This document shows positions 1 through 64,000 of a stretch of 64,000 nucleotides of DNA, one piece after another (the first letter of the stretch is position 1; each line of letters opens with the position of its first letter). The DNA is from Thermoanaerobaculia bacterium. Its GTDB lineage: Bacteria; Acidobacteriota; Thermoanaerobaculia; Thermoanaerobaculales; Sulfomarinibacteraceae. A program made the translations under genes and the position numbers. A model generated the notes under the pieces. The model ran no database searches. It was not told the DNA's origin and saw only the letters and a list, made by a program, of their open reading frames with translations. The DNA lies in contig JAMOWA010000008.1 in NCBI GenBank assembly GCA_027061805.1, positions 86-64,085 on the forward strand, given 5' to 3'.

Positions 1-100
1 GTCGGCGACAGGGAGCGGCGTCAGGGTCCGTGGCCGTGACAGCGCCCGCGTCCGTGAACCTGTCCGTGTCAGGGTCCGTGCCTGCGCCCCTGCCCTCCCC
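1..100. repeat. Window-edge partial copy of the composite intergenic repeat (degenerate 6-bp array followed by a C-run block)
   Basis: Read directly: cagggtccgtggccgtgacag...gtccgtgtcagggtccgtgcc, then tgcgcccctgccctcccctcaccccctc (C-runs 87-108). The same modules recur at 590-1150, 9693-10348, 16709-17110 and 51519-52272. Confidence 0.75.
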
Positions 101-364
101 TCACCCCCTCTGGATCATCCGCCACAGCATGGCGCGCACCTCGTCGAGGAGCGTCAGTGCCTGCCGCGTACGTACCGCATCCACGGAACCGGATGCGAGG
201 AGCAGCCGGAGGTGGACGTCCAGCTCCCTCGCCGAGCCGTACGCCACACGCCAGTGGTAGCGCCGGTCCTTCCCGGCGCGGCCCTCGCCCTCGGCGATGT
301 TGGCGGGAACCGACGCTGCGGCCCGGACCACCTGGTCGGCCAGGGATCGGAACGGCGCCTTCAC
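101..364 (-). CDS. Four-helix-bundle protein (23S rRNA intervening-sequence protein / Avd-like family), possibly N-terminally truncated
   Basis: 87 aa with family-typical VPANIAEGEGR and YGSARELDVHL segments. GTG start. The in-frame upstream codons still read like helix 1 (..IALALAAAV) but have no start codon. The gene is embedded in repeat DNA. Confidence 0.7.
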   Translation of the reverse strand: MKAPFRSLADQVVRAAASVPANIAEGEGRAGKDRRYHWRVAYGSARELDVHLRLLLASGSVDAVRTRQALTLLDEVRAMLWRMIQRG

Positions 365-423
365 CGCAGCGGCCAGTGCGAGCGCGATCCCGGGGGCCTC
401 GATCCGTGGAGCGCGTGGGGCAG

Positions 424-573
424 GGTTTCCTCCCGTTCGTTCATGACATCCAGAAAGCCCCCGGGCCGCCCGGAGTCAGGGGTCGTGCAGCGACCGGCCG
501 CAGGCCGGCGTGCCCTTGACGCCGGGTGGCTCCGGGGGCTACATCCCCATCACAGAACGAACGGGAGGAAACC
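424..573. repeat. 150-bp unit bounded by perfect 19-bp inverted repeats (MITE-like element or long hairpin)
   Basis: GGTTTCCTCCCGTTCGTTC at 424-442 and its exact reverse complement GAACGAACGGGAGGAAACC at 555-573, 112 bp apart. Confidence 0.8.
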
Positions 574-589
574 GGCAACGCGCGGGAAC

Positions 590-1150
590 GAGAGCAGCCA
601 CGATCGTGGCCGTGTCCGCGGCCGTGGCCGTGACAGTGTCCGTGTCGGTGTCCGTGCCTGTGACCGTGCCTGTGACCGTGTCCGGGTCATGGTCGGGGAC
701 GGCAGCGGCATCGGCGCCGGCGGGCGGCGACCGCGAACGGCAGCCGCGGCGGTGTCCGTGTCGGTGTCGGTGTCGGGGTCCGGGTCCGGGTCGATGACCC
801 CCACGTGTCATCCCGACCGAGCGAGCGGAGCGAGCGAGTGGAGGGATCTGCCCCGTCCATGGACGGTATCCAGGACCGGGAAGTGCCGGCTTCGTTCGGA
901 AGATCCCTCGACTCCGCGAGGCAGAGCCTCGCTCCGCTCGGGATGGCAGGGGAGGGCTGCGCACCGTCCGTGACGGTGGCCGTGTCCGTGTCCGTGTCGG
1001 TGTCGGTGTCGGTGTCCGTGTCCGTGTCCGGGTCAGGGCCAGGGTCAGGGCCAGGGCCACAGTCAGGGTCAGCGTCGGTGACCGGGTCCGTGACCGTGTC
1101 CGTGCCAGTGACCGCGACCGTGTCAGTGACCGGGACCGGGTCGGTGACGG
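590..1150. repeat. Composite repeat locus A: 6-bp arrays (GTGTCC/GTGACC/GTGTCG/GGGTCC/CAGGGC), interrupted by a hairpin element at 809-945
   Basis: Arrays at about 606-700, 751-800 and 966-1150. Open in all six frames, giving (TD)n, (VS)n and (RT/RV)n pseudo-translations in the ORF track. Confidence 0.85.
809..945. other. Imperfect long inverted repeat / multi-stem hairpin (candidate structured RNA or DNA cruciform)
   Basis: Pairings read directly: catcccg(809-815)/cgggatg(939-945); agcggagcgag(824-834)/ctcgctccgct(928-938); gagggatct(841-849)/agatccctc(901-909). Inner palindrome ccgtccatggacgg (853-866). Confidence 0.4.
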
Positions 1151-1222
1151 AACCGATGTACGGATGGGCCGGGATCCCTGCCGGCCGGTTCCGGCCGTGG
1201 AGGCGGCGCCGGTCCGGAGCGC

Positions 1223-1630
1223 TCAGGTTCCGAGGGACCGTGGAGTGAATGCCATGGGGAGGAGCTCCTCGCTGCCCGTCACGATTCGCGCTCCCTCGAG
1301 GTTGGCCAGGATCACCGCCATGGGCCCGAACTCGGTGATCACCTGGCGGCACGCCCCGCACGGCGAGGAGGGGGGGGTGGTGGAGGTGACCACGGCGAGA
1401 GCCACCAGCGACCGGTGACCGTTCCCCACGGCCGTACCGATGGCGTGGCGCTCCGCGCAGACGGAGAGCCCGTAGGAGGCGTTCTCCACGTTGGCTCCCG
1501 TGAAGATGGAGCCATCGTCCGTGAGGACGGCGGCACCGACGGCGAACCCCGAGTACGGGGCGTACGCCGCGGCCCGGGCCCTCGAGGCGGCCTCCACCAG
1601 CCGGTCGATCGTCGCGTCCGTGATCTCCAC
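1223..1630 (-). CDS. cdd: Cytidine deaminase
   Basis: 135 aa. Zinc-ligand motifs CAERHA and PCGACRQ. GTG start. Confidence 0.9.
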   Translation of the reverse strand: MEITDATIDRLVEAASRARAAAYAPYSGFAVGAAVLTDDGSIFTGANVENASYGLSVCAERHAIGTAVGNGHRSLVALAVVTSTTPPSSPCGACRQVITEFGPMAVILANLEGARIVTGSEELLPMAFTPRSLGT

Positions 1631-1695
1631 GGTGCGACTCTACATCATCCGGAACCGTGGTCTCCACGCACGGTTCTCCGGGGTCCGGCGCGGTA

Positions 1696-3939
1696 TCACC
1701 TTCTCGAGGACGAGGATGACGAGGGCTTCGAGGGCCGGGAGACAGTGGGTCTCGAGGGCCTCGAGGGCCTGGACCCCGACGAGCGCGAGGGCATCCTGAT
1801 TGACCGGGATGGCGTCCGCGAGGACCGGGAGGACCCCGTCGATCTCCGCGAGGGCCCGGAGGAGCCTCGGGACTGACCCGATGGAATCCGCGGCGACCAG
1901 GACCTCGAGCTTCCCGTGCCTCTCCGTGGCACCACCACCGGCCCCCGCGAGCCGGGCCGCGCGAGCGAGCCGCGGCCTCGCGACGAGGTGGAGGGCGACC
2001 TGGGCGTCCAGCGGGAGTGCCCGGTACTGCCGGGCCTCCAGCGACTGGAGGGGTTCGAAGGGGTGGTTCTCCTTCCACTGCTCTCGGGGGGCCTGGTGGA
2101 GTCTCCCGGGGTCCGGGTGGTGTTGCCGGGCGACCGGACGGTTCCGGTGGACCCGGAGCCGGAACGTCCCGGGAGCGTGCGGCGCGGGTCGGTCGCCGGC
2201 CGGCTGCCCGGGGGCAGGGCTCGCCGGTCCGAAGGAGAGCGGCCCGCCAGCCTGCCGTCCCTGGTCCGCCCCAGCGTGGGCCGGTAGATGTTCGGGAGCC
2301 CCCGTCCCGTGGCGGCCGATCCTCCCGACCTGGGATTCCCGGGGGAGCTGCCGGTCCGCGATGAGATCCGCGTGTCGATGCCGGTATCCCTGGAGGGGAG
2401 ACCCGAGCGCCCGAGCGCCTCCCGGGTGAGTCCGCCGGGGCTCGTCTCGCGGACCAGACCCCTTGCGGTCTCGGGATCGAGGGACCCGTTCCGCGCGAGA
2501 ATCGGTGTCACGTCCGGGAGAGATCGGCCACGGGCCTTCCGGAAGGGCTGCTCGATCACCTCGCCCACGGGCCGTCCGGCGGGGCGCCGGGTCAGCAGGG
2601 GCCCCGTGCGGACCACCGCCCGCACGTCACCGGGGATCTTCGGGAAGACCTCGCGTCCCGGCGACACGAGCCGCGGAAGGTGCGGGCTCGTGAAGTCGCC
2701 GGTCCGGACCACGTTCCACCCGCGGGGATCCACGTCGCGGACGCGGCCCTCGCCCTCGAAGCCCAGGGCGAACCGGTTCGGATCCACGGGGGGACGTGCC
2801 CCCACGCGGCTGACACCGTGGCCGGGAGATGGAACCGTGTCCCGTGCGGGTGGACGTGGCGCGGTGGGAGGACGCCCGCCCGGATGTCCCGGGTGCCCGG
2901 GACCGTGGCCGGGATGGCCCCGGTACGGTGGATAGGCACCCCAGTACCAGTAGTCGTAGTAACCGCGGGGACACCATCCCACGTGGCCGGGCCACCACAT
3001 CCAGTCCACCCAGGCCGGCCCCCAGCACGCCCCCCACGACCAGACCCAGCCGACCGAGACGCTGAAGTACCAGCTGCCGTAGTGGTACGGCAGCCAGCCC
3101 CACGGCTCGTAGGAGACCCAGCACCAGCCGGCGGGGGCCCAGTACCAGTGGCCATAGGTGTAGGGGGACCAGCCCACTCCCACGGAGGGCTGCCAGCCCC
3201 AGGTGTCGAGCTCGTCCACGTAGAGCCATCCGCCGTAGCTGTTGAGGATGGCCTCCTGGCGGGCGTAACGCGTCTCCAGCCGCATGCTGCCCACGTCGGC
3301 AGGAATTCCCCGGCGTTCCTCGACCCACCGGGCGAATGCGTCGTTCGTGGTGAGGATGTCCTCGATGCGCTCCACGGTGCCGGTGCTGACCTCGGCGGCG
3401 GTTCCCTCGAGGATCTGGGTGCCGCCCTCGGGCGTGGCGGCCTGGGCCATGCCCTGCCACACCTCCACCCGCAGGCCTCCGGTGCGAAGGGCCTCGAGTC
3501 GGTACACCCCGGGCCTGTTCAGGTACACGGTGGCACCGGAGGTGTCGACCCGGAGGGGTTCGGTCCCCAGGGCCGTGTCGGGAATCTCGAGGATGGTGAC
3601 GCCGTCCTGGAGGAACAGCACGGTCCGTGTGGACGCGGCGCCGCGGCTGTAGGCCACGGCATCGAAGGAGACCGAGGTGTACTCATCGAGCCACATGGTG
3701 GCGCCGTCGGCGAGCTGGATCTCCATGCGGGCCTGGCGCGCGGTGTCCACGCGGTCACCGGGCACGAGCGGCATGTTGATGACGGCCTCGACGGTCTCGT
3801 CCTGGGCCACCGAACGGATCGTGGCGTACCGCTCCATGTAGGAGATGTAGCTCAGCGAGGTCAGGTCGTCCTCGTCCGAGGCCAGGCCCGTGGTGGCCAT
3901 CAGGGCTCCGAGAGCGATGATGAGCAGCGTCTTCTTCAT
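1696..3939 (-). CDS. Secreted FecR-like domain protein with a Trp/Gly-rich (YxWxxW-type) region and a long Pro/Arg/Ser-rich tail
   Basis: Internal ATG at 3939 with GGAGG 7 nt upstream, followed by signal peptide MKKTLLIIALGALMATTGLA. The upstream part of the 1096-aa track ORF overlaps the next gene and is Arg/Pro junk. Confidence 0.65.
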   Translation of the reverse strand: MKKTLLIIALGALMATTGLASDEDDLTSLSYISYMERYATIRSVAQDETVEAVINMPLVPGDRVDTARQARMEIQLADGATMWLDEYTSVSFDAVAYSRGAASTRTVLFLQDGVTILEIPDTALGTEPLRVDTSGATVYLNRPGVYRLEALRTGGLRVEVWQGMAQAATPEGGTQILEGTAAEVSTGTVERIEDILTTNDAFARWVEERRGIPADVGSMRLETRYARQEAILNSYGGWLYVDELDTWGWQPSVGVGWSPYTYGHWYWAPAGWCWVSYEPWGWLPYHYGSWYFSVSVGWVWSWGACWGPAWVDWMWWPGHVGWCPRGYYDYWYWGAYPPYRGHPGHGPGHPGHPGGRPPTAPRPPARDTVPSPGHGVSRVGARPPVDPNRFALGFEGEGRVRDVDPRGWNVVRTGDFTSPHLPRLVSPGREVFPKIPGDVRAVVRTGPLLTRRPAGRPVGEVIEQPFRKARGRSLPDVTPILARNGSLDPETARGLVRETSPGGLTREALGRSGLPSRDTGIDTRISSRTGSSPGNPRSGGSAATGRGLPNIYRPTLGRTRDGRLAGRSPSDRRALPPGSRPATDPRRTLPGRSGSGSTGTVRSPGNTTRTPGDSTRPPESSGRRTTPSNPSSRWRPGSTGHSRWTPRSPSTSSRGRGSLARPGSRGPVVVPRRGTGSSRSWSPRIPSGQSRGSSGPSRRSTGSSRSSRTPSRSIRMPSRSSGSRPSRPSRPTVSRPSKPSSSSSSRR

Positions 3940-4019
3940 GATCGGCCTCCTGTCGGCCATGTTCCTCGCAAGAGCCGTGCCAGGTGGGACCGGACCGCAG
4001 GGCGCGTGCCGTCCTCCGG

Positions 4020-4739
4020 CTATGGGAGCTGGCCCTGGCTCTGGTCCCGCAGCCGGGTGAGCTCCACCATCTGCTGGGTCTGGCGGACCTTCACCAGGGT
4101 CCCCTCGGGGTAGAAGCCTCCCCTCAGGGAGGCGTTGGGGTAGGTGATGCATCCCCTGCCCATGAGCACACCGGGGTTGAGGACGGTGTTGCACCCCGTC
4201 TTGCAGCCGTCGCCGAGGACCGCGCCGAACTTCCGCAGGCCGGTGTGGATCACCTCGCCCCCATGGGGAAAGGTCACCTCCCGCCCCACGTTCTTCACGT
4301 TGGAGCAGATGGTCCCCGCTCCGAGGTTCACGCGACGGCCCAGGATGGAGTCCCCCACGTAGGCCTGGTGGGGCGCGTGGGCGCCGGGAAGCAGGATGGA
4401 GGCCTTGACCTCGCTGTGGGCACCCACCAGGGATCCCCGGCCCAGGATCACGTTCTGCCGGATGTAGGCTCCGGTCCGGACCTCCACCTCCCCTTCGAGG
4501 ATCGCGGGGCCGACGATCACGGCGCCCGGCTCGACCCGGCAGCCGGGGCCGATGTGGATCCGGTCCCCCAGGATGTGGACACCGGGGTGGAGCTCCCCGT
4601 GGATCGTCCAGTCGTTCCAGCCGTCCAGCCACGAGGCCAGGCGGCCCAGGACCTCCCAGACCGGCCGGCCGGATTCGAACAGCTCGGCGAGGGGCCAGTC
4701 CCCCAGATCGAAGAACGATGCCGGTGTGAACGTTGTCAC
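4020..4739 (-). CDS. Hexapeptide-repeat (left-handed beta-helix) transferase, GlmU C-terminal-like
   Basis: 239 aa with repeated [LIV]G-x4 hexapeptide pattern (IGPGCRVEPGAVIVGPAILEGEVEV...). GTG start overlaps the upstream gene's stop (GTGA). Confidence 0.7.
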   Translation of the reverse strand: MTTFTPASFFDLGDWPLAELFESGRPVWEVLGRLASWLDGWNDWTIHGELHPGVHILGDRIHIGPGCRVEPGAVIVGPAILEGEVEVRTGAYIRQNVILGRGSLVGAHSEVKASILLPGAHAPHQAYVGDSILGRRVNLGAGTICSNVKNVGREVTFPHGGEVIHTGLRKFGAVLGDGCKTGCNTVLNPGVLMGRGCITYPNASLRGGFYPEGTLVKVRQTQQMVELTRLRDQSQGQLP

Positions 4740-5977
4740 GGTGTTCCGCCTCCCTTCGCGTCAGGAAGGTCCCGCTTGAGGATGACCATGGTCTGATCGT
4801 CTGCCGGGTGCTCTCTTCCCGAGAACTCCCGGACGGTGTCGAACACGAGATCCACGAGCTCGTCGGGGGACAGGGTACGGTTCTCCCCGAGAAGGCGGGC
4901 CAGCCGGGAGACGGAGAACTCCTCCTCCTCGGCCCGGCCGCGGGCGGTCTCGGTGATCCCGTCCGTGTAGAGCGCCAGGATGTCACCGGGCTCCATGCGG
5001 ACCAGGTCGATGGAGTAGTGAGTGGTCCGCCGCGGCCCGAGGATCATGCCGCCGGTCCTGAGGTACTCCACAGTGCCGTCCAGCCGGATGAGGATGCCTG
5101 GAGGATGCCCCGCGTTGCAGTACATGACGGTGCCTCTTGTGTCCACCTCGGCCAGGATGAGTGACACGAACTTGGTGGCCAGGCGGCTCCGGTGGATGAT
5201 GCCGTTGAGCCGTTCCAGGGTCCGGGTGAGCTTGTAGTCCCGGGTGAGGCCCATGCGGAGGCCCATGAAGATGTCGCGGACCTGGAGTGCGGCGGGCAGC
5301 CCGTGCCCGGTGGCGTCGGCGACCACCACGTTGAAGGTCTCGTCCGTCAGCGTGATGAAGTCGTAGAAGTCCCCGCCGACGACCTCGGCAGGGATGGACC
5401 GGGCCGCGAGCCGGAAGTCCCCGTAGCTCGGTGTCCGCCGGGGAAGGATGGAGCCCTGGATGCGCCGGGCCTCCTCGAGGATCTCCATCATCTTCTCCTC
5501 GCGCAGCTTCTGGTTGATGGCGAAGCGCACGATGTTCAGCGCGGCGATCAGGTCCTCGGACATGCCGGTACCCGGCACCACGTCGAACGCCAGGGCGTAG
5601 GCGCCATCCGCCACCACGATGGCCGCGAACTGCTCCCCGGTACCCAGCTCGGCCTCCAGCTCCCGGTCCACGCCGGCATCGGAGAGGCTCATGACCACCG
5701 AGCCCTCGTCCAGGAGGCGTTCCATGGCCGGGTAGCTCCGGCCGATCCGCCGCCCGATGGCCTGCCTCCCGGTCCGGCCGAAGGTCGCCACCAGTACGTA
5801 ATTGCTGTCGTCGTCCCTCTCGTAGATCCGCCCTCCCACGAGCCCCAGGTCGGAGGAGAAGTTCTCCACGAGGTGCTCGGCGGTCTCGCGGATCGTCTCC
5901 AGGGGGGTGGAGCCCCTGGCGATGGTCTCGAGCGCCCCTTCGATACGGCGGAAAAGGGAGATGGCGCGGCGCGACAT
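4736..5977 (-). CDS. GAF-domain PP2C-type (SpoIIE/RsbU-like) serine phosphatase
   Basis: 413 aa. The C-terminal half has GGDFYDF ... VADATGHG ... LYTDGITE motifs typical of SpoIIE/PP2C phosphatases. Confidence 0.85.
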   Translation of the reverse strand: MSRRAISLFRRIEGALETIARGSTPLETIRETAEHLVENFSSDLGLVGGRIYERDDDSNYVLVATFGRTGRQAIGRRIGRSYPAMERLLDEGSVVMSLSDAGVDRELEAELGTGEQFAAIVVADGAYALAFDVVPGTGMSEDLIAALNIVRFAINQKLREEKMMEILEEARRIQGSILPRRTPSYGDFRLAARSIPAEVVGGDFYDFITLTDETFNVVVADATGHGLPAALQVRDIFMGLRMGLTRDYKLTRTLERLNGIIHRSRLATKFVSLILAEVDTRGTVMYCNAGHPPGILIRLDGTVEYLRTGGMILGPRRTTHYSIDLVRMEPGDILALYTDGITETARGRAEEEEFSVSRLARLLGENRTLSPDELVDLVFDTVREFSGREHPADDQTMVILKRDLPDAKGGGTP

Positions 5978-6102
5978 GGCCGGAATGATGTCATGGACGA
6001 CCGCGTTTCACAATGCGGGATGGGGGTCGCCGGATGGAAGGCTCATGTATGATGCGCCGCGGCGGGTGGGGGGATGGGGAAGCACACCATGTGGAGGATC
6101 AT

Positions 6103-6597
6103 GTGAAGCGGAGATGGAGATTGGGAACAGTGTTCGTGTCGGGTGCTGCGGTGCTCGTCCTGGCCGGGCTCGCGCCGGGCTGCGGGGGCGGGGGCCCGTC
6201 CGGCGAGCCGGCCGGGAGCGCGGTCCCGGCCGTCGTGTCTCACGACACCCTGGAGATCGACTGGGAGACCGACTGGGACGGGGCGTTCGAGCGTGCCCGG
6301 GGCGAGAAGAAGTTCATCGTGGTGGACTTCTACGCCGACTGGTGCGTCTGGTGCCGGCGGCTGGACACCACCACCTACCGGAACCCCGAGGTCGTGAAGT
6401 TCATGTCGGAGAAGGTGATTCCGGTGAAGATGGACGTGGAGGCGCGTCCGGGCAAGGCGCTGGCCAACAGGTACGGTGTGGACGGCCTGCCCACCATCGT
6501 GATCCTGAGCCCCGAGGGGGAGGAGATCGGGAGGATTCCGGGCTACCTCCGGGCCGACGACTTCCTGGCCACCGTCAGGAAATTCGTGGAGAGCTGA
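6103..6597 (+). CDS. Thioredoxin-fold lipoprotein (CxxC = WCVWC)
   Basis: GTG at 6103 with GGAGGA 6 nt upstream. Lipobox-like LAGLAPGC. Thioredoxin-like FYADWCVWCRRLD. The track ORF starts at 6013, but that extension lacks a signal peptide or RBS. Confidence 0.75.
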   Translation: MKRRWRLGTVFVSGAAVLVLAGLAPGCGGGGPSGEPAGSAVPAVVSHDTLEIDWETDWDGAFERARGEKKFIVVDFYADWCVWCRRLDTTTYRNPEVVKFMSEKVIPVKMDVEARPGKALANRYGVDGLPTIVILSPEGEEIGRIPGYLRADDFLATVRKFVES

Positions 6598-6712
6598 GGG
6601 TCCAGCGGTTCCGGGACGGGTCCGGACTGCCTCCCGGTGGCCTCCTTGCAGATGGTGCCGTGGTGGGAAAGGTGCGTCCGGAGCTCGTTTCCGGGGCCAT
6701 TCTGCCGACCGG

Positions 6713-9136
6713 TCACCGGCCGGTCGTCTCCCCGTGGTCCTTGCCCGTGAGGCGGTCGTCGGCCACGGCGATGGCCTCCGGGGTCGGCATGGGCTCACCG
6801 GGGCGTGGCGTGTAGAAGGGGAGCTGGAACGGCCAGGGCTCCTCGATGATCCGGTGCCACTCGTCGGAGCAGCCCTCGGTGGGCTCGGTCCCCTCCAGGA
6901 ACGACTCCAGGACCACCACGGGGCAGGACGGGATGGCCCGGAGGCCGGTCTTCCAGTCCACCGGCGAGAACACCACACCGGCCGGAACCGGGAAGTCCTC
7001 GTCGCGGGAGGCCTGGTCCAGTCCCTCCAGATACCCCTCCATGAAGCGGATCCAGATGGGCAGCGCCGCCCGGGCACCGGTCATCCTCTTGCCGATCGGC
7101 TGCTTGAGGTCCCGGCCCACCCAGACGCCGAGCGTGAGCCTGGGCGTGAAACCGATGAACCAGGCATCGGTGTAGTCGTCGGTGGTTCCCGTCTTGCCCG
7201 CAACGTGGGCCGGGAGCTTGCGGGCCGCGACCCCCGTGCCCCGCTGGATCACCCCCCGCAGCACGTGCACCATCAGGTAGGTCACGGCCGGCGGGAGCGC
7301 CGGATGGAGGGCAGGGTAGTGCCTCTCGAGGGTGGTGCCGTCCTGGTCCAGGACCTCGGTGACCATCAGGGGGGTGGGGCATTCTCCGAGGTTGGCGATG
7401 CCGGCATAGGCGCTCACCAGGTCCATGAGCCGGACCTCCAGGGCTCCCAGCGCCAGCGTGGCGTAGGGATGCAGCGGAGTGGTGATCCCCAGGTTCCGGG
7501 CGGTCTCCACCACGGCATCGCCGCCCACCAGCTGCTGGAGCTTGACCGCCGTGGCGTTGTAGCTGAGCTCCAGGGCCCGCCTCAGGGTCGTGATCCCGAA
7601 ATACTTCGGGTAGTAGTTCTTGGGACAGTACGTGAGGTTGCCCTCGGCGTCCGGCAGGAGGTAGGGGGCGTCGAAGAGAGTGTCCGCCGGGGTGAACCCC
7701 TGGGAAAAGGCCGTGAGGTACACGAAGGGCTTGAACGCCGAACCGCACTGGCGCTTGGCCTGGGTGGCGCGGTTGAACTCGCTGCGGTGGAAGTCGAAGC
7801 CGCCCACCAGGGCCCGGACGGCTCCCGTCCGGTTGTCCATGGCCACCAGGGCAGCCTCCAGGGCGGGCTCCTGGAGCAGGTCCACCGTGAGCTCGCCCTC
7901 CTCGGGCAGGGGGTCCGGAAGGCGTACCAGCACGAGGTCGCCGGGCCGGAGTATCCGTCGGAGCGAGGAGGTGCGGGTCCACTTCGCGCCCGAGAGGGGG
8001 AGGACCCCCTCGCGGTCGGGCAGCCGGATGCGGGCCGACCGGCGCTCCACCGCCGTGACCACGCCCATGACCATGCCGCCGGGTTCGAGGGTGACGTCGG
8101 CCCAGGAGGGGGGAACGTAGTCCTCGGGGGAGTCCCCGAGCTTCTCGTCCAGAAGGTTGCGCGGGCGGCGGTATCCCAGGGACATGTCCAGGGCCACGAG
8201 ACCCTCGCGGATCGCATTCTCGGCCAGCCGCTGGAGGCCGGGGTCCAGGGTCGTGTGGACCTGGAGCCCGGCGGAGTAGAGGGAGTCGGTTCCGTAGGCC
8301 TGCTCGATGCGCTGCCGGATGGTCTCCACGAAATAGGCCCCCTCCCGGATCTTCTGCCGGTGGAGGCTGACGCCCAGCGGTGCCTCGACGGCCGCGTCGT
8401 ACTGGTCCTTCGTGATGAACCCCAGGTCGAGCATCCGCCTGAGCACGTGGTTGCGCCGACGGAGGGCCCCCTCCGGGTTCCGGATCGGGGACCAGAGGCG
8501 CTCCGGGTTCTGGATCATGCCCGCCAGCAGGGCGGCCTCGGGGAGCGTCAGCTCGCGGGCCGGCTTGCCGAAGTAGAGGCGGGAGGCGGCCTCCACGCCG
8601 TAGGCGCCGTGGCCCAGGTAGATCAGGTTGGCGTAGAGCGTGAGGATCTGATCCTTGGAGAGACGCTTCTCGATGTCGATGGCGAGGAGCCATTCCCGGA
8701 TCTTGCGCTTGACGGTACGTTCCCGCATCTGGAAGAAGTTGCGGGCCAGCTGCTGCGTGAGGGTGGAGGCGCCTCCCCTCGCGCCCAGCTTGCCCTCCTT
8801 GATGCTGTAGAAGACGGCCCGCAGGATCGCCGCGGGGTCCACGCCTCCGTGGGTGTAGAAGTCCGCGTCCTCGATGGCCACGATGGCCAGCTTCAGGTTG
8901 TCCGGGATCTCCTCGGGCTTCAGGACGATGCGCCGCTCGATGGCGAAGCTCGCCAGCGTGGAGCCGTCGGCGGCCAGCACGCTGGTTGCGCTGGCCGGCC
9001 GGAAGGCCGTAAGCTGATCCACCTGTGGGATATGGAGAAACTGGGCGACGATCCATCCCAGGAGGGCACCGGCGATGCAGCCGATGACGACCGCCCAGAC
9101 AAGCCGCGTGAGGAGATGGAGGAGGCGCTCTCGCAT
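6713..9136 (-). CDS. mrcA: Penicillin-binding protein 1A (bifunctional transglycosylase/transpeptidase)
   Basis: Start at MRERLLHLL (ATG 9136) followed by a TM helix. Glycosyltransferase motifs IEDADFYTHGGVD and GASTLTQQ. Transpeptidase motifs SAFKPF and KTGTT. The longer track ORF overlaps folK on the other strand. Confidence 0.9.
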   Translation of the reverse strand: MRERLLHLLTRLVWAVVIGCIAGALLGWIVAQFLHIPQVDQLTAFRPASATSVLAADGSTLASFAIERRIVLKPEEIPDNLKLAIVAIEDADFYTHGGVDPAAILRAVFYSIKEGKLGARGGASTLTQQLARNFFQMRERTVKRKIREWLLAIDIEKRLSKDQILTLYANLIYLGHGAYGVEAASRLYFGKPARELTLPEAALLAGMIQNPERLWSPIRNPEGALRRRNHVLRRMLDLGFITKDQYDAAVEAPLGVSLHRQKIREGAYFVETIRQRIEQAYGTDSLYSAGLQVHTTLDPGLQRLAENAIREGLVALDMSLGYRRPRNLLDEKLGDSPEDYVPPSWADVTLEPGGMVMGVVTAVERRSARIRLPDREGVLPLSGAKWTRTSSLRRILRPGDLVLVRLPDPLPEEGELTVDLLQEPALEAALVAMDNRTGAVRALVGGFDFHRSEFNRATQAKRQCGSAFKPFVYLTAFSQGFTPADTLFDAPYLLPDAEGNLTYCPKNYYPKYFGITTLRRALELSYNATAVKLQQLVGGDAVVETARNLGITTPLHPYATLALGALEVRLMDLVSAYAGIANLGECPTPLMVTEVLDQDGTTLERHYPALHPALPPAVTYLMVHVLRGVIQRGTGVAARKLPAHVAGKTGTTDDYTDAWFIGFTPRLTLGVWVGRDLKQPIGKRMTGARAALPIWIRFMEGYLEGLDQASRDEDFPVPAGVVFSPVDWKTGLRAIPSCPVVVLESFLEGTEPTEGCSDEWHRIIEEPWPFQLPFYTPRPGEPMPTPEAIAVADDRLTGKDHGETTGR

Positions 9137-9187
9137 GATGTCCAGGGTAGCAGACGACGGGGCCGGGGCGGTCCGGCGGGGGGTGCC

Positions 9188-9697
9188 GTGAGGGTGCTCC
9201 TCGGCCTCGGCGGCAACACCGGGGAGGTGCGCCGGGCGTTTGCCCGCGCGCTGGGGGAGCTCGGCGCCTGGCCCGGGGTGGATCGGGTGGTGGGCGCCTC
9301 GGCACTCTACCGCACCAGGGCCGTCGGGCCGGAGCAACCGGATTTCCTGAACATGGCGGCACTGGTCGTCGTGAGCGGGAGTCTCCTGGGGTTCCTGGAG
9401 CTGTGCCAGGAGCTGGAGCGTGGGGCCGGGAGGGACCGGGGGGGCGAGAGCCGGTGGGGGCCGAGGCCGCTGGACCTGGATCTCCTGCTGGCGGAGGAGG
9501 CCGTCCATCGTGGACCCCGGCTCACGCTGCCCCACTCGCACTTCCACGAGCGTGCCTTCGCCCTGGTGCCTGCAGCGGAGCTGGTGCCCGGCTGGAGCCA
9601 CCCCCTCCTGGGCCGCACCGTGGGCGAGCTGGCCGCGGAGGCCCTCGCCCGGGACCCCGGGGCCGTCGAGCGCGCGGCCCGACCCGACCATCCGTGA
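9188..9697 (+). CDS. folK: 2-amino-4-hydroxy-6-hydroxymethyldihydropteridine diphosphokinase (HPPK)
   Basis: The C-terminal 169 codons of the 987-aa track ORF read VLLGLGGNTG ... YRTRAVGPEQPDFLN ... RPLDLDLL ... PHSHFHERAFAL. Start is GTG 9188 or 9194. Confidence 0.85.
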   Translation: MRVLLGLGGNTGEVRRAFARALGELGAWPGVDRVVGASALYRTRAVGPEQPDFLNMAALVVVSGSLLGFLELCQELERGAGRDRGGESRWGPRPLDLDLLLAEEAVHRGPRLTLPHSHFHERAFALVPAAELVPGWSHPLLGRTVGELAAEALARDPGAVERAARPDHP

Positions 9698-10348
9698 AAC
9701 GTGAAATGTGAAACGTGAAACGAATGAGGGTGGGGAGGTTAGGACGTTAGGAAGTTAGGACGTTTGGAGGTTGGGAAGTCAGGGGGCCAGAAGGTCCCTC
9801 CGCCAAACCGTGCGGAGGCGGAATGCGAGATGTGACAGTCCACCCGGACGACACCAACCCACCCGCTCGTGATTGGGATCGCGATTCTGCCCTTGACACC
9901 GACCCTGACCGTGACCGTGTCCGTGTCCGTGACCGTGTCCGTGTCCGTGACCGTGGCCCCGTCCCTGACCCCGCCACCGACACGGACACGGGCGCCGTCA
10001 AGGACGCGGACCCCGACCCTGGCAGCACCCTCGATCCTGATCCAGATCCTGATCCCGGCGTGGCCCGGGAGGGGCCGCGCCCCCTCGCCTCTGCGCCCCT
10101 GGTCCCCGTCCGGTGGGCGGCGGCCGGGTGTGGGAAAACGGTAGCGGCCGATGCCGGCCCCGACGCCGACCTTGACCGTGACCGTGTCAGGGTCCGTGAC
10201 CGTGTCCGTGACGGTGTGCAACGCTCCGCATGCCGGCTGCTGCGTTCTCCCCCTCGCCTCCGCGCCCCTGCGCCCCTGCTCTCCCGGGCGGGCGGGGGAC
10301 GCCTTCACCTCTTCACGCTTCACCTCTTCCCCGGGGGGGGGGGGGGGC
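9693..10348. repeat. Composite repeat locus B, filling the whole folK / response-regulator convergent spacer
   Basis: Left end: 7-bp array (CGTGAAA)x4 starting inside the folK stop codon, then an 8-bp array GTTAGGAC-like. Centre: 6-bp arrays and C-run blocks. Right end: junction motif ccgggcgggcgggggacgccttcac (10284-10308), then a CTTCACSN array and a G15 tract. Confidence 0.85.
10333..10347. repeat. Homopolymeric G15 tract
   Basis: Fifteen consecutive G (10333-10347), ending 1 nt from the response-regulator stop codon (10349-10351). Confidence 0.9.
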
Positions 10349-11083
10349 CTACCCCTCCGGCTCGCTGGTGAAGCGGTAGCCCACGCCGCGGACCGTGTGG
10401 AAGTGTCGCGGGTGGTGGGGGTCGTCCTCGAAGTGGCGGCGGAGGCGGTGGATGAAGGTGTCCAGGGTCCGGGTGGCCGTGTCGAAGGTGTAGCCCCAGA
10501 CCTGCTCCAGCAGCTCGCCCCGGCTCAGCACCCGCCCCTCGTTCTCTGCGAAGAACCGGACGAGCATGAGCTCCCGCTCGGTGAGGCCCACGGTGCCTGC
10601 GATGGTGGTGGCCCTCATGGCGGTGAGGTCCACGGTGTTCGTGCCGAAGCGGATCACGGGCCCGGACCGTGAGGCGCTGCGCGACCATGCGGATCGGCGG
10701 AGGATGCCGCGGATCCTCAGGGTGAGCTCCTCCACGAGGAACGGCTTGGTGAGGTAGTCATCGGCGCCGACCCTGAGACCGAGGATCCTGTCGGCGTCGC
10801 TGCCCCGCGCCGTGAGGAAGAGCACGGGCACGTTGTCGCCGCGTTCCCGGAGGCACCGGCAGACATCGAGGCCGTCCCGGCCGGGGAGCATGATGTCCAG
10901 CACCACCAGGTCCGCCGAGCCGGGGACCGCCTGCAGCAGCTCGAGGGCGTCCTCTCCGGTGGTCACGTGGCGGATGGAGAACCCCTCCAGCTCCAGGTTC
11001 CTGATGAGGCCCCTGGCCAGGAGCTCGTCGTCCTCCACCAGGAGGAGCCGTGGTCCGGGCGTCTTGCGGTCCGTGGTGTCCAT
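10349..11083 (-). CDS. OmpR/PhoB-family response regulator (receiver + winged-helix); no adjacent kinase
   Basis: Start MDTTDRK (ATG 11083). Receiver motifs LLLVEDD and VVLDIMLPGRDG. C-terminal LTERELMLV ... TVRGVGYRF. Confidence 0.9.
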   Translation of the reverse strand: MDTTDRKTPGPRLLLVEDDELLARGLIRNLELEGFSIRHVTTGEDALELLQAVPGSADLVVLDIMLPGRDGLDVCRCLRERGDNVPVLFLTARGSDADRILGLRVGADDYLTKPFLVEELTLRIRGILRRSAWSRSASRSGPVIRFGTNTVDLTAMRATTIAGTVGLTERELMLVRFFAENEGRVLSRGELLEQVWGYTFDTATRTLDTFIHRLRRHFEDDPHHPRHFHTVRGVGYRFTSEPEG

Positions 11084-11210
11084 CGGGTGCAGGTTCCGGA
11101 ACCATGATAGCCCGGATCGCGGCCGGCGGGCTCCGGGAGGGTTGCGGCGCCGCTTCGGGATCGTGGTGATACAATTCGCCGCCCGGGACGACCGGGTGGA
11201 GGACGAGACG

Positions 11211-11738
11211 ATGAGGATTTCCAGGAAGGTGATCGGTGGTGTGGTGGCCTCCCTCCTGCTTGCGGCGGGCCCGGCCCTTGCCGGCAAGGTGGGTTTCGTG
11301 GAGGTGGAACGGGCCGTGACCACGGTCAAGGAGGGGCAGCGGGCCCTCAAGAAGCTGGAGGGCTGGGCCAGGTCAGAGCGCCACGAGGTGACCCGGATCC
11401 AGCTGGAGGCGCAGAAGGCCATGGACCGGGTGAAGAAGGAGGCGTCCGTGGTGGACGAGGCCACCCTCAAGAAGCTCCGGGATCAGGCCATCGAGGCCCA
11501 GCGGCGGGCGCAGGACGCCACCCGCAACTTCAACCGGGACCTCGAAGAGCGGCAGACGAAGGTCATGGCCGAGCTCGCCCAGAAGATGAAGAAGGTGGTG
11601 GAGGAGTACGCCAGGGCCAACGACTTCGACGTGGTCTTCGTCTTCAAGCCGGCCACCGTCATCTACATGAAGGACTCGATCGACCTGACCGATGCGATCA
11701 TCAGGGAGTACGACCGGAGGTTCCCGGACACCCCCTGA
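11211..11738 (+). CDS. skp: OmpH/Skp-family periplasmic chaperone
   Basis: ATG 11211 with GGAGGA upstream. Signal peptide MRISRKVIGGVVASLLLAAGPALA. Charged coiled-coil body typical of Skp/OmpH. Confidence 0.8.
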   Translation: MRISRKVIGGVVASLLLAAGPALAGKVGFVEVERAVTTVKEGQRALKKLEGWARSERHEVTRIQLEAQKAMDRVKKEASVVDEATLKKLRDQAIEAQRRAQDATRNFNRDLEERQTKVMAELAQKMKKVVEEYARANDFDVVFVFKPATVIYMKDSIDLTDAIIREYDRRFPDTP

Positions 11739-11763
11739 TGGGCCGCGGAGGAGGGAACTGACC

Positions 11764-12246
11764 ATGGCAACATCAGTGCAGGAGGGAGATCCCGCGCCGG
11801 GCTTCGCCCTGCCCACGGACGACGGCCGGGAGATCCGCCTCGCCGACCTCCGGGGCCGGTGGGTTGTGGTGTTCTTCTACCCGAAGGCCATGACCCCCGG
11901 TTGTACCACCGAGGCCTGCGAGTTCGACACCGCCTACGGCGAGCTCCAGGAGATGGGGGCCGAGGTCCTTGGAATCAGCCACGACTCGCCGGAGCGGCTC
12001 CAGAGGTTCCGGGCGAAGCACGGGTTCCGCTTCCCCCTCCTGTCCGACCCGGAGCACCGGGTGACCACGGCGTGGGGGGTCTACGGGAAGAAGAAGATGG
12101 CGGGCCGGGAGTACATGGGGATCATCCGCTCCACCTTCCTGGTGGATCCCGGGGGCCGGATCGCCCGGGTGTGGTCGCCCGTGCGGGTGAAGGGTCACGT
12201 GGACCAGGTGGTGGCGGCCCTCCGGGAGCTCATGGAGGGGACGTAG
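11764..12246 (+). CDS. bcp: Thioredoxin-dependent thiol peroxidase (Bcp-type peroxiredoxin)
   Basis: 160 aa. FFYPKAMTPGCTTEAC peroxidatic-Cys motif. RBS GGAGGAGGG upstream of ATG 11764. Confidence 0.9.
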   Translation: MATSVQEGDPAPGFALPTDDGREIRLADLRGRWVVVFFYPKAMTPGCTTEACEFDTAYGELQEMGAEVLGISHDSPERLQRFRAKHGFRFPLLSDPEHRVTTAWGVYGKKKMAGREYMGIIRSTFLVDPGGRIARVWSPVRVKGHVDQVVAALRELMEGT

Positions 12247-12510
12247 GGAGCGGTCGGCGGCCCGCTCCGGCGCCTCGGAGCGTCTGGAGGAACGCGGCCA
12301 CGGCGGCGTTGAACTCCTCCGGGGCCTCCACGTTGGAGAGATGACCCACGCCGGGGATGCGGACGAGCCACGACGAGGCGAGGCAGGCGGCCATGGCCTC
12401 GGCCCGGGGCGCCCGGATCCTCCGGTCGAAGGGGAAGAGGGGTGCGGCAGGAGCACCACCGGTCTGGAGTCGTGGATCTCGTGGGCGGGCGCCGGTCTTG
12501 TGTCACACAT
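12230..12510 (-). pseudogene. C-terminal remnant of an alpha/beta-hydrolase, frameshifted and lacking its N-terminal two-thirds
   Basis: One minus frame reads ..HEIHDSRPVVLL. A second frame continues APLFPFDRRIRAPRAEAMAACLASSWLVRIPGVGHLSNVEAPEEFNAAVAAFLQTL (catalytic-His GH motif), with the stop at 12230-12232 inside the bcp 3' end. Upstream space is occupied by the opposite-strand LtaS-like gene. Confidence 0.55.
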
Positions 12511-12545
12511 GGGTTCCTCCCTGCCGGATACGGTACCCTTTCCCG

Positions 12546-15416
12546 GTGCAAGGGGCTTCTTTCGTACACCGGGTCATCGGTCCGTTCCTGGTGCTGGCGC
12601 TCCTCGCGGGAGGAGCCGGCGCGGAACCGGCGGCCTCTTCCGGGGAGTGCGCCTTCGAGCTGATCCGATCCGGGCTGCCGGAGCACCTGGGTACCGGAGA
12701 GCAGCGCCGTGTGCCCGTGGTCCTGCGGAACACCGGTACCGTCACCTGGGACTCCGGGGAGGGATTCCACCTCTCGTACCACTGGCTGGAGCCCGGGGGA
12801 TCGCCGTTGGTCTGGGACGGGCTGCGCACCACCCTGCCCCGGCCGGTGTCGCCCGGTGAGGAGGTGGAGATCCAGGCTCGCCTGAACGCTCCCACGGTGC
12901 CGGGGCGGTTCCTGCTGCAGTGGGACATGGTCCACGAGAACGTGTGCTGGTTTTCCCGGCGCATGGCGGCCCCGCCACCGGTCCGGGAGGTCGCGGTGGA
13001 GCCGTCCGTGCCCGAGCATGCGTTCTCCATCACCGTGGGGGAGCTCCCCCGTGTGGTGGTGGCCGGCCGTGTCCGCGTGGTCCGGCTGCGCGTGCGGAAT
13101 GACGGCACACTCACCTGGAGACCCGATGACCGCATCAGTGCCGCCTCCCTCTGGGTGCGTCCGGACGGCCGGGTCCTCAAGGAGGGGAAGAGGACCCGGA
13201 TCCCCTGCGAGGTGGGGCCGGGGGGGACGGTGGACGTGGAGCTGTCCATCGTGCCGCCGGTGTGGCCCGGTCTCGCCCGCCTCCAGGTGGATCTGGTCCA
13301 CGATGGGGTGGTCTGGTTCCGGAGGCAGGACCCCACTCCGGAGCCCGCAGTCCTGGTCCTGGTCCTGCCCCACCCCCTCGCCACGCCGTCCTTTCCACTG
13401 GGCCTGGCTGTCGTGCTCGGGCTGGCCGTGTGGATCGCCCGGCGACGTGGTGGTGCGGGTGGGTCGGTGTGGCGGGCACTGCTCTCGCTGTCGGACCTCC
13501 TGTGGCTGCTGGTCTCACTGGAGGTCAAGCAGGGGGCGGTGCTCCGGGCCGCAGGCTCCGTGCCCGCACCGGGCAGCAAGGCCGTGGTGCTCTCGGGTGT
13601 CGCGCTGCTGGCGTTGCTCCTCCTGTGGCTGCCGCGGCGCCTCCGCCCCTGGCTCTCCTGGGCCGTGGTGGCTGCGGGCTCCTTCGTCATCGCGGCGGAT
13701 GTGGTCTACGCCCGGTACTTCGACGACGTGATCTCCGTGGCGGTGCTCGTGGCCGGGCGCCAGGCGGGTCAGGTGGGGGACAGCATACTCTCGCTGTTGC
13801 ACAGGGAGGACCTCTGGCTCGCCGTGGACCTCCTGCCGGGACTCTGGCTGGTTCATGGCTGCTCGCGTCTCGAGGGAGCCCGTCTCCGGCTGGCCAGGGG
13901 GATCGCTGCGGTCCTGTTGTGCGTGGCCCTGGTTCCCGGCCTCCGGATGGGATGGTCGATGGCCCATGCCCGGAAGGGGAAGTTCGTCCAGACCTTCCGG
14001 AACGTCTTCGTGGTCCGGGAGGTGGGGATCCTCAACTTCCACGCCCTGGATCTCTGGAGATCGTTCCGGGCGAGGTTCCTCCGTCCTCCCCTGGGTGCCG
14101 ACGGGTACCACGAGGTGGCGCGGTGGTTCGAGGAGCGGAGGCCGCTCCGGCGGGGGACGGGCCCGTGGTCCGGCGCCGGCCGCGGCATGAACCTGCTCAT
14201 GATCCAGGTGGAGTCCATGCAGGGATGGGTCCCGGGGCTCCGGATCGGCGGGCAGGAGGTCACGCCCAACCTGGATTCCTTCGCCAGGGCCTTCCTCCGC
14301 TTCGAGCGGTGCACCGACCAGACGAGCCTCGGCCGGACCTCCGATGGTGAGCTGACGACCCAGGTGTCCCTGCTTCCGATGGAGGGTGGCGTGGCGGTCT
14401 TCTCGTACGCGGGGAATTCCTGGGTGGGCCTGGCCGATGTCCTCTCGGGGGTGGGGTACCGGACGCTGTCGGCCATTCCCTACGACTCGGCGTTCTGGAA
14501 CCGGAGGATCACGCATCCTGCATTCGGATACGCGGAGAACCTCTTCACGGCCGACTTCCGCCCCGGGGAGAGGATCGGGTGGGGCCTCAACGACCGGGAC
14601 TTCCTGCTCCAGATGGCGGACCGGCTGGCTGGCCTGCCGCGACCATTCTGTGCCTGGCTGATCACCCTGGGTCTCCACCATCCCTTCGAGGGGTTCCCCG
14701 ATCACCTCGAGGAGCTGGACGTGGGAGAGTGGGAGGGTACACCCCTCGGCAACTACATCCACTCCATGCATTTCTTCGACCGGGCCTTCGGGGACATGGT
14801 GGCCCGCCTGGGTGGTGCGGGGCTGCTGGAGAACACGGTGATCGCACTGTGGGGTGACCACGACTCGGGCCTGAAATGGTCGCCGGAGCTGGCGGCGGCC
14901 ATCGGGATCCCCAGTACCACCTCCCACTGGACGCTGGCCGACCGCGTGCCCTTCTGGGTCCACGTGCCCGGGAAGGTGGGACGGCGGATGACCCTGGCCG
15001 CGGGCCAGACGGACGTGGCGCCGACCCTGGCGGCCATCATGGGCGTGGACCCCGGGGACCTGCCGTGGCTGGGACGGAACCTCCTGGGCGAGCCCGGCCC
15101 GGGCCCCGTGGTCCGGCCTCACGGGAGCTGGCTCAGTGACCGGTTCCTCTACGTGAACCGCGGGCCGGAGCTCGAACAGGGTGAGTGCTTCGACGCGCGG
15201 ACGCTCGGGAGGGTGTCCACCGAGGCGTGCCGCGAGGGGAACGAACGGGCCCTGCTCCAGATGGACGTGGCGCGGAAGGTGTTGGTGTACGACCTTCAGG
15301 AGAGGCTGCGGCGCGACCTCGCGGGGGGGCCGCCGGCAGGGCCGATCCCGGGCGGCCCGGAACCGGAGGTGCCTGCAATGGGCTCTTGCGGGCTCTCCCG
15401 GAAGAGGGAGGACTGA
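12546..15416 (+). CDS. LtaS/sulfatase-family phosphoglycerol(-like) transferase with two N-terminal extracytoplasmic beta-sandwich-like repeats and a multi-TM segment
   Basis: GTG 12546 gives signal peptide VQGASFVHRVIGPFLVLALLAGGAGA. Two similar about 110-aa repeats (RNTGTVTWDSGEGFHLSYHW / RNDGTLTWRPDDRISAASLW). TM block. C-terminal sulfatase-like domain (LLMIQVESMQ ... GDHDSG). The start is uncertain. Confidence 0.7.
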   Translation: MQGASFVHRVIGPFLVLALLAGGAGAEPAASSGECAFELIRSGLPEHLGTGEQRRVPVVLRNTGTVTWDSGEGFHLSYHWLEPGGSPLVWDGLRTTLPRPVSPGEEVEIQARLNAPTVPGRFLLQWDMVHENVCWFSRRMAAPPPVREVAVEPSVPEHAFSITVGELPRVVVAGRVRVVRLRVRNDGTLTWRPDDRISAASLWVRPDGRVLKEGKRTRIPCEVGPGGTVDVELSIVPPVWPGLARLQVDLVHDGVVWFRRQDPTPEPAVLVLVLPHPLATPSFPLGLAVVLGLAVWIARRRGGAGGSVWRALLSLSDLLWLLVSLEVKQGAVLRAAGSVPAPGSKAVVLSGVALLALLLLWLPRRLRPWLSWAVVAAGSFVIAADVVYARYFDDVISVAVLVAGRQAGQVGDSILSLLHREDLWLAVDLLPGLWLVHGCSRLEGARLRLARGIAAVLLCVALVPGLRMGWSMAHARKGKFVQTFRNVFVVREVGILNFHALDLWRSFRARFLRPPLGADGYHEVARWFEERRPLRRGTGPWSGAGRGMNLLMIQVESMQGWVPGLRIGGQEVTPNLDSFARAFLRFERCTDQTSLGRTSDGELTTQVSLLPMEGGVAVFSYAGNSWVGLADVLSGVGYRTLSAIPYDSAFWNRRITHPAFGYAENLFTADFRPGERIGWGLNDRDFLLQMADRLAGLPRPFCAWLITLGLHHPFEGFPDHLEELDVGEWEGTPLGNYIHSMHFFDRAFGDMVARLGGAGLLENTVIALWGDHDSGLKWSPELAAAIGIPSTTSHWTLADRVPFWVHVPGKVGRRMTLAAGQTDVAPTLAAIMGVDPGDLPWLGRNLLGEPGPGPVVRPHGSWLSDRFLYVNRGPELEQGECFDARTLGRVSTEACREGNERALLQMDVARKVLVYDLQERLRRDLAGGPPAGPIPGGPEPEVPAMGSCGLSRKRED

Positions 15417-15417
15417 A

Positions 15418-15558
15418 ATGAGTGCCGGCCGACCATTGCCGGGATCCTTCAGTGTGGACCTGGTGGCCGGAGACTGGATCCGGGTTGCCGTCACCATGGT
15501 GACCTCCATCGGGACCCTGATGGTCCTCACGGGACTCGGGATCGGCGCCGCCGGGTGA
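15418..15558 (+). CDS. Possible small membrane protein (46 aa)
   Basis: ATG 2 nt after the LtaS-like stop, preceded by GAGGGAGGA. One predicted TM helix (VAVTMVTSIGTLMVLTGLGIGAA). Mostly G/C at third codon positions. No recognisable family. Confidence 0.3.
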   Translation: MSAGRPLPGSFSVDLVAGDWIRVAVTMVTSIGTLMVLTGLGIGAAG

Positions 15559-15606
15559 CGCCACGGGGGCCGGATCGCGGGTCTGGGATCCGCCAGGCCG
15601 TTCTCC

Positions 15607-15635
15607 TTGACGGGGGAGGGTGCCGGGCCTAGGAT
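15607..15635 (+). promoter_or_regulatory. Candidate sigma70 promoter of recA
   Basis: TTGACG (15607-15612), 17-bp spacer, TAGGAT (15630-15635), 45 bp upstream of the recA ATG. Confidence 0.45.
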
Positions 15636-15679
15636 GGGAGAGCCCACCACGCTGCGGATCTCGCAGAAGGAGAGAACTC

Positions 15680-16708
<1,029 letters not shown>

Positions 16709-17110
16709 CGGCGGGTCCGGCCGCGGAACCCGACGCCGCCACCGTCGCGGACACGGGCGCGGACAGGGTCGGGGGAGCTGAGGCGCAGGGGAGCAGGGGC
16801 GCAGGGGCGAAGGGGGGCATCGGCACGGACACGGTCACGGACACGGTCACGGTCGCGGACGCGGTCACGGACCCCGACCCTGACGCTGATCCCCGCCCTG
16901 TCCCGGACCCCGACGCGGCCGCCGTTCGCCGACGCCGACGCTGCCGCTGCCGCGGTCACTGGCACTGTCACGGACAGGGGTGCAGACACGGACACGGATA
17001 CAGGTACCGTCGCGGGAGCAGGGGAGCAGGGGAGCAGGGGAGCAGGGGAGCGGGGGCGAGGGGGAGCATCGGCACGGTCACGGTCACGGATACAGGGGAG
17101 GTCCCCGACG
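16709..17110. repeat. Composite repeat locus C (two tandem units of G-run block + CATCGG + 6-bp array)
   Basis: G-run blocks at 16771-16817 and 17014-17064 (GGGGAGCA x4-5), each followed by catcggcacggacacggtcacgg-type hexamer arrays. Lies between the recA stop and the dsbA-like start. Confidence 0.85.
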
Positions 17111-17205
17111 CCGTGCCCGGTCGCTGTCCTCCGCCGCCCGCGATCTCCGGGCCCGGTCTCCGGGGACGGGTACTGCTAGACTGTCCGCTGGAGGTTCGAT
17201 CGGGG

Positions 17206-18345
17206 ATGAGACTCAGCCGCTTCATTGCAGTTCTCCCGTTGCTGATGGCCACGTTCGCCGGCGCCCGGGGGGCCGGTCCGGTACCCCGGCCCGAACCGTC
17301 GCCGGTGCCGGACCAGGACCTCAAGATGCTCCGGTTCATCGAGAGGGCGCTTCCCTGGTACCCGGACTCCACCTTCGCGATCGTGGGTGACGACCGGTAC
17401 CAGACACCCTCGGGTGCGTACCGTGTGATCAACGTCAGGCGGGAGTGCGACAGCCGCTTCCTCAGCGGAATCACCACCTGGGTGGTGGACGAGGCGGCCA
17501 GGGTGGTCTGGCAGGGCGCCGTGGGCAGCCTGCCCGGCGAGAAGGTGGCCGCATCGGGGAGCCTGGAGGCGTTCCTCAAGGACTTCCTGCCGCCGGCGCT
17601 GCTCCGGGCCATGCGGTTGAAGACCACGGTGGTGTGGGACGCCGGGAGTGATCCCACGGGGGCGCTCATACCGTTCGGGCTGGAGGTCCGGACGGGGTAC
17701 GGGACCTACCGCATGCCGGCCGCCGTGACCTCGGATGGCGCACGGATGGTGCTGGGGCCCACCCTTCCCCTCGATCAGGACCCCGTGGAGTGGCGGCGCG
17801 CGCTGCTCGCAAGGAGCGACCTGGTGATGTGGGACCATCCCGGTTCCCAGGCGAGGGTGACCATCGTGGAGTTCTCAGACTTCGAGTGCCCCGGATGCAA
17901 GACCAAGTGGCCCGTTGTGGCCTCGGTGCTCGAGGAGCTCTCCACGAAGGTCCGTCACGGCATGGTGAACTTCCCCCTCACCAACATTCACCCCTGGGCC
18001 TTCCGGGCGGCCTCGGCGGCCTGGTGCGTCACGCGTCAGGATCCCACGGCGCTGATTCCCCTCAAGGAGCTGTTCTACTCCATGCAGCGGGACATGGAGA
18101 CCTCCCTGGTGGGTCCCACGGCGAGGGATTTCGTGGCGGGTCGGGGCCTGGACGAGGCGGCCTTCGACGCGTGTTTCCTGGGGAAGGATTCCATTGCCGC
18201 CGTCCACCGGCAGATCGAGCTGGCCCAGCGTCTCCGTGTGGACGCGACCCCCACCTACTTCGTCAACGGCTGGAAGGTCCAGGCGCCGAAGAAGGAGTGG
18301 TTCGGCGACCTCGTCAGGCGACTGGTCTCCGGACAGGAGCCGTAG
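17206..18345 (+). CDS. DsbA-family thiol:disulfide oxidoreductase with an N-terminal extra domain
   Basis: Start MRLSRFIAVLPLLMATFAGARG (signal peptide). Thioredoxin-fold FSDFECPGCK. The upstream part of the 700-aa track ORF is repeat DNA. Confidence 0.8.
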   Translation: MRLSRFIAVLPLLMATFAGARGAGPVPRPEPSPVPDQDLKMLRFIERALPWYPDSTFAIVGDDRYQTPSGAYRVINVRRECDSRFLSGITTWVVDEAARVVWQGAVGSLPGEKVAASGSLEAFLKDFLPPALLRAMRLKTTVVWDAGSDPTGALIPFGLEVRTGYGTYRMPAAVTSDGARMVLGPTLPLDQDPVEWRRALLARSDLVMWDHPGSQARVTIVEFSDFECPGCKTKWPVVASVLEELSTKVRHGMVNFPLTNIHPWAFRAASAAWCVTRQDPTALIPLKELFYSMQRDMETSLVGPTARDFVAGRGLDEAAFDACFLGKDSIAAVHRQIELAQRLRVDATPTYFVNGWKVQAPKKEWFGDLVRRLVSGQEP

Positions 18346-18405
18346 GCCGGGACGGCAGTCCGTGCGGGCTCGTCCTGAGGGGCCGGCGGCCCGGGCCCCC
18401 ATCCC

Positions 18406-18640
18406 GTGGTGGTGCTCGGGGACGACCACGCCTGGATCCTGTGCCGGCCAGGCTTTCCAGCCGGAGTCGCGGTGGACCCGGGGGAGGCAGGACCCGTGGT
18501 GGAGGTCCTGGGGCGCCTCGGCCTCGGTGCGGCCGGAATCCTGCTGACGCACCATCACGCGGACCACATCGTGGGGGCCGGCTCCGTGGCCGGGACCTTC
18601 CGGTGCCCGGTCCGTGGTCCGCCGGGCACAGCGATTGCAA
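18406..18640 (+). pseudogene. N-terminal remnant of hydroxyacylglutathione hydrolase (GloB, MBL fold), about 75 codons only
   Basis: VVVLGDDHAWIL..AVDPGEAGPVVEVLGRLGLGAAGILLTHHHADHIVG..CPVRGPPGT matches the first third of GloB, including THHHxDH. Similarity stops where the sigma54 promoter begins, and the remaining about 170 codons are absent. Confidence 0.6.
18624..18639 (+). promoter_or_regulatory. Candidate sigma54 (-24/-12) promoter P1
   Basis: GGGCACagcgaTTGCA: GG and GC at canonical spacing versus TGGCACG-N4-TTGCW. 25 bp upstream of ATG 18664. Confidence 0.55.
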
Positions 18641-18663
18641 GGAGCCGGACCGGGTGGTGCGAC

Positions 18664-18921
18664 ATGAAGCGATTTGCCAACAACGGCCGTTCCGGTGTTC
18701 CGACCTGCTCCTCGTGCCGGCACTTCTGTGACGATCCCCAGCGGTTGGAGAAGATGTTTGCGGGCATTCTGGTTCTCTCCTCCACCTACGGCTCCACGAG
18801 GGGAAGGGCCGGGGTCTGCGGCATCCACCAGAGGTTCCACGATCCCGAGCCGGCATGTTCCGATTTCGTACCACGAACCGGGTGTTTCCAGGAGGTGGCT
18901 CAGGATGTTACTGATCAGTAA
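18664..18921 (+). CDS. Small Cys-rich protein of unknown function (85 aa, six Cys)
   Basis: MKRFANNGRSGVPTCSSCRHFCDDPQRLEKMF...LSSTYGSTRGRAGVCGIHQRFHDPEPACSDF. First ORF after P1. In frame with the gloB remnant but unrelated to it. Confidence 0.5.
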   Translation: MKRFANNGRSGVPTCSSCRHFCDDPQRLEKMFAGILVLSSTYGSTRGRAGVCGIHQRFHDPEPACSDFVPRTGCFQEVAQDVTDQ

Positions 18922-18922
18922 C
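18907..18922. promoter_or_regulatory. GTTAC-N6-GTAAC palindrome (copy 1)
   Basis: GTTACtgatcaGTAAC. Overlaps the stop codon of the small Cys-rich ORF, 53 bp upstream of ATG 18975. Confidence 0.6.
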
Positions 18923-18974
18923 GTTGGGAACCCCGTGAAACCGTCCTTGTGCCCCGATTCACGAGGAGGACGCC

Positions 18975-21107
18975 ATGGCTGAACCCGCCGTGCGGCCGGT
19001 TTCGCCCGTCGAGTGGCACCCCCTGGGTCTTCCGGAGGGGCGGGAGCGCCCCGTGGAACGCCTCGCCCGGGAGATCCTCGAACGGTGCCGGGGTGAGGGT
19101 CCGGCCAACTGTGTCGCGCGCTGTCCGCTCCACGTGGACGCTCGGGGCTACGTCCAGCTGACGGCACAGGGGAAGTACCGGGAGGCCCTGCAGCTGGTCC
19201 GGGAGAGGCTGCCCTTTCCCGGCGTGCTGGGCTATGTCTGCGCCCATCCCTGTGAGGCCCACTGCAAGCGGATCGACGAGGACGAGCCTGTCAGGATCCG
19301 TGACATCAAGCGGTTTCTCGCCGAATGGGAGCCGGGCGAGCCGCAGCACCTCGTGGACTGCGAGCCCGACCGGGGACGCAGCGTGGCCGTGGTGGGGGCC
19401 GGTCCCGCCGGGCTCCTGGCGGCCCACGACCTCCGCCGGAGGGGATATGCGGTCACGGTGTTCGAACGGACCGACCGGATCGGTGGATGCCTCGTGTGGA
19501 AGATTCCGCCCTACCGTCTCCCCAGGAAGGTCGTGGAGCGGGACCTCTCGGTGATCGCGGCCCTGGGGATCCCCGTGGAGACGGGGGTCGAGGTGGGGGC
19601 AGACGTGGCGCTGGAGGAGCTCAGGGAACGCTTCGATGCGGTGCTCCTCCTGGTGGGGCGGGAGGGAGCCGTCCGGATCCTGTCCCACACCGACCCCGGA
19701 CTGGTGACGCCCGAGGGCCGTCTCCGCGTGGATCCCCTCACCTGTTCCACGGCGCTGGAGGGCGTGTTCGCGGGCGGTGACGCGGTGAGTGGCCCCGGGA
19801 CCGTGATCTCCGCGCTGGCGCTGGGCCGCAGGGCGGCCGGGTCCGCCATGAGGTTCCTCGAGGGGCGAGACCTCCAGGAGGATCGCGAGCCTCTGCTGCC
19901 CCCGAGACTGCTCTGGACGCTGGAGATCCCCGAGAGCGAACGGAAGCGCCGCCAGCGGACTCCGGTGATGCTCACGCCACCGCCACCTCCGCTCGACGAG
20001 GCTGCGGCGCGGGAGGAGGCGGAACGGTGCCTGGACTGCACCTGTGGCCTCTGCGTCCGGGACTGCGAGTTCCTCGAGGACCACTGCGACTCGCCGAAGG
20101 ACATCGCTCGGCGGGTGCTGGAGGATCCCGACGATCCCGGGGTGCTCAGGACCACCTATTCGTGCAACATCTGCTCGCTGTGCGCCGCGGTGTGTCCCGA
20201 GGGACTCGACACCGGGGCGCTCCTGCTGGAGGCCCGCCGGGAGGCCGTCCGCAGGGGCACGGGCCCCCTCCCGGTGCACAAGGGGATCGTGAGCTACTGG
20301 AAGGCCGGTGTGGGGAACACCTTCACCACCGTCATGCCGGAGCCCGGCCGCAGGACCAGCCGGCGGCTCTTCTTCACCGGGTGCGCGCTCCCCGCGGTCT
20401 CGCCGGCGAACACGCTCCGGATCTACGACGAGCTCAGGAAGCACTACCCGGGGACCGGCGTGATGATGTACTGCTGCGGGGCTCCGGTGGAGCTCCTGGG
20501 CATGGATGCGGAGTTCGACCGGACCCGCGAGGACATCCTCAGGCTTGCGGACCAGGTGGGTGCCGACGAGCTGGTGGCGGCATGCCCCGACTGTGCCCAC
20601 ACGCTGAAGGAGGCGGTCCCGGAGCTCACCATCACCACGGCATGGGAGCTGCTGGCTGGAAGGTGGCAGCCGCCGCGGCGCGAGGGTTCTCCGGCCGTCG
20701 CCATCCACGACTCGTGCAAGGCGCGGCACGCCCCGGAGATCACCAGCTCCGTCCGGAGGATCCTCCAGGACGGTGGCGCGGCCATCGAGGAGATCGAGTA
20801 CAACGGCGAGCTCGCGCGGTGCTGCGGCTTCGGCGGCATGATCTACCCGGTGGATCCCGAGCTCTCCCGGAGGGTCAGCCGCCGGAGGGCCGGGGAGACT
20901 CCCCTGCCCCAGGTGACCTACTGTGCGGGCTGCCGGATGGCCATCGCCGGGGTCGGGAAGCCGGCGGTCCACATCCTGGACTTCCTGATGAGCGATGACT
21001 GGGAGAAGGCGGCGGCGAAGAAGGCGCCGGGCTCCGTGACGCGGTATGCCAACCGTCTGAGAACCAAGTGGGCGTTCAGGCGGCTGAAGCCCCTCGCGAC
21101 GGACTGA
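18975..21107 (+). CDS. Fusion protein: GltD-like FAD oxidoreductase lacking the second (NAD(P)H) Rossmann domain + HdrC-like 2x[4Fe-4S] + HdrB/HdrD-like CCG domains
   Basis: N-terminus CVARCP..VCAHPCEAHC and VAVVGAGPAGL...GVFAGGDA. Centre CLDCTCGLCVRDC and CNICSLCAAVCP. C-terminus has CCG motifs MMYCCGAP and LARCCGFGG. Confidence 0.8.
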   Translation: MAEPAVRPVSPVEWHPLGLPEGRERPVERLAREILERCRGEGPANCVARCPLHVDARGYVQLTAQGKYREALQLVRERLPFPGVLGYVCAHPCEAHCKRIDEDEPVRIRDIKRFLAEWEPGEPQHLVDCEPDRGRSVAVVGAGPAGLLAAHDLRRRGYAVTVFERTDRIGGCLVWKIPPYRLPRKVVERDLSVIAALGIPVETGVEVGADVALEELRERFDAVLLLVGREGAVRILSHTDPGLVTPEGRLRVDPLTCSTALEGVFAGGDAVSGPGTVISALALGRRAAGSAMRFLEGRDLQEDREPLLPPRLLWTLEIPESERKRRQRTPVMLTPPPPPLDEAAAREEAERCLDCTCGLCVRDCEFLEDHCDSPKDIARRVLEDPDDPGVLRTTYSCNICSLCAAVCPEGLDTGALLLEARREAVRRGTGPLPVHKGIVSYWKAGVGNTFTTVMPEPGRRTSRRLFFTGCALPAVSPANTLRIYDELRKHYPGTGVMMYCCGAPVELLGMDAEFDRTREDILRLADQVGADELVAACPDCAHTLKEAVPELTITTAWELLAGRWQPPRREGSPAVAIHDSCKARHAPEITSSVRRILQDGGAAIEEIEYNGELARCCGFGGMIYPVDPELSRRVSRRRAGETPLPQVTYCAGCRMAIAGVGKPAVHILDFLMSDDWEKAAAKKAPGSVTRYANRLRTKWAFRRLKPLATD

Positions 21108-21118
21108 GGGAGGCGGGA

Positions 21119-23566
21119 ATGGGAGGTACGGTGACCATCACGGTGGACGGGCGGGAGGTGGAGGTGACACCGGGCAGGCTCCTGCTCGACGTCCTGAGGG
21201 AGCAGGGCATCCGGGTCCCGACACTCTGCCACGACGACCGCCTCAAACCCTACGGGGGATGCCGGCTCTGTGTGGTGGAGCGCAGGGACGGGCGTCCGGG
21301 GCTCGTGACGGCGTGCTCCACACCGGTCCAGCGGGGCATGATCATCGAGACATCGACCCCCGCCATCGACGAGGCGCGCCGACGCCAGCTCCAGCTGCTG
21401 GTGCTGGATCACCGCATGGAGTGCCCCACCTGCGAGCGGACGGGGGACTGCCGCTTCCAGGAGCTGATCTACGAGTACGGGATCCCGGAAGAACGCCTGC
21501 CCTTCGAGCGCCGGACCAGGCCGCGGGACGAGGGCTCCGCCGTGATCATCCGCGATCCGGAGAAGTGCATTCTCTGCGGCCGGTGCGTCCGGCTCTGCGA
21601 GGAGGTGCAGGGAGTGGCGGAGATCGGCATGGTGGGACGGGGCCTCGAGGCCCGGGTGGCCACGCTCCTCGACAGTCCGCTGGACTGCGAGTTCTGCGGC
21701 CAGTGCGTGAACGCCTGCCCCGTGGGGGCCCTGGTGGCCAGGCCCCACGCCACCGAGGTGCCCGCGTGGCTCCGCACGAGGGCCACCACCACCTGCTCCT
21801 TCTGCAGCTCGGGCTGCCAGGTGGAGGTGGAGACCTGGGATGGCCGGCTCCAGAACGTCACCGCCGACCCGGCGGCCGAGCCCAACCGGGGCAAGCTCTG
21901 CGCCAGGGGCTGGCTCGGATGGGACATCCTGGAACATCCCGAGAGGCTGACGACACCCCTGGTGCGCCGTGAAGGGCGCCTCGAGGAGGCCACCTGGGAG
22001 GAGGCGCTCGAGAGGGTCGCGGAGGCCCTCGGGGCGGCCCGTGACGGCGGCGGTGCGATCGCGGGCGTGGGGACGGCCCGCATGACCTGCGAGGACGCCG
22101 CCCTCTTCGGGCGGCTGCTGGCCGGGGAGCTGGGCGCCGCCACGGTGGAGGTGGGACCAACGGGTGGTGCGACGGCTCTGGCGGCCGGCATGGGGGCCGC
22201 CGTGGGTGCCGCGGCCTCCACCGCCACCTTCGAGGATCTTCGGGAGGCCGACCTGGTGCTGGTGCTGCGGGCCGACCCGGGCCGCACCCACCCCCTCGTC
22301 AAGACCGAGCTGGTCCAGGGGGCCGTCCAGAGGGGCCGTCCCTTCGTCCTGGCCCACTGTCTCTCGGGAGGTCTGGAGCGCCATGCGGCCGTTCACCTGT
22401 GCCTCCAGCCGGGGACCGACCACGTGCTTCTCCACGGAATGGCGCGTCTTGTGCTGGATCATCTCGACCGGACCCCCTCCGAGGGCACCGATGGCTTCGG
22501 GGCCTGGAGCGAGGCTCTCGGGGCCTACACACCCGATGTGATCGAACGGGTGACCGGGGTTGTCGAGGATGACCTCCGGGAGCTCGTGGACCGTCTTCTC
22601 GGGGCGGAACGCCCCCTGGTGGTGGTTCCCACCGGCCTCGGCATCCCCGGTGACGAGGCCCGGGTGGCCCGGGCCGCGGCGGAGCTCATGGGCCTGCTGG
22701 GCTGGAACGGAGCGCCCGGGGGCCGTGTGCTCGTGCTGGGGGAGAAGGCCAACCTGCAGGGCGTCCTGGCCTCCGGCCTGGGTCCCTCCCTCGGGGATGG
22801 GGAGCGCCGTCACCTCGAGGAGACCATGGCGGCGGCGGGCCTCGGACAGGTCCAGGTCCTCTACCTGGTGGGGGAGGACCCCGTGGGATCCTGGCCCCGG
22901 CGGTTCGCAGGGCGGGCCGCGGTCCGCGGAGCGCGTTTCGTGGTGGTGCAGGACGCCTTCGCCACGGCCACCACCCGCCTGGCGGACGTGGTGCTCCCCG
23001 TGGCGATCCTCGGGGAGCGCCGGGGGACGGTCGTGGGAGCGGACGGGGTCCCCAGGCGCCTCGAGAGGGTCCTGGAGCCGCCCGAGGGGCTGCCGCAGGA
23101 CGGCGAGCTCCTGGCCGCGCTGGCCGGGCGCCTGGGTGTGGATGTGGGGGACTGGCGGACCGCCGGGGCACCCGCGGCGACGGGGACCGATGCCCGCCCC
23201 GTGATCCGGTTCACACCGCCCGATCCGCCGGAGGAGATGCCACGCCACTCGGGCATGCTGCTGGACGCCTCCCCGCAACTGTTCCACTCGGGCCTGGTGA
23301 CGGCGTTCAGCGAGAGACTCCAGGAGCTGGCGCCCACCGTGGCCGCCCGCCTGGCGCCACGGGACGGACGGGAGGCCGGCATCTCCAACGGGGAGCAGGT
23401 CCGCGTGGCGGTGGACGGCAGGGAGCTCCTGCTCCGGGCCCGGTACGACCGGCGCGTCCGCCCCGGAACGGTGCTGGTGTCCTGGTCCGGTCTCGAAGAC
23501 GGTGCGGCCGGCGTCATGGACCACGATGCCGCTGCCACGCCTGCAGCCATCCGGAGGATGTCATGA
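21119..23566 (+). CDS. NuoG-like / HydA-FdhA-scaffold Fe-S subunit (2Fe-2S + 4Fe-4S clusters + degenerate molybdopterin-oxidoreductase fold)
   Basis: ATG 21119 (RBS GAGGGAGG). N-terminus ITVDGREV..CHDDRL..GGCRLC. Also HRMECPTCERTGDC, CILCGRCVRLC and CEFCGQCVNACP. Mo-domain cluster CSFCSSGC..KLCARG, but no recognisable Cys/Sec-His catalytic dyad. Confidence 0.8.
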   Translation: MGGTVTITVDGREVEVTPGRLLLDVLREQGIRVPTLCHDDRLKPYGGCRLCVVERRDGRPGLVTACSTPVQRGMIIETSTPAIDEARRRQLQLLVLDHRMECPTCERTGDCRFQELIYEYGIPEERLPFERRTRPRDEGSAVIIRDPEKCILCGRCVRLCEEVQGVAEIGMVGRGLEARVATLLDSPLDCEFCGQCVNACPVGALVARPHATEVPAWLRTRATTTCSFCSSGCQVEVETWDGRLQNVTADPAAEPNRGKLCARGWLGWDILEHPERLTTPLVRREGRLEEATWEEALERVAEALGAARDGGGAIAGVGTARMTCEDAALFGRLLAGELGAATVEVGPTGGATALAAGMGAAVGAAASTATFEDLREADLVLVLRADPGRTHPLVKTELVQGAVQRGRPFVLAHCLSGGLERHAAVHLCLQPGTDHVLLHGMARLVLDHLDRTPSEGTDGFGAWSEALGAYTPDVIERVTGVVEDDLRELVDRLLGAERPLVVVPTGLGIPGDEARVARAAAELMGLLGWNGAPGGRVLVLGEKANLQGVLASGLGPSLGDGERRHLEETMAAAGLGQVQVLYLVGEDPVGSWPRRFAGRAAVRGARFVVVQDAFATATTRLADVVLPVAILGERRGTVVGADGVPRRLERVLEPPEGLPQDGELLAALAGRLGVDVGDWRTAGAPAATGTDARPVIRFTPPDPPEEMPRHSGMLLDASPQLFHSGLVTAFSERLQELAPTVAARLAPRDGREAGISNGEQVRVAVDGRELLLRARYDRRVRPGTVLVSWSGLEDGAAGVMDHDAAATPAAIRRMS

Positions 23567-24174
23567 GCGAGCAGGTTCTGGAGCGGGCTCCGGCCCCGGC
23601 GGATCTCCCGGGCTTCTTCGGGGCCCACGAGCCGCTGCCCCGTGAGGATGTGGATCCGGCCATCTGGCCCTTCATCGACCGGTGGGTCGCGACCCATCGG
23701 GGTGGTCGGGAGCGCCTCATCCCGCTGCTTCACGCCATCCAGGAGCAGCTGGGATACCTGCCGTTCCCCGTCCAGGAGTACGTGGCGGAGAAGCTGGGCC
23801 TCTCGCCCATCCAGGTCTACGGGGTGGTGAGCTTCTACCACTTCTTCACCACCACGCCGCGGGGGAGGTACCAGCTCAAGGTGTGCATGGGAACGGCCTG
23901 CTTCGTCCGGCATGCCCAGAGCATCGTGGAGACCCTGAACGACGTGCTGGGGATCGGTGTGGGAGAGGTGACGGAGGACCGGATGTTCAGCCTGGAACAG
24001 GTGCGGTGCATCGGGGCCTGCGGCCTGGCACCCGCCATGATGGTCAACGACGAGGTGCACGGCAACCTGACGAGGAACGACGTGAGGCGGCTGGTCCGCC
24101 GCCTCCGGGCGAAGGAGCGCAAGGCGGCTGCGAAGGCTGCCGGGGAGGCCGACGGTGGCACGGACGAGCAGTGA
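23563..24174 (+). CDS. nuoE: NuoE/HydC-like thioredoxin-fold [2Fe-2S] subunit
   Basis: 203 aa. YQLKVCMGTACFVRH ... VRCIGACGLAPAMMVND, typical of the NuoE/HoxE/HydC family. Family-level call only. Confidence 0.85.
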   Translation: MSEQVLERAPAPADLPGFFGAHEPLPREDVDPAIWPFIDRWVATHRGGRERLIPLLHAIQEQLGYLPFPVQEYVAEKLGLSPIQVYGVVSFYHFFTTTPRGRYQLKVCMGTACFVRHAQSIVETLNDVLGIGVGEVTEDRMFSLEQVRCIGACGLAPAMMVNDEVHGNLTRNDVRRLVRRLRAKERKAAAKAAGEADGGTDEQ

Positions 24175-26065
24175 TCCGGCGGTGGCTCCGCGGCTGACAC
24201 CGGGGGACCTGGGACGGCTCCGGGAACGGATCCGGCCGGCGGTCCAGGAACGGCTGAGGTCGGAGCGCGGTGCCGTGCCCGCACGGCGGGAGGTGCTCGT
24301 CTGTGCCGGTGGGGCCTGTCTCTCCTGCCGGTCGGGGACGGTGGCCGAGGCCTTTGCCGCCGCCATCTGCGAGCGTGGCCTCGGCGAGCGGGTCCGCGTG
24401 GTGAACGTGGGGTGCATGGGCCTGTGCGAGGCGGGTCCCCTGGTGCTGGTCTCGCCGGACGGGGTCTACTACCCCAGGCTCGAGCCGGAGCAGGTGCCGC
24501 GCGTCGTCGAGGAGCACCTGGAGGGGAACACCCCCGTGGAGGAGCTGGAGCTGACATGGGAGGGGCCCGACGGGGAGGTCCTCCGGAGCCGGGACGTGCC
24601 CTTCTTCGCACGTCAGCTCAAGATCGCCCTGAGGAACTGCGGTGTCATCGATCCGGGGAGCCTGGAGGAGTACATCGCCATGGACGGCTACGCCGCGCTG
24701 GCGAGGGTGCTCCACGAGATGGAGCCGCAGGAGGTCCTGGACACGCTCAAGCGCTCGGGGCTCCGGGGCCGTGGCGGGGCCGGGTTCCCCGCCGGGCTGA
24801 AGTGGCAGTTCGTCCGCGACGCTCCCGGTGGCGTGAAGTACGTGGTGTGCAACGCCGACGAGGGGGACCCCGGCGCCTTCATGGACCGCAGCATCCTGGA
24901 GGGTGACCCGCACTCGGTCATCGAGGCCATGGCCATCGCGGGCCGCGTGGTGGGTTCGCGGAACGGCTACGTCTACGTGCGGGCCGAGTACCCCCTGGCC
25001 ATCGAGCGCCTGGAGAACGCGCTGGAGGCGGCCCGATCGGCCGGCCTGCTGGGCGAGGACATCCTGGGGTCGGGCTTCGGCTTCGACCTGGAGATCCGGA
25101 TCGGGGCGGGGGCGTTCGTCTGCGGGGAGGAGACGGCGCTGATGCACTCCATCGAGGGGCGCCGGGGCATGCCGAGGCCGCGCCCCCCGTTTCCGGCGCA
25201 GCAGGGGCTGTGGGGCAAGCCCACCCTGCTGAACAACGTGGAGACCTGGGCCAACGTCCCACCGATCCTCCTCCGGGGGGCCGAGTGGTACGCCGCCATC
25301 GGAACCCGCAGGAGCACGGGAACGAAGGTCTTCGCCCTGGCCGGAGACATCCGGAACACGGGGCTCGTCGAGGTCCCCATGGGCATCACCCTCAACGAGG
25401 TGGTGCACGAGATCGGCGGCGGAATCCGGACCGGCCTCCCGTTCAAGGCGGCCCAGAGCGGCGGACCGTCTGGGGGGTGCATCCCCTCGGACAGGGCCGA
25501 TGTCCCCATCGACTACGAGTCGCTCCAGGAGCTGGGCTCCATCATGGGTTCGGGCGGGCTGATCATCATGGACTCCACCACGTGCATGGTGGAGCTCTCG
25601 CGGTTCTTCCTGGACTTCCTGGTGGACGAGTCGTGCGGCAAGTGCCCACCCTGCCGGATCGGGACGCGGGTGATGCTGAACATCCTGGAGCGCATCACCC
25701 GGGGCGAGGCCTCGGAGGATGACCTGGATACCCTGGAGTCGCTGGGGCACCACATCCGGACCAGCTCGCTCTGCGGCCTGGGCCAGACGGCTCCCAACGC
25801 CGTGCTCTCCACGCTCACCCACTACCGGGAGGAGTACCTGGCCCACATCAGGGATGGGAAGTGCCCGGCCGGCAAGTGCAAGGCGCTGCTGACCTACACT
25901 ATCCTGGAAGAGGTGTGCAACGGCTGTGGTCTGTGCGCCAGGGCGTGCCCTGCGTCGGCGATCACGGGTGAGATCAAGCACGTCCACGTGATCGACCAGG
26001 ATCTCTGCATCCACTGCGGCGCGTGCCTCGGGGCCTGTCCCAGCGATGCCATCCTTGCGGAGTAG
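24155..26065 (+). CDS. nuoF: NuoF/HydB-like FMN/NADH-binding subunit with N-terminal [2Fe-2S] thioredoxin-like domain and C-terminal 2x[4Fe-4S] ferredoxin domain
   Basis: GLRGRGGAGFP, NADEGDPGAF, ESCGKCPPCR and SLCGLG core motifs. N-terminal VLVCAGGACLSC..VGCMGLCEAGP. C-terminal CNGCGLCARACP and CIHCGACLGACP. Exact start (GTG 24155) is uncertain. Confidence 0.85.
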   Translation: MARTSSDPAVAPRLTPGDLGRLRERIRPAVQERLRSERGAVPARREVLVCAGGACLSCRSGTVAEAFAAAICERGLGERVRVVNVGCMGLCEAGPLVLVSPDGVYYPRLEPEQVPRVVEEHLEGNTPVEELELTWEGPDGEVLRSRDVPFFARQLKIALRNCGVIDPGSLEEYIAMDGYAALARVLHEMEPQEVLDTLKRSGLRGRGGAGFPAGLKWQFVRDAPGGVKYVVCNADEGDPGAFMDRSILEGDPHSVIEAMAIAGRVVGSRNGYVYVRAEYPLAIERLENALEAARSAGLLGEDILGSGFGFDLEIRIGAGAFVCGEETALMHSIEGRRGMPRPRPPFPAQQGLWGKPTLLNNVETWANVPPILLRGAEWYAAIGTRRSTGTKVFALAGDIRNTGLVEVPMGITLNEVVHEIGGGIRTGLPFKAAQSGGPSGGCIPSDRADVPIDYESLQELGSIMGSGGLIIMDSTTCMVELSRFFLDFLVDESCGKCPPCRIGTRVMLNILERITRGEASEDDLDTLESLGHHIRTSSLCGLGQTAPNAVLSTLTHYREEYLAHIRDGKCPAGKCKALLTYTILEEVCNGCGLCARACPASAITGEIKHVHVIDQDLCIHCGACLGACPSDAILAE

Positions 26066-26074
26066 GGGGGGACC

Positions 26075-26455
26075 ATGGCGACCAAGACGATCCTGCTGGT
26101 GGACGACGACGAGATCTTCGTGGAGGCCGTCTCGGCGGTTCTCGAGGGACGGTACCGCGTGATCACGGCGGCAAACGGGACCGAGGGCCTGGCGAGGGTG
26201 CGGGAGGACCGTCCCGACCTCATCGTGCTCGACGTGATGATGGATCACCTCTCCGAGGGGTTCGACGTGGCGCGGAGCCTCAGGAACGACCCGGACCTGG
26301 CCGGGATTCCCATCATCATGCTGACGGGCGTGGACCAGGTGTACAACGTCCGCATGGAGGTGGACGAGTCCTGGGTGCCGTGCGAGAAGTATCTGGAGAA
26401 GCCCATCGCCCCCGATGAGCTCCTGGCGCACGTGGCCGAGCTGATCGGGGAGTGA
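26075..26455 (+). CDS. Stand-alone CheY-like receiver protein (no output domain)
   Basis: 126 aa. ILLVDDDE ... LIVLDVMM ... KP motifs. Confidence 0.85.
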   Translation: MATKTILLVDDDEIFVEAVSAVLEGRYRVITAANGTEGLARVREDRPDLIVLDVMMDHLSEGFDVARSLRNDPDLAGIPIIMLTGVDQVYNVRMEVDESWVPCEKYLEKPIAPDELLAHVAELIGE

Positions 26456-27903
26456 CAGTGGCCGCGGACGACCACTTCGCCTACATCTTTGCGGCCGAGC
26501 TCCACGAGCGCCTCCGCTGGTTCATCACGCTGCGCTGGATGGCCGTGGCCGGTCTGGCGGTGGGCTCGCTGGTCGGTCCCCGGATGGGTCTGGAGTCGGT
26601 CTGGCCGAGCCTCTTCGTGGTGGCCCTCTTCGTGGCGGCCTACAACCTGTACTTCAGCTGGCGCCTGGGGGGGCGGTCGGGCCAGGAGCGTCCGCTCGGG
26701 GGCCTGAGGCACTGCGCCATCCGGCAGATGGTGATGGACCTGGCGGCGCTGATCGTGGGCGTCCACTTCACCGGGGGCCTCCAGAGCCCCCTGCTGCCGT
26801 TCTTCGCCTTCCACATGGCCATCGGGACCATCGTGCTGTCCACGCGCCTCATGTACCTCATCGCGGGGTGCACCTCGCTGGCCATGCTCCTGCTCTACAT
26901 TCTCGAAGAGAACGGGGTCCTCCGGTACCATCCGCTCGATCCCCTCCACGGCATCTGCAGCCGGGCCTGCTACCTCAACATGGTCAGCTTCGTCATGGCG
27001 CTCTTCGGGATCGTCTATCTCACGGATTCGGTCACCGGCCGGTTCAAGGAGCGGAACATCAAGCTCCACGAGGCCAAGGCGGCGCTCCAGGAACGGACCG
27101 AGGAGCTCCAGCAGCTGCTGGACGAGATCGCGGAGGTGGAGGAGCGGAAGTCCCACTACATGAGGATCTCCGCCCACCAGCTGCGTTCCCCCCTGGGTAC
27201 GGTGAAGACCTCCCTCATGGTCCTGACCCAGGGTTACGTGGACCCGGGATCGGAGCGGGGCCGCAAGCTCCTGGAGGGTGCCATCGAGCGCGTGGACGGG
27301 CTCCTGCGGATCGTCAACGATCTGCTGGAGCTCGCCAAGATCCGGGAGGGGCGGAACCGGGCACCGTGGGCACGCGGCGTCAACCTGAACCAGCTCGTGG
27401 CGGACATCTTCGACGCGGTATCGCCCCTGGCCGACGAGCGGGAAATCCGGCTGGTCCCCCTGGTGGAGGGGGTGGCCGTCCTGGACTGGGGGATCCCTCC
27501 CGACCTGGTCTTCGCCCTCGAGAACCTGGTCCAGAACGCCATCAAGTACTCGCTCCCCGGCGGACAGGTGACGGTGGGGCTCCGGGTGACCGGGGGCGGG
27601 GAGGCCGTGCTCACCGTGGAGGACCAGGGAATTGGCATTCCCGAAGAGTTCGTGGAGCAGGTGATGGACGAGTTCGTCCGGGCCCCCAATGCGAAGGCCC
27701 ACGCCGCAGAGGGGACCGGACTCGGGCTCTCCATCGTGCGGGAGGTGGTGGAGGCCCACGGGGGGCGGATCACCGTCCGGAGCGTGGAAGGCGAGGGCAG
27801 CACCTTCACTGTTACGCTGCCGTTGCATCACCGTCCCCCGGAGGTGGAAGCCTTGTTACACGACGGTAACGATGGCGGTTACCAGACACCTACGGGGTCG
27901 TGA
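26452..27903 (+). CDS. Membrane sensor histidine kinase (multi-TM N-terminus, HisKA + HATPase_c)
   Basis: H-box ISAHQLRSPLG. N/G boxes NLVQNAIKYS, DQGIGIP and GTGLGLSIV. About 5-6 TM helices at the N-terminus. GTGA overlap with the receiver gene. Confidence 0.85.
   Translation: MTVAADDHFAYIFAAELHERLRWFITLRWMAVAGLAVGSLVGPRMGLESVWPSLFVVALFVAAYNLYFSWRLGGRSGQERPLGGLRHCAIRQMVMDLAALIVGVHFTGGLQSPLLPFFAFHMAIGTIVLSTRLMYLIAGCTSLAMLLLYILEENGVLRYHPLDPLHGICSRACYLNMVSFVMALFGIVYLTDSVTGRFKERNIKLHEAKAALQERTEELQQLLDEIAEVEERKSHYMRISAHQLRSPLGTVKTSLMVLTQGYVDPGSERGRKLLEGAIERVDGLLRIVNDLLELAKIREGRNRAPWARGVNLNQLVADIFDAVSPLADEREIRLVPLVEGVAVLDWGIPPDLVFALENLVQNAIKYSLPGGQVTVGLRVTGGGEAVLTVEDQGIGIPEEFVEQVMDEFVRAPNAKAHAAEGTGLGLSIVREVVEAHGGRITVRSVEGEGSTFTVTLPLHHRPPEVEALLHDGNDGGYQTPTGS
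27855..27882. promoter_or_regulatory. GTTAC-N6-GTAAC palindrome (copy 2) plus an extra GTTAC half-site
   Basis: GTTACacgacgGTAAC (27855-27870), then gatggcgGTTAC (to 27882). Inside the 3' end of the kinase gene, about 106 bp upstream of P2. Confidence 0.6.
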
Positions 27904-27975
27904 GGCGCCCGCCAGCATTCACTCCTGGATACTCCTAATCCATTGAGGATCAGTTGGTTGCCGCTGCGAATGGAG

Positions 27976-27991
27976 TGGTATGTCCCTTGCA
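27976..27991 (+). promoter_or_regulatory. Candidate sigma54 promoter P2
   Basis: TGGTATGtcccTTGCA, canonical GG-N10-GC spacing, 62 bp upstream of the rhodanese ATG. Confidence 0.65.
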
Positions 27992-28052
27992 ACCGGGTGG
28001 AACAAGCGGAGGGTTCCTCCGCCGTGTGGGAAACCAGCAAAGGAGGACGGAC

Positions 28053-29033
28053 ATGAAGCATGGATCGAGTTCGAGGTTGGTGACGGTCGTGGCACTGCTG
28101 CTCGTGGTCGGGCTTGCGATGCCGGCCCTGGCGGGCAACGGCTACAAGGGGTTTGCCAGGGGCGAGGCCCTGATCACGGTCAAGGAGCTGAAGTCACTCA
28201 TGGACGCCAAGGATCCGAAGCTCGTGATCCTGGCGGTGGCGAAGACCACGGACTACCGGCTGGGCCACATCCCCGGGGCGTTCCAGATCTGGCGGCCGGA
28301 CTACGAGCCCAAGGAGGGGGTGGAGTTCCCCTACGAGGGCATGGCCCTGGACCGCGAGGACTTCCAGGCCTTCGTGCGGAAGTTCGGGATCGACAACGAC
28401 TCCAAGGTCGTGATCTACGACCACAAGTACGACGCCACGCGCGTGTGGTGGATGTTCTACCTCTACGGGAAGACCGACTGCCGGGTCCTCGACGGTGGCT
28501 ACCAGGCCTGGAAGAAGGCGGGCTACGACACCGACATCCTGGCGCCGGATCTCCCCAAGGAGCCCGGCACCTTCACGGCCTCCGCCGCTCTCCCGGGCTG
28601 GTCCGTCAGCGTCACCACCATCTGGCGCTGCAAGACCTCGGACGACTACCAGCTCTGGGACACCCGGGGCACGAAGGAGTGGACGGGCGAGAAGCTCAAG
28701 AAGGGGGCCTATGCCAAGGGCCGTATCCCCTGGGCCAAGCACTGCAACTGGCCCAACTTCAAGAAGCCCGTCACCGAGGGCGGCAAGGCCACCGAGTTCA
28801 AGACCGCCGCGGAGATCCAGAAGGTCATCGAGAAGTTCGGCATGGACAAGAACAAGCACCAGGTCTTCTACTGCCAGTCGGGCGTGCGGACCACCACCGA
28901 GATGTTCGCTCTCTACCTGATGGGCTGGGATCCGGCCCAGCTCCACAACTACGACGGGTCCTGGATCGAGTGGAGCTACTACCACAAGAACCTGCCGGAC
29001 TCCGGTGCGATCCTGTGCGAGGCCTGCAAGTGA
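28053..29033 (+). CDS. Secreted tandem-rhodanese sulfurtransferase (thiosulfate/3-mercaptopyruvate sulfurtransferase family) with C-terminal CEAC tail
   Basis: ATG 28053 after AGGAGG. Signal peptide MKHGSSSRLVTVVALLLVVGLAMPALA. Two rhodanese repeats. Active-site loop YCQSGVRT. Ends ..AILCEACK. Confidence 0.85.
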   Translation: MKHGSSSRLVTVVALLLVVGLAMPALAGNGYKGFARGEALITVKELKSLMDAKDPKLVILAVAKTTDYRLGHIPGAFQIWRPDYEPKEGVEFPYEGMALDREDFQAFVRKFGIDNDSKVVIYDHKYDATRVWWMFYLYGKTDCRVLDGGYQAWKKAGYDTDILAPDLPKEPGTFTASAALPGWSVSVTTIWRCKTSDDYQLWDTRGTKEWTGEKLKKGAYAKGRIPWAKHCNWPNFKKPVTEGGKATEFKTAAEIQKVIEKFGMDKNKHQVFYCQSGVRTTTEMFALYLMGWDPAQLHNYDGSWIEWSYYHKNLPDSGAILCEACK

Positions 29034-29123
29034 CCACATGATCTCCGATCCCCCGGGGCCCGGCCGGGTCCCGGGGGGCCGTGCCTCCCGGCCGCCGGGG
29101 GGCGGATTTCGAGGGGGCGAAGC

Positions 29124-29882
29124 ATGAACAACGACGAAGTCACCGGGACAACTCCATCCAAGGGCAGGCCCTGGGTGAAGCTTGTGGTGGTCGTGGCGGC
29201 CATCGTGGTGCTGATCCTTCTGGCCAACCATTTCGGCGTGTTCGACATGCTCAAGGAGGGCACGCTCAAGGAGCGGGTGGAACGGCTGGACGCCTTCTTC
29301 CAGGGGATGGGGCCGTGGGCACCCGTGGCGTTCATCCTCATCTGGATCGTGGCCTGCGTCCTGCTGCTGCCGGGATTGCCCATCTCCATCGTCGGCGGCC
29401 TGATCTTCGGTGCCCTGTGGGGGTCCGTCTGGACCACGGTCGGGGCGAACCTCGGAGCCGCCGCGGCGTTTCTCATCGGGAGGTACGCGGCCAGGGACAT
29501 GGTGGCAGGATGGGTTCGGAAGAACCCGACCCTGAGGAAGATCGACGAGGGGGTGAAGAAGCAGGGCTGGCGGATGCTCATGATCACCCGGCTGGTGCCC
29601 ATCTTCCCCTTCAACATCCAGAACTACGTCTACGGGCTCACGGACATCCCCTTCAGGACCTACGTCCTGGTGACCTTTCCCTGCATGATTCCGGCCACCA
29701 TCGCCTTCAACTTCGCGGCGGGGTCGGCCCGGGAGGTGATCCTCTCGGGAGGGCAGCCGGACGCGGTCAAGAAGACCATGATCTACCTGGCCATTGCGGC
29801 CGTCTTCTTCGTCCTGCTGTCCCTCATCCCCAACTGGGTGAAGAAGCGGTACGCCAAGGAGGACCTGCTCCAGGAGCAGTAG
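29124..29882 (+). CDS. TVP38/TMEM64 (DedA-related) family membrane protein
   Basis: 252 aa, multi-TM. GANLGAAAAFLIGRY and RLVPIFPFNIQNY segments, typical of the TVP38/SNARE-associated family. Confidence 0.75.
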   Translation: MNNDEVTGTTPSKGRPWVKLVVVVAAIVVLILLANHFGVFDMLKEGTLKERVERLDAFFQGMGPWAPVAFILIWIVACVLLLPGLPISIVGGLIFGALWGSVWTTVGANLGAAAAFLIGRYAARDMVAGWVRKNPTLRKIDEGVKKQGWRMLMITRLVPIFPFNIQNYVYGLTDIPFRTYVLVTFPCMIPATIAFNFAAGSAREVILSGGQPDAVKKTMIYLAIAAVFFVLLSLIPNWVKKRYAKEDLLQEQ

Positions 29883-29910
29883 GCCGGCGAACAACGTGGA
29901 GAGGCCATCC

Positions 29911-29942
29911 GGGGGGACGCCGAGGCGTCCCCCCCTTGTTGT
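29911..29942 (+). terminator. Rho-independent terminator after the rhodanese/TVP38 unit
   Basis: 10-bp perfect stem ggggggacgc/gcgtcccccc, loop cgag, followed by cTTGTTGT. Confidence 0.7.
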
Positions 29943-29976
29943 CCGGGTCGCGCCGGTGGTCCTGGGATCATGCCGG

Positions 29977-29992
29977 GTTACGATCCGGTAAC
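29977..29992. promoter_or_regulatory. GTTAC-N6-GTAAC palindrome (copy 3)
   Basis: GTTACgatccgGTAAC, within a direct repeat ACGATCCGGT x2, about 129 bp upstream of P3. Confidence 0.6.
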
Positions 29993-30120
29993 GATCCGGT
30001 GGACGGGTGGTGTTGCCGGCGTGGCCTCGCCGACGTGTGAACGTCGCTCAACCCCCTGACATCACGCGGGATCCGCCACCGGGTCGATCTCGTGATACGG
30101 GAACCGGTCCGGTGTCGTGA

Positions 30121-30136
30121 CGGCACGAATCTTGCT
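30121..30136 (+). promoter_or_regulatory. Candidate sigma54 promoter P3
   Basis: CGGCACGaatcTTGCT, 54 bp upstream of ATG 30190. Confidence 0.65.
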
Positions 30137-30189
30137 CAAGTGTTCTGTGGAGCACTGGAACAAGACCCGTATCGGGCGAGGGAGGTGCG

Positions 30190-31089
30190 ATGACGAGCAC
30201 GCTGGTACTCCCATGGGTGGCGCTGGTCCTGGTGGTCTTCGTGGCCGGGTCGATCTGGCGGGCCTGGCGGTACGCTCGGGCCCCCATGCACCTCAGGTGG
30301 GACCTCTATCCGGTGGCCCACGAGCCGGCTCCCCGGAGGGACCACGGGGGCTCCTACCTCGAGGAGAGGGAATGGTGGACCAGGCCCCGTGAGAGAAGCC
30401 TCCTGGGAGAGGCCGTCTTCATGGCCGAGGAGATCCTCTTCCTGAAGGGGGTCCGGGCCAACAACCGCCGCCTCTGGTGGGGCTCGTTTCCATTCCACTG
30501 GGGGCTCTACCTCCTGGTGCTCACCACGGTGGGGATCTTCCTGGGTGTGGCCGGCTGGCGGCTGCCCCTGGATTCGGGCCTCCTCTCCCTCGGGGCGCTC
30601 ACGGGTGGCGGCCTGGTGCTGGCGGGGTCGGTGATCCTGCTCGTCCTCAGGAGCACCGATCCGAAGCTCAGGCCCTACACCGCACCGGTGGACCGGCTCA
30701 ACCTGCTGTTCCTCGCCCTCTTCGGGGCCCTGTGCGTCGGGGTGGCCGTCCGGTACGGCCTGGGGCACGTGGTGACCGTCCTGTCGGGGGTCCTGCGGGG
30801 TCACGAGGTCCGGGTGGGCCGGCTGCTGGCGGCCCAGATGGCGGTGGGTGGCCTGTTCCTCATGTACATGCCGTTCACGCGGATGGTGCACTTCTTCGCC
30901 AAGTACTTCACCTATCACGATGTCCGGTGGGACGACACGCCCATGGAGCCGGGGAGCCCGCTGGCCGACCGGCTCGCCGCGGCCCTGAACTACGGCGTCG
31001 ACTGGTCCGCCGGGCACGTGAGGACCGGGAAGACCTGGGCCGAGGTGGCGACCACGCTGCCCGATGAGGAGAAGGGGGGGAAGGCCTGA
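30190..31089 (+). CDS. DsrM-like (NarI/HdrE-type) membrane heme-b subunit, module 1
   Basis: 299 aa, multi-TM. NarI-like pattern with conserved His in TM helices (FPFHWGLY, MVHFFAKY). TGATG overlap with the following DsrK-like gene. Confidence 0.75.
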   Translation: MTSTLVLPWVALVLVVFVAGSIWRAWRYARAPMHLRWDLYPVAHEPAPRRDHGGSYLEEREWWTRPRERSLLGEAVFMAEEILFLKGVRANNRRLWWGSFPFHWGLYLLVLTTVGIFLGVAGWRLPLDSGLLSLGALTGGGLVLAGSVILLVLRSTDPKLRPYTAPVDRLNLLFLALFGALCVGVAVRYGLGHVVTVLSGVLRGHEVRVGRLLAAQMAVGGLFLMYMPFTRMVHFFAKYFTYHDVRWDDTPMEPGSPLADRLAAALNYGVDWSAGHVRTGKTWAEVATTLPDEEKGGKA

Positions 31090-32702
31090 TGGAGAACGCT
31101 CCGAGACCTGCGAGCCGGGAGGAGCTCAACCGTTTCCTGACCGAGCACGAGGGCGTGGACCCGAGGCGGCTGGTGCCGTTGCCCTTTCCCTACGAGGACT
31201 GGGAGGACGCTCCCATTCCCGAGCTGAGCGAGGACAAGCGGAGCCGCATCGAGGTGGGGCCGGACGGGGTCGCGGCGGCCCAGATCAAGGTGCCCGCGGA
31301 CGACGAGGAGAGGGACCGGCGGGTGGCGGCGTTCCTGGAGGGGCTGGCCAAGCTCTTCACGAAGGAGAACAACTGGACCTTCCTCCAGCCGCTCATGCTC
31401 TCCATGGAGAACTGCGTCAAGTGCCAGACCTGCGCCGAGGCCTGTCCCATCTACACGGGGTCCGGCAGGATGGAGGCCTATCGCCCCACCTTCAGGGCGG
31501 AGGTGCTCCGCAAGATCGTCAACCGGTACCTGAAGCCCGGCGGCCGGATCCTTCCCGGGCTCCGCGGCAACGACGTGGAGCTCAGCTGGGACGTGCTGGT
31601 CAGCCTGGCCGAGCTGTCCTACCGCTGCACCCTGTGCCGGCGCTGTGCCCAGACCTGTCCCGTGGGAGTGGACAACGCCCTCATCACGCGGGAGATCCGC
31701 AAGCTGTTCAGCCAGGAGCTCGGCATCGCCATGCCGGAGCTCCACGAGACCGGGACCATCAAGCAGCTCACCGTGGGTTCCTCCACCGGGCTCAACCCGG
31801 CGGGCCTGGCCGACATCATGGAGTTCGCCGAGGAGGACATCCAGGAGAAGACCGGCCTGGACATCACCATGCCCTTCGACGTGGAGGGTGCCGAGTACCT
31901 GGTGATGCACAATGCCGGCGAGTTCCTGTCCTGGCCCGAGAACCTCCAGGCCTTCGCCATCATCCTGGAGCTCGCGGGGGTGAGCTGGACCCTCTCCTCC
32001 GAGCTGGTGGGCTACGACTCGGTGAACTACGGCCTGTTCTACGACGACGTGCAGTACTCCCGCATCGCGCTGAAGCACTACGAGGTGGCCAGGAAGCTGG
32101 GGGTCAGGAAGATGATGGTGGGCGAGTGCGGCCACGCCCACAAGGCGCTGATGCCCATCGCCGACCGGCTGATTCCCGAGCAGCTCAGGGTCCGGACGGA
32201 GAGCTGCCTGGTGGTGCTCGAGGACATCGTGGTCAACGAGAAGATCCTGCTCGACCCCTCGCGGAACGACTTCCCGGTGACCCTCCACGATCCCTGCAAC
32301 ATCACCCGGTCCATGGGGATCGTCGAGCCCCAGAGGAAGATCCTCCGCAAGATCGCCCCGAGGTTCCGGGAGATGGAGCCGCACGGGGTCCACAACTACT
32401 GCTGCGGCGGGGGCTCGGGATTCGCCATCTGCCAGTCGATGAACTTCCCGGACTGGAGGACGAGGGTCTCGGGCCGCCTCAAGTTCCGCCAGATCCTCGA
32501 GGCGTTCTCGGACTGCATCGAGCCGGAGACGCCCAAGTACGTGTGCGCACCGTGCTCCAACTGCAAGGGGCAGATGCGGGATCTCCTCAACTACTACGAG
32601 GCCTGGGACCGCTGCGGGATCCTCTACGGCGGCCTGGTGGAGCTCATCGTCAACGCCATGGTGGACGTGCGCGAGGGCTTCGTGGAATGGGAGATGCACT
32701 GA
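31089..32702 (+). CDS. DsrK-like (HdrD-type) Fe-S/CCG-domain subunit, module 1
   Basis: CVKCQTCAEACP and CTLCRRCAQTCP ferredoxin motifs. CCG domain HNYCCGGGSG. About 95-aa N-terminal extension. Confidence 0.8.
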   Translation: MENAPRPASREELNRFLTEHEGVDPRRLVPLPFPYEDWEDAPIPELSEDKRSRIEVGPDGVAAAQIKVPADDEERDRRVAAFLEGLAKLFTKENNWTFLQPLMLSMENCVKCQTCAEACPIYTGSGRMEAYRPTFRAEVLRKIVNRYLKPGGRILPGLRGNDVELSWDVLVSLAELSYRCTLCRRCAQTCPVGVDNALITREIRKLFSQELGIAMPELHETGTIKQLTVGSSTGLNPAGLADIMEFAEEDIQEKTGLDITMPFDVEGAEYLVMHNAGEFLSWPENLQAFAIILELAGVSWTLSSELVGYDSVNYGLFYDDVQYSRIALKHYEVARKLGVRKMMVGECGHAHKALMPIADRLIPEQLRVRTESCLVVLEDIVVNEKILLDPSRNDFPVTLHDPCNITRSMGIVEPQRKILRKIAPRFREMEPHGVHNYCCGGGSGFAICQSMNFPDWRTRVSGRLKFRQILEAFSDCIEPETPKYVCAPCSNCKGQMRDLLNYYEAWDRCGILYGGLVELIVNAMVDVREGFVEWEMH

Positions 32703-32715
32703 GAAGGGGGTTGCC

Positions 32716-33558
32716 ATGGGCCTGGCCGACCTGTTGAAGCGACGTCGTGGGGGGGAGCGCCCCACGAGCCGGCGGGCGCCGGAGAGGGTGCGGGGTGAGG
32801 AGGAGCTCGTCCGGATCGCCATGGAGGACCCCGAGCTGGAGCACCGCCTCCTCGCGGTGGACCGCCTGGGGAGCCAGGACGCCCTCGAGCGGGTGGCGCT
32901 CGACGGTTCCCACCTGGACGCGAGGCTCAAGGCGGTCCGCAGGATCACGGACCAGCGGGTGCTGGCCCGCATCATGCGGGAGCGGAAGCAGCCGGACCTG
33001 ATGATGGCGTGCTTCGAGGGAATCCGCGATCCCGCGGTGCTGGAGGAGGTGGCCAGGGACACCCGGCAGAGCCTCACCGCGCGGAGGATCGCCATCGACA
33101 TGTTCGCCGACCGGGACGCGCTCCTGGACATCCTCAGGTCGGTGAACGCTCCGGTGCTCAGGAGGGCGGCGGTGGAGAGGATCGGGGACCAGGACCTCCG
33201 GGCGCAGCTGGAGGCCGAGCTCGCGGCGCACCGGCCCGACGAGAACCTGGACAGGATCCTCGAGACCTACGACGCGGACGTGCTCGTGGAGTTCCTGGGG
33301 GCCTTCCGGGACTCGCCCTCCGCGGTCCGTGCGCTGGGACGGCTCGCCGGGCGTGGCGGGGAGGCCGGCGAGCACGCGGCGGTGATCCTCACCCGCCTCC
33401 TCAAGCACGCCCGTGCGGAGATCCGCAGGATCGCACTCGAGGGGCTCGCCGACACGGAGGCGTTCCCCGCGGACGTGGTGGAAGAGATGGCCGGGTCCGA
33501 TCCGGACCCCGAGGTGAGACGGCTCGCGCAGGCGGCCCTGGAGAAGGCCGACGCCTGA
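32716..33558 (+). CDS. HEAT-repeat protein
   Basis: 280 aa of repeated about 30-aa helical units (..RLLAVDRLG.., ..RRAAVERIGD.., ..RRIALEGLAD.., DPEVRRLAQAAL). Confidence 0.65.
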   Translation: MGLADLLKRRRGGERPTSRRAPERVRGEEELVRIAMEDPELEHRLLAVDRLGSQDALERVALDGSHLDARLKAVRRITDQRVLARIMRERKQPDLMMACFEGIRDPAVLEEVARDTRQSLTARRIAIDMFADRDALLDILRSVNAPVLRRAAVERIGDQDLRAQLEAELAAHRPDENLDRILETYDADVLVEFLGAFRDSPSAVRALGRLAGRGGEAGEHAAVILTRLLKHARAEIRRIALEGLADTEAFPADVVEEMAGSDPDPEVRRLAQAALEKADA

Positions 33559-33580
33559 GCGCAGGGAACAGGGAGGCACC

Positions 33581-33970
33581 ATGGGCGCCACGATTCTGGT
33601 TGTGGACGACGAGCAGGATGTCAGGACCTATCTGAGGACGCTCCTGACCAAACAGGGGTACGAGGTGGTCGCGGCCGCCGACGGGGAGGAGGGCCTGGAG
33701 GTGGCAAGAGCCCGGCGCCCGGACCTCGTCTTCCTGGACATCATGATGCCCAGGAAGACCGGGATCATGCTCTACCGGCGCCTGAAGAAGGACCCCGATC
33801 TCGGAGGGGTGCCCGTGGTGATCCTCACGGGGCTCTCCCAGTACCGGACCTTCTTCGCCCAGGACTTCGAGGAGGTTCCCCGGCCGGAGGCGTTCGTGGA
33901 GAAGCCGCCCAACCGGGAGGAGCTGCTCCGGCTGGTGGAGGAGCTGGTCTCCACCCCGGCCGGCGGCTGA
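33581..33970 (+). CDS. Stand-alone CheY-like receiver protein (no output domain)
   Basis: 129 aa. ILVVDDEQD ... LVFLDIMMP ... KP motifs. Confidence 0.85.
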   Translation: MGATILVVDDEQDVRTYLRTLLTKQGYEVVAAADGEEGLEVARARRPDLVFLDIMMPRKTGIMLYRRLKKDPDLGGVPVVILTGLSQYRTFFAQDFEEVPRPEAFVEKPPNREELLRLVEELVSTPAGG

Positions 33971-33991
33971 TCCGGCTCCGAGGGGGGAGGC

Positions 33992-35122
33992 ATGGACAGG
34001 GCCGGGGACGACGGGACCACCGTCCGGTGGAACGGACCCACGGGGGGTGAGCTGAGGGTCCAGGCCGACCGGCTCTTCGACCTGGTGCCGAGCGCCATCT
34101 CGATCCAGGACAGGAACTACAGGATCCGGAAGGTCAACGCCGCCTTCCGGCGGATGTTCGGCGAGGGCGTGGGCGAGTACTGCTACTCGGCCTACAAGGG
34201 GAGGTCCAGGGTGTGCCTGGACTGCCCCATGGCGCGCACCTTCGCCGACGGCGGCGTGCACTCCTCGGAGGAGGTGGTCCAGACCGCCGCCGGGGAGGTG
34301 CTCCACGTGACCGTCCAGACCTCGCCGATCCTGGGGCCGGACGGGAGCGTGGTGGGGGGGATGGAGGTGATGACCGACCTCTCGGGGTCCACGGCGGTGC
34401 GGCAGGAGCTGGTCCTCCTGGGTCAGGCCATGGCCGGCATGGCGCACTACATCAAGAACCTGCTCACCGGGCTCGAGGGCGGGGTCTACGTGGTGGAGGA
34501 GGCCCTCGAGGACGGTGACGAGGGGCTTCTCCAGGAGGGATGGGAGATGGTGCGCCGGAATGTGGAGCGCGTCGCCCGCCTTTCCAGGGACCAGCTGTAC
34601 TGTTCGCGCGACCGGATGCCGGAGATCCAGCTCGTGGAGGTGAACCGGCTGGTCTGCCAGTCCGCCGAGCTCTACCGGGCCCGGGCGGAGCGGGAGGGCA
34701 TCGGGCTCCACGTGGAGCTGGACGAACGGATCGGGGCGGGGTGGCTGGACCCGGAGGGCTTCGACAACCTTCTCACCAACCTGCTGTCCAACGCCCTGGA
34801 TGCCTGCCGCTTCGACACCTCGAAGGAGCGTCACTGGGTCTCGGTGAAGACCCTCCTCGAGAGTGGCGGCCAGCTCCACCTGGAGGTGGCGGACAACGGC
34901 CAGGGGATCCCCGAGAAGCTCTGCGGCGCCGTCTTCTCCGAGATGTTCACCACGAAGGGGGGCGGAGGGACCGGCCTGGGGCTCCTGGTGGTCTACAGGG
35001 TGGTCTGTGCCCACAATGGCCGGATCACCGTGATGTCCGAGGATGGCGTGGGGACGGTGTTCACCGTGATCCTCCCCCTGGCGCCCCCGGGCGAGCGGTC
35101 GATGAATGTTACCGTGGAGTAA
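33992..35122 (+). CDS. Cytoplasmic PAS-domain sensor histidine kinase
   Basis: N-terminal PAS-like region (IQDRNYRIRKVNAAF..). H-box GMAHYIKNLL. ATPase boxes NLLSNALDA, DNGQGIP and GTGLGLLVV. Confidence 0.8.
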   Translation: MDRAGDDGTTVRWNGPTGGELRVQADRLFDLVPSAISIQDRNYRIRKVNAAFRRMFGEGVGEYCYSAYKGRSRVCLDCPMARTFADGGVHSSEEVVQTAAGEVLHVTVQTSPILGPDGSVVGGMEVMTDLSGSTAVRQELVLLGQAMAGMAHYIKNLLTGLEGGVYVVEEALEDGDEGLLQEGWEMVRRNVERVARLSRDQLYCSRDRMPEIQLVEVNRLVCQSAELYRARAEREGIGLHVELDERIGAGWLDPEGFDNLLTNLLSNALDACRFDTSKERHWVSVKTLLESGGQLHLEVADNGQGIPEKLCGAVFSEMFTTKGGGGTGLGLLVVYRVVCAHNGRITVMSEDGVGTVFTVILPLAPPGERSMNVTVE

Positions 35123-35123
35123 C
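35108..35123. promoter_or_regulatory. GTTAC-N6-GTAAC palindrome (copy 4)
   Basis: GTTACcgtggaGTAAC, overlapping the kinase stop codon, about 82 bp upstream of P4. Followed by an AT-rich stretch with overlapping palindromes caatcgattg/ttgaaattcaa (35147-35164). Confidence 0.6.
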
Positions 35124-35204
35124 GCTCGATCGTTGTATTGTCTGCGCAATCGATTGAAATTCAATGGTTTTCAGGGCTTGGGCGGGGTCCGTGATCCGTG
35201 GAGA

Positions 35205-35220
35205 TGGCACGGACATTGCT
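35205..35220 (+). promoter_or_regulatory. Candidate sigma54 promoter P4
   Basis: TGGCACGgacaTTGCT, an exact match to the TGGCACG-N4-TTGCW consensus, 44 bp upstream of ATG 35264. Confidence 0.75.
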
Positions 35221-35263
35221 GATTTCTTCACCGGCGGTCCCCTGTGGGACCGGGGGAGGGAGC

Positions 35264-36697
35264 ATGGAGGCGGAGATCCGTACCTTGCCGGAGGTTTCCC
35301 AGGATGTGCTGGCGTCTCTTCGGCCGCCGAGCCTGACACCGGAGAAGATCCAGGAGCGCCTCAGCTACATCATCGAGAAGGACCGCGTGGTGGGGGATCT
35401 GCCCCGGCGGTTCCTCGAGGCGTTCGCGGCGGTGCTCAAGCACACCAACTACCGCCAGGTGATCGACAACTATGCCAGGATACCGGCCCGCTGCGCCAAC
35501 TGCGCCTGTGCGTGCCAGATCTACCAGCAGACCCACGATCCGAAGGACGTGCCGTGCTACCGGTCGAACCTCCTCCTGGAGGTGTACCGGCGCCACTTCA
35601 CGCTCCGTGGGATCGTGGAGGGTCACCTGAGCGGGGCGCCGTTCCTGACGGACGACCTCATCCTGGAGATGGCCGAGACCTACTACCACTGTACGGCCTG
35701 CCGCCGGTGCACTCTCGAGTGCCCCCTGGGGATCGATCACGGCCTGGTCACCCACCTCGCCCGGTACGTGCTCTCGGAGATCGGGCTGGTTCCACGGGCC
35801 CTCGTGATCTCCACCAGGGAGCAGCTGGAGGGCCAGACCCGGAACACCTCGGCGATCCCGTGGCCGGCCATCGCCGACACCCTGGAGTTCCTGGAGGAGG
35901 AGATCAAGGACGACAAGGGTGTGGACGTGAAGTTCCCGGTGGACCAGCCGGGCCGGGAGTTCATCTTCTTCGCCCCCGTGTCCGACTACCTCATGGAGGC
36001 CGAGACGCTCATGGGGATCGCCGTGGTGTTCTACGCCACGGGGGCGATGGACTCCTGGACCATCTCCACCGAGTTCCTCGACGGCATCAACTACGGGCTC
36101 TTCTACAGCGACTGGATCCTGGAACGGTGCCTCAGGGAGGAGCTCGAGCAGCTCAGGAGACTCGAGGCCAGGAAGATCCTCATCGGGGAGTGCGGCCACG
36201 CCTCGCGGTCCGCCAAGGCGTTCATGCGGACCTTCGGCGGAGGGGAGAAGGCACCTCCGGTGGTGAACATCATGGAGTACACCTACCGGGCGCTCAAGGA
36301 GGGGAAGCTCAGGCTCGATCCCGACGTGATCAGCGAGCGGGTCACCTACCACGACCCCTGCAACCTGGCCCGGACGGGCTGGATCATCGACGAACCCCGG
36401 GAGATCCTGCGGTCCTTCTGCAGGGACTACGTGGAGATGGAGCCGCGGGGACAGTGGAACCTGTGCTGCGGCGGTGGTGGCGGGACCGTCTCGGTGGACG
36501 AGATCCGCCCCTACCGGACGGGGGTGACAGGCGTGAAGAAGGCGGAGCAGATCCGGGCCACGGGGGCCCACTACGTGGTGGCACCCTGTGCGAACTGCAA
36601 GAAGCAGCTCCGCGAGGTGTGCGAGGACAACGGCCTGGACGACGTGGAGGTGGTGGGCCTCCACGACCTCATCTACAAGGCCATCGTCCTGGAATGA
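35264..36697 (+). CDS. DsrK/HmcF-like (HdrD-type) Fe-S/CCG-domain subunit, module 2
   Basis: ATG 35264 (RBS GGGAGGGAG); the track ATG 35198 lies upstream of the predicted promoter elements (-24 element starts at 35205). CANCACACQ and CTACRRCTLECP motifs. CCG motif NLCCGGGGG. Confidence 0.8.
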   Translation: MEAEIRTLPEVSQDVLASLRPPSLTPEKIQERLSYIIEKDRVVGDLPRRFLEAFAAVLKHTNYRQVIDNYARIPARCANCACACQIYQQTHDPKDVPCYRSNLLLEVYRRHFTLRGIVEGHLSGAPFLTDDLILEMAETYYHCTACRRCTLECPLGIDHGLVTHLARYVLSEIGLVPRALVISTREQLEGQTRNTSAIPWPAIADTLEFLEEEIKDDKGVDVKFPVDQPGREFIFFAPVSDYLMEAETLMGIAVVFYATGAMDSWTISTEFLDGINYGLFYSDWILERCLREELEQLRRLEARKILIGECGHASRSAKAFMRTFGGGEKAPPVVNIMEYTYRALKEGKLRLDPDVISERVTYHDPCNLARTGWIIDEPREILRSFCRDYVEMEPRGQWNLCCGGGGGTVSVDEIRPYRTGVTGVKKAEQIRATGAHYVVAPCANCKKQLREVCEDNGLDDVEVVGLHDLIYKAIVLE

Positions 36698-36707
36698 GGA
36701 GGGCGTG

Positions 36708-37418
36708 ATGCTTGAGAGCTGGATCGAGCTGGCCCGCGGCCCCCTGCTGAGACTGGCCCTGCTGGCCATGGCGGTGGGACTGCTGCGTCAGGTGCTGCTC
36801 CAGGTCTGGGAGATCTCCTGGGCCTTCCACAGGGCGGGGGATCAGGTGGTGCCGTGGAGGGTGGCCCTCAGGAGAAACCTGGAGTGGCTGCTTCCCTGGC
36901 GCTATCTCCAGAGGAAGGAGCGGCGTGCCTACAACTTCACCTCCTTCCTGTTTCACGTCGGGGTGATCGCCGTTCCCCTGTTCCTGGCCGGGCACGTGGC
37001 CATCTGGAACCAGGAGCTGGGCCTGTCCTGGTGGACGCTGCCTCCCGCGGTGGCCGACTGGCTGACGGCGATCACCGTGGTGGCGGCGCTGGGGCTCCTG
37101 CTGGGGCGGATGGTGAACTCCGCCTCCAGGGTCATCAGCAAGTTCCAGGACTGGGCGCTTCCCGTGCTGTGCATCCTGCCGTTCGTGACGGGGTTCTGGG
37201 TGGCCCACCCCCTCTGGAGCCCCTTCGACGCGCAGGTGGTCTACCTGGTCCACCTGCTGTCCGCCGAGCTGCTCCTGATCCTGGTGCCGTTCTCCAAGCT
37301 CGTCCACATGGTCCTGTTCTGGGTGAGCCAGACCTCCAGCGAGCTCGGGTGGAGGTTCCCACCCGGCTCCGGTGAGCGGGTCAGGGTCACGCTCGGGAAG
37401 GAGACGGAGGGGATATGA
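36708..37418 (+). CDS. DsrM/HmcE-like (NarI-type) membrane heme-b subunit, module 2
   Basis: ATG 36708 (RBS GAGGAGGG). 236 aa, about 5 TM, with His in helices (FLFHVG, AGHVAIW, YLVHLL, KLVHMV). Confidence 0.7.
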   Translation: MLESWIELARGPLLRLALLAMAVGLLRQVLLQVWEISWAFHRAGDQVVPWRVALRRNLEWLLPWRYLQRKERRAYNFTSFLFHVGVIAVPLFLAGHVAIWNQELGLSWWTLPPAVADWLTAITVVAALGLLLGRMVNSASRVISKFQDWALPVLCILPFVTGFWVAHPLWSPFDAQVVYLVHLLSAELLLILVPFSKLVHMVLFWVSQTSSELGWRFPPGSGERVRVTLGKETEGI

Positions 37419-38245
37419 TCACGGATCCCTGCATCCTCAACGATGTCACCCGGTGTATCGGCTGCGAGGAGTGTGTGGCGGCGTGCAAGCGGATCAACGG
37501 ACTTCCGGAAGAGGACCCGCCGCCCAGGGTCGGCCAGTCGAAGGACGGCCTGTCCTCCACGAGGTGGACGAGCATCCTCCGGAGGACCGGGGGGGTCAAC
37601 GTTCGCAAGCAGTGCCGCCACTGCCTGGAGCCCGCCTGTGTCTCCGTGTGCCCCGTGGGCGCCCTGAAGAAGACGCCCGAGGGCCCGGTGGTCTACGACA
37701 AGAGCGTCTGCATGGGGTGCCGCTACTGCATGATGGGCTGCCCGTACGGCATCCCGCACTACGAGTGGAACACCGTCAATCCCTCCATCCGGAAGTGCAT
37801 CCTCTGCCACGAGAAGCTGAAGTCCGGGGAGATCGACCGTCCCGCGTGCGTGACGGCCTGCCCGAAGGAGGCCACGGTCTTCGGAAGCCGAGACGAGATG
37901 CTGGCCGAGGCCCGCCGCCGACTCGAGGCGGAGCCGGGCACGTACCTCCAGCACATCTGGGGGGAGCACGAGGTGGGCGGCACCTCGGTGCTGTACATCT
38001 CCCACGTGGACCTCGGTTTCCTGGCCTGGCAGGATCCGAAGTTCCTGGGGGTGGAACCCCTGCCCGAGCGGACGTGGAGCGCCCTGAAGAAGGTCCCCTT
38101 CGAGTTCGTGGGCATGGCCACCTTCATGACCGCGGCCTGGTGGATCATCGACCGCAGGATGCGGCTCCAGGGAGAGGAAGGTGCCGGTGGGGACCGTGAC
38201 CACGACGAGCCCGGCGGCTCCGCAGACGAGGGAGGCGAACAATGA
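37415..38245 (+). CDS. DsrO/HybA/FdnH-like 4x[4Fe-4S] ferredoxin subunit with C-terminal TM anchor and no N-terminal signal peptide
   Basis: The first cluster motif CIGCEECVAAC begins at residue 14. Further motifs CRHCLEPACVSVCP, CMGCRYCMMGCP and CILCHEK..ACVTACP. C-terminal helix FEFVGMATFMTAAWWII. ATGA overlaps on both sides. Confidence 0.8.
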   Translation: MITDPCILNDVTRCIGCEECVAACKRINGLPEEDPPPRVGQSKDGLSSTRWTSILRRTGGVNVRKQCRHCLEPACVSVCPVGALKKTPEGPVVYDKSVCMGCRYCMMGCPYGIPHYEWNTVNPSIRKCILCHEKLKSGEIDRPACVTACPKEATVFGSRDEMLAEARRRLEAEPGTYLQHIWGEHEVGGTSVLYISHVDLGFLAWQDPKFLGVEPLPERTWSALKKVPFEFVGMATFMTAAWWIIDRRMRLQGEEGAGGDRDHDEPGGSADEGGEQ

Positions 38246-40083
38246 CCCGGCGGGTCCAGATCACCAAGGGGATCCTGTGGTTCATCTCGGGGCTGGCGGC
38301 GGCCGTGACCATCGTCCGGTTCACCCGGGGCCTCGGTACCACCACCGCGCTCTCGGACACCACGCCGTGGGGACTCTGGGTCGGTTTCGACGTGATGGGC
38401 GGCGTGGCCCTGGCGGCGGGCGGATTCGTCATCGGCGCCATCGCCCACGTCTTTCAGAGGGAGCGCTACCACCACGCGGTGCGGCCGGCGATCCTCACCG
38501 CGCTGCTGGGCTATGCTGCGGTGGCGGTGGGGCTGATCTACGATCTCGGTCTCCCGTGGAACATCTGGCATCCGCTGATCTTCTGGAACCCCCACTCGCC
38601 GCTCTTCGAGGTGGCCTGGTGCGTGATGACCTACCTGGGGATCCTGTTCCTGGAGTTCCTGCCGGTGTTCCTGGAGAGGACCCGTTTCCAGGCGCTGTAC
38701 CGGACCCTGCTGCGCCTCCAGCTGCCGCTGATCATCCTGGGAATCTCGGTATCCACGCTCCACCAGTCGAGCCTGGGGACCCTCCTGCTCATCATGCCCT
38801 TCCGGCTGCACCCGCTCTGGTACACGCCCCACCTGCCGGAGCTGTTCTTCGTCTCCGCCATCTGCCTGGGGCTGGTGATGGTGATCTTCGAGTCCTCGGT
38901 GACGGCCTGGCTGTACGAGCGGGAGCCCCACACCGACATGCTCGCGGGGCTCTCCCGCTTTGCGGCGGGTGCCCTGGCCTTCTACCTGGCCTTCCGGTTC
39001 TTCGACCTGTGGCACCACGGCAAGCTGGGCCTGGCCTTCGAGAACACCTTCGAGGTGCGCCTCTTCTGGTTCGAGATCGCCATCAGCGCGGTGATCCCGC
39101 TGGTCCTGTTCCTGATTCCCCGCGTTCGCAGGAGCCACACGGGGGTGTTCATCGCGGCAGCCCTCGGCGTGATGGGCTTCCTGCTCAACCGCATCGACGC
39201 CTCGGGTCTGGCCCAGGTGTGGGCCACCGGCGCCGACTACTTCCCCGAGTGGACCGAGTTCGTGGTCAGCTTCGGGATCGTGTCGTTCTTCGCACTGATC
39301 TACCTCTTCATCCAGGAACACTTCCCGGTGGAGAAGGAGATCGTGGACGAGGAGGAGAGGTGGCTGCAACGCCAGCTCTTCGTGCTGCCCCGTTTCGACA
39401 GGGGCTCCCAGGTCTGGCTCGGTGATGCGACCTTCGCCTCCCGCAGGGTGTACTCGGCTCTCTTCGTGGTGGCGCTGGTGGTGGGGCTGGCGCTCACGCC
39501 GTGGCAGCCGCTCGTGAAGGCCTCGCCGGTGCAGCGGGCCCGGGGCGGCGAGATGCTCCGTGTGGGCTACCCCCTCGGCACCGTCATGTTCCCCCACGGG
39601 GAGCACATCACGCGGCTGGGGAAGGAGGCCTGCGGGACCTGCCACCACCTCCACAAGCCCGGCGACGTGGGGACCCCGTGCTCCGAGTGCCACGCGGACC
39701 TCTACCTGGACACCACGATCTTCGATCACGTGCGGCACGTGGCGGTCCTGGAGGGCAACGCCTCCTGTGCGAAGTGCCACCCGGAGGGGCAACCCAAGGT
39801 CCGTGCCACGGCCAGGAAGTGCTCCTCGTGCCACGAGAAGGACATGATGGCCGCCAACACCGTGGCGACCCGGTTCGAGAGCCTCGCGGCCCCGGGCCTG
39901 CGGCGGGCGGCCCACGGGATCTGCATCGAGTGCCACCGGAGGGAGGCGGCCAACCCCGAGTGGAAGAAGCCGGACCTCTTCCGCTGCGCCACCTGCCACA
40001 AGACCCCCGTGCCCCACGTGCAGGAGCTCCGGCTCCTCCGGGCGGAGGGCGGGGAGACCGCTCCGGTCGCAGCGGGTTCGTGA
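38242..40083 (+). CDS. Fusion: DsrP/HmcC-like NrfD-family membrane subunit (about 10 TM) + linker TM + C-terminal hexaheme cytochrome c domain
   Basis: 613 aa. NrfD/PsrC-like N-terminal 400 aa. Extra TM VYSALFVVALVVGLALTPW. Six CxxCH motifs: CGTCH, CSECH, CAKCH, CSSCH, CIECH and CATCH. Confidence 0.8.
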   Translation: MTRRVQITKGILWFISGLAAAVTIVRFTRGLGTTTALSDTTPWGLWVGFDVMGGVALAAGGFVIGAIAHVFQRERYHHAVRPAILTALLGYAAVAVGLIYDLGLPWNIWHPLIFWNPHSPLFEVAWCVMTYLGILFLEFLPVFLERTRFQALYRTLLRLQLPLIILGISVSTLHQSSLGTLLLIMPFRLHPLWYTPHLPELFFVSAICLGLVMVIFESSVTAWLYEREPHTDMLAGLSRFAAGALAFYLAFRFFDLWHHGKLGLAFENTFEVRLFWFEIAISAVIPLVLFLIPRVRRSHTGVFIAAALGVMGFLLNRIDASGLAQVWATGADYFPEWTEFVVSFGIVSFFALIYLFIQEHFPVEKEIVDEEERWLQRQLFVLPRFDRGSQVWLGDATFASRRVYSALFVVALVVGLALTPWQPLVKASPVQRARGGEMLRVGYPLGTVMFPHGEHITRLGKEACGTCHHLHKPGDVGTPCSECHADLYLDTTIFDHVRHVAVLEGNASCAKCHPEGQPKVRATARKCSSCHEKDMMAANTVATRFESLAAPGLRRAAHGICIECHRREAANPEWKKPDLFRCATCHKTPVPHVQELRLLRAEGGETAPVAAGS

Positions 40084-40165
40084 CACCTCCGGTGGCTGCC
40101 GTCCCCGGGTCCGCCGGGGACGGCTCCGCGGACCCGGGGACGGTGGGGAGCCGGCCACTCCGGGT

Positions 40166-40181
40166 GTTACGTATCGGTAAC
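40166..40181. promoter_or_regulatory. GTTAC-N6-GTAAC palindrome (copy 5)
   Basis: GTTACgtatcgGTAAC, about 204 bp upstream of P5. Confidence 0.6.
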
Positions 40182-40274
40182 CATGCCGGGAGAATCGGCG
40201 TCCCGGGGCGGACCCCCGAAGCCAGAGGAGCCTGTGTCAACAACTCACCTGTTTTGAGATAGTTGGACTTCACT

Positions 40275-40290
40275 GTTCCGATCTCGTAAC
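40275..40290. promoter_or_regulatory. Degenerate copy of the palindrome (GTTCC-N6-GTAAC)
   Basis: GTTCCgatctcGTAAC, one mismatch, about 95 bp upstream of P5. Confidence 0.4.
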
Positions 40291-40384
40291 ACCCTGCGGT
40301 GAGCCCACTTTCCCCGTCCGGAACATGTCAGCTCAAATCTTGCTCTGTCAACCATATAGGAGTGCATATCCGGGGCCGGGGCAC

Positions 40385-40400
40385 TGGCACATGGGTTGCA
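40385..40400 (+). promoter_or_regulatory. Candidate sigma54 promoter P5 (YeiH-like/dsrABD unit)
   Basis: TGGCACatgggTTGCA, exact TGGCAC-N5-TTGC, 50 bp upstream of ATG 40450. The track ATG 40396 lies inside the promoter. Confidence 0.75.
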
Positions 40401-40449
40401 CCTCTCCCGGGCCGGGAGAGCTGGGACCAGGGGGGAGAAGGAGGACGCG

Positions 40450-42096
40450 ATGGGCGAAGGAATCAAGCAACTGTGGAAGAAGGAAGACTGGTGGGCCGTG
40501 TGGCTCGGGCTCGGCATCGTCGTGATGGCGCTGTCCGTCTACCTGAGCGGCGGCACGATCAAGGGCTGGGCCGTGACGCCCGGGAAGTGGTCGAGCCTCT
40601 CGCAGCTCGGCGCCGACCTGGCGAAGCACGGCATGGGGTACCTGACGATCTTTCTGCTGTTCGGGATCGTCTTCACCGTCTCCATTGCCATCATGGGCCG
40701 GAAGGTCAAGGAGTACATCCCGGGCTACACGATGCTCTTCGTGGGCTCCCTGATCATCTTCTATCTGGCCTCCAACAAGTTTGTGAAGGGGACGCTTCAT
40801 CTGGGTGCCCCGCTGCTCGCCCTGATCATCGGGCTCATCATCGGAAACATCAAGAAGATGCCGGAGTGGTTCCAGACGAGCCTGCGGACCGAGTACTACA
40901 TCAAGACCGGAATCGTGCTGCTGGGCGCCACCCTGCCCCTGACGCTGATCTTCTCGGCGGGACCGGTGGCCTTCATCCAGGCGACGATCGTCTCGGTCTG
41001 CACCTGGCTGACGATCTTCCTGGCCGCCACCAAGATCTTCAAGCTCGAGCCGCAGTTCGGGGCGGTCCTGGGTGCCGGCGGGGCGGTCTGCGGCGTCTCG
41101 GCCTCCATCGCAGTGGGCGGTGCGGTCAAGGCCCACAAGGACCACATCGCCATCGGCATCGCCATCGTCTCGGTGTGGGCGATCGTCATGATCCTGATCC
41201 TGAGCGTGGTGGTGAAGTTCATGGTGCCCGCAGCCATCTCTCCCGGTGAGGCGGGGGCCTGGGTGGGGACCTCGGAGTTCGCCGACGCGGCGGGGTTCGC
41301 CGTGGTGGCAGAGCTGGCCGACGTGATCGAGTCCGGTGCGCTCACCGGCCCCGGTGGCGCCCCCCTCAACCCGGACGATCCCATCAACACCTTCACCCTC
41401 ATGAAGGTGATCGGTCGGGACATCTGGATCGGCATCTGGTGCCTGATCCTGGCCATCGTCTCGGTGGTCTTCTGGGAGAAGAAGGACGCGTCACAGAGGG
41501 CAGTGGGAGCCGGGATCATCTGGGAGCGGTTTCCCAAGTTCGTGCTGGGGTTCTTCGCCGCGTCCATCATCATGACCGCCGTCACCGCCAACCCGCCCGG
41601 GGACTGGGTGGGGAAGGCCAAGCTGAAGGGGACCTTCAAGTCCAAGGCCGAGAAGATCGTCTACGCGGCCGACTTCTCCAACTACGTGGTGCCGCAGGAG
41701 CTCGCGGACAAGTTCGCCATCGAGGGTGACACCATCACCTTCAAGGGCAAGATGAGCATCCACGAGTTCGAGATCCTCAAGGCGGCGATCCCGCAGGACG
41801 ATCCGAACCGCAAGGACAAGATCGGCGCGCTCAAGCAGCTGCGGCATTCTTCGGACTGGTTCTTCTCCGATCTGAAGCCGAAGCTGATCAACCCGATCAA
41901 GAAACTCAGGTCGTGGGCCTTCGTCCTGTGCTTCCTCTGCATCGGGCTGTCCACGCGCTTCGCCGACCTGCTGACCTTCGGCCTGAAGCCGTTCTGGGCG
42001 TTCACCATCGGTGTGCTGGTCAATGTGCCCCTCGGGTACTTCCTGTCCACCGTGGTGTTCTCGAAGTTCTGGTCGAACATTTCGAGCCTCATGTGA
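40450..42096 (+). CDS. YeiH/UPF0324 (putative sulfate-exporter, PSE) family transporter with large hydrophilic insertions
   Basis: ATG 40450 after AGGAGG. 548 aa. Multi-TM core typical of YeiH ([15 protein letters not shown]). About 110-aa soluble insert ([19 protein letters not shown]...KLRSWAF) before the last TM helices. Confidence 0.65.
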
Positions 42097-42151
42097 GGCA
42101 CGGGGGGAAAACAGGACCTGCGGGTCTGGGGAGACAAGGAAAGGAGTTGCC

Positions 42152-43345
42152 ATGAGTGAGAAGAATCGAGCAACACCGCTGCTTGACGAGCTCGAGAAGG
42201 GGCCGTGGCCGAGCTTCGTCAAGGAGATCAAGAAGGAGTCCGAACGGCCCATGGTCAGGGACCTGCTCGGGTTGCTGGAGCGGTCCTACGAGGAGCACAT
42301 CGGACACTGGAAGCACGGCGGCCTCGTGGGCGTCATGGGGTACGGCGGCGGTGTCATCGGGCGGTACTCCGACCTGCCCGAGGAGTTCCCGGAGATCGCG
42401 GAGTTCCACACCTACCGCGTGAACCAGCCCTCCGCCTGGTTCTACACCTCCGACGCACTCAGGACCCTGTGCGACATCTGGGACAGGCACGGGTCGGGCC
42501 TGACGAACATGCACGGGTCCACGGGTGACATCATCTTCCTCGGGTCCAAGACCGAGGCGCTCGAGCCCTGCTTCGCCGACCTGACCGAGGCGGGCTTCGA
42601 CCTGGGCGGCTCGGGTTCCGACGTGCGGACGCCGAGCTGCTGCGTGGGACCCGCCCGGTGCGAGTGGGCCTGCTACGACACGCTGGAGGCCTGCTACGAC
42701 ATCACGCAGACCTACCAGGACGAGCTGCACCGGCCGGCCTTCCCCTACAAGTACAAGTTCAAGTTCGCCGGGTGCCCCAACGACTGCGTGGCCTCCATTG
42801 CACGGTCGGACATGTCGGTGATCGGCACATGGAAGGACAACATCCAGATCGACCAGGAGCAGGTCCGCGAGTATGCGGCGGGCGGCACGGACATCGAGGC
42901 CGAGATCTGCGAGATGTGCCCCACCGGCTGCATCACCTGGAACGGCGAGCAGCTGGTCATCGACAACTCGGAGTGCGTCAAGTGCATGCACTGCATCAAC
43001 GTGATGCCCAGGGCGCTCAAGCCGGGCAAGGAACGCGGCGCGACGATCCTCATCGGCGCCAAGGCGCCCATCATCGGAGGGGCGCTGCTGTCCTCCGTCT
43101 TCGTTCCGTTCCTCGAGATGGAGCCCCCGTACGAGGACCTCAAGGAGCTGGCCGAGGCCATCTGGGACTTCTGGGGCGAGTACGGCAAGAACCGCGAGCG
43201 CGTGGGCGAGTTCATCCAGCGCGTCGGTCTGGGCAACTTCCTGGAGGAGATCGGCCTGGATCCCGTTCCCGAGATGGTGGCCCATCCCAGGACGAACCCG
43301 TACATCTTCTTCGACGAAGAGCTCGAAGAGGACGAGGACGAGTAG
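42152..43345 (+). CDS. dsrA: Dissimilatory sulfite reductase alpha subunit
   Basis: N-terminus [20 protein letters not shown]. Siroheme/cluster Cys [12 protein letters not shown]. Ferredoxin insert [14 protein letters not shown] and CPTGC..CVKCMHC. Confidence 0.95.
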
Positions 43346-43354
43346 GAGGTATCC

Positions 43355-44431
43355 ATGGCTGTGGCAACCAGAAAGACGGACATCGGACCGCCGAATTACA
43401 AGCAGTTCCTTCCGCCCATCATCCAGAAGAACTACGGCAAGTGGGCGTACCACGAGATCCCCGAGCCGGGCGTCATGGTGCACGTGGCCGAGTCGGGCGA
43501 CAAGCTCTACACGGTCCGGGCGGGCACGCCTCGCCTGCTGGCCATCACCACCATCCGGGCGTTCGCGGACCTGGCGGACAGGTACTGTGACGGGTACATC
43601 CGCTGGACCAGCCGGCACAACGTGGAGTTCCTCCTGACCGATCCCTCGAAGATTCCGGCGCTCAAGAAGGACCTGGAGGAGCTGGGATTCCCGGTGGGCG
43701 GTACGGGCAACGCCATCTCCTCCATCGTCCACACCCAGGGGTGGGTCCACTGCCACTCCGCGGCCACGGACGCCTCCGGGGTGGTGAAGAGCCTCATGGA
43801 CGAGCTCTTCCCTCACTTCGTCAACATGGACCTGCCCGCCAAGCTCCGGGTGGCCTTTGCCTGCTGCCTGAACATGTGCGGCGCGGTGCACTGCTCCGAC
43901 ATCGCGGTCCTGGGCGTCCACACCAGGGCACCCACCATCGACCACGACGAGCTGCCCAAGGTCTGCGAGGTGCCGACCCTGGTCTCCTCCTGCCCCACCG
44001 GCGCCATCCGGCCGGCCACCGTGGACGGCAACGCCTCGGTGGAGATCGAGGAGGAGCAGTGCATGTACTGCGGCAACTGCTACACTGTCTGCCCCTCGGT
44101 GAAGATCAACAACGCCGAGACCGACGGCATCTCCATCTGGGTGGGCGGCAAGGTCTCCAACGCCCGCTCGGAGCCCAAGTTCTCCAAGCTCGCCATCCCG
44201 TACCTCCCCAACAATCCGCCGCGCTGGCCGGAGGTTGTGGAGGCGGTGGTCAACATCGTCAACGTCTACGCCCAGAACGCCCGGAAGCACGAGCGCCTGG
44301 GAGAGTGGATCGACCGCATCGGCTGGCCGCGCTTCTTCGAGCTCACCGGCATTCCGTTCACCAAGTACCACATCGACGACTTCAAGCACGCCGGCGAGAC
44401 CTACAAGCGGTCCGTCCAGCTGAAGCACTAG
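43355..44431 (+). CDS. dsrB: Dissimilatory sulfite reductase beta subunit
   Basis: [43 protein letters not shown], and ferredoxin domain [18 protein letters not shown]. Confidence 0.95.
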
Positions 44432-44440
44432 GAGGCGATC

Positions 44441-44689
44441 ATGAGTCAACCCACCGTGGAAGAGGTCGCCGACGCCATGTATGACCTGGTGAAGGCCACC
44501 CATGGCAAGAAGAACCTCAAGGCCATGGACCTCACCAAGGCCATGATCGAGAAGTTCGGCGACGACGCCGTGGACAAGAAACTGTGCAAGCTCGCGATCC
44601 GCCAGCTCATCGACTCGGGCCGGTGCATCTACAGCTACTTCGGTGGGTCGTTCATCACCCTGCCACCGGACGAGGATTCCGGGGGCTGA
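44441..44689 (+). CDS. dsrD: DsrD (small winged-helix protein of reductive-type dsr operons)
   Basis: 82 aa directly after dsrB. Lys-rich N-terminal part and a C-terminal ..LIDSGRCIYSYFGGSFITL segment comparable to the DsrD ..LEYWSSGSTTMYGL region. Call rests on size, position and pattern. Confidence 0.7.
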   Translation: MSQPTVEEVADAMYDLVKATHGKKNLKAMDLTKAMIEKFGDDAVDKKLCKLAIRQLIDSGRCIYSYFGGSFITLPPDEDSGG

Positions 44690-44698
44690 TGTCGAACC

Positions 44699-44733
44699 GT
44701 ACGGGGGCCGGGGTGCCCGGCCCCCGTACTTTT
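44699..44733 (+). terminator. Very strong hairpin + T-tract after dsrD (terminator/attenuator or mRNA-stabilising element)
   Basis: 14-bp perfect GC-rich stem gtacgggggccggg/cccggcccccgtac, 3-nt loop, then TTTTCC. Only 18 nt before the next ATG. Confidence 0.7.
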
Positions 44734-44751
44734 CCTACCAGGAGGCACAGC

Positions 44752-45195
44752 ATGGCCAAGGACAAGATGAGCGGTCCGGAACGCGTGGAACATACGATCC
44801 AGGTGCTTCGCGACTGGCAGAAGCTGGAGCGGGAAGCCATCGAGAACACCGCCGAGATCATGGAGAAGACCGGCAACCCGCTGATCCGGCAGTTCATGGA
44901 GATCATCCGCAACGACTCGGTGCAGCACCACCGGGTGCAGCAGTTCATCATCGACAGTCTCACCACCACGCCGGTGAAGCTGACGCCCGACGATCTCGCC
45001 GAGGTCTGGGACGCCATCGCGGCCCATGACGAGGTGGAGCGCAGGACCATCGAGATCGCCAAGGAGCTCAAGGAGGAGTGCCGCTTCTTCGTGCAGAAGG
45101 CCCTCCTGGAGTACCTGATCATCGACGAGGAGAAGCACGACCACCTCCTCGGCATGCTCGAGGAGTTCAAGAAGAAACTGTATCCCTACGGCTGA
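44752..45195 (+). CDS. Ferritin-like/rubrerythrin-like four-helix protein of unknown function
   Basis: 147 aa, all-helical. AGGAGG RBS. Paired acidic/His segments (EAIENTAE, VQHH, DEVE, EEKHDH). Family assignment is tentative. Confidence 0.5.
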   Translation: MAKDKMSGPERVEHTIQVLRDWQKLEREAIENTAEIMEKTGNPLIRQFMEIIRNDSVQHHRVQQFIIDSLTTTPVKLTPDDLAEVWDAIAAHDEVERRTIEIAKELKEECRFFVQKALLEYLIIDEEKHDHLLGMLEEFKKKLYPYG

Positions 45196-45232
45196 CCGTT
45201 CCGGCAGGGAGTGGGACGGGGGAGGCGTTCAG

Positions 45233-46975
45233 ATGGGTCTGTTGAAGAAGAAGGACACGAAGAAATCCAAGAGCCGCATGGCCCGGCTGGCGGGCGGCGG
45301 GGGTGGTTCGGGATCCGAGATCTCGCCGCTGAGGCCACAGTACGTGGAGAAGCTGCCCCCCTGCGTGGGGCACTGCCCCTCGGGGAACGACATCCGTGGC
45401 TGGCTGACCATCGTCGCCCAGCGTGACAAGCTCGGGCTCTCCATGGAGGAGGCCTGGGACCGCGCCTGGAGGATCGAGGTGGAGACCAACCCGTTCCCCG
45501 CCGTGATGGGGCGGGTGTGTCCCCATCCCTGCGAGGGCGAGTGCAACCGCAAGGTCAAGGACGGCGCGGTGGCCATCAACTCGGTGGAGCGCCTTGTGGG
45601 GGACTGGGGCCTCGAGCGGGGCCTCGCGCTTCCCACGCTGGACGTGGGAGGGCCCTTCGCCGAGAAGATCGCCGTGATCGGCGCCGGCCCCTCGGGGCTC
45701 TCGGTGGCGTACCAGCTGGCCCGCCGCGGCTACGGCGTGACCGTCTTCGAGGCCCTGCCCCATCCCGGCGGCATGCTCCGGTACGGGATCCCGGTCTACC
45801 GGCTGCCCCGGGAGGTCCTGGACGCCGAGATCCAGAAGATCCTCGACCTCGGCGTGGAGCTCCGCTGCGGTGTCAGGGTGGGTGAGGACATTCCCCTGGA
45901 CGAGCTGCGCAAGGAGTTCTCGGCCATCTACCTGGGCATCGGCGCCCACCAGGGCCGGAAGATGGGCATCCCGGGCGAGGACGGCGAGGGCGTCTACACC
46001 GGGACCGAGTTCCTCAGGCGGGCCAACGCCGGGGAACCTGTGACCGCGGGTGAGCGGGTGGTCATCATCGGTGGCGGCGACACGGCCGTGGATGCCGCCC
46101 GCGTCTCCAAGCGCCTCACCGCCGACTCGGCGGCCGTCTCGAAGCGGGCGGGCGCCCAGGTGACGATCCTGTACCGCCGGACCCGGGCCGAGATGCCGGC
46201 CATCGAACGCGAGATCGAGGAAGCCCTGGAGGAGGGAATTGAGATCGAGTTCCTTGCGGCACCCATCAAGATCGAGCGGGACGCCGACGGGAAGGTGACG
46301 AAGATGATCGTCCAGCGGATGGAGCTCGGGGAACCCGACGAGTCGGGCCGCCGGCGCCCGGTTCCCGTGGAGGGCGACACCTTCGAGCTGGAATGCGACA
46401 CGGTGATCATGGCCGTCAGCCAGCAGCCCGAGCTGGCACCGCTGGCCAGGGCCCTCGGCGTGGAGGGTTCCTGGCTGGACTCCGACGAGTGGGGCCGCAC
46501 CGGCATCGACGGCATCTGGGCCGGTGGCGATGCCCTGGGCCTGGGCCTGGCCACCATCTCCATCGGCCAGGGCCGCAAGGCGGCCGAGTCCATCCACGCC
46601 ACGCTCCGCGGGGAGGAGCTGCCCGAGGGCGACACGCGGCCGCCCATCGGGCCCGACGGCCTCAAGATCGACTGGTACCCGCCCCTCGAGCGGAACGAGA
46701 GGACCGTGCTCTCCCCCGAGGAGAGGCTGGCCCGGCCGCTCGACGAGATCGATCTGGGGATCACCAGGGAGCAGGGCCTGGACGAGGTGATGCGCTGCTT
46801 CTCCTGCGGCCTGTGCTTCAACTGCGAGAACTGCTGGATGTACTGCCAGAACTCGTGCTTCAAGAAGGTGCCCGATCCCAGCCCCGGCAACTACTACACC
46901 ATCAGCCTCGGCACCTGTGACGGGTGCAAGAAGTGCTGGGAGGAGTGCCCCTGCGGGTACCTCGAGGGGCACTAG
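45233..46975 (+). CDS. dsrL: DsrL (GltD-like NAD(P)H:acceptor oxidoreductase with C-terminal ferredoxin domain)
   Basis: CVGHCP..VCPHPCEGEC. Two Rossmann motifs, VIGAGPSG and VVIIGGGDTAVDAA. C-terminal CFSCGLCFNCENC and CDGCKKCWEECP. Confidence 0.85.
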   Translation: MGLLKKKDTKKSKSRMARLAGGGGGSGSEISPLRPQYVEKLPPCVGHCPSGNDIRGWLTIVAQRDKLGLSMEEAWDRAWRIEVETNPFPAVMGRVCPHPCEGECNRKVKDGAVAINSVERLVGDWGLERGLALPTLDVGGPFAEKIAVIGAGPSGLSVAYQLARRGYGVTVFEALPHPGGMLRYGIPVYRLPREVLDAEIQKILDLGVELRCGVRVGEDIPLDELRKEFSAIYLGIGAHQGRKMGIPGEDGEGVYTGTEFLRRANAGEPVTAGERVVIIGGGDTAVDAARVSKRLTADSAAVSKRAGAQVTILYRRTRAEMPAIEREIEEALEEGIEIEFLAAPIKIERDADGKVTKMIVQRMELGEPDESGRRRPVPVEGDTFELECDTVIMAVSQQPELAPLARALGVEGSWLDSDEWGRTGIDGIWAGGDALGLGLATISIGQGRKAAESIHATLRGEELPEGDTRPPIGPDGLKIDWYPPLERNERTVLSPEERLARPLDEIDLGITREQGLDEVMRCFSCGLCFNCENCWMYCQNSCFKKVPDPSPGNYYTISLGTCDGCKKCWEECPCGYLEGH

Positions 46976-46996
46976 GGCAGGGTCCGGGGGAAGGCG

Positions 46997-48400
46997 ATGC
47001 AACTCGAGACACCCCGCGTGGTGGTGGCCGGTCTGGCCGGGGACAGCGGCAAGACGCTGGTGACCCTCGGCCTGGCCCGGGCCCTCACCGTGAGGGGTGT
47101 CCGTGTTGCACCGTTCAAGAAGGGGCCCGACTTCATCGACACGGGCTGGCTTTCCGCCGCTGCGGGAACCGTGGCCCGGAACCTGGACACCTTCCTGATG
47201 CCGCCGGAGGGGATCGGCGAGGCCGTGGCCCGGTCGCTGCCCGCCGACCTGGTCCTCGTGGAGGGCAACCGCGGGCTCTACGACGGCATGGATGCTGCGG
47301 GCAGCTGCTCCACGGCCGAGCTGGCGGTGCTCCTGGGGGCGCCGGTGCTCCTGGTGGTCGATGTCACCAAGAGCACACGGACCGTGGCGGCCCTGGTGAA
47401 GGGGTGCCAGGTGCTGGATCCCCGGGTGGACCTGGCCGGCGTGATCCTCAACCGGGTGGGGACCGCCCGCCAGGAGCGTGTGATCCGCGACGCCATCGCC
47501 GCCGCGGGCGGTCCGCCGGTGGTGGGCGCCATCCCCCGGATGCGGGGAGAGGATCCCCTGCCGGGACGGCACCTGGGTCTCGTCACGGCCGTGGAGCGAC
47601 CGGACAGCGAGGCGGCCGTGGAACGGGCCGCTGCCGTGGTGGCGGAGCACGTGGACCTGGAGGCCGTGCTGGCCGTCGCCCGCACCGCGGGGCGGGTGGA
47701 GCTTCCGGAGATGTCCATGACCACCGGACGGAGGGCCACCCGCGTGGCGGTCTTCAGGGACGAGACCTTCAGCTTCTTCTACCCCGAGAACCTGGAGGCC
47801 CTGGAGGCGGGGGGGGCGGAGCTGCTCTGGGTCTCGCCCCGGCAGGACCGGCCGCTGCCCCCGGACGTGGATGCCGTCTACATCGGTGGAGGCTTCCCCG
47901 AGCTGGCGGTGCGGGAGCTGTCCGCGACCTCCGAGCTCAGGGACTCCCTGGCCGGGGCGTGTTCACGGGGGCTGCCGGTCTTCGCCGAGTGCGGCGGCCT
48001 GATGCTCCTCGCCCGCGAGCTGGTGGTGGACGGGACCGCCTGGCCCATGCTCGGGGTCCTGGACCTGGTGGTGGAGCACACGGACAGGCCCCGGGGACAC
48101 GGGTACGTCCTGGGGACGGTGGACCGCCCCAACCCCTTCTTCCCCGTCGGACAGGAGATCAGGGGCCACGAGTTCCACTACTCTCGGGTGGTGGGCGGGA
48201 GTGACCGGAACACCACGGTGATGACGCTCCAGCGCGGGACCGGTGTGGAGGCGGGACGTGACGGTGTGGTGCGGGGCAACATCTGGGCCTCCTACACCCA
48301 CCTCCACGCCCTGGGAACGGTCATCTGGGCCGGAGGCTTCCTCGAGGCCGCGGTGTCGTGGCACAACGACGGGCCGGGGACGGCCGTGGCATGGGCCTGA
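46997..48400 (+). CDS. dsrN: DsrN (cobyrinate a,c-diamide synthase family; siroheme amidase in dsr context)
   Basis: 467 aa. CbiA-type N-terminus VVVAGLAGDSGKT and a C-terminal glutamine amidotransferase domain (ECGGLM). Confidence 0.85.
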   Translation: MQLETPRVVVAGLAGDSGKTLVTLGLARALTVRGVRVAPFKKGPDFIDTGWLSAAAGTVARNLDTFLMPPEGIGEAVARSLPADLVLVEGNRGLYDGMDAAGSCSTAELAVLLGAPVLLVVDVTKSTRTVAALVKGCQVLDPRVDLAGVILNRVGTARQERVIRDAIAAAGGPPVVGAIPRMRGEDPLPGRHLGLVTAVERPDSEAAVERAAAVVAEHVDLEAVLAVARTAGRVELPEMSMTTGRRATRVAVFRDETFSFFYPENLEALEAGGAELLWVSPRQDRPLPPDVDAVYIGGGFPELAVRELSATSELRDSLAGACSRGLPVFAECGGLMLLARELVVDGTAWPMLGVLDLVVEHTDRPRGHGYVLGTVDRPNPFFPVGQEIRGHEFHYSRVVGGSDRNTTVMTLQRGTGVEAGRDGVVRGNIWASYTHLHALGTVIWAGGFLEAAVSWHNDGPGTAVAWA

Positions 48401-48909
48401 AGGAGCAGGTCATGGAGCTTCTCGCGGCAGGGCGCCAGGACGAGCTCGCCGGGCTTGCCGCCGGGAACCGGAGGGTGGTCCGTCACCTGGTGGGACGCCT
48501 GTGGGATCCGGACCCCGTGGTCCGGCGGGCGGCGGCCCGGGCCCTTGGCGAGGCGGCGGCCCTCCATCCGGACCTGGGCCGCGACGTGGTGCGGCGCCTG
48601 CTGTGGGCGCTCAACGACGAGTCCGGGGCGGACGGCAGGGATGGCCTGCTGGGCCTGGGCTGGATCGGCCGCGCCGCACCGGGGCTGCTGGCCCCGCACG
48701 TGGGTGCCCTGGTGGAGATGGCCTGGGACGACGGGCTCAGGGTCCGCCTCCTGGAGGCCCTGTGCGTGGCGGCGGAGGGTGCACCGGAGCTGCTCGAGCC
48801 GCACGTGGATCGGCTCGGGGAATGGATCGACGAATCCAATGACGACGAGGTCCGCCTGTGGCAGCGGCTCAGGGCCCTCGTCGAAGGGGGGGGCACACAT
48901 GCCAGCTGA
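48391..48909 (+). CDS. HEAT-repeat protein
   Basis: ATG 48391 overlaps the dsrN stop. DPDPVVRRAAARALGEAA-type repeats. Confidence 0.6.
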   Translation: MGLKEQVMELLAAGRQDELAGLAAGNRRVVRHLVGRLWDPDPVVRRAAARALGEAAALHPDLGRDVVRRLLWALNDESGADGRDGLLGLGWIGRAAPGLLAPHVGALVEMAWDDGLRVRLLEALCVAAEGAPELLEPHVDRLGEWIDESNDDEVRLWQRLRALVEGGGTHAS

Positions 48910-49489
48910 GAGCCTGAAGGAACGGATCGAACGGTGCCGGGCCCGGGTGGAGGAGAAACCGGACTCCGCCGTGGCCCACTACAACCTGGGTCTTGCCTAC
49001 ACCCAGCGGGGCTACGTGGACCGGGCGGAGGCCGAGTACCTCAGGGCCGTGGAGCTGGACCCGTCGCTGGGGGAGGCCTGGATCAACCTCGGGGGCGCCC
49101 GGCTGCTCAAGTGGGACTTCGAGGGGGCGCTGGAGGCCGTGAAGCGGGGCGTGGAGCTCCGGGACGACCACCCCGTGGCCCACTACAACCTCGGGCAGGC
49201 GTGCCTCTACCTGGGCGATGCCGAGGGCCTCGTGGCGGCCAACCGGCGGGTCATCGAGCTGGAGCCGGAGAACGGCGCCGCCCACTACTTCCTGGCAGTG
49301 GGGCTCCTGGCCCTGGAACGCCGGCAGGAGGCCGAGGCCGCGCTGTCCCGGGCCATGGCCCTGGGGCACCGGCCGTCACCCGAGTTTCTGAAGAAGCTCA
49401 ACCGGCCTCCCGCGCAGGGGCCGGCAACCCTGACTCTGAACGAACAATCGGGAGCCGCCGAGGCCCCAGGAACAGAAAAGGAGGTTTGA
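48899..49489 (+). CDS. TPR-repeat protein
   Basis: ATG 48899. Repeated AHYNLGLAY / AWINLGGA / AHYNLGQA / AHYFLAVG TPR signatures. Confidence 0.75.
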   Translation: MPAESLKERIERCRARVEEKPDSAVAHYNLGLAYTQRGYVDRAEAEYLRAVELDPSLGEAWINLGGARLLKWDFEGALEAVKRGVELRDDHPVAHYNLGQACLYLGDAEGLVAANRRVIELEPENGAAHYFLAVGLLALERRQEAEAALSRAMALGHRPSPEFLKKLNRPPAQGPATLTLNEQSGAAEAPGTEKEV

Positions 49490-49490
49490 G

Positions 49491-49808
49491 ATGCCCACAT
49501 TCACGTACGGAGATCTCTCGATCGAGGTGGACGAGGACGGCTTCATGCAGGAGCCGGAGCAGTGGAACGAGGAGGTGGCCAAGGCACTGGCGACGACGGA
49601 AGGTGTCGATGAGCTCACCGACGAGCACTGGAAGGTCGTCAACTACCTTCGGGAATACTACCTCCAGTTTGGCGTGGCTCCCATGATCCGCAAGCTCTGC
49701 AAGGAGACCGGCTTCAACCTGAAGAAGATCTACGAGCTCTTCCCCTCCGGTCCGGCCAAGGGCGCCTGCAAGGTGGCGGGGCTGCCCAAGCCCACCGGCT
49801 GCGTCTGA
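49491..49808 (+). CDS. dsrC: DsrC (TusE/DsrC/DsvC family) with both conserved C-terminal cysteines
   Basis: 105 aa. Ends CKVAGLPKPTGCV (Cys-x10-Cys-Val). Strong RBS AAAGGAGG. Confidence 0.95.
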   Translation: MPTFTYGDLSIEVDEDGFMQEPEQWNEEVAKALATTEGVDELTDEHWKVVNYLREYYLQFGVAPMIRKLCKETGFNLKKIYELFPSGPAKGACKVAGLPKPTGCV

Positions 49809-49833
49809 CGGCCACGCATTCGCCGAACGGGAG

Positions 49834-49860
49834 CCGCGGCCTCCGGGCCGCGGTTTTCTT
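49834..49860 (+). terminator. Rho-independent terminator after dsrC
   Basis: Stem ccgcggcc/ggccgcgg, loop tccg, followed by TTTTCTT. Confidence 0.75.
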
Positions 49861-49939
49861 GGTGAAGAGGTGAGGCTGTGAAGGACGAGACGGCCTCAAC
49901 CTCGCTGCTGCTTCGTGTCCGATCGGAGGTGTGGGAGCC

Positions 49940-50135
49940 ACTCCGGCGGCGGCCGTACAGGAGGTCGTCCATCCAGAGGGCGGCGTGCGGCAAGAGGGCC
50001 GAGTTGCGGATCCCCGCCCGCACCAGGTTGTGGAGCAGCGAGTCCGGGTGGGAGTAGGGGCAGGCGCGGACGCACTGGCCGCAGTTGGTACCCGGCGAGC
50101 TCCCTTCCGGTGGAACGGTCCACCGCCTCCACGGT
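49940..50135 (-). pseudogene. C-terminal remnant of a reductive-dehalogenase-family (RdhA-like) Fe-S protein
   Basis: The minus frame reads WTVPPEGSSPGTNCGQCVRACPYSHPDSLLHNLVRAGIRNSALLPHAALWMDDLLYGRR. This is a CxxCxxxCP second-cluster motif plus a MDD..YG tail. No upstream first-cluster or catalytic domain. Bounded by the dsrC terminator and the next plus-strand gene. Confidence 0.45.
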
Positions 50136-50264
50136 AGCGGTATCGAGCCATGGTCGGCAAGGGAACACGAGCGCTGAGTGGCCCTTCGGGGGATCGCCCT
50201 GTGATGGCGGTACACTCGTGGTGGGGTGGACGACGGAGGGTATCTGATCTCTGGAGGAGCTCTC

Positions 50265-50786
50265 ATGAACAGGATCGTGACCGTGGCGGCAGCTGGGGCG
50301 GTGGTGGCGATCCTTCTGGCGTGTGGCGGCGGAGCGGGAAGAGGCCCGGAAGGCGAGGTGGTAGAGGTGCTGCCTGCGGAGGGTTTCGCTCCGGGCTGGA
50401 GTTGCAGCGGGCAACCCGAGGTGGTCGGTCCGGAGGAGCTCTACCAGCGGATCGACGGCGGGGCCGAGGTCTTCCTCCAGGAGGGTTTCAGGAGGCTCGT
50501 CGTGGCCACCTACACCGGCGGTTCCAGCGAGCTGGAGGCCTCGCTCTACATCATGGACGACGCGGAGGCGGCCCGGAGGGTATGGGAACGCCAGCGGCGG
50601 GGCGACGGGATCGTGGAGGGACTTCCCGGGCCGGCCAGCGTGGACCGCTGGCAGCTCGCGGTCCTCCTGGACTGTGCCATCCTGGTGGTGGACAGCCTCT
50701 CGGCCAGCGAGGACGCCGTTGGCGCCATGAAATCCCTGGCCCGGACCGTCGCCGAGGGCGTCTCCGGCCCTTGCGGGGGTGCATGA
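50265..50786 (+). CDS. Lipoprotein of unknown function
   Basis: ATG 50265 after GGAGGAG. Lipobox AILLACGGG. 173 aa. Confidence 0.6.
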   Translation: MNRIVTVAAAGAVVAILLACGGGAGRGPEGEVVEVLPAEGFAPGWSCSGQPEVVGPEELYQRIDGGAEVFLQEGFRRLVVATYTGGSSELEASLYIMDDAEAARRVWERQRRGDGIVEGLPGPASVDRWQLAVLLDCAILVVDSLSASEDAVGAMKSLARTVAEGVSGPCGGA

Positions 50787-50792
50787 GGGGGA

Positions 50793-51500
50793 TCAGAGCC
50801 CCAGGAAGATCATGGCCAGGCCGGAGGCGGCGATGACGGCGCCGGCCATGGCGTGGGCCCAGCGTTCGAGGCCGCCGAGGGGGAGGCGCCTGAGCCCCTC
50901 CGTTCCCAGCAGAACCAGGGCAACCATGATGGCGATGGTGACCACCCCGAACAGCCCGCCCGTGAGGGCGGCGAGGCCCCATCGTCCCCGGGCTGCCGGG
51001 AGCATGAACAGCGGGATCAGGGGCTCGCAGGGGCCGAGCACGAAGACGATGAACAGGGTCCAGAAGGTGGTGTCCGCGGTCACGCGGTGGTCGTGCCCGT
51101 GGGCGTGGCTGCCATGGGCGTGCACGTGGACAGCTCCGTCATGGGCATGGAGCGCGAGGTCCCGCTGCTGGCGAAGGGCCCGCCGTGTGCCCCACACCAG
51201 GTAGGCCAGGCCGAAGCCCACGAGGAGCCAGGCCGCGATCCCACCGCGGACGCCCTCGAAGGCCTCCACCCTCGCCAGGGCCACGCCGGCCGCCACACCC
51301 ACCAGCCCCAGGAGGATGGAGCTGGCCACGTGCCCCACGCCGCAGGCGGCGGTGATGGCAGCGGTCCGTGTCCGGCTCCATCCGCGGACCCGGGCCAGCA
51401 TGATGAAAGGCAGGTAGTGGTCGGGGCCCATGGCGGTGTGGGCCACCGCGATTCCCACCGTGGCGATGAGCACGTCCAGGGAAAAGGTGTCGAGGCTCAT
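50793..51500 (-). CDS. NicO/RcnA-like nickel/cobalt transporter-family membrane protein with a His-rich loop
   Basis: Start MSLDTFSL (ATG 51500). AHTAMGPDH motif. Loop HAHDGAVHVHAHGSHAHGHDH. 6 TM. The upstream part of the track ORF is repeat DNA. Confidence 0.55.
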   Translation of the reverse strand: MSLDTFSLDVLIATVGIAVAHTAMGPDHYLPFIMLARVRGWSRTRTAAITAACGVGHVASSILLGLVGVAAGVALARVEAFEGVRGGIAAWLLVGFGLAYLVWGTRRALRQQRDLALHAHDGAVHVHAHGSHAHGHDHRVTADTTFWTLFIVFVLGPCEPLIPLFMLPAARGRWGLAALTGGLFGVVTIAIMVALVLLGTEGLRRLPLGGLERWAHAMAGAVIAASGLAMIFLGL

Positions 51501-51518
51501 GGCATGCTCATGGTAGCA

Positions 51519-52272
51519 GGGGAGGGACGGGAGGTGAGGCGGTGAGGGTGTGAGGGCGTGAGGGCGGGAAGTGGAGGGGACATGGGCGGGAGCGCAGGGG
51601 CGAGGGGGAGCAGGGGAGCAGGGGAGCAGGGGAGCAGGGGGGTCGATCGCCGTCGGGGTCACGGACACGGACACGGATACGGACACGGCCACGGTCACGG
51701 CCACGGTCACGGCCACGGACACGGCCACGGTCACGGCCACGGACCCGAACCCGGACACGGGCACGGACGGGGGCGCAGGGGAGCCGATCCCGGACACGGG
51801 CACGGACCCCGACACGAACACAGGCACGGACATCGTCACCGACAGGGACACCGATACGGACACGGTCACGGACACGGACGCGGACACGGACGCGGACACG
51901 GACGCGGACACGGTCACGGGCACGGACGGGGGCGCAGGGGAGTCGATCACGGACACGGTCGCCGACCCGGATCCCGACGCGGGCGCCGTTCCCGATCACC
52001 GCCCACGGCCGCCGCTCCCGTCCGCCGTCCACCGCCCCGGCTGTCCTTGACCCTGTCCCTGATCCCGGCCCCGACCCTGACGCCGACACCGACACGGACA
52101 CCGCCACGGGCACGGCCACGGGCACGGACACGGGCACGGCCACGGGCACGGTCACGGTCACGGACACGGGCAGGGTCACCGTCACGGACACGGGTCCTTC
52201 TCCGGGTGGGCGGGGGACGCCTTCACGTCTTCACGCCCTCACGCCCTCACGCCCTCACGTCCTGACCTCCCC
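51519..52272. repeat. Composite repeat locus D with inverted terminal 8-bp arrays
   Basis: Left GTGAGGNN array (51531-51568). G-run block (51597-51642). Three hexamer arrays separated by gggggcgcaggggagNcgatc junctions. Junction motif ccgggtgggcgggggacgccttcac (52202-52226). Right array CTTCACGT/CCTCACGC (52221-52265), the reverse complement of the left array. Confidence 0.85.
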
Positions 52273-52312
52273 ACCGGGCGGTGCTGTACCCTGACGGGCG
52301 CGGGAGGTGTCC

Positions 52313-53080
52313 ATGGTGCGAAGGGCGCTGCTCATGGCCTCGGGTGCGAACCGCGGGGCATACTATGCGGGGTTCATGGGTCCGATCCGGGAGGCGGGCC
52401 TGGACTTCGGGATCCTGGCCGGGGTGTCGGCGGGGGGCATCGCCGCGGCCTGGTTCGCTGCGGGGAGCGAGGAGGCGTTGCTGGCCTCCTGGCGGGAGGC
52501 CGGAAGGTGGCGCATCGCGCTCCACCCCTGGCTCCAGGCCGGGCGTTTCCGCACGGTGGACCGGCTGATCCAGGAGATCACCCTGAAGATCATGGATCTC
52601 GAGGCCGTCCTCGGGTCCCCTGCCGAGGTGCGGCTGGTGGCGTCGAGGATCGCAGGGCCGGGTTTCCCACTGCCACGGCTCGAACGGCGTGTCTTCTCCA
52701 GCCGGGAGATCGGAGACACGACGGAGCTGGGCCTTGTGCTGCGGGCCACGGCCTTCGTGCCGTGGATCAACGGTTTCAGGGCCTCCGTCCGGATCGGCGG
52801 GGAACGCTACCTGGATGGCGGGCTCACGGGAAGGGTGCCGCTCGAGCTGATCCGTCCGGGAGAGGTGGACGAGATCTGGGTGGCCGCGTGCTCGCCCAAC
52901 GGCCGGAGGGAGCTCGACAGCGAGCTCGAGCGGTTCTCGGGCCGGCCGGAGCGCCTGGTGGTGATCACCCCCTCACGGCCTCTGCCGGTGGAACGCTGGA
53001 CCACGGAGGAGAGCAAGATCTTCGAGGCCATCGAACTGGGACGGAGGGACATGGAGGAGGCCATCGCCAGAGCTTCATGA
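52313..53080 (+). CDS. Patatin-like phospholipase
   Basis: Oxyanion region ASGANRGAYYAG, GxSxG motif GVSAGG, catalytic Asp in YLDGGL. ATG 52313 is 6 nt after GGGAGG. Confidence 0.8.
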   Translation: MVRRALLMASGANRGAYYAGFMGPIREAGLDFGILAGVSAGGIAAAWFAAGSEEALLASWREAGRWRIALHPWLQAGRFRTVDRLIQEITLKIMDLEAVLGSPAEVRLVASRIAGPGFPLPRLERRVFSSREIGDTTELGLVLRATAFVPWINGFRASVRIGGERYLDGGLTGRVPLELIRPGEVDEIWVAACSPNGRRELDSELERFSGRPERLVVITPSRPLPVERWTTEESKIFEAIELGRRDMEEAIARAS

Positions 53081-53087
53081 GCGGGAG

Positions 53088-54203
53088 TCAACTCCCGTGG
53101 GAGACCAGGAAATTTCTGTAGGCCTCCAGGGTGCCCTCCACCATGGCGTCGGCCGAGAAGTGCTTCAGGGCCCGGCGCCGGCCGGCTGCAGCGAGACGGG
53201 TGCGGAGCCCCCCGTCCTCCAGCATCCGGAAGAGGCGCCCGGCAAGCCCGGCGGGGTCCCGGGGTTCGGCCAGGAGCCCGGTCTCGCCGTCGAGGACGAT
53301 CTCGGGGATGCCGCCGGCCCGTGTGGCCACCACGGGGAGGCCCGCCATCTGGGCGTCCACGATGGCCGTGCCCAGCCCCTCCATGTGGGAGGGAAGGACG
53401 AAGAGATCCAGGCTGCCGAGAATGGAGGGGACATCCTCCCGGTGGCCCAGGAAGCGGAGGTGCTCCGGACCGAGGCCCAGGGTGCGTGCCCGCGCCTCCA
53501 GGTCGCCGCGAAGCTCCCCGTCCCCCACCAGGAGGAAGAGCGCTTCCGGGTGGCGCTCCACCACGGCCGGGATGGCCTCCAGGAGGTAGCGGTGGCCCTT
53601 GTGATCGGTGAGGGCGGCCACCGTTCCCACGAGGACGCGGTCTCCGGCCACACCCAGCTCCTCCCGAAACCTCTCCCGGCCACCGGACGGGATCTCCGGG
53701 GGCTCCACGCCGGAATGGACCACATGGATCCGCTGGCGGGGGAGCCCGGCATCCACGAGCACGCGAGCCACGGCCTCCGAGATGGCGATGACCCCACCGG
53801 CTGCGCGCCGGTACTTCCACCGGCTGAATGGATCGCGGCCGGGGGCGAAGTCCACCCGGCGCGTGGGCACCAGGAGCGTCCGCCAGCTGCCCGGGAGCAG
53901 ACCCGCCAGAGCCCCCAGCCCGTGGGAACGGGCCGAGTGGAGGCCCACCACGGCGGGGCGGCGCTCCCTCATGAGGCGGGCCAGTGCCAGGACGGTCGCC
54001 GGGTCCGCCTCGCCCCGTCCCGGTACCTCCACGATGGGGACGTCCGCCTCCACCAGCCGGCGGGCCAGCTCCCCATCCCTCCGGACCACGGCGGTGACGG
54101 GGTGTCCCCGCCGCGCCAGGCCGGTGCAGAGCAGGAAGACCTGGCGCTGCCCGCCGCGCCATCCGGGCTCCACGTCCACCTGGAGTGTGGGGAGGGGCTC
54201 CAT
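53088..54203 (-). CDS. Glycosyltransferase family 4 (GT-B fold)
   Basis: 371 aa. N-terminal GGQRQVFLLCTGLARRGH. C-terminal EGLGTAIVDAQMAGLPVVATRAGGIPE motif. Confidence 0.85.
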   Translation of the reverse strand: MEPLPTLQVDVEPGWRGGQRQVFLLCTGLARRGHPVTAVVRRDGELARRLVEADVPIVEVPGRGEADPATVLALARLMRERRPAVVGLHSARSHGLGALAGLLPGSWRTLLVPTRRVDFAPGRDPFSRWKYRRAAGGVIAISEAVARVLVDAGLPRQRIHVVHSGVEPPEIPSGGRERFREELGVAGDRVLVGTVAALTDHKGHRYLLEAIPAVVERHPEALFLLVGDGELRGDLEARARTLGLGPEHLRFLGHREDVPSILGSLDLFVLPSHMEGLGTAIVDAQMAGLPVVATRAGGIPEIVLDGETGLLAEPRDPAGLAGRLFRMLEDGGLRTRLAAAGRRRALKHFSADAMVEGTLEAYRNFLVSHGS

Positions 54204-54437
54204 GGCTGGAGTGTATCCGGCGATGGCGTGGCCGGTCCACCGTGATTCCGGGCCGGAGACCCCTTGGCCACCGCTCCCGGACCCGGTGCCACCCTGTCAG
54301 GTGGTCCCCGGCATTGCCGGTGGGCATCGGGGAGCCGCTTCCCCCAGCCAGACGGGCGGCCCTGGGGTCCACGGTTTCGTGAATGTGGGGCGGAGATACC
54401 GCCGGCCACGGGCTCCGGGCACCTCCCTGCCAGGGCG

Positions 54438-55244
54438 TCACTGTGTCCGCGAAGTTGCAGAACCCGGCCGGGACGGCGTCAGGGCCAGGTGCCTGACGAT
54501 GGGTCGCCGCAGGAACGGGAACAGCCAGAAGGTGAACACCAGGGCGTGCGTCAGGAAGTGGATCCTCCAGTGGAGCCTGTGGCGGTGCGCCGCCTTCCAC
54601 ACCAGGGCTGCGACCTGTTCCGGGACCAGGTTGATGCCGGTCTTCTGGACGCTGTAGGCCTGGCGCCCGGCCTCGGTGACGAGGGGCGTCCTGACGTACG
54701 GCGCCAGAATGTCGCTGACCGCGATCCCGTGGGGCTCGAGCTCGAGGTCGAGAGCCTCCGTGAAGCTGCAGATGGCGTGCTTCGTGGCCGAGTAGACCGC
54801 CAGCTCCGGGACACCGTAGACCGCCGAGGTGGAGGCCATGGAGATGATGCGTGAGCCCGGTGTGGCCTTCAACAGGGGCAGTGCGGTGTAGGTCACCGTG
54901 ACCACGCCCTTGAGGTTCACATCGACGATCCCGAGCTGGTCCCCGAGCGCGATCTCGTCGAAGGGGCCCATCCGTGCGATCCCGGCGTTGTTGAAGAGGA
55001 CGTCGAGGCGTCCTTCCGTGCGTCCGGCAAAACCGTCCAGGGCCCTCCGGACCGTCTCCGGCCGCGTGACATCCATGACGGCGGTGAAACACCGGTCCTC
55101 CCCGATCTCCCCGGCGAGCGTGGCCAGGCCACCCTCGTTGACATCCGTGGCACCGACGAACCAGCCCTTCTGCGCGAAGAGCCGTGCGGTCTCGAGGCCG
55201 ATCCCCGACGCCGCACCGGTGATGAAGATCGTGTTCCGGTTCAT
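54438..55244 (-). CDS. SDR-family oxidoreductase
   Basis: Start MNRNTIFITGAASGIG (ATG 55244). NNAG, and the YSATK catalytic motif. Confidence 0.85.
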   Translation of the reverse strand: MNRNTIFITGAASGIGLETARLFAQKGWFVGATDVNEGGLATLAGEIGEDRCFTAVMDVTRPETVRRALDGFAGRTEGRLDVLFNNAGIARMGPFDEIALGDQLGIVDVNLKGVVTVTYTALPLLKATPGSRIISMASTSAVYGVPELAVYSATKHAICSFTEALDLELEPHGIAVSDILAPYVRTPLVTEAGRQAYSVQKTGINLVPEQVAALVWKAAHRHRLHWRIHFLTHALVFTFWLFPFLRRPIVRHLALTPSRPGSATSRTQ

Positions 55245-55428
55245 GGTTTCTCCCGTGCGTTCGTGATGGTTCGCGTCATCCGGGGCCATCGTGGCGATCG
55301 ATGGAGTTTCGTGTGGTCGCGGGTCGGACCACCAGGGACGCAGATCATTGGGGGCGACCCCCTCGGTGGCGATGTTGCCGCCGCCCACTCCCGCGGAGGC
55401 AGGGCCGGGGAGCCCATCCGGTGTGGCC

Positions 55429-56265
55429 TCAGGACTCCAACCGGGCCCTGTCACGCCACGTGGCGAAGTCCTTGCGCGCCAGTGTCATCATGAGCGTCGG
55501 GCTGATGCGGGCGATCCACCACATGATCCTGGCCAGGCCCGTCACCGTGATGATCCGCTTCTTCCGGGCCACGCCGCGGAGCATCACGCGGGCGCACTCC
55601 TCCGGCGAGACGCCAAGACGGATCCACAGCCTGACGGCCTTGAGGACGCAATCGCGGTCCATGTTGACGAACCTGGCGCCCGTGACGATGTTGGTCCTGA
55701 TCCATCCGGGACAGACGACGCTGACATCGACCCCGAGATCCTTGCCCTCGACCCACAGACCCTCGGAGAGTCCCACGACGCCGAACTTCGTCGTGACGTA
55801 GGACACGGTGGCGGGGAAGGGTATGAGTCCCTCCACCGAGGCGACGTTGACGATGTGGCCGTGGCCCTGCCTCACCATCTGCTTGTAGGCCAGCAGCGAA
55901 CCGTGAACGACCCCGTCCAGGTTCACCGAGAGGACCTTCCGCCAGTCCTCGATCTCCGTGTCGCGGACCTCGCCGACGATGGCGAGACCGGCGTTGTTGA
56001 AGATGTAGTCCAGTCGTCCGTGGTGGGCGACGGTCCCGTCCACGACCTGTTTGAATGCGTCGTGGTCGCTGACGTCCAGCTTCATGGTGGTCACGGCCCT
56101 GCCCTGCTCCACGAGGGGCGCCATGGCCTCCTCGAGCAGGGTTTCGTTGATGTCGGTGGCGACGACACGGGCGCCGAATCCGGCCAGCTGTTCGGACACG
56201 GCCCTGCCGATGCCGGACGCCGCCCCCGTGATGAGGCAGACCTTGTCGCGGTACACGTTCTTCAT
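55429..56265 (-). CDS. SDR-family oxidoreductase
   Basis: CLITGAASGIG, NNAG, and YVTTK catalytic motif. 278 aa with a C-terminal extension. Confidence 0.85.
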   Translation of the reverse strand: MKNVYRDKVCLITGAASGIGRAVSEQLAGFGARVVATDINETLLEEAMAPLVEQGRAVTTMKLDVSDHDAFKQVVDGTVAHHGRLDYIFNNAGLAIVGEVRDTEIEDWRKVLSVNLDGVVHGSLLAYKQMVRQGHGHIVNVASVEGLIPFPATVSYVTTKFGVVGLSEGLWVEGKDLGVDVSVVCPGWIRTNIVTGARFVNMDRDCVLKAVRLWIRLGVSPEECARVMLRGVARKKRIITVTGLARIMWWIARISPTLMMTLARKDFATWRDRARLES

Positions 56266-56278
56266 GCGCGTCCTTCCC

Positions 56279-57544
56279 TCACCGTTCCAGGATGTGGATC
56301 ACCAGGGTGGCCTCCTCGTTGCCGATGTTGCCCCCGCCGTTCTCGGCCAGGGCCAGCCGGGCGCCCTCCACCTGGCGTGATCCGGCCTCGCCGCGGAGCT
56401 GCAGCACGAGCTCGTGGATCTGGGCCAGTCCCGAGGCGCCGATGGGGTGCCCACGGCACTCCAGGCCACCCGACGTGTTGATGGGGAGCCTCCCCCCGAT
56501 GGTGGAGTGGCCCTCCATGGCGAAGACGCCGCCCTCGCCGGGGGGGGCGAAGCCCAGGGCCTCCGCCTGGTGCAGCTCCCCGAAGGCCGTGGCGTCATGG
56601 ATCTCCGCCACGTGAAGATCGTCCGGTCCCAGGCCGGCGGCCTCATAGGCCGCCCTGGCCGTCCGGACGGCGATGTCGCCCTCGAAATCGTCGATCCCCC
56701 GGTTGGTCCCGGTCCGGAGCTCCGAGGCCCGGATCCTCACGGCCCTGGAGTTTCCGGAGCGGCGGACCACCTGGTCGGGCACGACGATGGCCGCGGCGGC
56801 CCCGTCCCCGATGGGCGCACACATGGATCGTGTCAGGGGCCAGGAGACGAGACGGTCTTCCAGGACCTCCTCCGGCGTCATGGGGATGCGGATCTGGGCC
56901 CTGGGGTTGTCGACGGCGTGGTTGTGGTTCTTGGCGGCGATGACGGCGAGCTGCTCGGGCGTGGAGCCGAGCTCGGCCATGTGCCACAGGGCGAAGGCCG
57001 CATAGACGTCCATGAACACCGTGCGCTGGCCGCCGTCGTCGGCCGGCATGCGGGAGGCCAGCTCGGGGCGTTGCTCCCGGAGCCGGGCAACGGCTCCCTG
57101 GCGCAGACCGATCAGGCGGCCCAGGTGCTCCTCGGCGTGGGCCACGTCCAGGGCCGTGAGGAAGGCGCCGAACATCTTGCCCGTGTCCGCGTTGAAGATC
57201 TTCTCGGCACCCAGGGCGAGGACGATGCCGTACTGGCCCGCCGCCACGGCGGTCCGGGCCAGGTGCAGCGCCGTGGAGGCGCCGGAGCAGGCATTCTCCA
57301 CGTTGACCATGGGCCTGCCGGCAAGCGGTGTTCCCTGGAGGGCCACCTGAGCACGGATGCAGTGCTGGTCGTCGAAGTAGCCCCAGGTGGAGTTGGAGAA
57401 GAAGACGGCGTCGATGGCGTCCAGGGAGAACCCGGCGTCCCCGGCGGCCTCCGTGGCCGCCTCCATCGCCAGGTCGGCGAGACTCCGTTCGGGGTGCCGG
57501 GCGAAGACCGTCTGCCCGACGCCGGCGATCCACGCGTCGTGCAT
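56279..57544 (-). CDS. Thiolase-family protein (SCP-x/lipid-transfer-type 3-ketoacyl-CoA thiolase-like)
   Basis: Start MHDAWIAGVG (ATG 57544). Active-site Cys in VENACSGAS. C-terminal NTSGGLECRGHPIGASG. Confidence 0.8.
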   Translation of the reverse strand: MHDAWIAGVGQTVFARHPERSLADLAMEAATEAAGDAGFSLDAIDAVFFSNSTWGYFDDQHCIRAQVALQGTPLAGRPMVNVENACSGASTALHLARTAVAAGQYGIVLALGAEKIFNADTGKMFGAFLTALDVAHAEEHLGRLIGLRQGAVARLREQRPELASRMPADDGGQRTVFMDVYAAFALWHMAELGSTPEQLAVIAAKNHNHAVDNPRAQIRIPMTPEEVLEDRLVSWPLTRSMCAPIGDGAAAAIVVPDQVVRRSGNSRAVRIRASELRTGTNRGIDDFEGDIAVRTARAAYEAAGLGPDDLHVAEIHDATAFGELHQAEALGFAPPGEGGVFAMEGHSTIGGRLPINTSGGLECRGHPIGASGLAQIHELVLQLRGEAGSRQVEGARLALAENGGGNIGNEEATLVIHILER

Positions 57545-58407
57545 CACGAGTCTCCGTCGCCCGCGGCACGCTCCTGGAGCCACTGCTCGTACTCCAGGGT
57601 GACCTCGCCGGCCTTCTCCAGGATCTGGGGAAGGATCTCCACGGCTTCCGGCATGGGGCCGGTTCCGGCCTTGAAGGGTTCCCAGAACCAGTCGTCGGTG
57701 TTCTTGATCATGGGGATACCGTCGCCGGAGAACGCACCGAAGTGGTAGGCGAAGGTGGCGATCAGCATCTCGTAGATCTTGTCCATGCTGAACGAGCCCT
57801 TCATCTCCGGGCGGTTGTACCACTCCTGGAAGATGCCCCGGTTCAGGGGGCCGACGGAGTTGGCGATGATGGCATCCATGCCCGGCATCATCCCGAGAAT
57901 CAGGGCTGCCGCACCGTAGGAGCCCTGCTGGCGGGAGTCGACGTTCTTGGCGTAGATGGCCGCCGAGGCCTGTGCCAGGGCGATGCCGAAGTCCATCATC
58001 AGCCAGTTGCAGGCCGGACCGTAGCCGAACATCCCGGCCGACTTGTTCTCGTTGGCGAAGCGGTTGAACTCGCCGCAGGTGGGGAAGCCGCAGGCCCCGC
58101 AGTCCCAGGCCAGGGGCGAGGGCGAGGTCTTGGCGCCGATCAACAGGATGGCGTAGGGCTGGTTCTGTTCGAGGAACCGCTTGCCCATGAGGTAGTCGCC
58201 GTAGATGAACTGGGAGTAGGCTCCCTCGGGACCGGCGAAGATCTCCAGGAGGCGGACCATGAAACCGATCTCCTCGCCATGGACGATCCGGGTCTCCAGC
58301 TCGAGGCTGGGGGTCAGCCGGGGTGCGCCGAGGGCCGCCGCGGCACCATCCTTGGCAGCCTGCAGGATCAGTTCGAACGTGTAGTCCTTCTCAGTGAGAA
58401 TCGGCAT
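57544..58407 (-). CDS. DUF2148-like ferredoxin-domain protein (paralog B)
   Basis: 287 aa. LAWDCGACGFPTCGEF motif and GPACNWLMMDFGIALAQA segment, matching the DUF2148/COG4739 pattern as I recall it. TGATG overlap with the thiolase gene. Confidence 0.55.
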   Translation of the reverse strand: MPILTEKDYTFELILQAAKDGAAAALGAPRLTPSLELETRIVHGEEIGFMVRLLEIFAGPEGAYSQFIYGDYLMGKRFLEQNQPYAILLIGAKTSPSPLAWDCGACGFPTCGEFNRFANENKSAGMFGYGPACNWLMMDFGIALAQASAAIYAKNVDSRQQGSYGAAALILGMMPGMDAIIANSVGPLNRGIFQEWYNRPEMKGSFSMDKIYEMLIATFAYHFGAFSGDGIPMIKNTDDWFWEPFKAGTGPMPEAVEILPQILEKAGEVTLEYEQWLQERAAGDGDS

Positions 58408-58410
58408 GGC

Positions 58411-59190
58411 TCACTCCTTCTCCGGGTCGTCGCCGGACCCCTTGGTCCACCTGGGATACCAGGTCTTGTAGTCGTACCAGTAGACCCCGCGAAGCGTGAC
58501 GAACATCTTGCGGAGGTCGTCCTCCATGGTGGCCAGGTTGTGGAGGTGGTAGTCCGGCAGGACATCGACGTAGGGGTTCTTCTGACGGGACGACATCAGG
58601 ATGGCGACCTTGATCCAGGAACGGGGCAGGATGCCCATCCGCTGGGCGGCCACGGAGACCGTGTAGAAGGGCATGGCGTCCACCAGGAGCCGCTGGGTGA
58701 TGACCATGGCCGACCCGACGGCGATCCCGAGGTCGAGGTTTCTCGGCACGCACATGGGCCCGTGGAAGGGGACCTTCGCCCGCTCCTCCGGGGAGACGGC
58801 GGTCAGGTCGATCACGCCGTGCTCGGTCTTCCTGGCGTTGTAGACGAAGGAGCAGTCCATCCGGCCGGCGCAGAAGCCGCACCCCGCGTCCAGGGGTGTC
58901 CCGGCCGACCGGTAGTGGCCGATGACCAGGCAGACGTCGGACTCGCGGGCCATGACGGTCTCGTAGAGGAAACGGCGCTTGACGTGGCCGGAGAACTTGT
59001 GGGACTCGCGCTCCATGACGTCGGCCAGCGCCAGGAGATCGTCCCCCGTCAGGATCTCGCACTCGACGCCGTCCACACCGCCGGCCTTGGGCGCCGTCAG
59101 GGCGGCGTTGGCCGCGAGCCGGGCCACCTCGAGGGTGTGATTCTTCTGCGCCCGGTTGTAGGGCTCGAACTCGTAGATCTTTTCTCTCAT
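58411..59190 (-). CDS. DUF2148-like ferredoxin-domain protein (paralog A)
   Basis: 259 aa. AALTAPKAGGVD, DAGCGFCAGRMDC, GPMCVPRNLDLGIAVGSA and SRQKNPYVD segments, typical of DUF2148. Confidence 0.6.
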   Translation of the reverse strand: MREKIYEFEPYNRAQKNHTLEVARLAANAALTAPKAGGVDGVECEILTGDDLLALADVMERESHKFSGHVKRRFLYETVMARESDVCLVIGHYRSAGTPLDAGCGFCAGRMDCSFVYNARKTEHGVIDLTAVSPEERAKVPFHGPMCVPRNLDLGIAVGSAMVITQRLLVDAMPFYTVSVAAQRMGILPRSWIKVAILMSSRQKNPYVDVLPDYHLHNLATMEDDLRKMFVTLRGVYWYDYKTWYPRWTKGSGDDPEKE

Positions 59191-60749
59191 GGTGTGTTCC
59201 TCGCGATGTCTGCGACGTTGATCTTGACGGCGCCCTCGGTCAGGTCACCCCCGGCCTTGAGCACCGCCTTCTTCACCCGTCCCGTCGGTGTGGTCGGCAG
59301 CTCCTCCACGAAGCGGTACCACTCGGGCACCTTGAAGGCCGCCAGCCGTTCCAGGCAGTAGGCGGCGAGCTCCTCGGGATCCACGGGTGCCAGGGGGACG
59401 ATGAAGGCCAGGACCTCCTCCTCGCCGAGCTCGGACGGAACGCCCAGGACGGCCGCCAGGGCCACCTTGGGGTGACTGAGGAGGACGTGCTCCACCTGCT
59501 GGGAGGCGATGTTCTCGCCCCGGCGCCGGATGACGTCCTTCTTGCGGTCGAGGAAGGTGAAGAAGCCCTCCTCGTCCATGACGCCCTCGTCCCCGGTGTG
59601 GAGCCAGCCGCCGCGCCACAGCCTGGCCGTGGCCTCGGGATCGCCGATGTACTCGATCCGCTGCATCAGCCCGTCGGAGAGTTCCGTGGGCCGCACGCAG
59701 ATCTCGCCCGGTTGCCCCGGCGGGAGCTCCTGGAGGTCATCGTCCAGGATCGCCACCTCGTTGTAGGGCAGGGCCAGCCCGATGCTGCCCACCTTCCGCC
59801 GGGCTGGATCGAGCGGGTTTGCCGTGTTGATGCCGGTCTCGGTCAGACCGTAGGCCTCCACCACCGTCAGGCCGAAACGTCGCTCGAAGGCCTCGTGGAT
59901 CGGGGCCGGGGTCGCCGCGGAGAAGGCCACGCGGATGGGGTTGTCGGCGTCGTCTTCCGAGGGCGGCTGGTTGTGGAGCATGGTGACCAGGGGGCCGAGG
60001 AAGTTGACCTCCGTGGCGCCCCCCTGCCGTACGGTCTCCCAGAACTGGGAGGTGGAGAATCGTGGCACGAGCAGCATGGAGCCGCCGCACATGATGGTCA
60101 TGGCCGTGCTCAGCTGGGCGTTGCCGTGGAAGAGGGGCAGGACCACCATGAGACGGTCCGTGGCATCCAGGCCCAGGTGCTTGGCCAGGACCTCCGCGAT
60201 CATGGACATCAGGCCAAAGCGCCAGACCACGCCCTTGGGCCGGCTGGTGGTGCCCGAGGTGTAGATGATCTCCATGATCTCCCCGTCCCGGAGCCGATCG
60301 CTGAGGCTCCCCGGCTCCGACGAGGCCACCTCGGCCCACGGTGTCGTGCCGACGGGCGCCTCGCCCCCCACCGCCACCACCCTCAGGTTCCCGCGTCCCT
60401 GGAGGACGCCGGCCGCTGCCGGGAGGAGGGCGGATTCGATGAAGAGAACCTCGGTCTTCGAGTGGTGGAGCTGGTAGTCGAGGTCGTCACCCCTCAGGGC
60501 GGCGTTGTAGGGCACCAGGGTCATGCCGGCCGCGTTGGCGCCGAACCAGGCGGCCAGGAACTCGGGCCGGTTCATCAGCATGGCGCCGATCCTCGCGCCC
60601 TCTTCGAGCCCGAGGCCACGGAGGAAGCCCGCGACCCTGAGGGCGGCCGTGGCCAGTGCACCGCGGCTCAGCTCGTTTCCTTCGAAGAGGAGGAAGACCT
60701 CCTCCGGCCGGTCGTCCGCCATCTCGAAGAATCGTCGTGGCAGCGGCAC
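59187..60749 (-). CDS. AMP-dependent acyl-CoA synthetase/ligase
   Basis: 520 aa. AMP-binding motif IIYTSGTTSRPKGV. TGDEG..DRKKD and PTTPTGRVKK. Confidence 0.9.
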   Translation of the reverse strand: MPLPRRFFEMADDRPEEVFLLFEGNELSRGALATAALRVAGFLRGLGLEEGARIGAMLMNRPEFLAAWFGANAAGMTLVPYNAALRGDDLDYQLHHSKTEVLFIESALLPAAAGVLQGRGNLRVVAVGGEAPVGTTPWAEVASSEPGSLSDRLRDGEIMEIIYTSGTTSRPKGVVWRFGLMSMIAEVLAKHLGLDATDRLMVVLPLFHGNAQLSTAMTIMCGGSMLLVPRFSTSQFWETVRQGGATEVNFLGPLVTMLHNQPPSEDDADNPIRVAFSAATPAPIHEAFERRFGLTVVEAYGLTETGINTANPLDPARRKVGSIGLALPYNEVAILDDDLQELPPGQPGEICVRPTELSDGLMQRIEYIGDPEATARLWRGGWLHTGDEGVMDEEGFFTFLDRKKDVIRRRGENIASQQVEHVLLSHPKVALAAVLGVPSELGEEEVLAFIVPLAPVDPEELAAYCLERLAAFKVPEWYRFVEELPTTPTGRVKKAVLKAGGDLTEGAVKINVADIARNTP

Positions 60750-60752
60750 GGC

Positions 60753-61994
60753 CTACTCTCCTTCCATGGATCGCAGCAGGTGCCCGGCGGTGAGTGCGAG
60801 GGACTCGTTGACACCGTCCTCCACCTGGGCCATGCGGGCATCGCGAAAGATCATCTCGATGTCCGATTCCTTGCTGAGGCCCATCCCGCCGAGGATCTGG
60901 ATTGCCATGTGGGAGACCTTGACCGCCGCATCGGTGCAGAACACCTTGGCGGCGATGGCGTGCTGGAGGCTCGGCGTGATGGTCTGGTAGTTGTACAGCA
61001 TCACCCTGCGGGAGAGCGCCCGGGCGGCCTCGACCAGCTTGAACATCTCGAAGAGGTTGACCTGGATCGTCGGGTGCTCGATGAGAAGACGTCCACCCTG
61101 AACCCGCTCCTTCGCGTACCGCATGGCCTCGTCGAAGGCCGCCTGGGCGACGCCGGTGAAGAGGGCGCTCATGGCCGTGTTGGCGATGGACAGCGTGGCG
61201 TCGATGGCGAAGGGGTACAGCTCGGTGTCCGAGATCAGGTTGTTGTCCGGCACGAAGACGTCGTCGAAGTAGATCTCGCCCTGGGGCAGTGCACGCTGGC
61301 CCATCTTCTCCCAGGCCTTCCCGCGGCTGATGCCCTTGGAGGACAGGTCCACCAGGGCGATACCGTTGCCCCGCAGGCCCTGGGCGGGATCGAGGTTGAG
61401 GAAGAGGTAGGCGTGGTGGGCCACGGGGGCGTTGGAGACCCATGCGGCCTTCTGGCCGTTGAGGAGCCACCCGCCATCGACCTTCCTGGCCCTGAGGTTT
61501 GGCACGATCTTCTCCGCCCCCGCCATGTCCGGCTGCATGAGCCAGTCGGAGCCGTGGTCCGGCTCGGTGATGGCCCAGCAGCCGATGAGGGAGGCGTCAC
61601 GGTTTTCCACGAAGGGCGTGGTGAACTCGCCGATCAGCTCGTCGTTGTCGGTGGCCAGCAGGCAGGCGCCGAAGGCCGGGAACTGGGAGACGGCGATGGA
61701 GATGGCGAAGCCCGCCGAGCCCCAGGCGAGCTCCTCCAGCACGATGTGGGTGGCCAGCGGGTCGAGGCCCATGCCGCCGAAGCCCTCCGGAACGAGGATC
61801 GTGTGGAGGTTGAGCTCGTAGGCCTGCTGCATGGCCTCCCTGTACGCCGGATGCGTGCCAACCTCGTCGGCCGGAAGAGCGTCCAGTATCTTCGCATTGG
61901 GCCGCAGGACGTCCCGGGCAAAGGAATGCACCATGGACCTGATCTGTTCGTGCTCGTCACTGATGTCCGGAGTGAGTTCGAAGTACATGGTCAC
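60753..61994 (-). CDS. Acyl-CoA dehydrogenase family protein
   Basis: 413 aa with the three-domain ACAD pattern (ITEPDHGSD, GQKAWVSNA, IQILGGMG). Confidence 0.85.
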   Translation of the reverse strand: MTMYFELTPDISDEHEQIRSMVHSFARDVLRPNAKILDALPADEVGTHPAYREAMQQAYELNLHTILVPEGFGGMGLDPLATHIVLEELAWGSAGFAISIAVSQFPAFGACLLATDNDELIGEFTTPFVENRDASLIGCWAITEPDHGSDWLMQPDMAGAEKIVPNLRARKVDGGWLLNGQKAAWVSNAPVAHHAYLFLNLDPAQGLRGNGIALVDLSSKGISRGKAWEKMGQRALPQGEIYFDDVFVPDNNLISDTELYPFAIDATLSIANTAMSALFTGVAQAAFDEAMRYAKERVQGGRLLIEHPTIQVNLFEMFKLVEAARALSRRVMLYNYQTITPSLQHAIAAKVFCTDAAVKVSHMAIQILGGMGLSKESDIEMIFRDARMAQVEDGVNESLALTAGHLLRSMEGE

Positions 61995-61998
61995 CCCC

Positions 61999-62406
61999 CT
62001 AGACCTCGAGATTCACGCCGTTGGCCCTGGCGATCTCGGGGTAGTACTTCTTGGCGGGCTTGATGACGGGAAGCAGGCTGAAGATCTTGGAGACCGGTCC
62101 CTTGGCCTTGATGTCACCCTTGGCGGTGGCCATGGGGACGTTGAGCCTGTCCATCCAGAACTTGTGGGCGATGTCGGCCTTCATCTCCATGCGGACCTCC
62201 GGCCTGTCCGGCGTGCCGTCCCAGGCCCCCTCGTGGACCGTGGCGTCCGGCATCAGCCACAGCTCACCCTCGGGCTCGTGGACGATGAAATGGACGTAGA
62301 TCCCCAGGGACTTGAACTTCCTGGCGATGTCCTCCTGCTCGAAGGCCTTCCTCCAGGTGTTTCCCAGGACGGCGTACAACTGTTCGGTGCTCTCATACTT
62401 AGGCAT
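61999..62406 (-). CDS. SCP2 sterol-carrier domain protein
   Basis: Start MPKYESTEQLY (ATG 62406, RBS GGAAAGGGGGA). 135 aa. C-terminal ..ATAKGDIKAKGPVSKIFSL, typical of the SCP2 fold. Confidence 0.7.
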   Translation of the reverse strand: MPKYESTEQLYAVLGNTWRKAFEQEDIARKFKSLGIYVHFIVHEPEGELWLMPDATVHEGAWDGTPDRPEVRMEMKADIAHKFWMDRLNVPMATAKGDIKAKGPVSKIFSLLPVIKPAKKYYPEIARANGVNLEV

Positions 62407-62449
62407 CAGGCGATCCCCCTTTCCTTTCGAAGTCTGTCGGGAGGTCGAG

Positions 62450-62465
62450 AGCAAGAAGCGTTCCA
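62450..62465 (-). promoter_or_regulatory. Candidate sigma54 promoter P6 of the SCP2-ACAD-ligase-DUF2148-thiolase operon
   Basis: The minus strand reads TGGAACGcttcTTGCT with canonical spacing, 44 bp upstream of ATG 62406, facing away from the divergent sigma54 activator gene. Confidence 0.65.
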
Positions 62466-62612
62466 CGGTCCCTCGCTTCACCGGGCTCTGGCTAAGGTCC
62501 CTTTTCTATGGAACTTGTGGAAGGGGACGATCCGAAGGGGGCACGCCGGGCAAGGGGTTCTGTTTGCACGATTGCGATCAATGGCCACGAAATCTGTGGT
62601 AGATTCTTTTTC

Positions 62613-63959
62613 ATGAGTAAGTTGCAGGAACGCAATCGAATTGCAGCATTGCAACTCGTGGAGCGGCGCCTCTTCGAGTCGTTGCCGTTGGGCATCTTCG
62701 TCCTCGACCATCGGGGCGTGGTACTGGCGATCAACGGCCAGCAGGAGATCAACTCGGGGATCACCCGCGAGGAGGTGGAGGGCCGGTCCATCACCGAGCT
62801 CTTCGGCAGCGTGTTGCAGAAGTACGGACTCGTGGAACCCCTGGAGCGGCTCCTGGCGGACGGGACGCCCTTCCAGACCGAGATCGAACGGTACGAACCG
62901 CAGTTCCTCCGCACGATGGTGCGGTTCCGTCTCTGGGGCTACAGCCTGGTCCCGGATGAGCTGTACGTGGTCCTGACGGACGGCGTCGACACGGAACACC
63001 CTGGTGTGCCGGAAATCGTCGGCGAGAGCGATGCCATGGAACGGGTCTTCTGGCTCATCGAGCGGGCGGCGCGGGTGGATGCCACCGCCCTGATCCTCGG
63101 CGAGACCGGCACCGGCAAGGAGCTCGTCGCCCGCGCCATCCACAGCCGGAGCGCACGGCGCAGGGGGCCCTTCCTGGCGGTCAACTGCGGTGCGCTGCCC
63201 GAACAGCTCCTGGAATCCGCACTCTTCGGCCATGAGCGGGGCGCCTTCACGGGGGCGGAGCGGCGGGTCAAGGGCTATTTCGAGGCCGCCCACGGGGGGA
63301 CGCTCCTGCTGGACGAGATCGGCGAGACGAGCCCGGCCTTCCAGGTCAAGCTCCTGCGCGTGCTCGAATCGGGGAGGGTGACCCGGCTGGGGGGCACGGT
63401 GCCCATCGAGACGGACGTCCGGGTGCTCTGCGCCACCAACAGGGAGCTCGGAGACGAGGTCCAAACGGGGCGGTTTCGCAAGGACCTCTACTACCGGATC
63501 AACGTTCTCCAGATCCGCCTTCCGGCACTCCGGGAGCGGATCGAGGACCTGCCCCTCCTGGTGACCCGCTTCCTGCAGGAGGCGATCCAGAAGCATGGAC
63601 TTGGGGAGAAGACCATCTCACAGCCCGCACTGGAGCGTCTCCGGACCCATGCATGGCCGGGCAACGTGCGGGAGCTGGCCAACGTCATCGAATCGGCCTA
63701 CATCGTGGCGCCCGGCAGGGTCCTTCAGGAGCACCACCTCCCCCGGCGGATCCTGGAGGCCACGGAGGCTGGCGAGGCCTCGGGTGGGGGAACGGGGGTG
63801 CCCACCCCCTACGAGGAGGCCCGGCGCCGTTTCCAGCGGGAGTACCTGGAGCAGGTCCTGCGGCTCGCTGGTGGCGACATGAAGGCCGCCGCCCGCCTGG
63901 CCGGCGTGCACCCCTCCACGCTCTACAGGATCCAGATGAGGTCGGCACGGAAGGGGTAG
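62613..63959 (+). CDS. Sigma54-dependent transcriptional activator (PAS sensor + AAA+ + Fis-type HTH)
   Basis: ATG 62613. Walker A GETGTGKE. Sigma54-contact loop ESALFGHERGAFTGA. C-terminal HTH AAARLAGVHPSTLYRI. Confidence 0.9.
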   Translation: MSKLQERNRIAALQLVERRLFESLPLGIFVLDHRGVVLAINGQQEINSGITREEVEGRSITELFGSVLQKYGLVEPLERLLADGTPFQTEIERYEPQFLRTMVRFRLWGYSLVPDELYVVLTDGVDTEHPGVPEIVGESDAMERVFWLIERAARVDATALILGETGTGKELVARAIHSRSARRRGPFLAVNCGALPEQLLESALFGHERGAFTGAERRVKGYFEAAHGGTLLLDEIGETSPAFQVKLLRVLESGRVTRLGGTVPIETDVRVLCATNRELGDEVQTGRFRKDLYYRINVLQIRLPALRERIEDLPLLVTRFLQEAIQKHGLGEKTISQPALERLRTHAWPGNVRELANVIESAYIVAPGRVLQEHHLPRRILEATEAGEASGGGTGVPTPYEEARRRFQREYLEQVLRLAGGDMKAAARLAGVHPSTLYRIQMRSARKG

Positions 63960-64000
63960 CCAGGGTGAGGACGTGAGGATGGCCCCCGCCCGCCCGGGGG
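63960..64000. repeat. Window-edge start of another composite repeat copy (inverted orientation)
   Basis: gtgaggacgtgaggatggcccccgcccgcccggggg is an 8-bp GTGAGGNN array plus the reverse complement of the junction motif seen at 10284-10308 and 52202-52226. Confidence 0.7.

Follow-up and report, generated by a model that had tools for sequence, protein, structure and literature searches.

A dsrABD-dsrL2 cluster with a divergent DsrD homologue in an uncultured acidobacterium, probably the core of a reductive dissimilatory sulfite-reductase system

Putative sulfate-/sulfite-reducing Acidobacteriota matter for the cycling of sulfur and carbon in peat, soil and marine sediment. Their dsrAB genes belong to the reductive bacterial-type branch and occur with DsrD and DsrL-2 (PMC6018796, PMC8528874, 10.1101/2023.06.27.546762), and the Thermoanaerobaculia Dsr lineage has been placed in the reductive branch (Flieder 2021, PMC8528874). 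DsrD, which activates DsrAB (PMC8794893), is a marker of reductive systems, while DsrL, originally described from sulfur oxidisers, has since turned up alongside reductive DsrAB as well (PMC7596348, PMC8794893); the background given by the original prediction on this DNA was correct on these points. In Desulfurella, DsrL-2 is specific for NADP(H), and proteins of this type are known from reducers and disproportionators as well as from some true sulfur oxidisers (PMC7596348). The combination of dsrABD and dsrL2 is already described and is read as reductive (Hausmann 2018; Flieder 2021; Löffler 2020; Ferreira 2022; Diao 2023), and an acidobacterium with the same genes carried out sulfate reduction in a bioreactor (Dyksma & Pester 2023, PMC10564751).

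The window, i.e. the whole stretch of 64,000 nucleotides that was analysed, contains a dsr cluster whose features are collected in Table 1. All the genes that had been listed, together with the hairpin, were found where the original prediction had put them. The mechanical dsrA ORF begins at 42011 and its matches to PDB structures begin at ORF residue 53-54; the gene probably starts at 42152 rather than at 42011. DsrA shares 62% identity with DsrA of D. vulgaris and 74-89% with that of Thermoanaerobaculia and Sulfomarinibacteraceae MAGs. A search of the genome (3.1 Mb, about 69% GC, 96.9% complete) showed that dsrA is single-copy and that one dsrAB set is present. The surroundings were compared in 80 related loci, found with a closer, 14-sequence alignment of the family of the 82-aa ORF. 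In these, dsrN is syntenic in 67 and dsrL in 65, and the TPR gene was found in 41. The position of dsrN relative to dsrD is that seen in dsrABDN of D. vulgaris. DsrC has the complete pair of redox-active cysteines near its C-terminus, C93 and C104, in the sequence '...ACKVAGLPKPTGCV'. A YeiH-like transporter and an Hmc-like module lie upstream of the cluster, as do DsrMK-type modules.

Table 1. Features of the dsr cluster, with positions in the window.
Feature	Coordinates	Strand	Size and evidence
dsrA	42152..43345	+	397 aa from ATG at 42152; TIGR02064 595 bits (cut-off 393)
dsrB	43355..44431	+	358 aa; TIGR02066 515 bits (cut-off 341.5); NIR_SIR and ferredoxin domains
divergent dsrD homologue	44441..44689	+	82 aa; predicted winged helix; hhalign against canonical DsrD, AF2, synteny
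GC-rich perfect hairpin followed by TTTT, terminator- or attenuator-like	44699..44733	+	14-bp stem; between dsrD and the 147-aa gene
conserved four-helix protein ('ferritin-like')	44752..45195	+	147 aa; Pfam, AF2, Foldseek
dsrL, assigned to type DsrL-2	45233..46975	+	580 aa; NF009410 587 bits; Fer4_20 and Pyr_redox_2
dsrN (sirohaem amidase, CobB-like)	46997..48400	+	467 aa; NF002204 424 bits; GATase_3 and CbiA
TPR-repeat protein, start uncertain	48455..49489	+	TPR Pfam families
dsrC	49491..49808	+	105 aa; PF04358 140 bits; TIGR03342 126 bits

The dsrL ORF is intact and lies about 0.8 kb 3' of dsrB, between the gene of the four-helix protein and dsrN; genes for pyruvate/ketoisovalerate:ferredoxin oxidoreductase (POR/VOR) are not adjacent to it. 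Pfam places Fer4_20 at residues 42-129 and Pyr_redox_2 at 145-447. The N-terminal NfnB-like Fe-S region contains C44, C48, C96, C100 and C104, the FAD site GAGPSG is at 150 and the NAD(P) site GGGDTA at 280; a linker of about 60 residues leads from the flavoprotein body to the first C-terminal cysteine, and 12 cysteines between 522 and 574, CxxCxxCxxxCP included, make up the C-terminal 2x[4Fe-4S] region. The claim of a full-length dsrL with both nucleotide-binding motifs and a C-terminal ferredoxin domain was therefore correct, and both domain order and gene context are those of DsrL rather than of a stray GltD homologue. Inspection of the NAD(P)H-specificity residues showed YRR, the motif for NADP(H) in DsrL-2, at 314-316, where 'TILYRRTRAEMPA' matches, residue for residue in the alignment, 'YIVYRRTEREMPA' of NfnB (4ylf_B, Y310-R312). 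Ahead of YRR, the insertion with respect to NfnB is of only 10 residues. Judged by length and by the NfnB alignment, the protein has neither the ~32-aa NAD(P)-domain insertion nor the long linker of DsrL-1A. According to the criteria of Löffler 2020 (PMC7596348), these features are those of DsrL-2, a type assignment drawn from motifs, identity to published lineages and the literature.

Between dsrD and the next gene, the hairpin has a perfect GC stem and a T-tract; a 76-nt region that includes it has a folding energy of -44 kcal/mol (z = -4.97), and none of 200 shuffles was as stable. Lying 3' of dsrD, it would probably keep the level of the dsrABD transcript above that of the downstream accessory genes. 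The 147-aa gene that follows sits between dsrD and dsrL in 50 of the 80 related loci, and the invariant residues of its product include E26, D55, H59, H60, H92, E96, D125, E126 and H129. The AF2 model (pLDDT 90.6) consists of four long helices. The label 'ferritin-like' is weakly supported: Pfam gave only Rubrerythrin at E 0.011, and Foldseek returned only weak four-helix or ferritin-like matches (E >= 0.06, TM <= 0.43).

An AGGAGG ribosome-binding site lies 5 nt ahead of the 82-aa ORF, and the stop codon of dsrB is 9 nt before the ORF. PF08679 did not match it even at E <= 10, NCBIfam gave no match either, and a six-frame search of the whole genome (96.9% complete) with PF08679 was empty. Taken literally as an HMM assignment, its identification as DsrD in the original prediction thus failed. 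What upheld it was the comparison of profiles: hhalign aligned a family profile built from 42 sequences with an alignment of 12 canonical DsrDs over 68 columns and the full length, with a probability of 95.4% and E 1.8e-8. When the D. vulgaris DsrD sequence was used alone, the register was identical but the values fell to 7.5% and E 0.0047; the match required a diverse canonical alignment. PF08679 was reached at E <= 1 by 9 of the 42 family members, the best at 7.5e-4 and all below the gathering score. A PDB search with the single sequence gave only noise, and the family profile against PDB missed 1UCR, its best match being the TBPIP winged helix (E 5e-4). The AF2 model (pLDDT 89.1) is a winged helix with three helices and a beta hairpin (H-H-H-beta-beta). 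Counterparts of the canonical GKK, of K46/K50 and of the wing Y64...G68 are conserved, and the gene is under strong purifying selection (dN/dS 0.04-0.2). Profile-profile match, predicted fold, position and conservation identify the 82-aa product as a remote, divergent homologue of DsrD. Canonical DsrD has a YWSSGSTT motif and no cysteines (Ferreira 2022, PMC8794893), whereas the wing here is YSYFGGS, in which only Y and G align, and C49 and C62 are kept in 80 of 81 acidobacterial-type sequences, although both occur together in only 10 of the 42 members of the wider family. Since the curated models failed, the motif is missing and two cysteines are present, a function identical to that of DsrD is taken here as an assumption.

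The distribution was assessed in 301 Acidobacteriota genomes, the phylum-level dsrA search being centred on a MAG labelled Acidithiobacillales. Thirty-five of them contain dsrA; all 35 have the 82-aa DsrD type and none has a DsrD of the PF08679 type, which in the same run was detected in both positive-control genomes with canonical DsrD, taken from another phylum. A DsrL-like gene was found in 31 of the 35, a count that leans partly on adjacency to dsrD, because NF009410 is not DsrL-specific and also comes near its cut-off on fusion proteins of about 1500 aa in Desulfobacterota-like genomes. Many of the dsrA and dsrL matches contain in-frame stops; recoding was considered and rejected, as each is simply the stop codon that ends the gene, past which the model match had run. 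The 82-aa type is thus the sole DsrD candidate in the acidobacterial lineage, and its pairing with DsrL holds for all or nearly all Acidobacteriota that have dsrAB. The co-occurrence of dsrD and dsrL, which the original prediction singled out, is not unusual: the combination, in print since 2018, is what this lineage normally has, and the cluster is an ordinary one. By comparison, genomes with canonical DsrD had a DsrL-like gene near dsrD in none of 7 cases, and a few genomes have the 82-aa type without any DsrL, in a co-occurrence sample that is small and confounded by phylogeny. One reading of this pattern, which we put forward tentatively and hold to be rather unlikely, is that the 82-aa proteins are a distinct, unannotated DsrD subfamily of more than 2600 members, invisible to PF08679, whose wing reads Y[ST]YxGGS and whose acidobacterial clade has a conserved Cys49/Cys62 pair, and that this subfamily co-evolved with DsrL-2, adapting DsrAB to NADPH-driven electrons rather than serving as a plain canonical activator. 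It may, for example, help DsrL-2 to dock, or its cysteine pair may gate activation by redox state.

As for the pathway, the cluster probably forms the core of a dissimilatory sulfite-reductase system that is reductive and of bacterial type. The uncultured acidobacterium that carries it has Thermoanaerobaculia MAGs as its nearest relatives. DsrAB is called reductive on the strength of its motifs, its identity to published lineages and the literature. Sulfite would be reduced by DsrAB with DsrC, and DsrN would amidate sirohaem. By analogy with canonical DsrD, the 82-aa protein would bind DsrAB and activate it allosterically. At the Rossmann domain with the YRR motif, DsrL-2 would oxidise NADPH, and the electrons would pass through its FAD and Fe-S clusters to the C-terminal ferredoxin domain and from there to DsrAB. 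Elsewhere the genome contains sat (362 bits), aprA (919 bits), aprB and an HdrA/QmoA-like (qmoA-like) gene, which with the DsrMK-type modules upstream would complete a sulfate-respiration pathway. The genome, 96.9% complete, has no dsrEFH, the sole PF02635 match (24.5 bits) being the selenium-metabolism protein YedF. A DsrD homologue, a YRR-bearing DsrL-2, one dsrAB set and a complete sat-aprBA-qmo complement in the absence of dsrEFH are together read as reductive (Diao 2023; PMC10564751). In this respect the earlier view that the direction cannot be read from gene content was too cautious, although it retains some force with regard to disproportionation.

The same genes might serve the disproportionation of sulfur compounds or a switchable pathway in which DsrL-2 works with NADP(H) in either direction depending on conditions. 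All of the sequence is compatible with this, the range of organisms in which DsrL-2 is known fits it (PMC7596348), the presence of DsrAB, DsrD and DsrL-2 in non-sulfate-reducers has been explained by the reduction of sulfite that disproportionation forms internally (Ferreira 2022, PMC8794893), and Hausmann 2018 and Flieder 2021 left the option open (PMC6018796, PMC8528874). However, the proposed 'switchers' carry two dsrAB sets (Diao 2023) as against the single one here, YedF is the only DsrE-family match in a genome in which dsrEFH was not found, and the lone physiological study of such an acidobacterium showed sulfate reduction (PMC10564751); we therefore regard a disproportionating or switchable system as unlikely.

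It is far less plausible still that a small DNA-binding regulator, or some other partner, fills the dsrD slot and that the 82-aa winged-helix protein is thus not a functional DsrD. Besides the silence of PF08679 and NCBIfam and the differences in motif and cysteines, family members matched the MCM4, TBPIP and DsrD models about equally often (10, 10 and 9 of 42), and Foldseek with the 82-aa model returned only generic winged helices (E about 0.03), with DNA-binding ones at the top, Z-alpha of ADAR1 included, and without 1UCR in its top 50. On the other hand, the profile-profile match to DsrD is in register and full-length, dsrB lies upstream of the homologue in 76 of the 80 related loci, a strict slot across phyla, and the 82-aa type and the Pfam type are mutually exclusive in the 35 dsrA-positive genomes; moreover, canonical DsrD itself acts on DsrAB despite its DNA-binding-like fold (PMC8794893). 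A reverse pathway like that of sulfur oxidisers, with DsrAB oxidising DsrC-bound sulfur to sulfite and DsrL handing the electrons on to NADP+, was raised as a hypothesis by Hausmann 2018 by analogy with Desulfurivibrio and recalls the two Chlorobi oxidisers that employ DsrL-2 (PMC7596348), but it is highly improbable here, given a DsrD homologue directly 3' of dsrB where all known rDsrAB oxidisers lack dsrD (PMC8794893, Diao 2023), no dsrEFH in the genome, and a DsrA close to that of D. vulgaris and closer to that of the Thermoanaerobaculia Dsr lineage in the reductive branch (PMC8528874). A scan of viral contigs with the DsrA alignment for oxidative rDsrA (phage rdsrA) gave no match.

The reductive reading leaves the cluster as one more example of the arrangement that defines putative sulfate-/sulfite-reducing Acidobacteriota, and it exposes an annotation gap, since Pfam and NCBIfam miss the DsrD of the whole lineage; none of 2663 homologues of the 82-aa protein carries a Pfam domain. 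Because this DsrD is invisible to PF08679, pipelines that rely on that model to mark reductive systems would score such genomes wrongly as dsrD-negative and could misjudge the direction of their pathway. In public records the lineage's DsrD is labelled 'hypothetical protein' and even 'alcohol dehydrogenase class IV'.

Among the known systems, NfnB of Thermotoga maritima (PDB 4YLF chain B) is homologous to DsrL over residues 43-463 (294 bits), and its NADPH-phosphate site Y310-R311-R312 corresponds to Y314-R315-R316; unlike NfnB, DsrL adds the linker and the C-terminal two-cluster ferredoxin domain, has no NfnA partner and is encoded within a dsr operon. With DsrL-2 of Desulfurella amilsii (PMC7596348) it shares the order NfnB-like Fe-S region, FAD/NAD(P) domains, linker and 2x[4Fe-4S] ferredoxin domain, the YRR motif and a location with reductive dsrAB and dsrD; Sulfomarinibacter DsrL is about 38% identical to the D. 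amilsii protein (Flieder 2021, PMC8528874). Canonical DsrD (PF08679; D. vulgaris DsvD, PDB 1UCR) and the 82-aa protein have in common a length of about 80 aa, the winged helix, a gene that directly follows dsrB and precedes dsrN, conserved lysines, and a Y...G wing with L-P after it, whereas the latter stays below every curated HMM threshold, has YSYFGGS in place of YWSSGSTT and contains C49 and C62 where the former has no cysteine. The closest counterparts are the acidobacterial dsr clusters of peatland SbA1-7 (PMC6018796) and of marine Ca. Sulfomarinibacter, or 'Thermoanaerobaculia Dsr lineage' (PMC8528874), which share the order dsrA-dsrB-dsrD-(conserved unknown)-dsrL-dsrN-...-dsrC, a short YRR-bearing DsrL, a two-cysteine DsrC and sat/aprBA/qmo elsewhere in the genome. 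The proteins of our cluster share 62-91% identity with their counterparts in MAGs that bear the label Thermoanaerobaculia or Ca. Sulfomarinibacteraceae, and there is no substantive difference from these clusters, of which it is another species-level member.

The dsr genes lie on contig 8 of a 3.1-Mb genome that is 96.9% complete, in a window with a G+C content of about 69%. The presence of dsrA, dsrB, dsrN, dsrC and dsrL in this cluster, as listed in the original prediction, was confirmed by HMM scans. A YeiH-like transporter gene and DsrO-like and NrfD-cytochrome genes are found 5' of the dsr genes. On the longer dsrA ORF, matches to PDB and TIGRFAM entries set in only at residue 53-58, so that translation most likely starts at the ATG at 42152. 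The mechanically called ORF opens 141 nt before it (extension 42011-42151), within the 3' end of the YeiH-like gene, whose stop is at 42096. The C-terminus of DsrC reads "...ACKVAGLPKPTGCV", so that both functional cysteines are present.

Features of the dsr cluster (window positions); the last column gives the loci carrying each gene when the window's proteins were compared by tblastn with the best 80 of 351 loci encoding the 82-aa protein
Feature	Position	Strand	Evidence and remarks	Loci
dsrA	42152-43345	+	TIGR02064, 595 bits (HMM scan); likely start	74/80
dsrB	43355-44431	+	TIGR02066, 515 bits (HMM scan); ends 9 nt before the 82-aa ORF	76/80, directly upstream of the 82-aa gene
82-aa ORF	44441-44689	+	AGGAGG ribosome-binding site; 9 nt past the dsrB stop	
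Hairpin	44699-44733		perfect 14-bp GC stem, GTG loop, TTTT tract	
147-aa ORF	44752-45195		between dsrB and dsrL	50/80, between dsrD and dsrL
dsrL, GltD/NfnB-like flavoprotein, 580 aa	45233-46975	+	NF009410, 587 bits; Fer4_20 and Pyr_redox_2	65/80, downstream of the 82-aa gene
dsrN	46997-48400	+	CobB-like, 424 bits (HMM scan)	67/80
TPR-repeat protein	48455-49489	+	HMM scan; recurrent between dsrN and dsrC	41/80
dsrC	49491-49808	+	PF04358, 140 bits (HMM scan)	61/80

The 82-aa ORF had been predicted to be dsrD, but the curated models do not recognise it as such. Neither PF08679 nor the NCBIfam models matched it, even at E ≤ 10, PF08679 gave no match in a six-frame translation of the entire genome, and PDB searches with the single sequence or a profile did not reach the DsrD structure 1UCR. 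On the other hand, the assignment is favoured by profile-profile comparison, by the predicted fold and by gene position. When the family of the 82-aa protein (42 sequences) was compared with an alignment of canonical DsrD, made of D. vulgaris DsvD (identical in sequence to PDB 1UCR), Desulfovibrionaceae DsrDs and seven diverse DsrDs from genomes of another phylum, a match with a probability of 95.4% and an E value of 1.8e-8 was obtained over 68 columns, in register throughout the 82-aa protein. The GKK motif, K46, K50, the wing's Y and G and the L-P after them are all matched in the family, whereas the canonical YWSSGSTT corresponds to YSYFGGS in the 82-aa protein. AlphaFold2 predicts a winged helix with confidence (pLDDT 89), made of three helices and a beta hairpin; with this model, Foldseek retrieved only generic winged-helix domains, the Z-alpha domain among them, at E about 0.03. 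The gene occupies the exact position of dsrD in the dsrABDN arrangement of D. vulgaris. It is a real gene under strong conservation, with a dN/dS of 0.04-0.2 with respect to close relatives; 2663 homologues, none with a Pfam domain, were found in a large protein collection, and at 50% identity the family is represented by 129 sequences. The 82-aa ORF is a divergent DsrD overlooked by current HMMs.

Among public annotations of the subfamily homologues (proteins P0004, P0009, P0065, P0082 and others), neither the name DsrD nor a precomputed Pfam domain was found. Most entries are nameless or "hypothetical protein", and some are mislabelled as "alcohol dehydrogenase class IV" or "N6-adenosine-specific RNA methylase IME4". 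Cysteines C49 and C62 occur in 80 of 81 DsrD sequences of the acidobacterial clade, a count that is biased because C62 belonged to the search pattern; in the unbiased set they occur together in only 10 of 42 sequences.

The 351 loci mentioned in the table came from a scan in which each species was represented by one genome. The best 80 derive mostly from MAGs labelled Acidobacteria/Acidobacteriota, Thermoanaerobaculia, Vicinamibacteria or Ca. Sulfomarinibacteraceae, and a few are labelled Deltaproteobacteria, Myxococcales, Pseudomonadota, Eisenbacteria or Riflebacteria. In a sample independent of the 82-aa ORF (301 genomes, drawn evenly from the same phylum), dsrA was above the cut-off in 35 genomes. 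All 35 contain the 82-aa type of DsrD, usually adjoining dsrB, and none gave a PF08679 match, while two canonical-DsrD control genomes were both detected in the same run. Therefore, the 82-aa protein is the DsrD of Acidobacteriota. An NF009410-type gene was above the cut-off in 31 of the 35, mostly within 1-2 kb of dsrD, and pairing with dsrL is thus the norm in this phylum; the predicted co-occurrence of dsrD and dsrL in one cluster holds at this locus and well beyond it.

Concerning taxonomic labels, JBLMYG010000057.1 (related locus L025) is labelled Acidithiobacillales bacterium, and a phylum-level draw around its genome gave Acidobacteria-labelled MAGs (genomes G003 and G004); this label therefore conflicts with the taxonomy of the genome collection. 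The "Deltaproteobacteria", "Pseudomonadota" and "Chondromyces" labels of several MAG loci with the cluster may be similarly unreliable.

DsrL is of full length, as predicted, and shows the three features by which Löffler et al. 2020 (PMC7596348) include a protein as DsrL: the gene is complete and belongs to an organism with dsrAB; the domains follow the expected order, with N-terminal Fe-S cysteines (C44/48/96/100/104), an FAD site at 150, an NAD(P) site at 280 and then the C-terminal ferredoxin domain (12 cysteines within 522-574, including CxxCxxCxxxCP); and the neighbouring genes are without POR/VOR. As regards the residues for NAD(P)H specificity, ILYRRT of DsrL falls, position by position, on IVYRRT in the alignment with Thermotoga NfnB; the NfnB segment contains Y310-R311-R312 (numbering counted along the alignment). 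These NfnB residues grip the 2'-phosphate of NADPH, and a YRR motif distinguishes DsrL-2 from DsrL-1, which has none (PMC7596348). Where DsrL-1A bears about 32 extra residues with respect to NfnB, our DsrL has an insertion of only 10. By its YRR motif, the protein would fit type DsrL-2. NF009410 is not specific for DsrL, since near-cut-off scores were also given by fusion proteins of about 1500 aa. Two tandem NF009410-type genes in a canonical-DsrD genome (G095:C129:7805-11802; 724 and 695 bits) score higher than true acidobacterial DsrL; dsrD of that genome is on another contig.

In seven canonical-DsrD genomes, no NF009410-type gene was found near dsrD. Five genomes of the acidobacterial type lack an adjacent dsrL; three of them have an NF009410-type gene elsewhere and two have none. 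This DsrD type and DsrL-2 may be functionally linked, but the genome comparison is confounded by phylogeny.

The hairpin is separated by 10 nt from the dsrD stop and by 18 nt from the next start codon; its 76-nt surroundings have a fold energy of -44 kcal/mol (z = -5). It resembles a terminator or attenuator, and the proportion of dsrABD to dsrL-N-C transcripts could depend on it. The following gene had been described as ferritin-like. A conserved four-helix protein is indeed predicted (four long helices, pLDDT 90.6), but it resembles rubrerythrin and ferritin-like proteins only weakly (E 0.011 in Pfam; in Foldseek, E ≥ 0.06 with TM ≤ 0.43 and an rmsd of about 20 Å). Residues E26, D55, H59, H60, H92, E96, D125, E126 and H129 are invariant and could make a metal site. 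The protein probably belongs to the "syntenic conserved unknowns" shown by Hausmann et al. 2018 in their Fig. 2.

The genome has one dsrAB set. On its contig C45 (69.6-82 kb, locus L114), the gene order is aprB, aprA (919 bits), HdrA/QmoA-like gene, and sat comes about 9 kb beyond; the sulfate-activation genes and the dsr cluster are therefore on separate contigs. The sole DsrE-family match in the genome is a YedF protein, and dsrEFH is therefore absent. DsrA shares 62% identity with D. vulgaris DsrA and 74-89% with that of Thermoanaerobaculia and Sulfomarinibacteraceae MAGs. Flieder et al. (PMC8528874) assigned the DsrAB of this lineage to the reductive bacterial-type branch, as part of "uncultured lineage 9". 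The roles of DsrD and DsrL would be those of their homologues.

Both dsrD and dsrL were reported in seven peatland Acidobacteria by Hausmann et al. 2018 (PMC6018796), who found that acidobacterial DsrD retains the hydrophobic core of DvDsrD and showed conserved unknown genes within the cluster. The same was described in marine Thermoanaerobaculia, with a YRR-type DsrL-2 (Flieder et al. 2021, PMC8528874). Desulfurella DsrL-2 is NADP(H)-specific, and dsrABDL-2 arrangements are described (Löffler et al. 2020, PMC7596348); DsrD activates DsrAB, and genomes with DsrD and DsrL-2 were discussed (Ferreira et al. 2022, PMC8794893). Acidobacteriota are among the phyla with a full pathway including dsrD and dsrL-2, read as reductive (Diao et al. 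2023, 10.1101/2023.06.27.546762), a DsrD+DsrL clade without DsrE is known (Klier et al. 2024, PMC11406059), and such an acidobacterium reduced sulfate in a bioreactor (Dyksma and Pester 2023, PMC10564751). The finding of dsrD with dsrL is therefore already explained by these reports. Of mild remaining interest are the two conserved cysteines in the acidobacterial clade and the wing motif of the subfamily, which differs from that of canonical DsrD.

Follow-up and report, generated by a model that had tools for sequence, protein, structure and literature searches.

A pair of long-form DUF2148 genes (A and B) was identified inside an acyl-CoA operon without a hydratase gene, and the two proteins probably carry out an undescribed step in the anaerobic breakdown of an organic acid. 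The reading preferred here, with a probability of about 45%, is that A and B make up a [4Fe-4S] oxidoreductase, a heterodimer whose direct substrate would be an acyl-CoA intermediate. This functional reading, including the contact with acyl-CoA, draws throughout on context. The nitroreductase-like fold, the strict A-to-B pairing and the neighbour statistics for paired long-form DUF2148 are new here. Hydrophobic, branched, alicyclic and aromatic acids are degraded anaerobically by pathways that still have enzymatic gaps, and many lineages known only from metagenome-assembled genomes (MAGs) carry unreadable operons. The module defined here is compact and strictly conserved, has consistent acyl-CoA partners and clear cofactor predictions, and makes one DUF family directly testable.

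Organization of the operon

The analysed window was a DNA stretch of 64 kb. The operon is on the minus strand in the order SCP2-like protein, acyl-CoA dehydrogenase (ACAD), CoA ligase, A, B, thiolase and SDR (Table 1). The tight packing described in the first-pass annotation was confirmed, with gaps of 3-13 nt and overlaps of 1-4 nt: 4-nt gap from SCP2-like gene to ACAD, 3-nt gap from ACAD to ligase, 4-nt overlap of ligase and A, 3-nt gap from A to B, overlap of B and thiolase by 1 nt (ATG start) or 4 nt (GTG start) and 13-nt gap from thiolase to SDR. SDR2, 184 nt downstream, may or may not be co-transcribed with the operon.

Table 1. Coordinates of the operon, its putative promoter and the divergent regulator in the window.
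Feature	Coordinates	Strand	Basis
PAS-domain sigma-54 enhancer-binding protein, divergent	62508..63959	+	Sigma54_activat, AAA_lid_14, HTH_8, PAS
Sigma-54 -24/-12-like element TGGAACGCTTCTTGCT	62450..62465	-	One mismatch to TGGCAC-N5-TTGCW
SCP2-like protein, 135 aa, first operon gene (weak assignment)	61999..62406	-	Weak SCP2 matches in homologs
ACAD, 413 aa	60753..61994	-	All three ACAD domains (Pfam)
AMP-forming acyl-CoA ligase, FadD-like, 520 aa	59187..60749	-	PF00501, PF13193
DUF2148-A subunit, 259 aa, long form	58411..59190	-	PF09918, alignment, AF2 model and Foldseek
DUF2148-B subunit, 287 aa	57544..58407	-	PF09918, alignment, AF2 model and Foldseek
SCPx/BbsB-type thiolase, 421 aa	56279..57544	-	Thiolase_C_1, Thiolase_N; PDB matches
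SDR, 278 aa, candidate 3-hydroxyacyl-CoA dehydrogenase	55429..56265	-	adh_short 175.7 bits
SDR2, 268 aa	54438..55244	-	adh_short; NCBIfam PRK08267 297 bits, above cut-off 261

Pfam and NCBIfam searches agreed with the earlier labels of the ACAD, the AMP-forming ligase, the thiolase and both SDRs. The best NCBIfam match of the ligase, PRK06155, was under cut-off. The nearest named relatives of the ACAD were ACADs of anaerobes, all under NCBIfam cut-offs, and its best PDB matches were short-chain ACADs. The thiolase had best PDB matches with SCP2-thiolase type-1 (6hsj), BbsB (7pxp) and an archaeal thiolase (6esq). For the first gene product (135 aa), the SCP2 label had partial support from its family, in which 13 of 23 members matched PF02036 weakly (best E 8e-4), but the window copy itself had no Pfam match and no PDB match, profile search included. 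All NCBIfam matches considered as clues to pathway or substrate (ligases, ACAD, OYE, crotonases and a 3beta-HSD-like gene) were under equivalog cut-offs and pointed to no particular pathway; the "lipid-like or cyclic acid" first proposed as substrate is a guess, and the SCP2 call is weak. A dsr island with dsrAB, dsrC and dsrMK-like genes was present in the window, which together with the neighbours in the related loci supported the earlier view of an acyl-CoA catabolic operon of an anaerobe. No ETF genes were found in the scanned part of the window (~12.3-64 kb).

Absence of a hydratase

The canonical beta-oxidation set was incomplete in the window, with ligase, ACAD, SDR and thiolase present and the hydratase missing. 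No crotonase or MaoC domain was detected with Pfam in the operon or in the ORFs scanned between ~12.3 and 54.2 kb, and a crotonase profile and a MaoC sequence compared with every six-frame ORF of the window gave nothing, in agreement with the original statement that no such hydratase is present. Among 62 dereplicated related loci, crotonase was found in 13% (6% of co-directional runs) and MaoC in two, plus one weak match. Hydratase absence is a general trait of paired-DUF2148 operons and not a local accident.

Characterization of the DUF2148 subunits

Profile search placed both minus-strand ORFs in DUF2148 (PF09918) as first annotated, with 55.7 bits for A and 34.6 bits for B against a gathering threshold of 25 bits. 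Both ORFs were present at the coordinates first given, and their GC3 was 0.91, as in real genes of this 68-70% GC window, and the start codon of A was kept across homologs. The two proteins shared 25% identity over 120 aa with a profile-profile homology probability of 99.2%, and they are diverged DUF2148 paralogs carrying the Cys motifs that had been read from the window, DAGCGFCAGRMDC in A and WDCGACGFPTC in B, the latter invariant among B homologs. The invariant Cys were C104, C107, C113 and C147 in A (alignment A1) and C103, C106, C111 and C133 in B (alignment A2), and the resulting motif CxxCx4-5C...C was common to A, B and the short DUF2148 archetypes P0010 and P0011.

Both subunits were longer than the short archetype (177-190 aa in P0010, P0011 and many others), as noted at first; A has an insertion of ~27 aa between Cys3 and Cys4, and C-terminal extensions in A and in B add to the length. 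Short-form DUF2148 (PF09918 / COG4739, "uncharacterized protein containing a ferredoxin domain") belongs to the same Pfam family and shares the four Cys as well as the D following Cys4 (alignment A1). Its genes, however, are single-copy, and their contexts are unrelated (such as shikimate kinase, DUF2148, acyltransferase), whereas the long forms A and B have the insertion and extensions and without exception occur as an A-to-B pair in acyl-CoA operons. The gene context of the short archetype was considered as a functional clue and was uninformative.

The CX2CX4C spacing of B gave a weak match with the PF04060 FeS domain (RnfB/CFeSP-type), at 19.2 bits and under the cut-off of 23. Pfam search of A and B gave no match with Fer4-type 4Fe-4S ferredoxin profiles, crotonase (PF00378) or MaoC (PF01575), and sequence search against all PDB chains gave nothing even at E≤10. 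Literature searches on DUF2148, COG4739 or PF09918, on nitroreductase fold with 4Fe-4S and acyl-CoA, and on DUF35 with thiolase and ferredoxin-like proteins produced no relevant paper.

Fold and cofactor prediction

The top 50 Foldseek matches of the AF2 models of A and B were all nitroreductase-fold proteins, including the FbiB C-terminal domain, IYD (iodotyrosine deiodinase), BluB, NfsA and NfsB flavoenzymes. The best match was 4xoo for A (E 6.5e-5, TMt 0.54) and had E 6e-3 and TMt 0.46-0.51 for B; scores were modest overall (TM 0.3-0.58). Model confidence was moderate (pLDDT 62 for A and 77 for B), with the Cys loops as low-confidence regions of both models, and in the B model a long helical extension followed the nitroreductase-like fold at the C terminus. 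Since the predicted fold of both models was nitroreductase-like only, and Fer4 matches were lacking, the name "ferredoxin domain" used in the first-pass annotation was abandoned as a misnomer.

Neither subunit had a Pfam match with nitroreductase families (PF00881 and relatives) at E≤0.01, and hhalign against classical nitroreductases from related loci gave a probability of ~1%, which was not significant; the nitroreductase link is therefore at fold level only. The RxSxR motif that binds the FMN phosphate was absent from A and B but invariant in neighbouring classical nitroreductases (alignment A3), and with no sequence link to flavin-binding nitroreductases either, a flavin in A/B is unproven. 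K204 and R227 were invariant in A. Unlike the superfamily, A and B have an inserted four-Cys putative Fe-S loop and are predicted to form a heteromer, not a homodimer. Nitroreductase-fold proteins are obligate dimers with active sites at the interface, and the characterised members of the superfamily pass hydride or electrons to activated C=C, C-N and nitro groups, alpha,beta-dehydrogenation beside a carbonyl included (see also PMC11055893). The obligate dimer offers a structural reason for the paralog pair.

Pairing and gene neighbourhood in related loci

The A gene was directly upstream of B on the same strand in all 89 related loci (median spacing 3 nt), and A and B behave as an obligate pair. 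The loci were all from MAGs or metagenomes of anaerobes, a search for a cultured host among the named homologs likewise returning only MAG or metagenome sequences, and they comprised at least 62 distinct operon contexts from Acidobacteriota, Desulfobacterota, Bacillota and other phyla. The 389-477-aa ORFs that were considered as A-B gene fusions proved to be upstream-extended B ORFs overlapping a separate A gene.

The association with ACAD and thiolase genes seen in the window recurred in the neighbourhood statistics. Counted over the 62 dereplicated loci, neighbours were CoA ligase (68%), thiolase (63%), ACAD (55%), SCP2-like or DUF35 (44%) and SDR (24%), and the 135-aa SCP2-like family was found in 24% of related loci. 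OYE/BaiCD-like Fe-S flavoenzymes were near the pair in 10% of loci, ferredoxins adjoined it in some, and in locus L006 it was adjoined by Fer4_22 and by an NAD-binding/DHODB Fe-S protein. ETF genes near the pair were rare (5-8% of loci).

Proposed function and alternatives

In the preferred reading, A and B would be the two subunits of an Fe-S oxidoreductase with a nitroreductase-like fold, each with one [4Fe-4S] cluster on the inserted loop CX2CX4-5C...C, and the active site or sites would be at the dimer interface as in other proteins of this fold, made asymmetric by the two paralogs; a flavin or other organic cofactor would be conceivable. The enzyme would act directly on the CoA thioester produced by the operon ligase, at the bond beside the thioester or at a conjugated unsaturation, with two electrons removed or added and the clusters connecting it to ferredoxin or another Fe-S partner. 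The product would pass to the SDR and then to the SCPx-type thiolase, and the operon would be a sigma-54-induced catabolic route by which a sulfur-metabolising anaerobe degrades a carboxylic acid, probably a hydrophobic one. Family and Cys, fold, strict pairing, acyl-CoA and redox neighbours, the FeS match of B and the dsr lifestyle were counted in favour of this oxidoreductase. Counted against it were the missing nitroreductase sequence link, the low-confidence Cys loops, the modest Foldseek scores, and that a redox role alone does not account for the missing hydratase and the often missing alcohol dehydrogenase. If the pair is a substrate-acting Fe-S enzyme, it would represent a new reaction type for the nitroreductase fold and change the annotation of hydratase-less beta-oxidation-like operons in anaerobes.

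More doubtful is the wider proposal that the long-form heterodimer is a new class of nitroreductase-fold, ferredoxin-linked Fe-S enzyme that replaces the FadB-type middle of beta-oxidation, converting enoyl-CoA to the beta-oxygenated or 3-oxo level alone or with an SDR. If true, strict anaerobes would have a new hydratase-independent variant of beta-oxidation for bulky or hydrophobic acids.

The first-pass annotation placed an Fe-S-dependent acyl-CoA step in the position of the hydratase. Pairing, operon context and the general absence of hydratases agree with such a step, but a simple exchange of the hydratase for the pair, one for one, does not account for the family, since hydratase and pair occurred together in 10 of 62 loci, 36 of 62 had neither a hydratase nor an alcohol dehydrogenase (SDR or Fe-ADH), and ACAD, which would produce the enoyl-CoA, was missing from several paired operons. 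In its strict form, A/B would hydrate the 2-enoyl-CoA made by the ACAD, or dehydrate an unusual hydroxyacyl-CoA, by Fe-S-assisted and possibly radical chemistry in place of crotonase or MaoC, with SDR and thiolase completing the cycle. This is unlikely, even though crotonase and MaoC are absent from the window and scarce in the related loci, and the pair is flanked by ACAD/ligase on one side and thiolase/SDR on the other, both in the window and in close relatives. Strict anaerobes offer precedents for Fe-S-dependent chemistry on CoA thioesters in 4-hydroxybutyryl-CoA dehydratase and the 2-hydroxyacyl-CoA dehydratases, Fe-S enzymes partly with flavin; their folds (ACAD-like and HGD-D/BcrBC-like) are unrelated to A and B, their clusters are not fully Cys-ligated, and the 2-hydroxyacyl-CoA dehydratases need an activator ATPase. 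No similarity of A or B to them was found in the Pfam and PDB sequence searches. As all four Cys are invariant, no open Fe site would be left as in aconitase-type or three-Cys hydro-lyases. This conservation, which extends over A, B and the short archetypes, would be more in keeping with clusters for electron transfer than with a Lewis-acid hydratase cluster on three Cys. A pure hydratase is possible but made less likely by the predicted fully Cys-ligated clusters and the redox superfamily fold; housekeeping hydratases from elsewhere in the genome could also serve.

A/B could alternatively perform both middle steps, hydration and two-electron oxidation of enoyl-CoA to 3-oxoacyl-CoA, with electrons leaving through the Fe-S clusters, so that ligase, ACAD, A/B and thiolase would make a complete cycle. 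Among 36 dereplicated loci with thiolase and ligase or ACAD, 16 were without hydratase and without SDR/Fe-ADH and only two had both, and minimal operons of PaaK-like ligase, DUF35, thiolase, A and B recurred (L007, L039, L042, L047 and L073). However, this support is purely contextual and operons often omit steps supplied in trans, the nitroreductase fold offers no known precedent for such chemistry, and the SDR of the window operon would be redundant, which leaves this dual activity improbable.

Least probable is a pure electron carrier that does not bind acyl-CoA and replaces ETF in shuttling electrons between ACAD (or OYE-type enzymes) and ferredoxin or the membrane: the rarity of ETF genes, the frequency of ACAD and the suitability of four-Cys clusters for electron transfer point to it, but it was downgraded because thiolase and ligase were more constant partners than ACAD (not nearby in 45% of loci) and some operons (L063, L065 and L023) encode EtfAB as well as the pair, while ETF is usually encoded elsewhere anyway and a carrier would not require anything as elaborate as a pair of diverged paralogs that have long conserved extensions.

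Comparison with known systems

The bbs operon of benzylsuccinate beta-oxidation encodes BbsEF, the ACAD BbsG, the crotonase BbsH, the SDR BbsCD and BbsAB (DUF35 and thiolase). It shares with the window operon the same operon logic in anaerobes and the same thiolase type, the window thiolase scoring 204.7 bits with the BbsB model, far under its cut-off of 750. The small accessory protein is DUF35 in many related loci, as in BbsAB, and SCP2-like in the window. In contrast with the window operon, bbs has a crotonase and no DUF2148, and activation is by a CoA-transferase instead of a ligase.

Cyclodipeptide oxidase AlbAB is, like A/B, a two-gene system, with often overlapping genes, around a nitroreductase-fold subunit, and performs alpha,beta-dehydrogenation beside a carbonyl (PMC11055893); in contrast to the paralogous A and B, AlbA and AlbB are not related to each other, and their enzyme contains covalent FMN but lacks Fe-S. 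In Giardia NR1 and NR2, Fe-S clusters and a nitroreductase domain occur in one protein (PMC7938412), but there the clusters belong to a ferredoxin domain of its own, fused N-terminally to a nitroreductase of the classical type. Neither system is known to act on CoA esters.

Putative promoter and regulator

The sigma-54-like element is 43 nt upstream of the ATG of the first operon gene. A motif scan of the window gave 19 matches against 19.3 expected, so with the window-wide count at chance and no enrichment, the position alone makes the site suggestive. The divergent PAS-domain sigma-54 protein is likely the activator of the operon and its substrate sensor, and the same divergent arrangement was found in two related loci (L001 and L003).

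Operon structure and comparison with known systems

The products of the operon were assigned with Pfam and NCBIfam (see table). Genes were packed with overlaps of 1-4 nt or gaps of 3-13 nt, as the first-pass annotation had stated, and GC3 was approximately 0.9 across the minus-strand genes, which is typical of real genes at the window GC content of 65-72%. The SCP2 label given to the 135-aa product of the first gene remained weak; the copy in the window had no Pfam or PDB match, and marginal PF02036 matches were obtained for 13 of 23 homologs. A -24/-12-like element (TGGAACGCTTCTTGCT) was located 43 nt upstream of this gene, and an enhancer-binding protein was encoded divergently from the operon. 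The element is suggestive by its position alone, as matches were not enriched across the whole window.

Features in the window and in related loci (L-numbers)
Feature	Position	Strand	Remark
HdrA/GltD-like CCG-domain flavoprotein, NuoG-like molybdopterin oxidoreductase, NuoF-like FMN/Fe-S subunit	18939-26065		consecutive
Dissimilatory sulfite reductase (dsr) island	30121-49808		Acidobacteriota-like (Thermoanaerobaculia) context
Sigma-54 consensus TGGCAC-N5-TTGCW, exact	35205-35220	+	start of dsrK-like ORF
Sigma-54 consensus TGGCAC-N5-TTGCW, exact	40385-40400	+	start of YeiH-like membrane protein ORF
dsrA/dsrB-like NIR_SIR pair	41987-44431		dsr island
DsrL/GltD-like gene	45119-46975		dsr island
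DsrN-like amidase	46976-48400		dsr island
DsrC	49440-49808		dsr island
ORF with (S/T)V repeat	50793-51956	-	
CACGGA x44 hexanucleotide array	51660-51927		
CACGGG x17 array	52087-52194		alternatively 12-nt unit CACGGACACGGG x9
Patatin-like phospholipase and GT4 glycosyltransferase	52307-54203	+ and -	
Second SDR	54438-55244	-	184 nt beyond first SDR
SDR	55429-56265	-	
SCPx-type thiolase	56279-57544	-	
DUF2148-B (B), 287 aa	57544-58407	-	PF09918 34.6 bits, cut-off 25
DUF2148-A (A), 259 aa	58411-59190	-	PF09918 55.7 bits, cut-off 25
AMP-forming acyl-CoA ligase	59187-60749	-	
Acyl-CoA dehydrogenase (ACAD)	60753-61994	-	
135-aa protein	61999-62406	-	first gene of operon
PAS/sigma-54 enhancer-binding protein	62508-63959	+	Pfam
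Cys-rich 436-aa protein	L031:10908-12218		likewise L029, L050, L058
Classical nitroreductase and 131-aa membrane protein	L027:13507-15300		likewise L045, L049, L053, L074, L080, L089
Glycyl-radical-enzyme-like protein, 805 aa	L040:17598-20015		likewise L059

The bbs operon of benzylsuccinate beta-oxidation has a crotonase and no DUF2148 gene. The operon in the window resembled it in logic and thiolase type but had no crotonase and carried the DUF2148 genes, an Fe-S module as yet uncharacterised in a beta-oxidation-like operon. Its thiolase reached 204.7 bits with the BbsB model (cut-off 750) and matched PDB entries 7pxp, 6hsj and 6esq. A patatin-like phospholipase and a GT4 glycosyltransferase gene, unrelated to the DUF2148 pair, were found between the operon and the dsrC region.

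Family assignment and predicted fold of A and B

Profile search confirmed the DUF2148 identity of both proteins, and the Cys motifs quoted in the first-pass annotation were found in each. Membership of PF09918 was supported by the profile scores and by a shared four-Cys motif; C104, C107, C113 and C147 of A and C103, C106, C111 and C133 of B were invariant in the alignment, and the same four Cys were present in the short archetypes. A and B shared 25% identity over 120 aa with a profile-profile homology probability of 99.2%, and within PF09918 their length and pairing set them apart as a subfamily of their own. An RnfB/CFeSP-type FeS domain gave a sub-threshold Pfam match to B through its CX2CX4C spacing, and neither protein had any match in a PDB sequence search.

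The predicted structures were of moderate overall confidence (mean pLDDT of 62 for A, with a core of 80-90, and 77 for B), with the lowest values in the Cys loops. The top 50 Foldseek matches of the two models in the PDB were all of the nitroreductase/FMN-reductase fold (best E 6.5e-5 for A and 6e-3 for B) and included the FbiB C-terminal domain, putative nitroreductases of anaerobes, iodotyrosine deiodinase, BluB, NfsA and NfsB, which makes the family name "ferredoxin domain" a misnomer. At sequence level, no Pfam nitroreductase match was obtained for A or B, hhalign against the classical nitroreductases of related loci gave approximately 1% probability, and the RxSxR flavin-phosphate motif, invariant in those nitroreductases, was missing from both. 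By prediction, A and B share the fold of the nitroreductase superfamily, whereas neither its sequence profiles nor its flavin motif are matched. From sequence and models, each subunit is predicted to be a nitroreductase-like scaffold with an inserted loop binding one fully Cys-ligated [4Fe-4S] cluster.

In proteins of the nitroreductase fold, dimerisation is known to be obligate, and the active sites lie where the two subunits meet. Because the fold is dimeric, a heterodimer of the two paralogs is the natural explanation for the gene pairing. The AlbA dimer has been described, and AlbAB cyclodipeptide oxidase is a two-gene nitroreductase-fold system that dehydrogenates next to a carbonyl (PMC11055893), while Giardia Fd-NR proteins combine Fe-S with nitroreductase (PMC7938412); neither is homologous to A/B in architecture.

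Gene neighbourhoods of the pair

ORFs were called in 90 sources, comprising the final 20 kb of the window and 89 related loci, and were clustered by all-against-all BLASTP with labels from Pfam annotations and representative scans. In 89/89 loci, the B-type gene was immediately preceded by an A-type gene on the same strand, with a median gap of 3 nt. The short archetype (P0011) was single-copy in an unrelated gene context.

The proposed acyl-CoA context was borne out within six positions of the pair in 62 loci after dereplication, with a CoA ligase in 68% (PaaK-like 47%, FadD-like 21%), an SCPx/BbsB-type thiolase in 63%, ACAD in 55%, SCP2-like or DUF35 in 44%, SDR in 24%, an OYE/BaiCD-like Fe-S flavoenzyme and a classical nitroreductase in 10% each, and ETF in 5-8%. 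Two architectures were distinguished. Type I, that of the window, consists of SCP2-like, ACAD, ligase, A, B, thiolase and SDR genes, sometimes with a 3beta-HSD-like gene, and comes with a sigma-54 activator. Type II consists of PaaK-like ligase, DUF35, thiolase, A and B with ACAD optional, and comes with a histidine kinase and a sigma-54 response regulator.

Directly downstream of B in four loci, a Cys-rich protein with two PCGSGGR motifs was encoded; it had no NCBIfam match and may serve some variants of the system as a third component. Downstream of their thiolase gene, Type I operons repeatedly carried classical nitroreductase genes with an RRSIR motif and a gene for a 131-aa membrane protein, and two different nitroreductase-fold systems therefore co-occur there. 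In two Desulfobacteraceae loci (L040 and L059), a TetR regulator, an amidohydrolase_2 and a protein that is glycyl-radical-enzyme-like by sequence inspection only were encoded within a few genes of the pair and OYE-type reductases, an arrangement that may connect the pair with activation of hydrocarbons or aromatic acids.

Missing hydratase and proposed role

No crotonase/MaoC domain was found by Pfam in the operon or in the ORFs scanned from approximately 12.3 to 54.2 kb, and six-frame ORFs of the whole window had no match to a MaoC sequence or to a crotonase profile made from 12 sequences in related loci. The missing hydratase of the first-pass annotation was thus upheld, including for genes just outside the operon, as none occurred within 64 kb. 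Among the 62 loci, crotonase was present in only 13%, falling to 6% in co-directional runs, and MaoC in two (three listed loci) plus one weak match. No recurrent crotonase or MaoC family was found among 69 scanned of the 76 unlabelled co-directional-run ORFs.

The first-pass observation itself is real and robust. The earlier interpretation, an Fe-S-dependent step on an acyl-CoA with hydration among the options, was partly supported; pairing, family, acyl-CoA context, anaerobic setting and missing hydratase stood, and the most likely role moves from hydration to redox chemistry because of the predicted fold and cluster ligation. Enzymes of the nitroreductase fold are known to transfer hydride or electrons to activated C=C, C-N or nitro groups. 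We tentatively propose, with a probability of roughly 45%, that A and B would form a heterodimeric Fe-S oxidoreductase working directly on an acyl-CoA intermediate and wired to ferredoxin-type partners. This reading is based on the redox fold, two predicted fully ligated clusters, strict hetero-pairing and partner enzymes that make or cleave CoA thioesters. Dedicated electron-transfer proteins adjoin the pair in some loci; L006, for example, has a Fer4_22 protein as well as an NAD-binding/DHODB Fe-S protein, and L040 and L059 have OYE-type enzymes. There is a realistic chance, though well below even, that the module is a new class of enzyme that takes the place of the FadB steps.

A redox-neutral stand-in for the hydratase would accord with its systematic absence, but is unlikely: cluster ligation by four Cys and the redox fold speak against it, as do 10 loci in which hydratase and pair were both present and the many that lacked a dehydrogenase or ACAD as well; the analogy to Fe-S acyl-CoA dehydratases of anaerobes is functional only. 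In 36 loci with a thiolase and a ligase or ACAD, 16 had neither hydratase nor SDR/Fe-ADH, 12 had a dehydrogenase only, six a hydratase only and two had both. Performance of both middle steps by A/B, as a FadB equivalent, best accounts for these 16 loci and for minimal operons; it is nevertheless very unlikely, being without known chemical precedent in the nitroreductase fold and making the SDR of the window redundant. The missing steps may also simply be supplied in trans, the pair having some unforeseen role. Least probable of the graded readings is a pure electron carrier serving ACAD, since thiolase and ligase were more constant partners than ACAD and EtfAB occurred together with the pair in some operons.

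Distribution and host

The A/B family is small. Searches produced 11 relatives of A among 5.8 billion protein clusters and, for B, 24 by single-sequence search or 84 by profile search (E≤1e-20). The B profile had 356 matches at E≤1e-3 among 1.84 billion 50%-identity representatives, 44 of which reached E≤1e-30 and correspond roughly to the long B type. When 185,579 species genomes were scanned for WDCGACGF, 142 relatives were obtained, from which 80 loci were kept. All 80 were from MAGs of anaerobes (Thermoanaerobaculia, Desulfobacterales, Thermodesulfobacteriota, Desulfomonilia, Syntrophomonadaceae, Abyssobacteria, Dehalococcoidales and others), in agreement, together with the dsr genes in the window, with the anaerobic setting first suggested. 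No cultured organism was named among the relatives in the species-genome scan and B profile search, and a literature search found no paper mentioning the DUF2148 family.

The closest relatives of B (96% and 89% identical) were in Thermoanaerobaculia and Acidobacteriota MAGs, and an identical protein was encoded on a 104.8-kb ENA metagenome contig. The dsr genes and the MAG-only closest relatives indicate that the host is an uncultured, sulfur-metabolising anaerobe. In addition to the genes in the table, the dsr island holds two DsrMK-like modules, a Fer4_11 protein and an NrfD/cytochrome c3 fusion. The two exact consensus sites, the second of them at the YeiH-like ORF just upstream of dsrAB, hint at sigma-54 control of dsr genes. 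The three consecutive genes at the HdrA/GltD-like flavoprotein resemble those of a soluble electron-transfer complex linked to formate or NAD(P)H. The CACGGA array encodes the (S/T)V repeat at the N-terminus of an ORF whose C-terminal half, a His-rich membrane protein, had no Pfam match, and the CACGGG array was located upstream of the same ORF.
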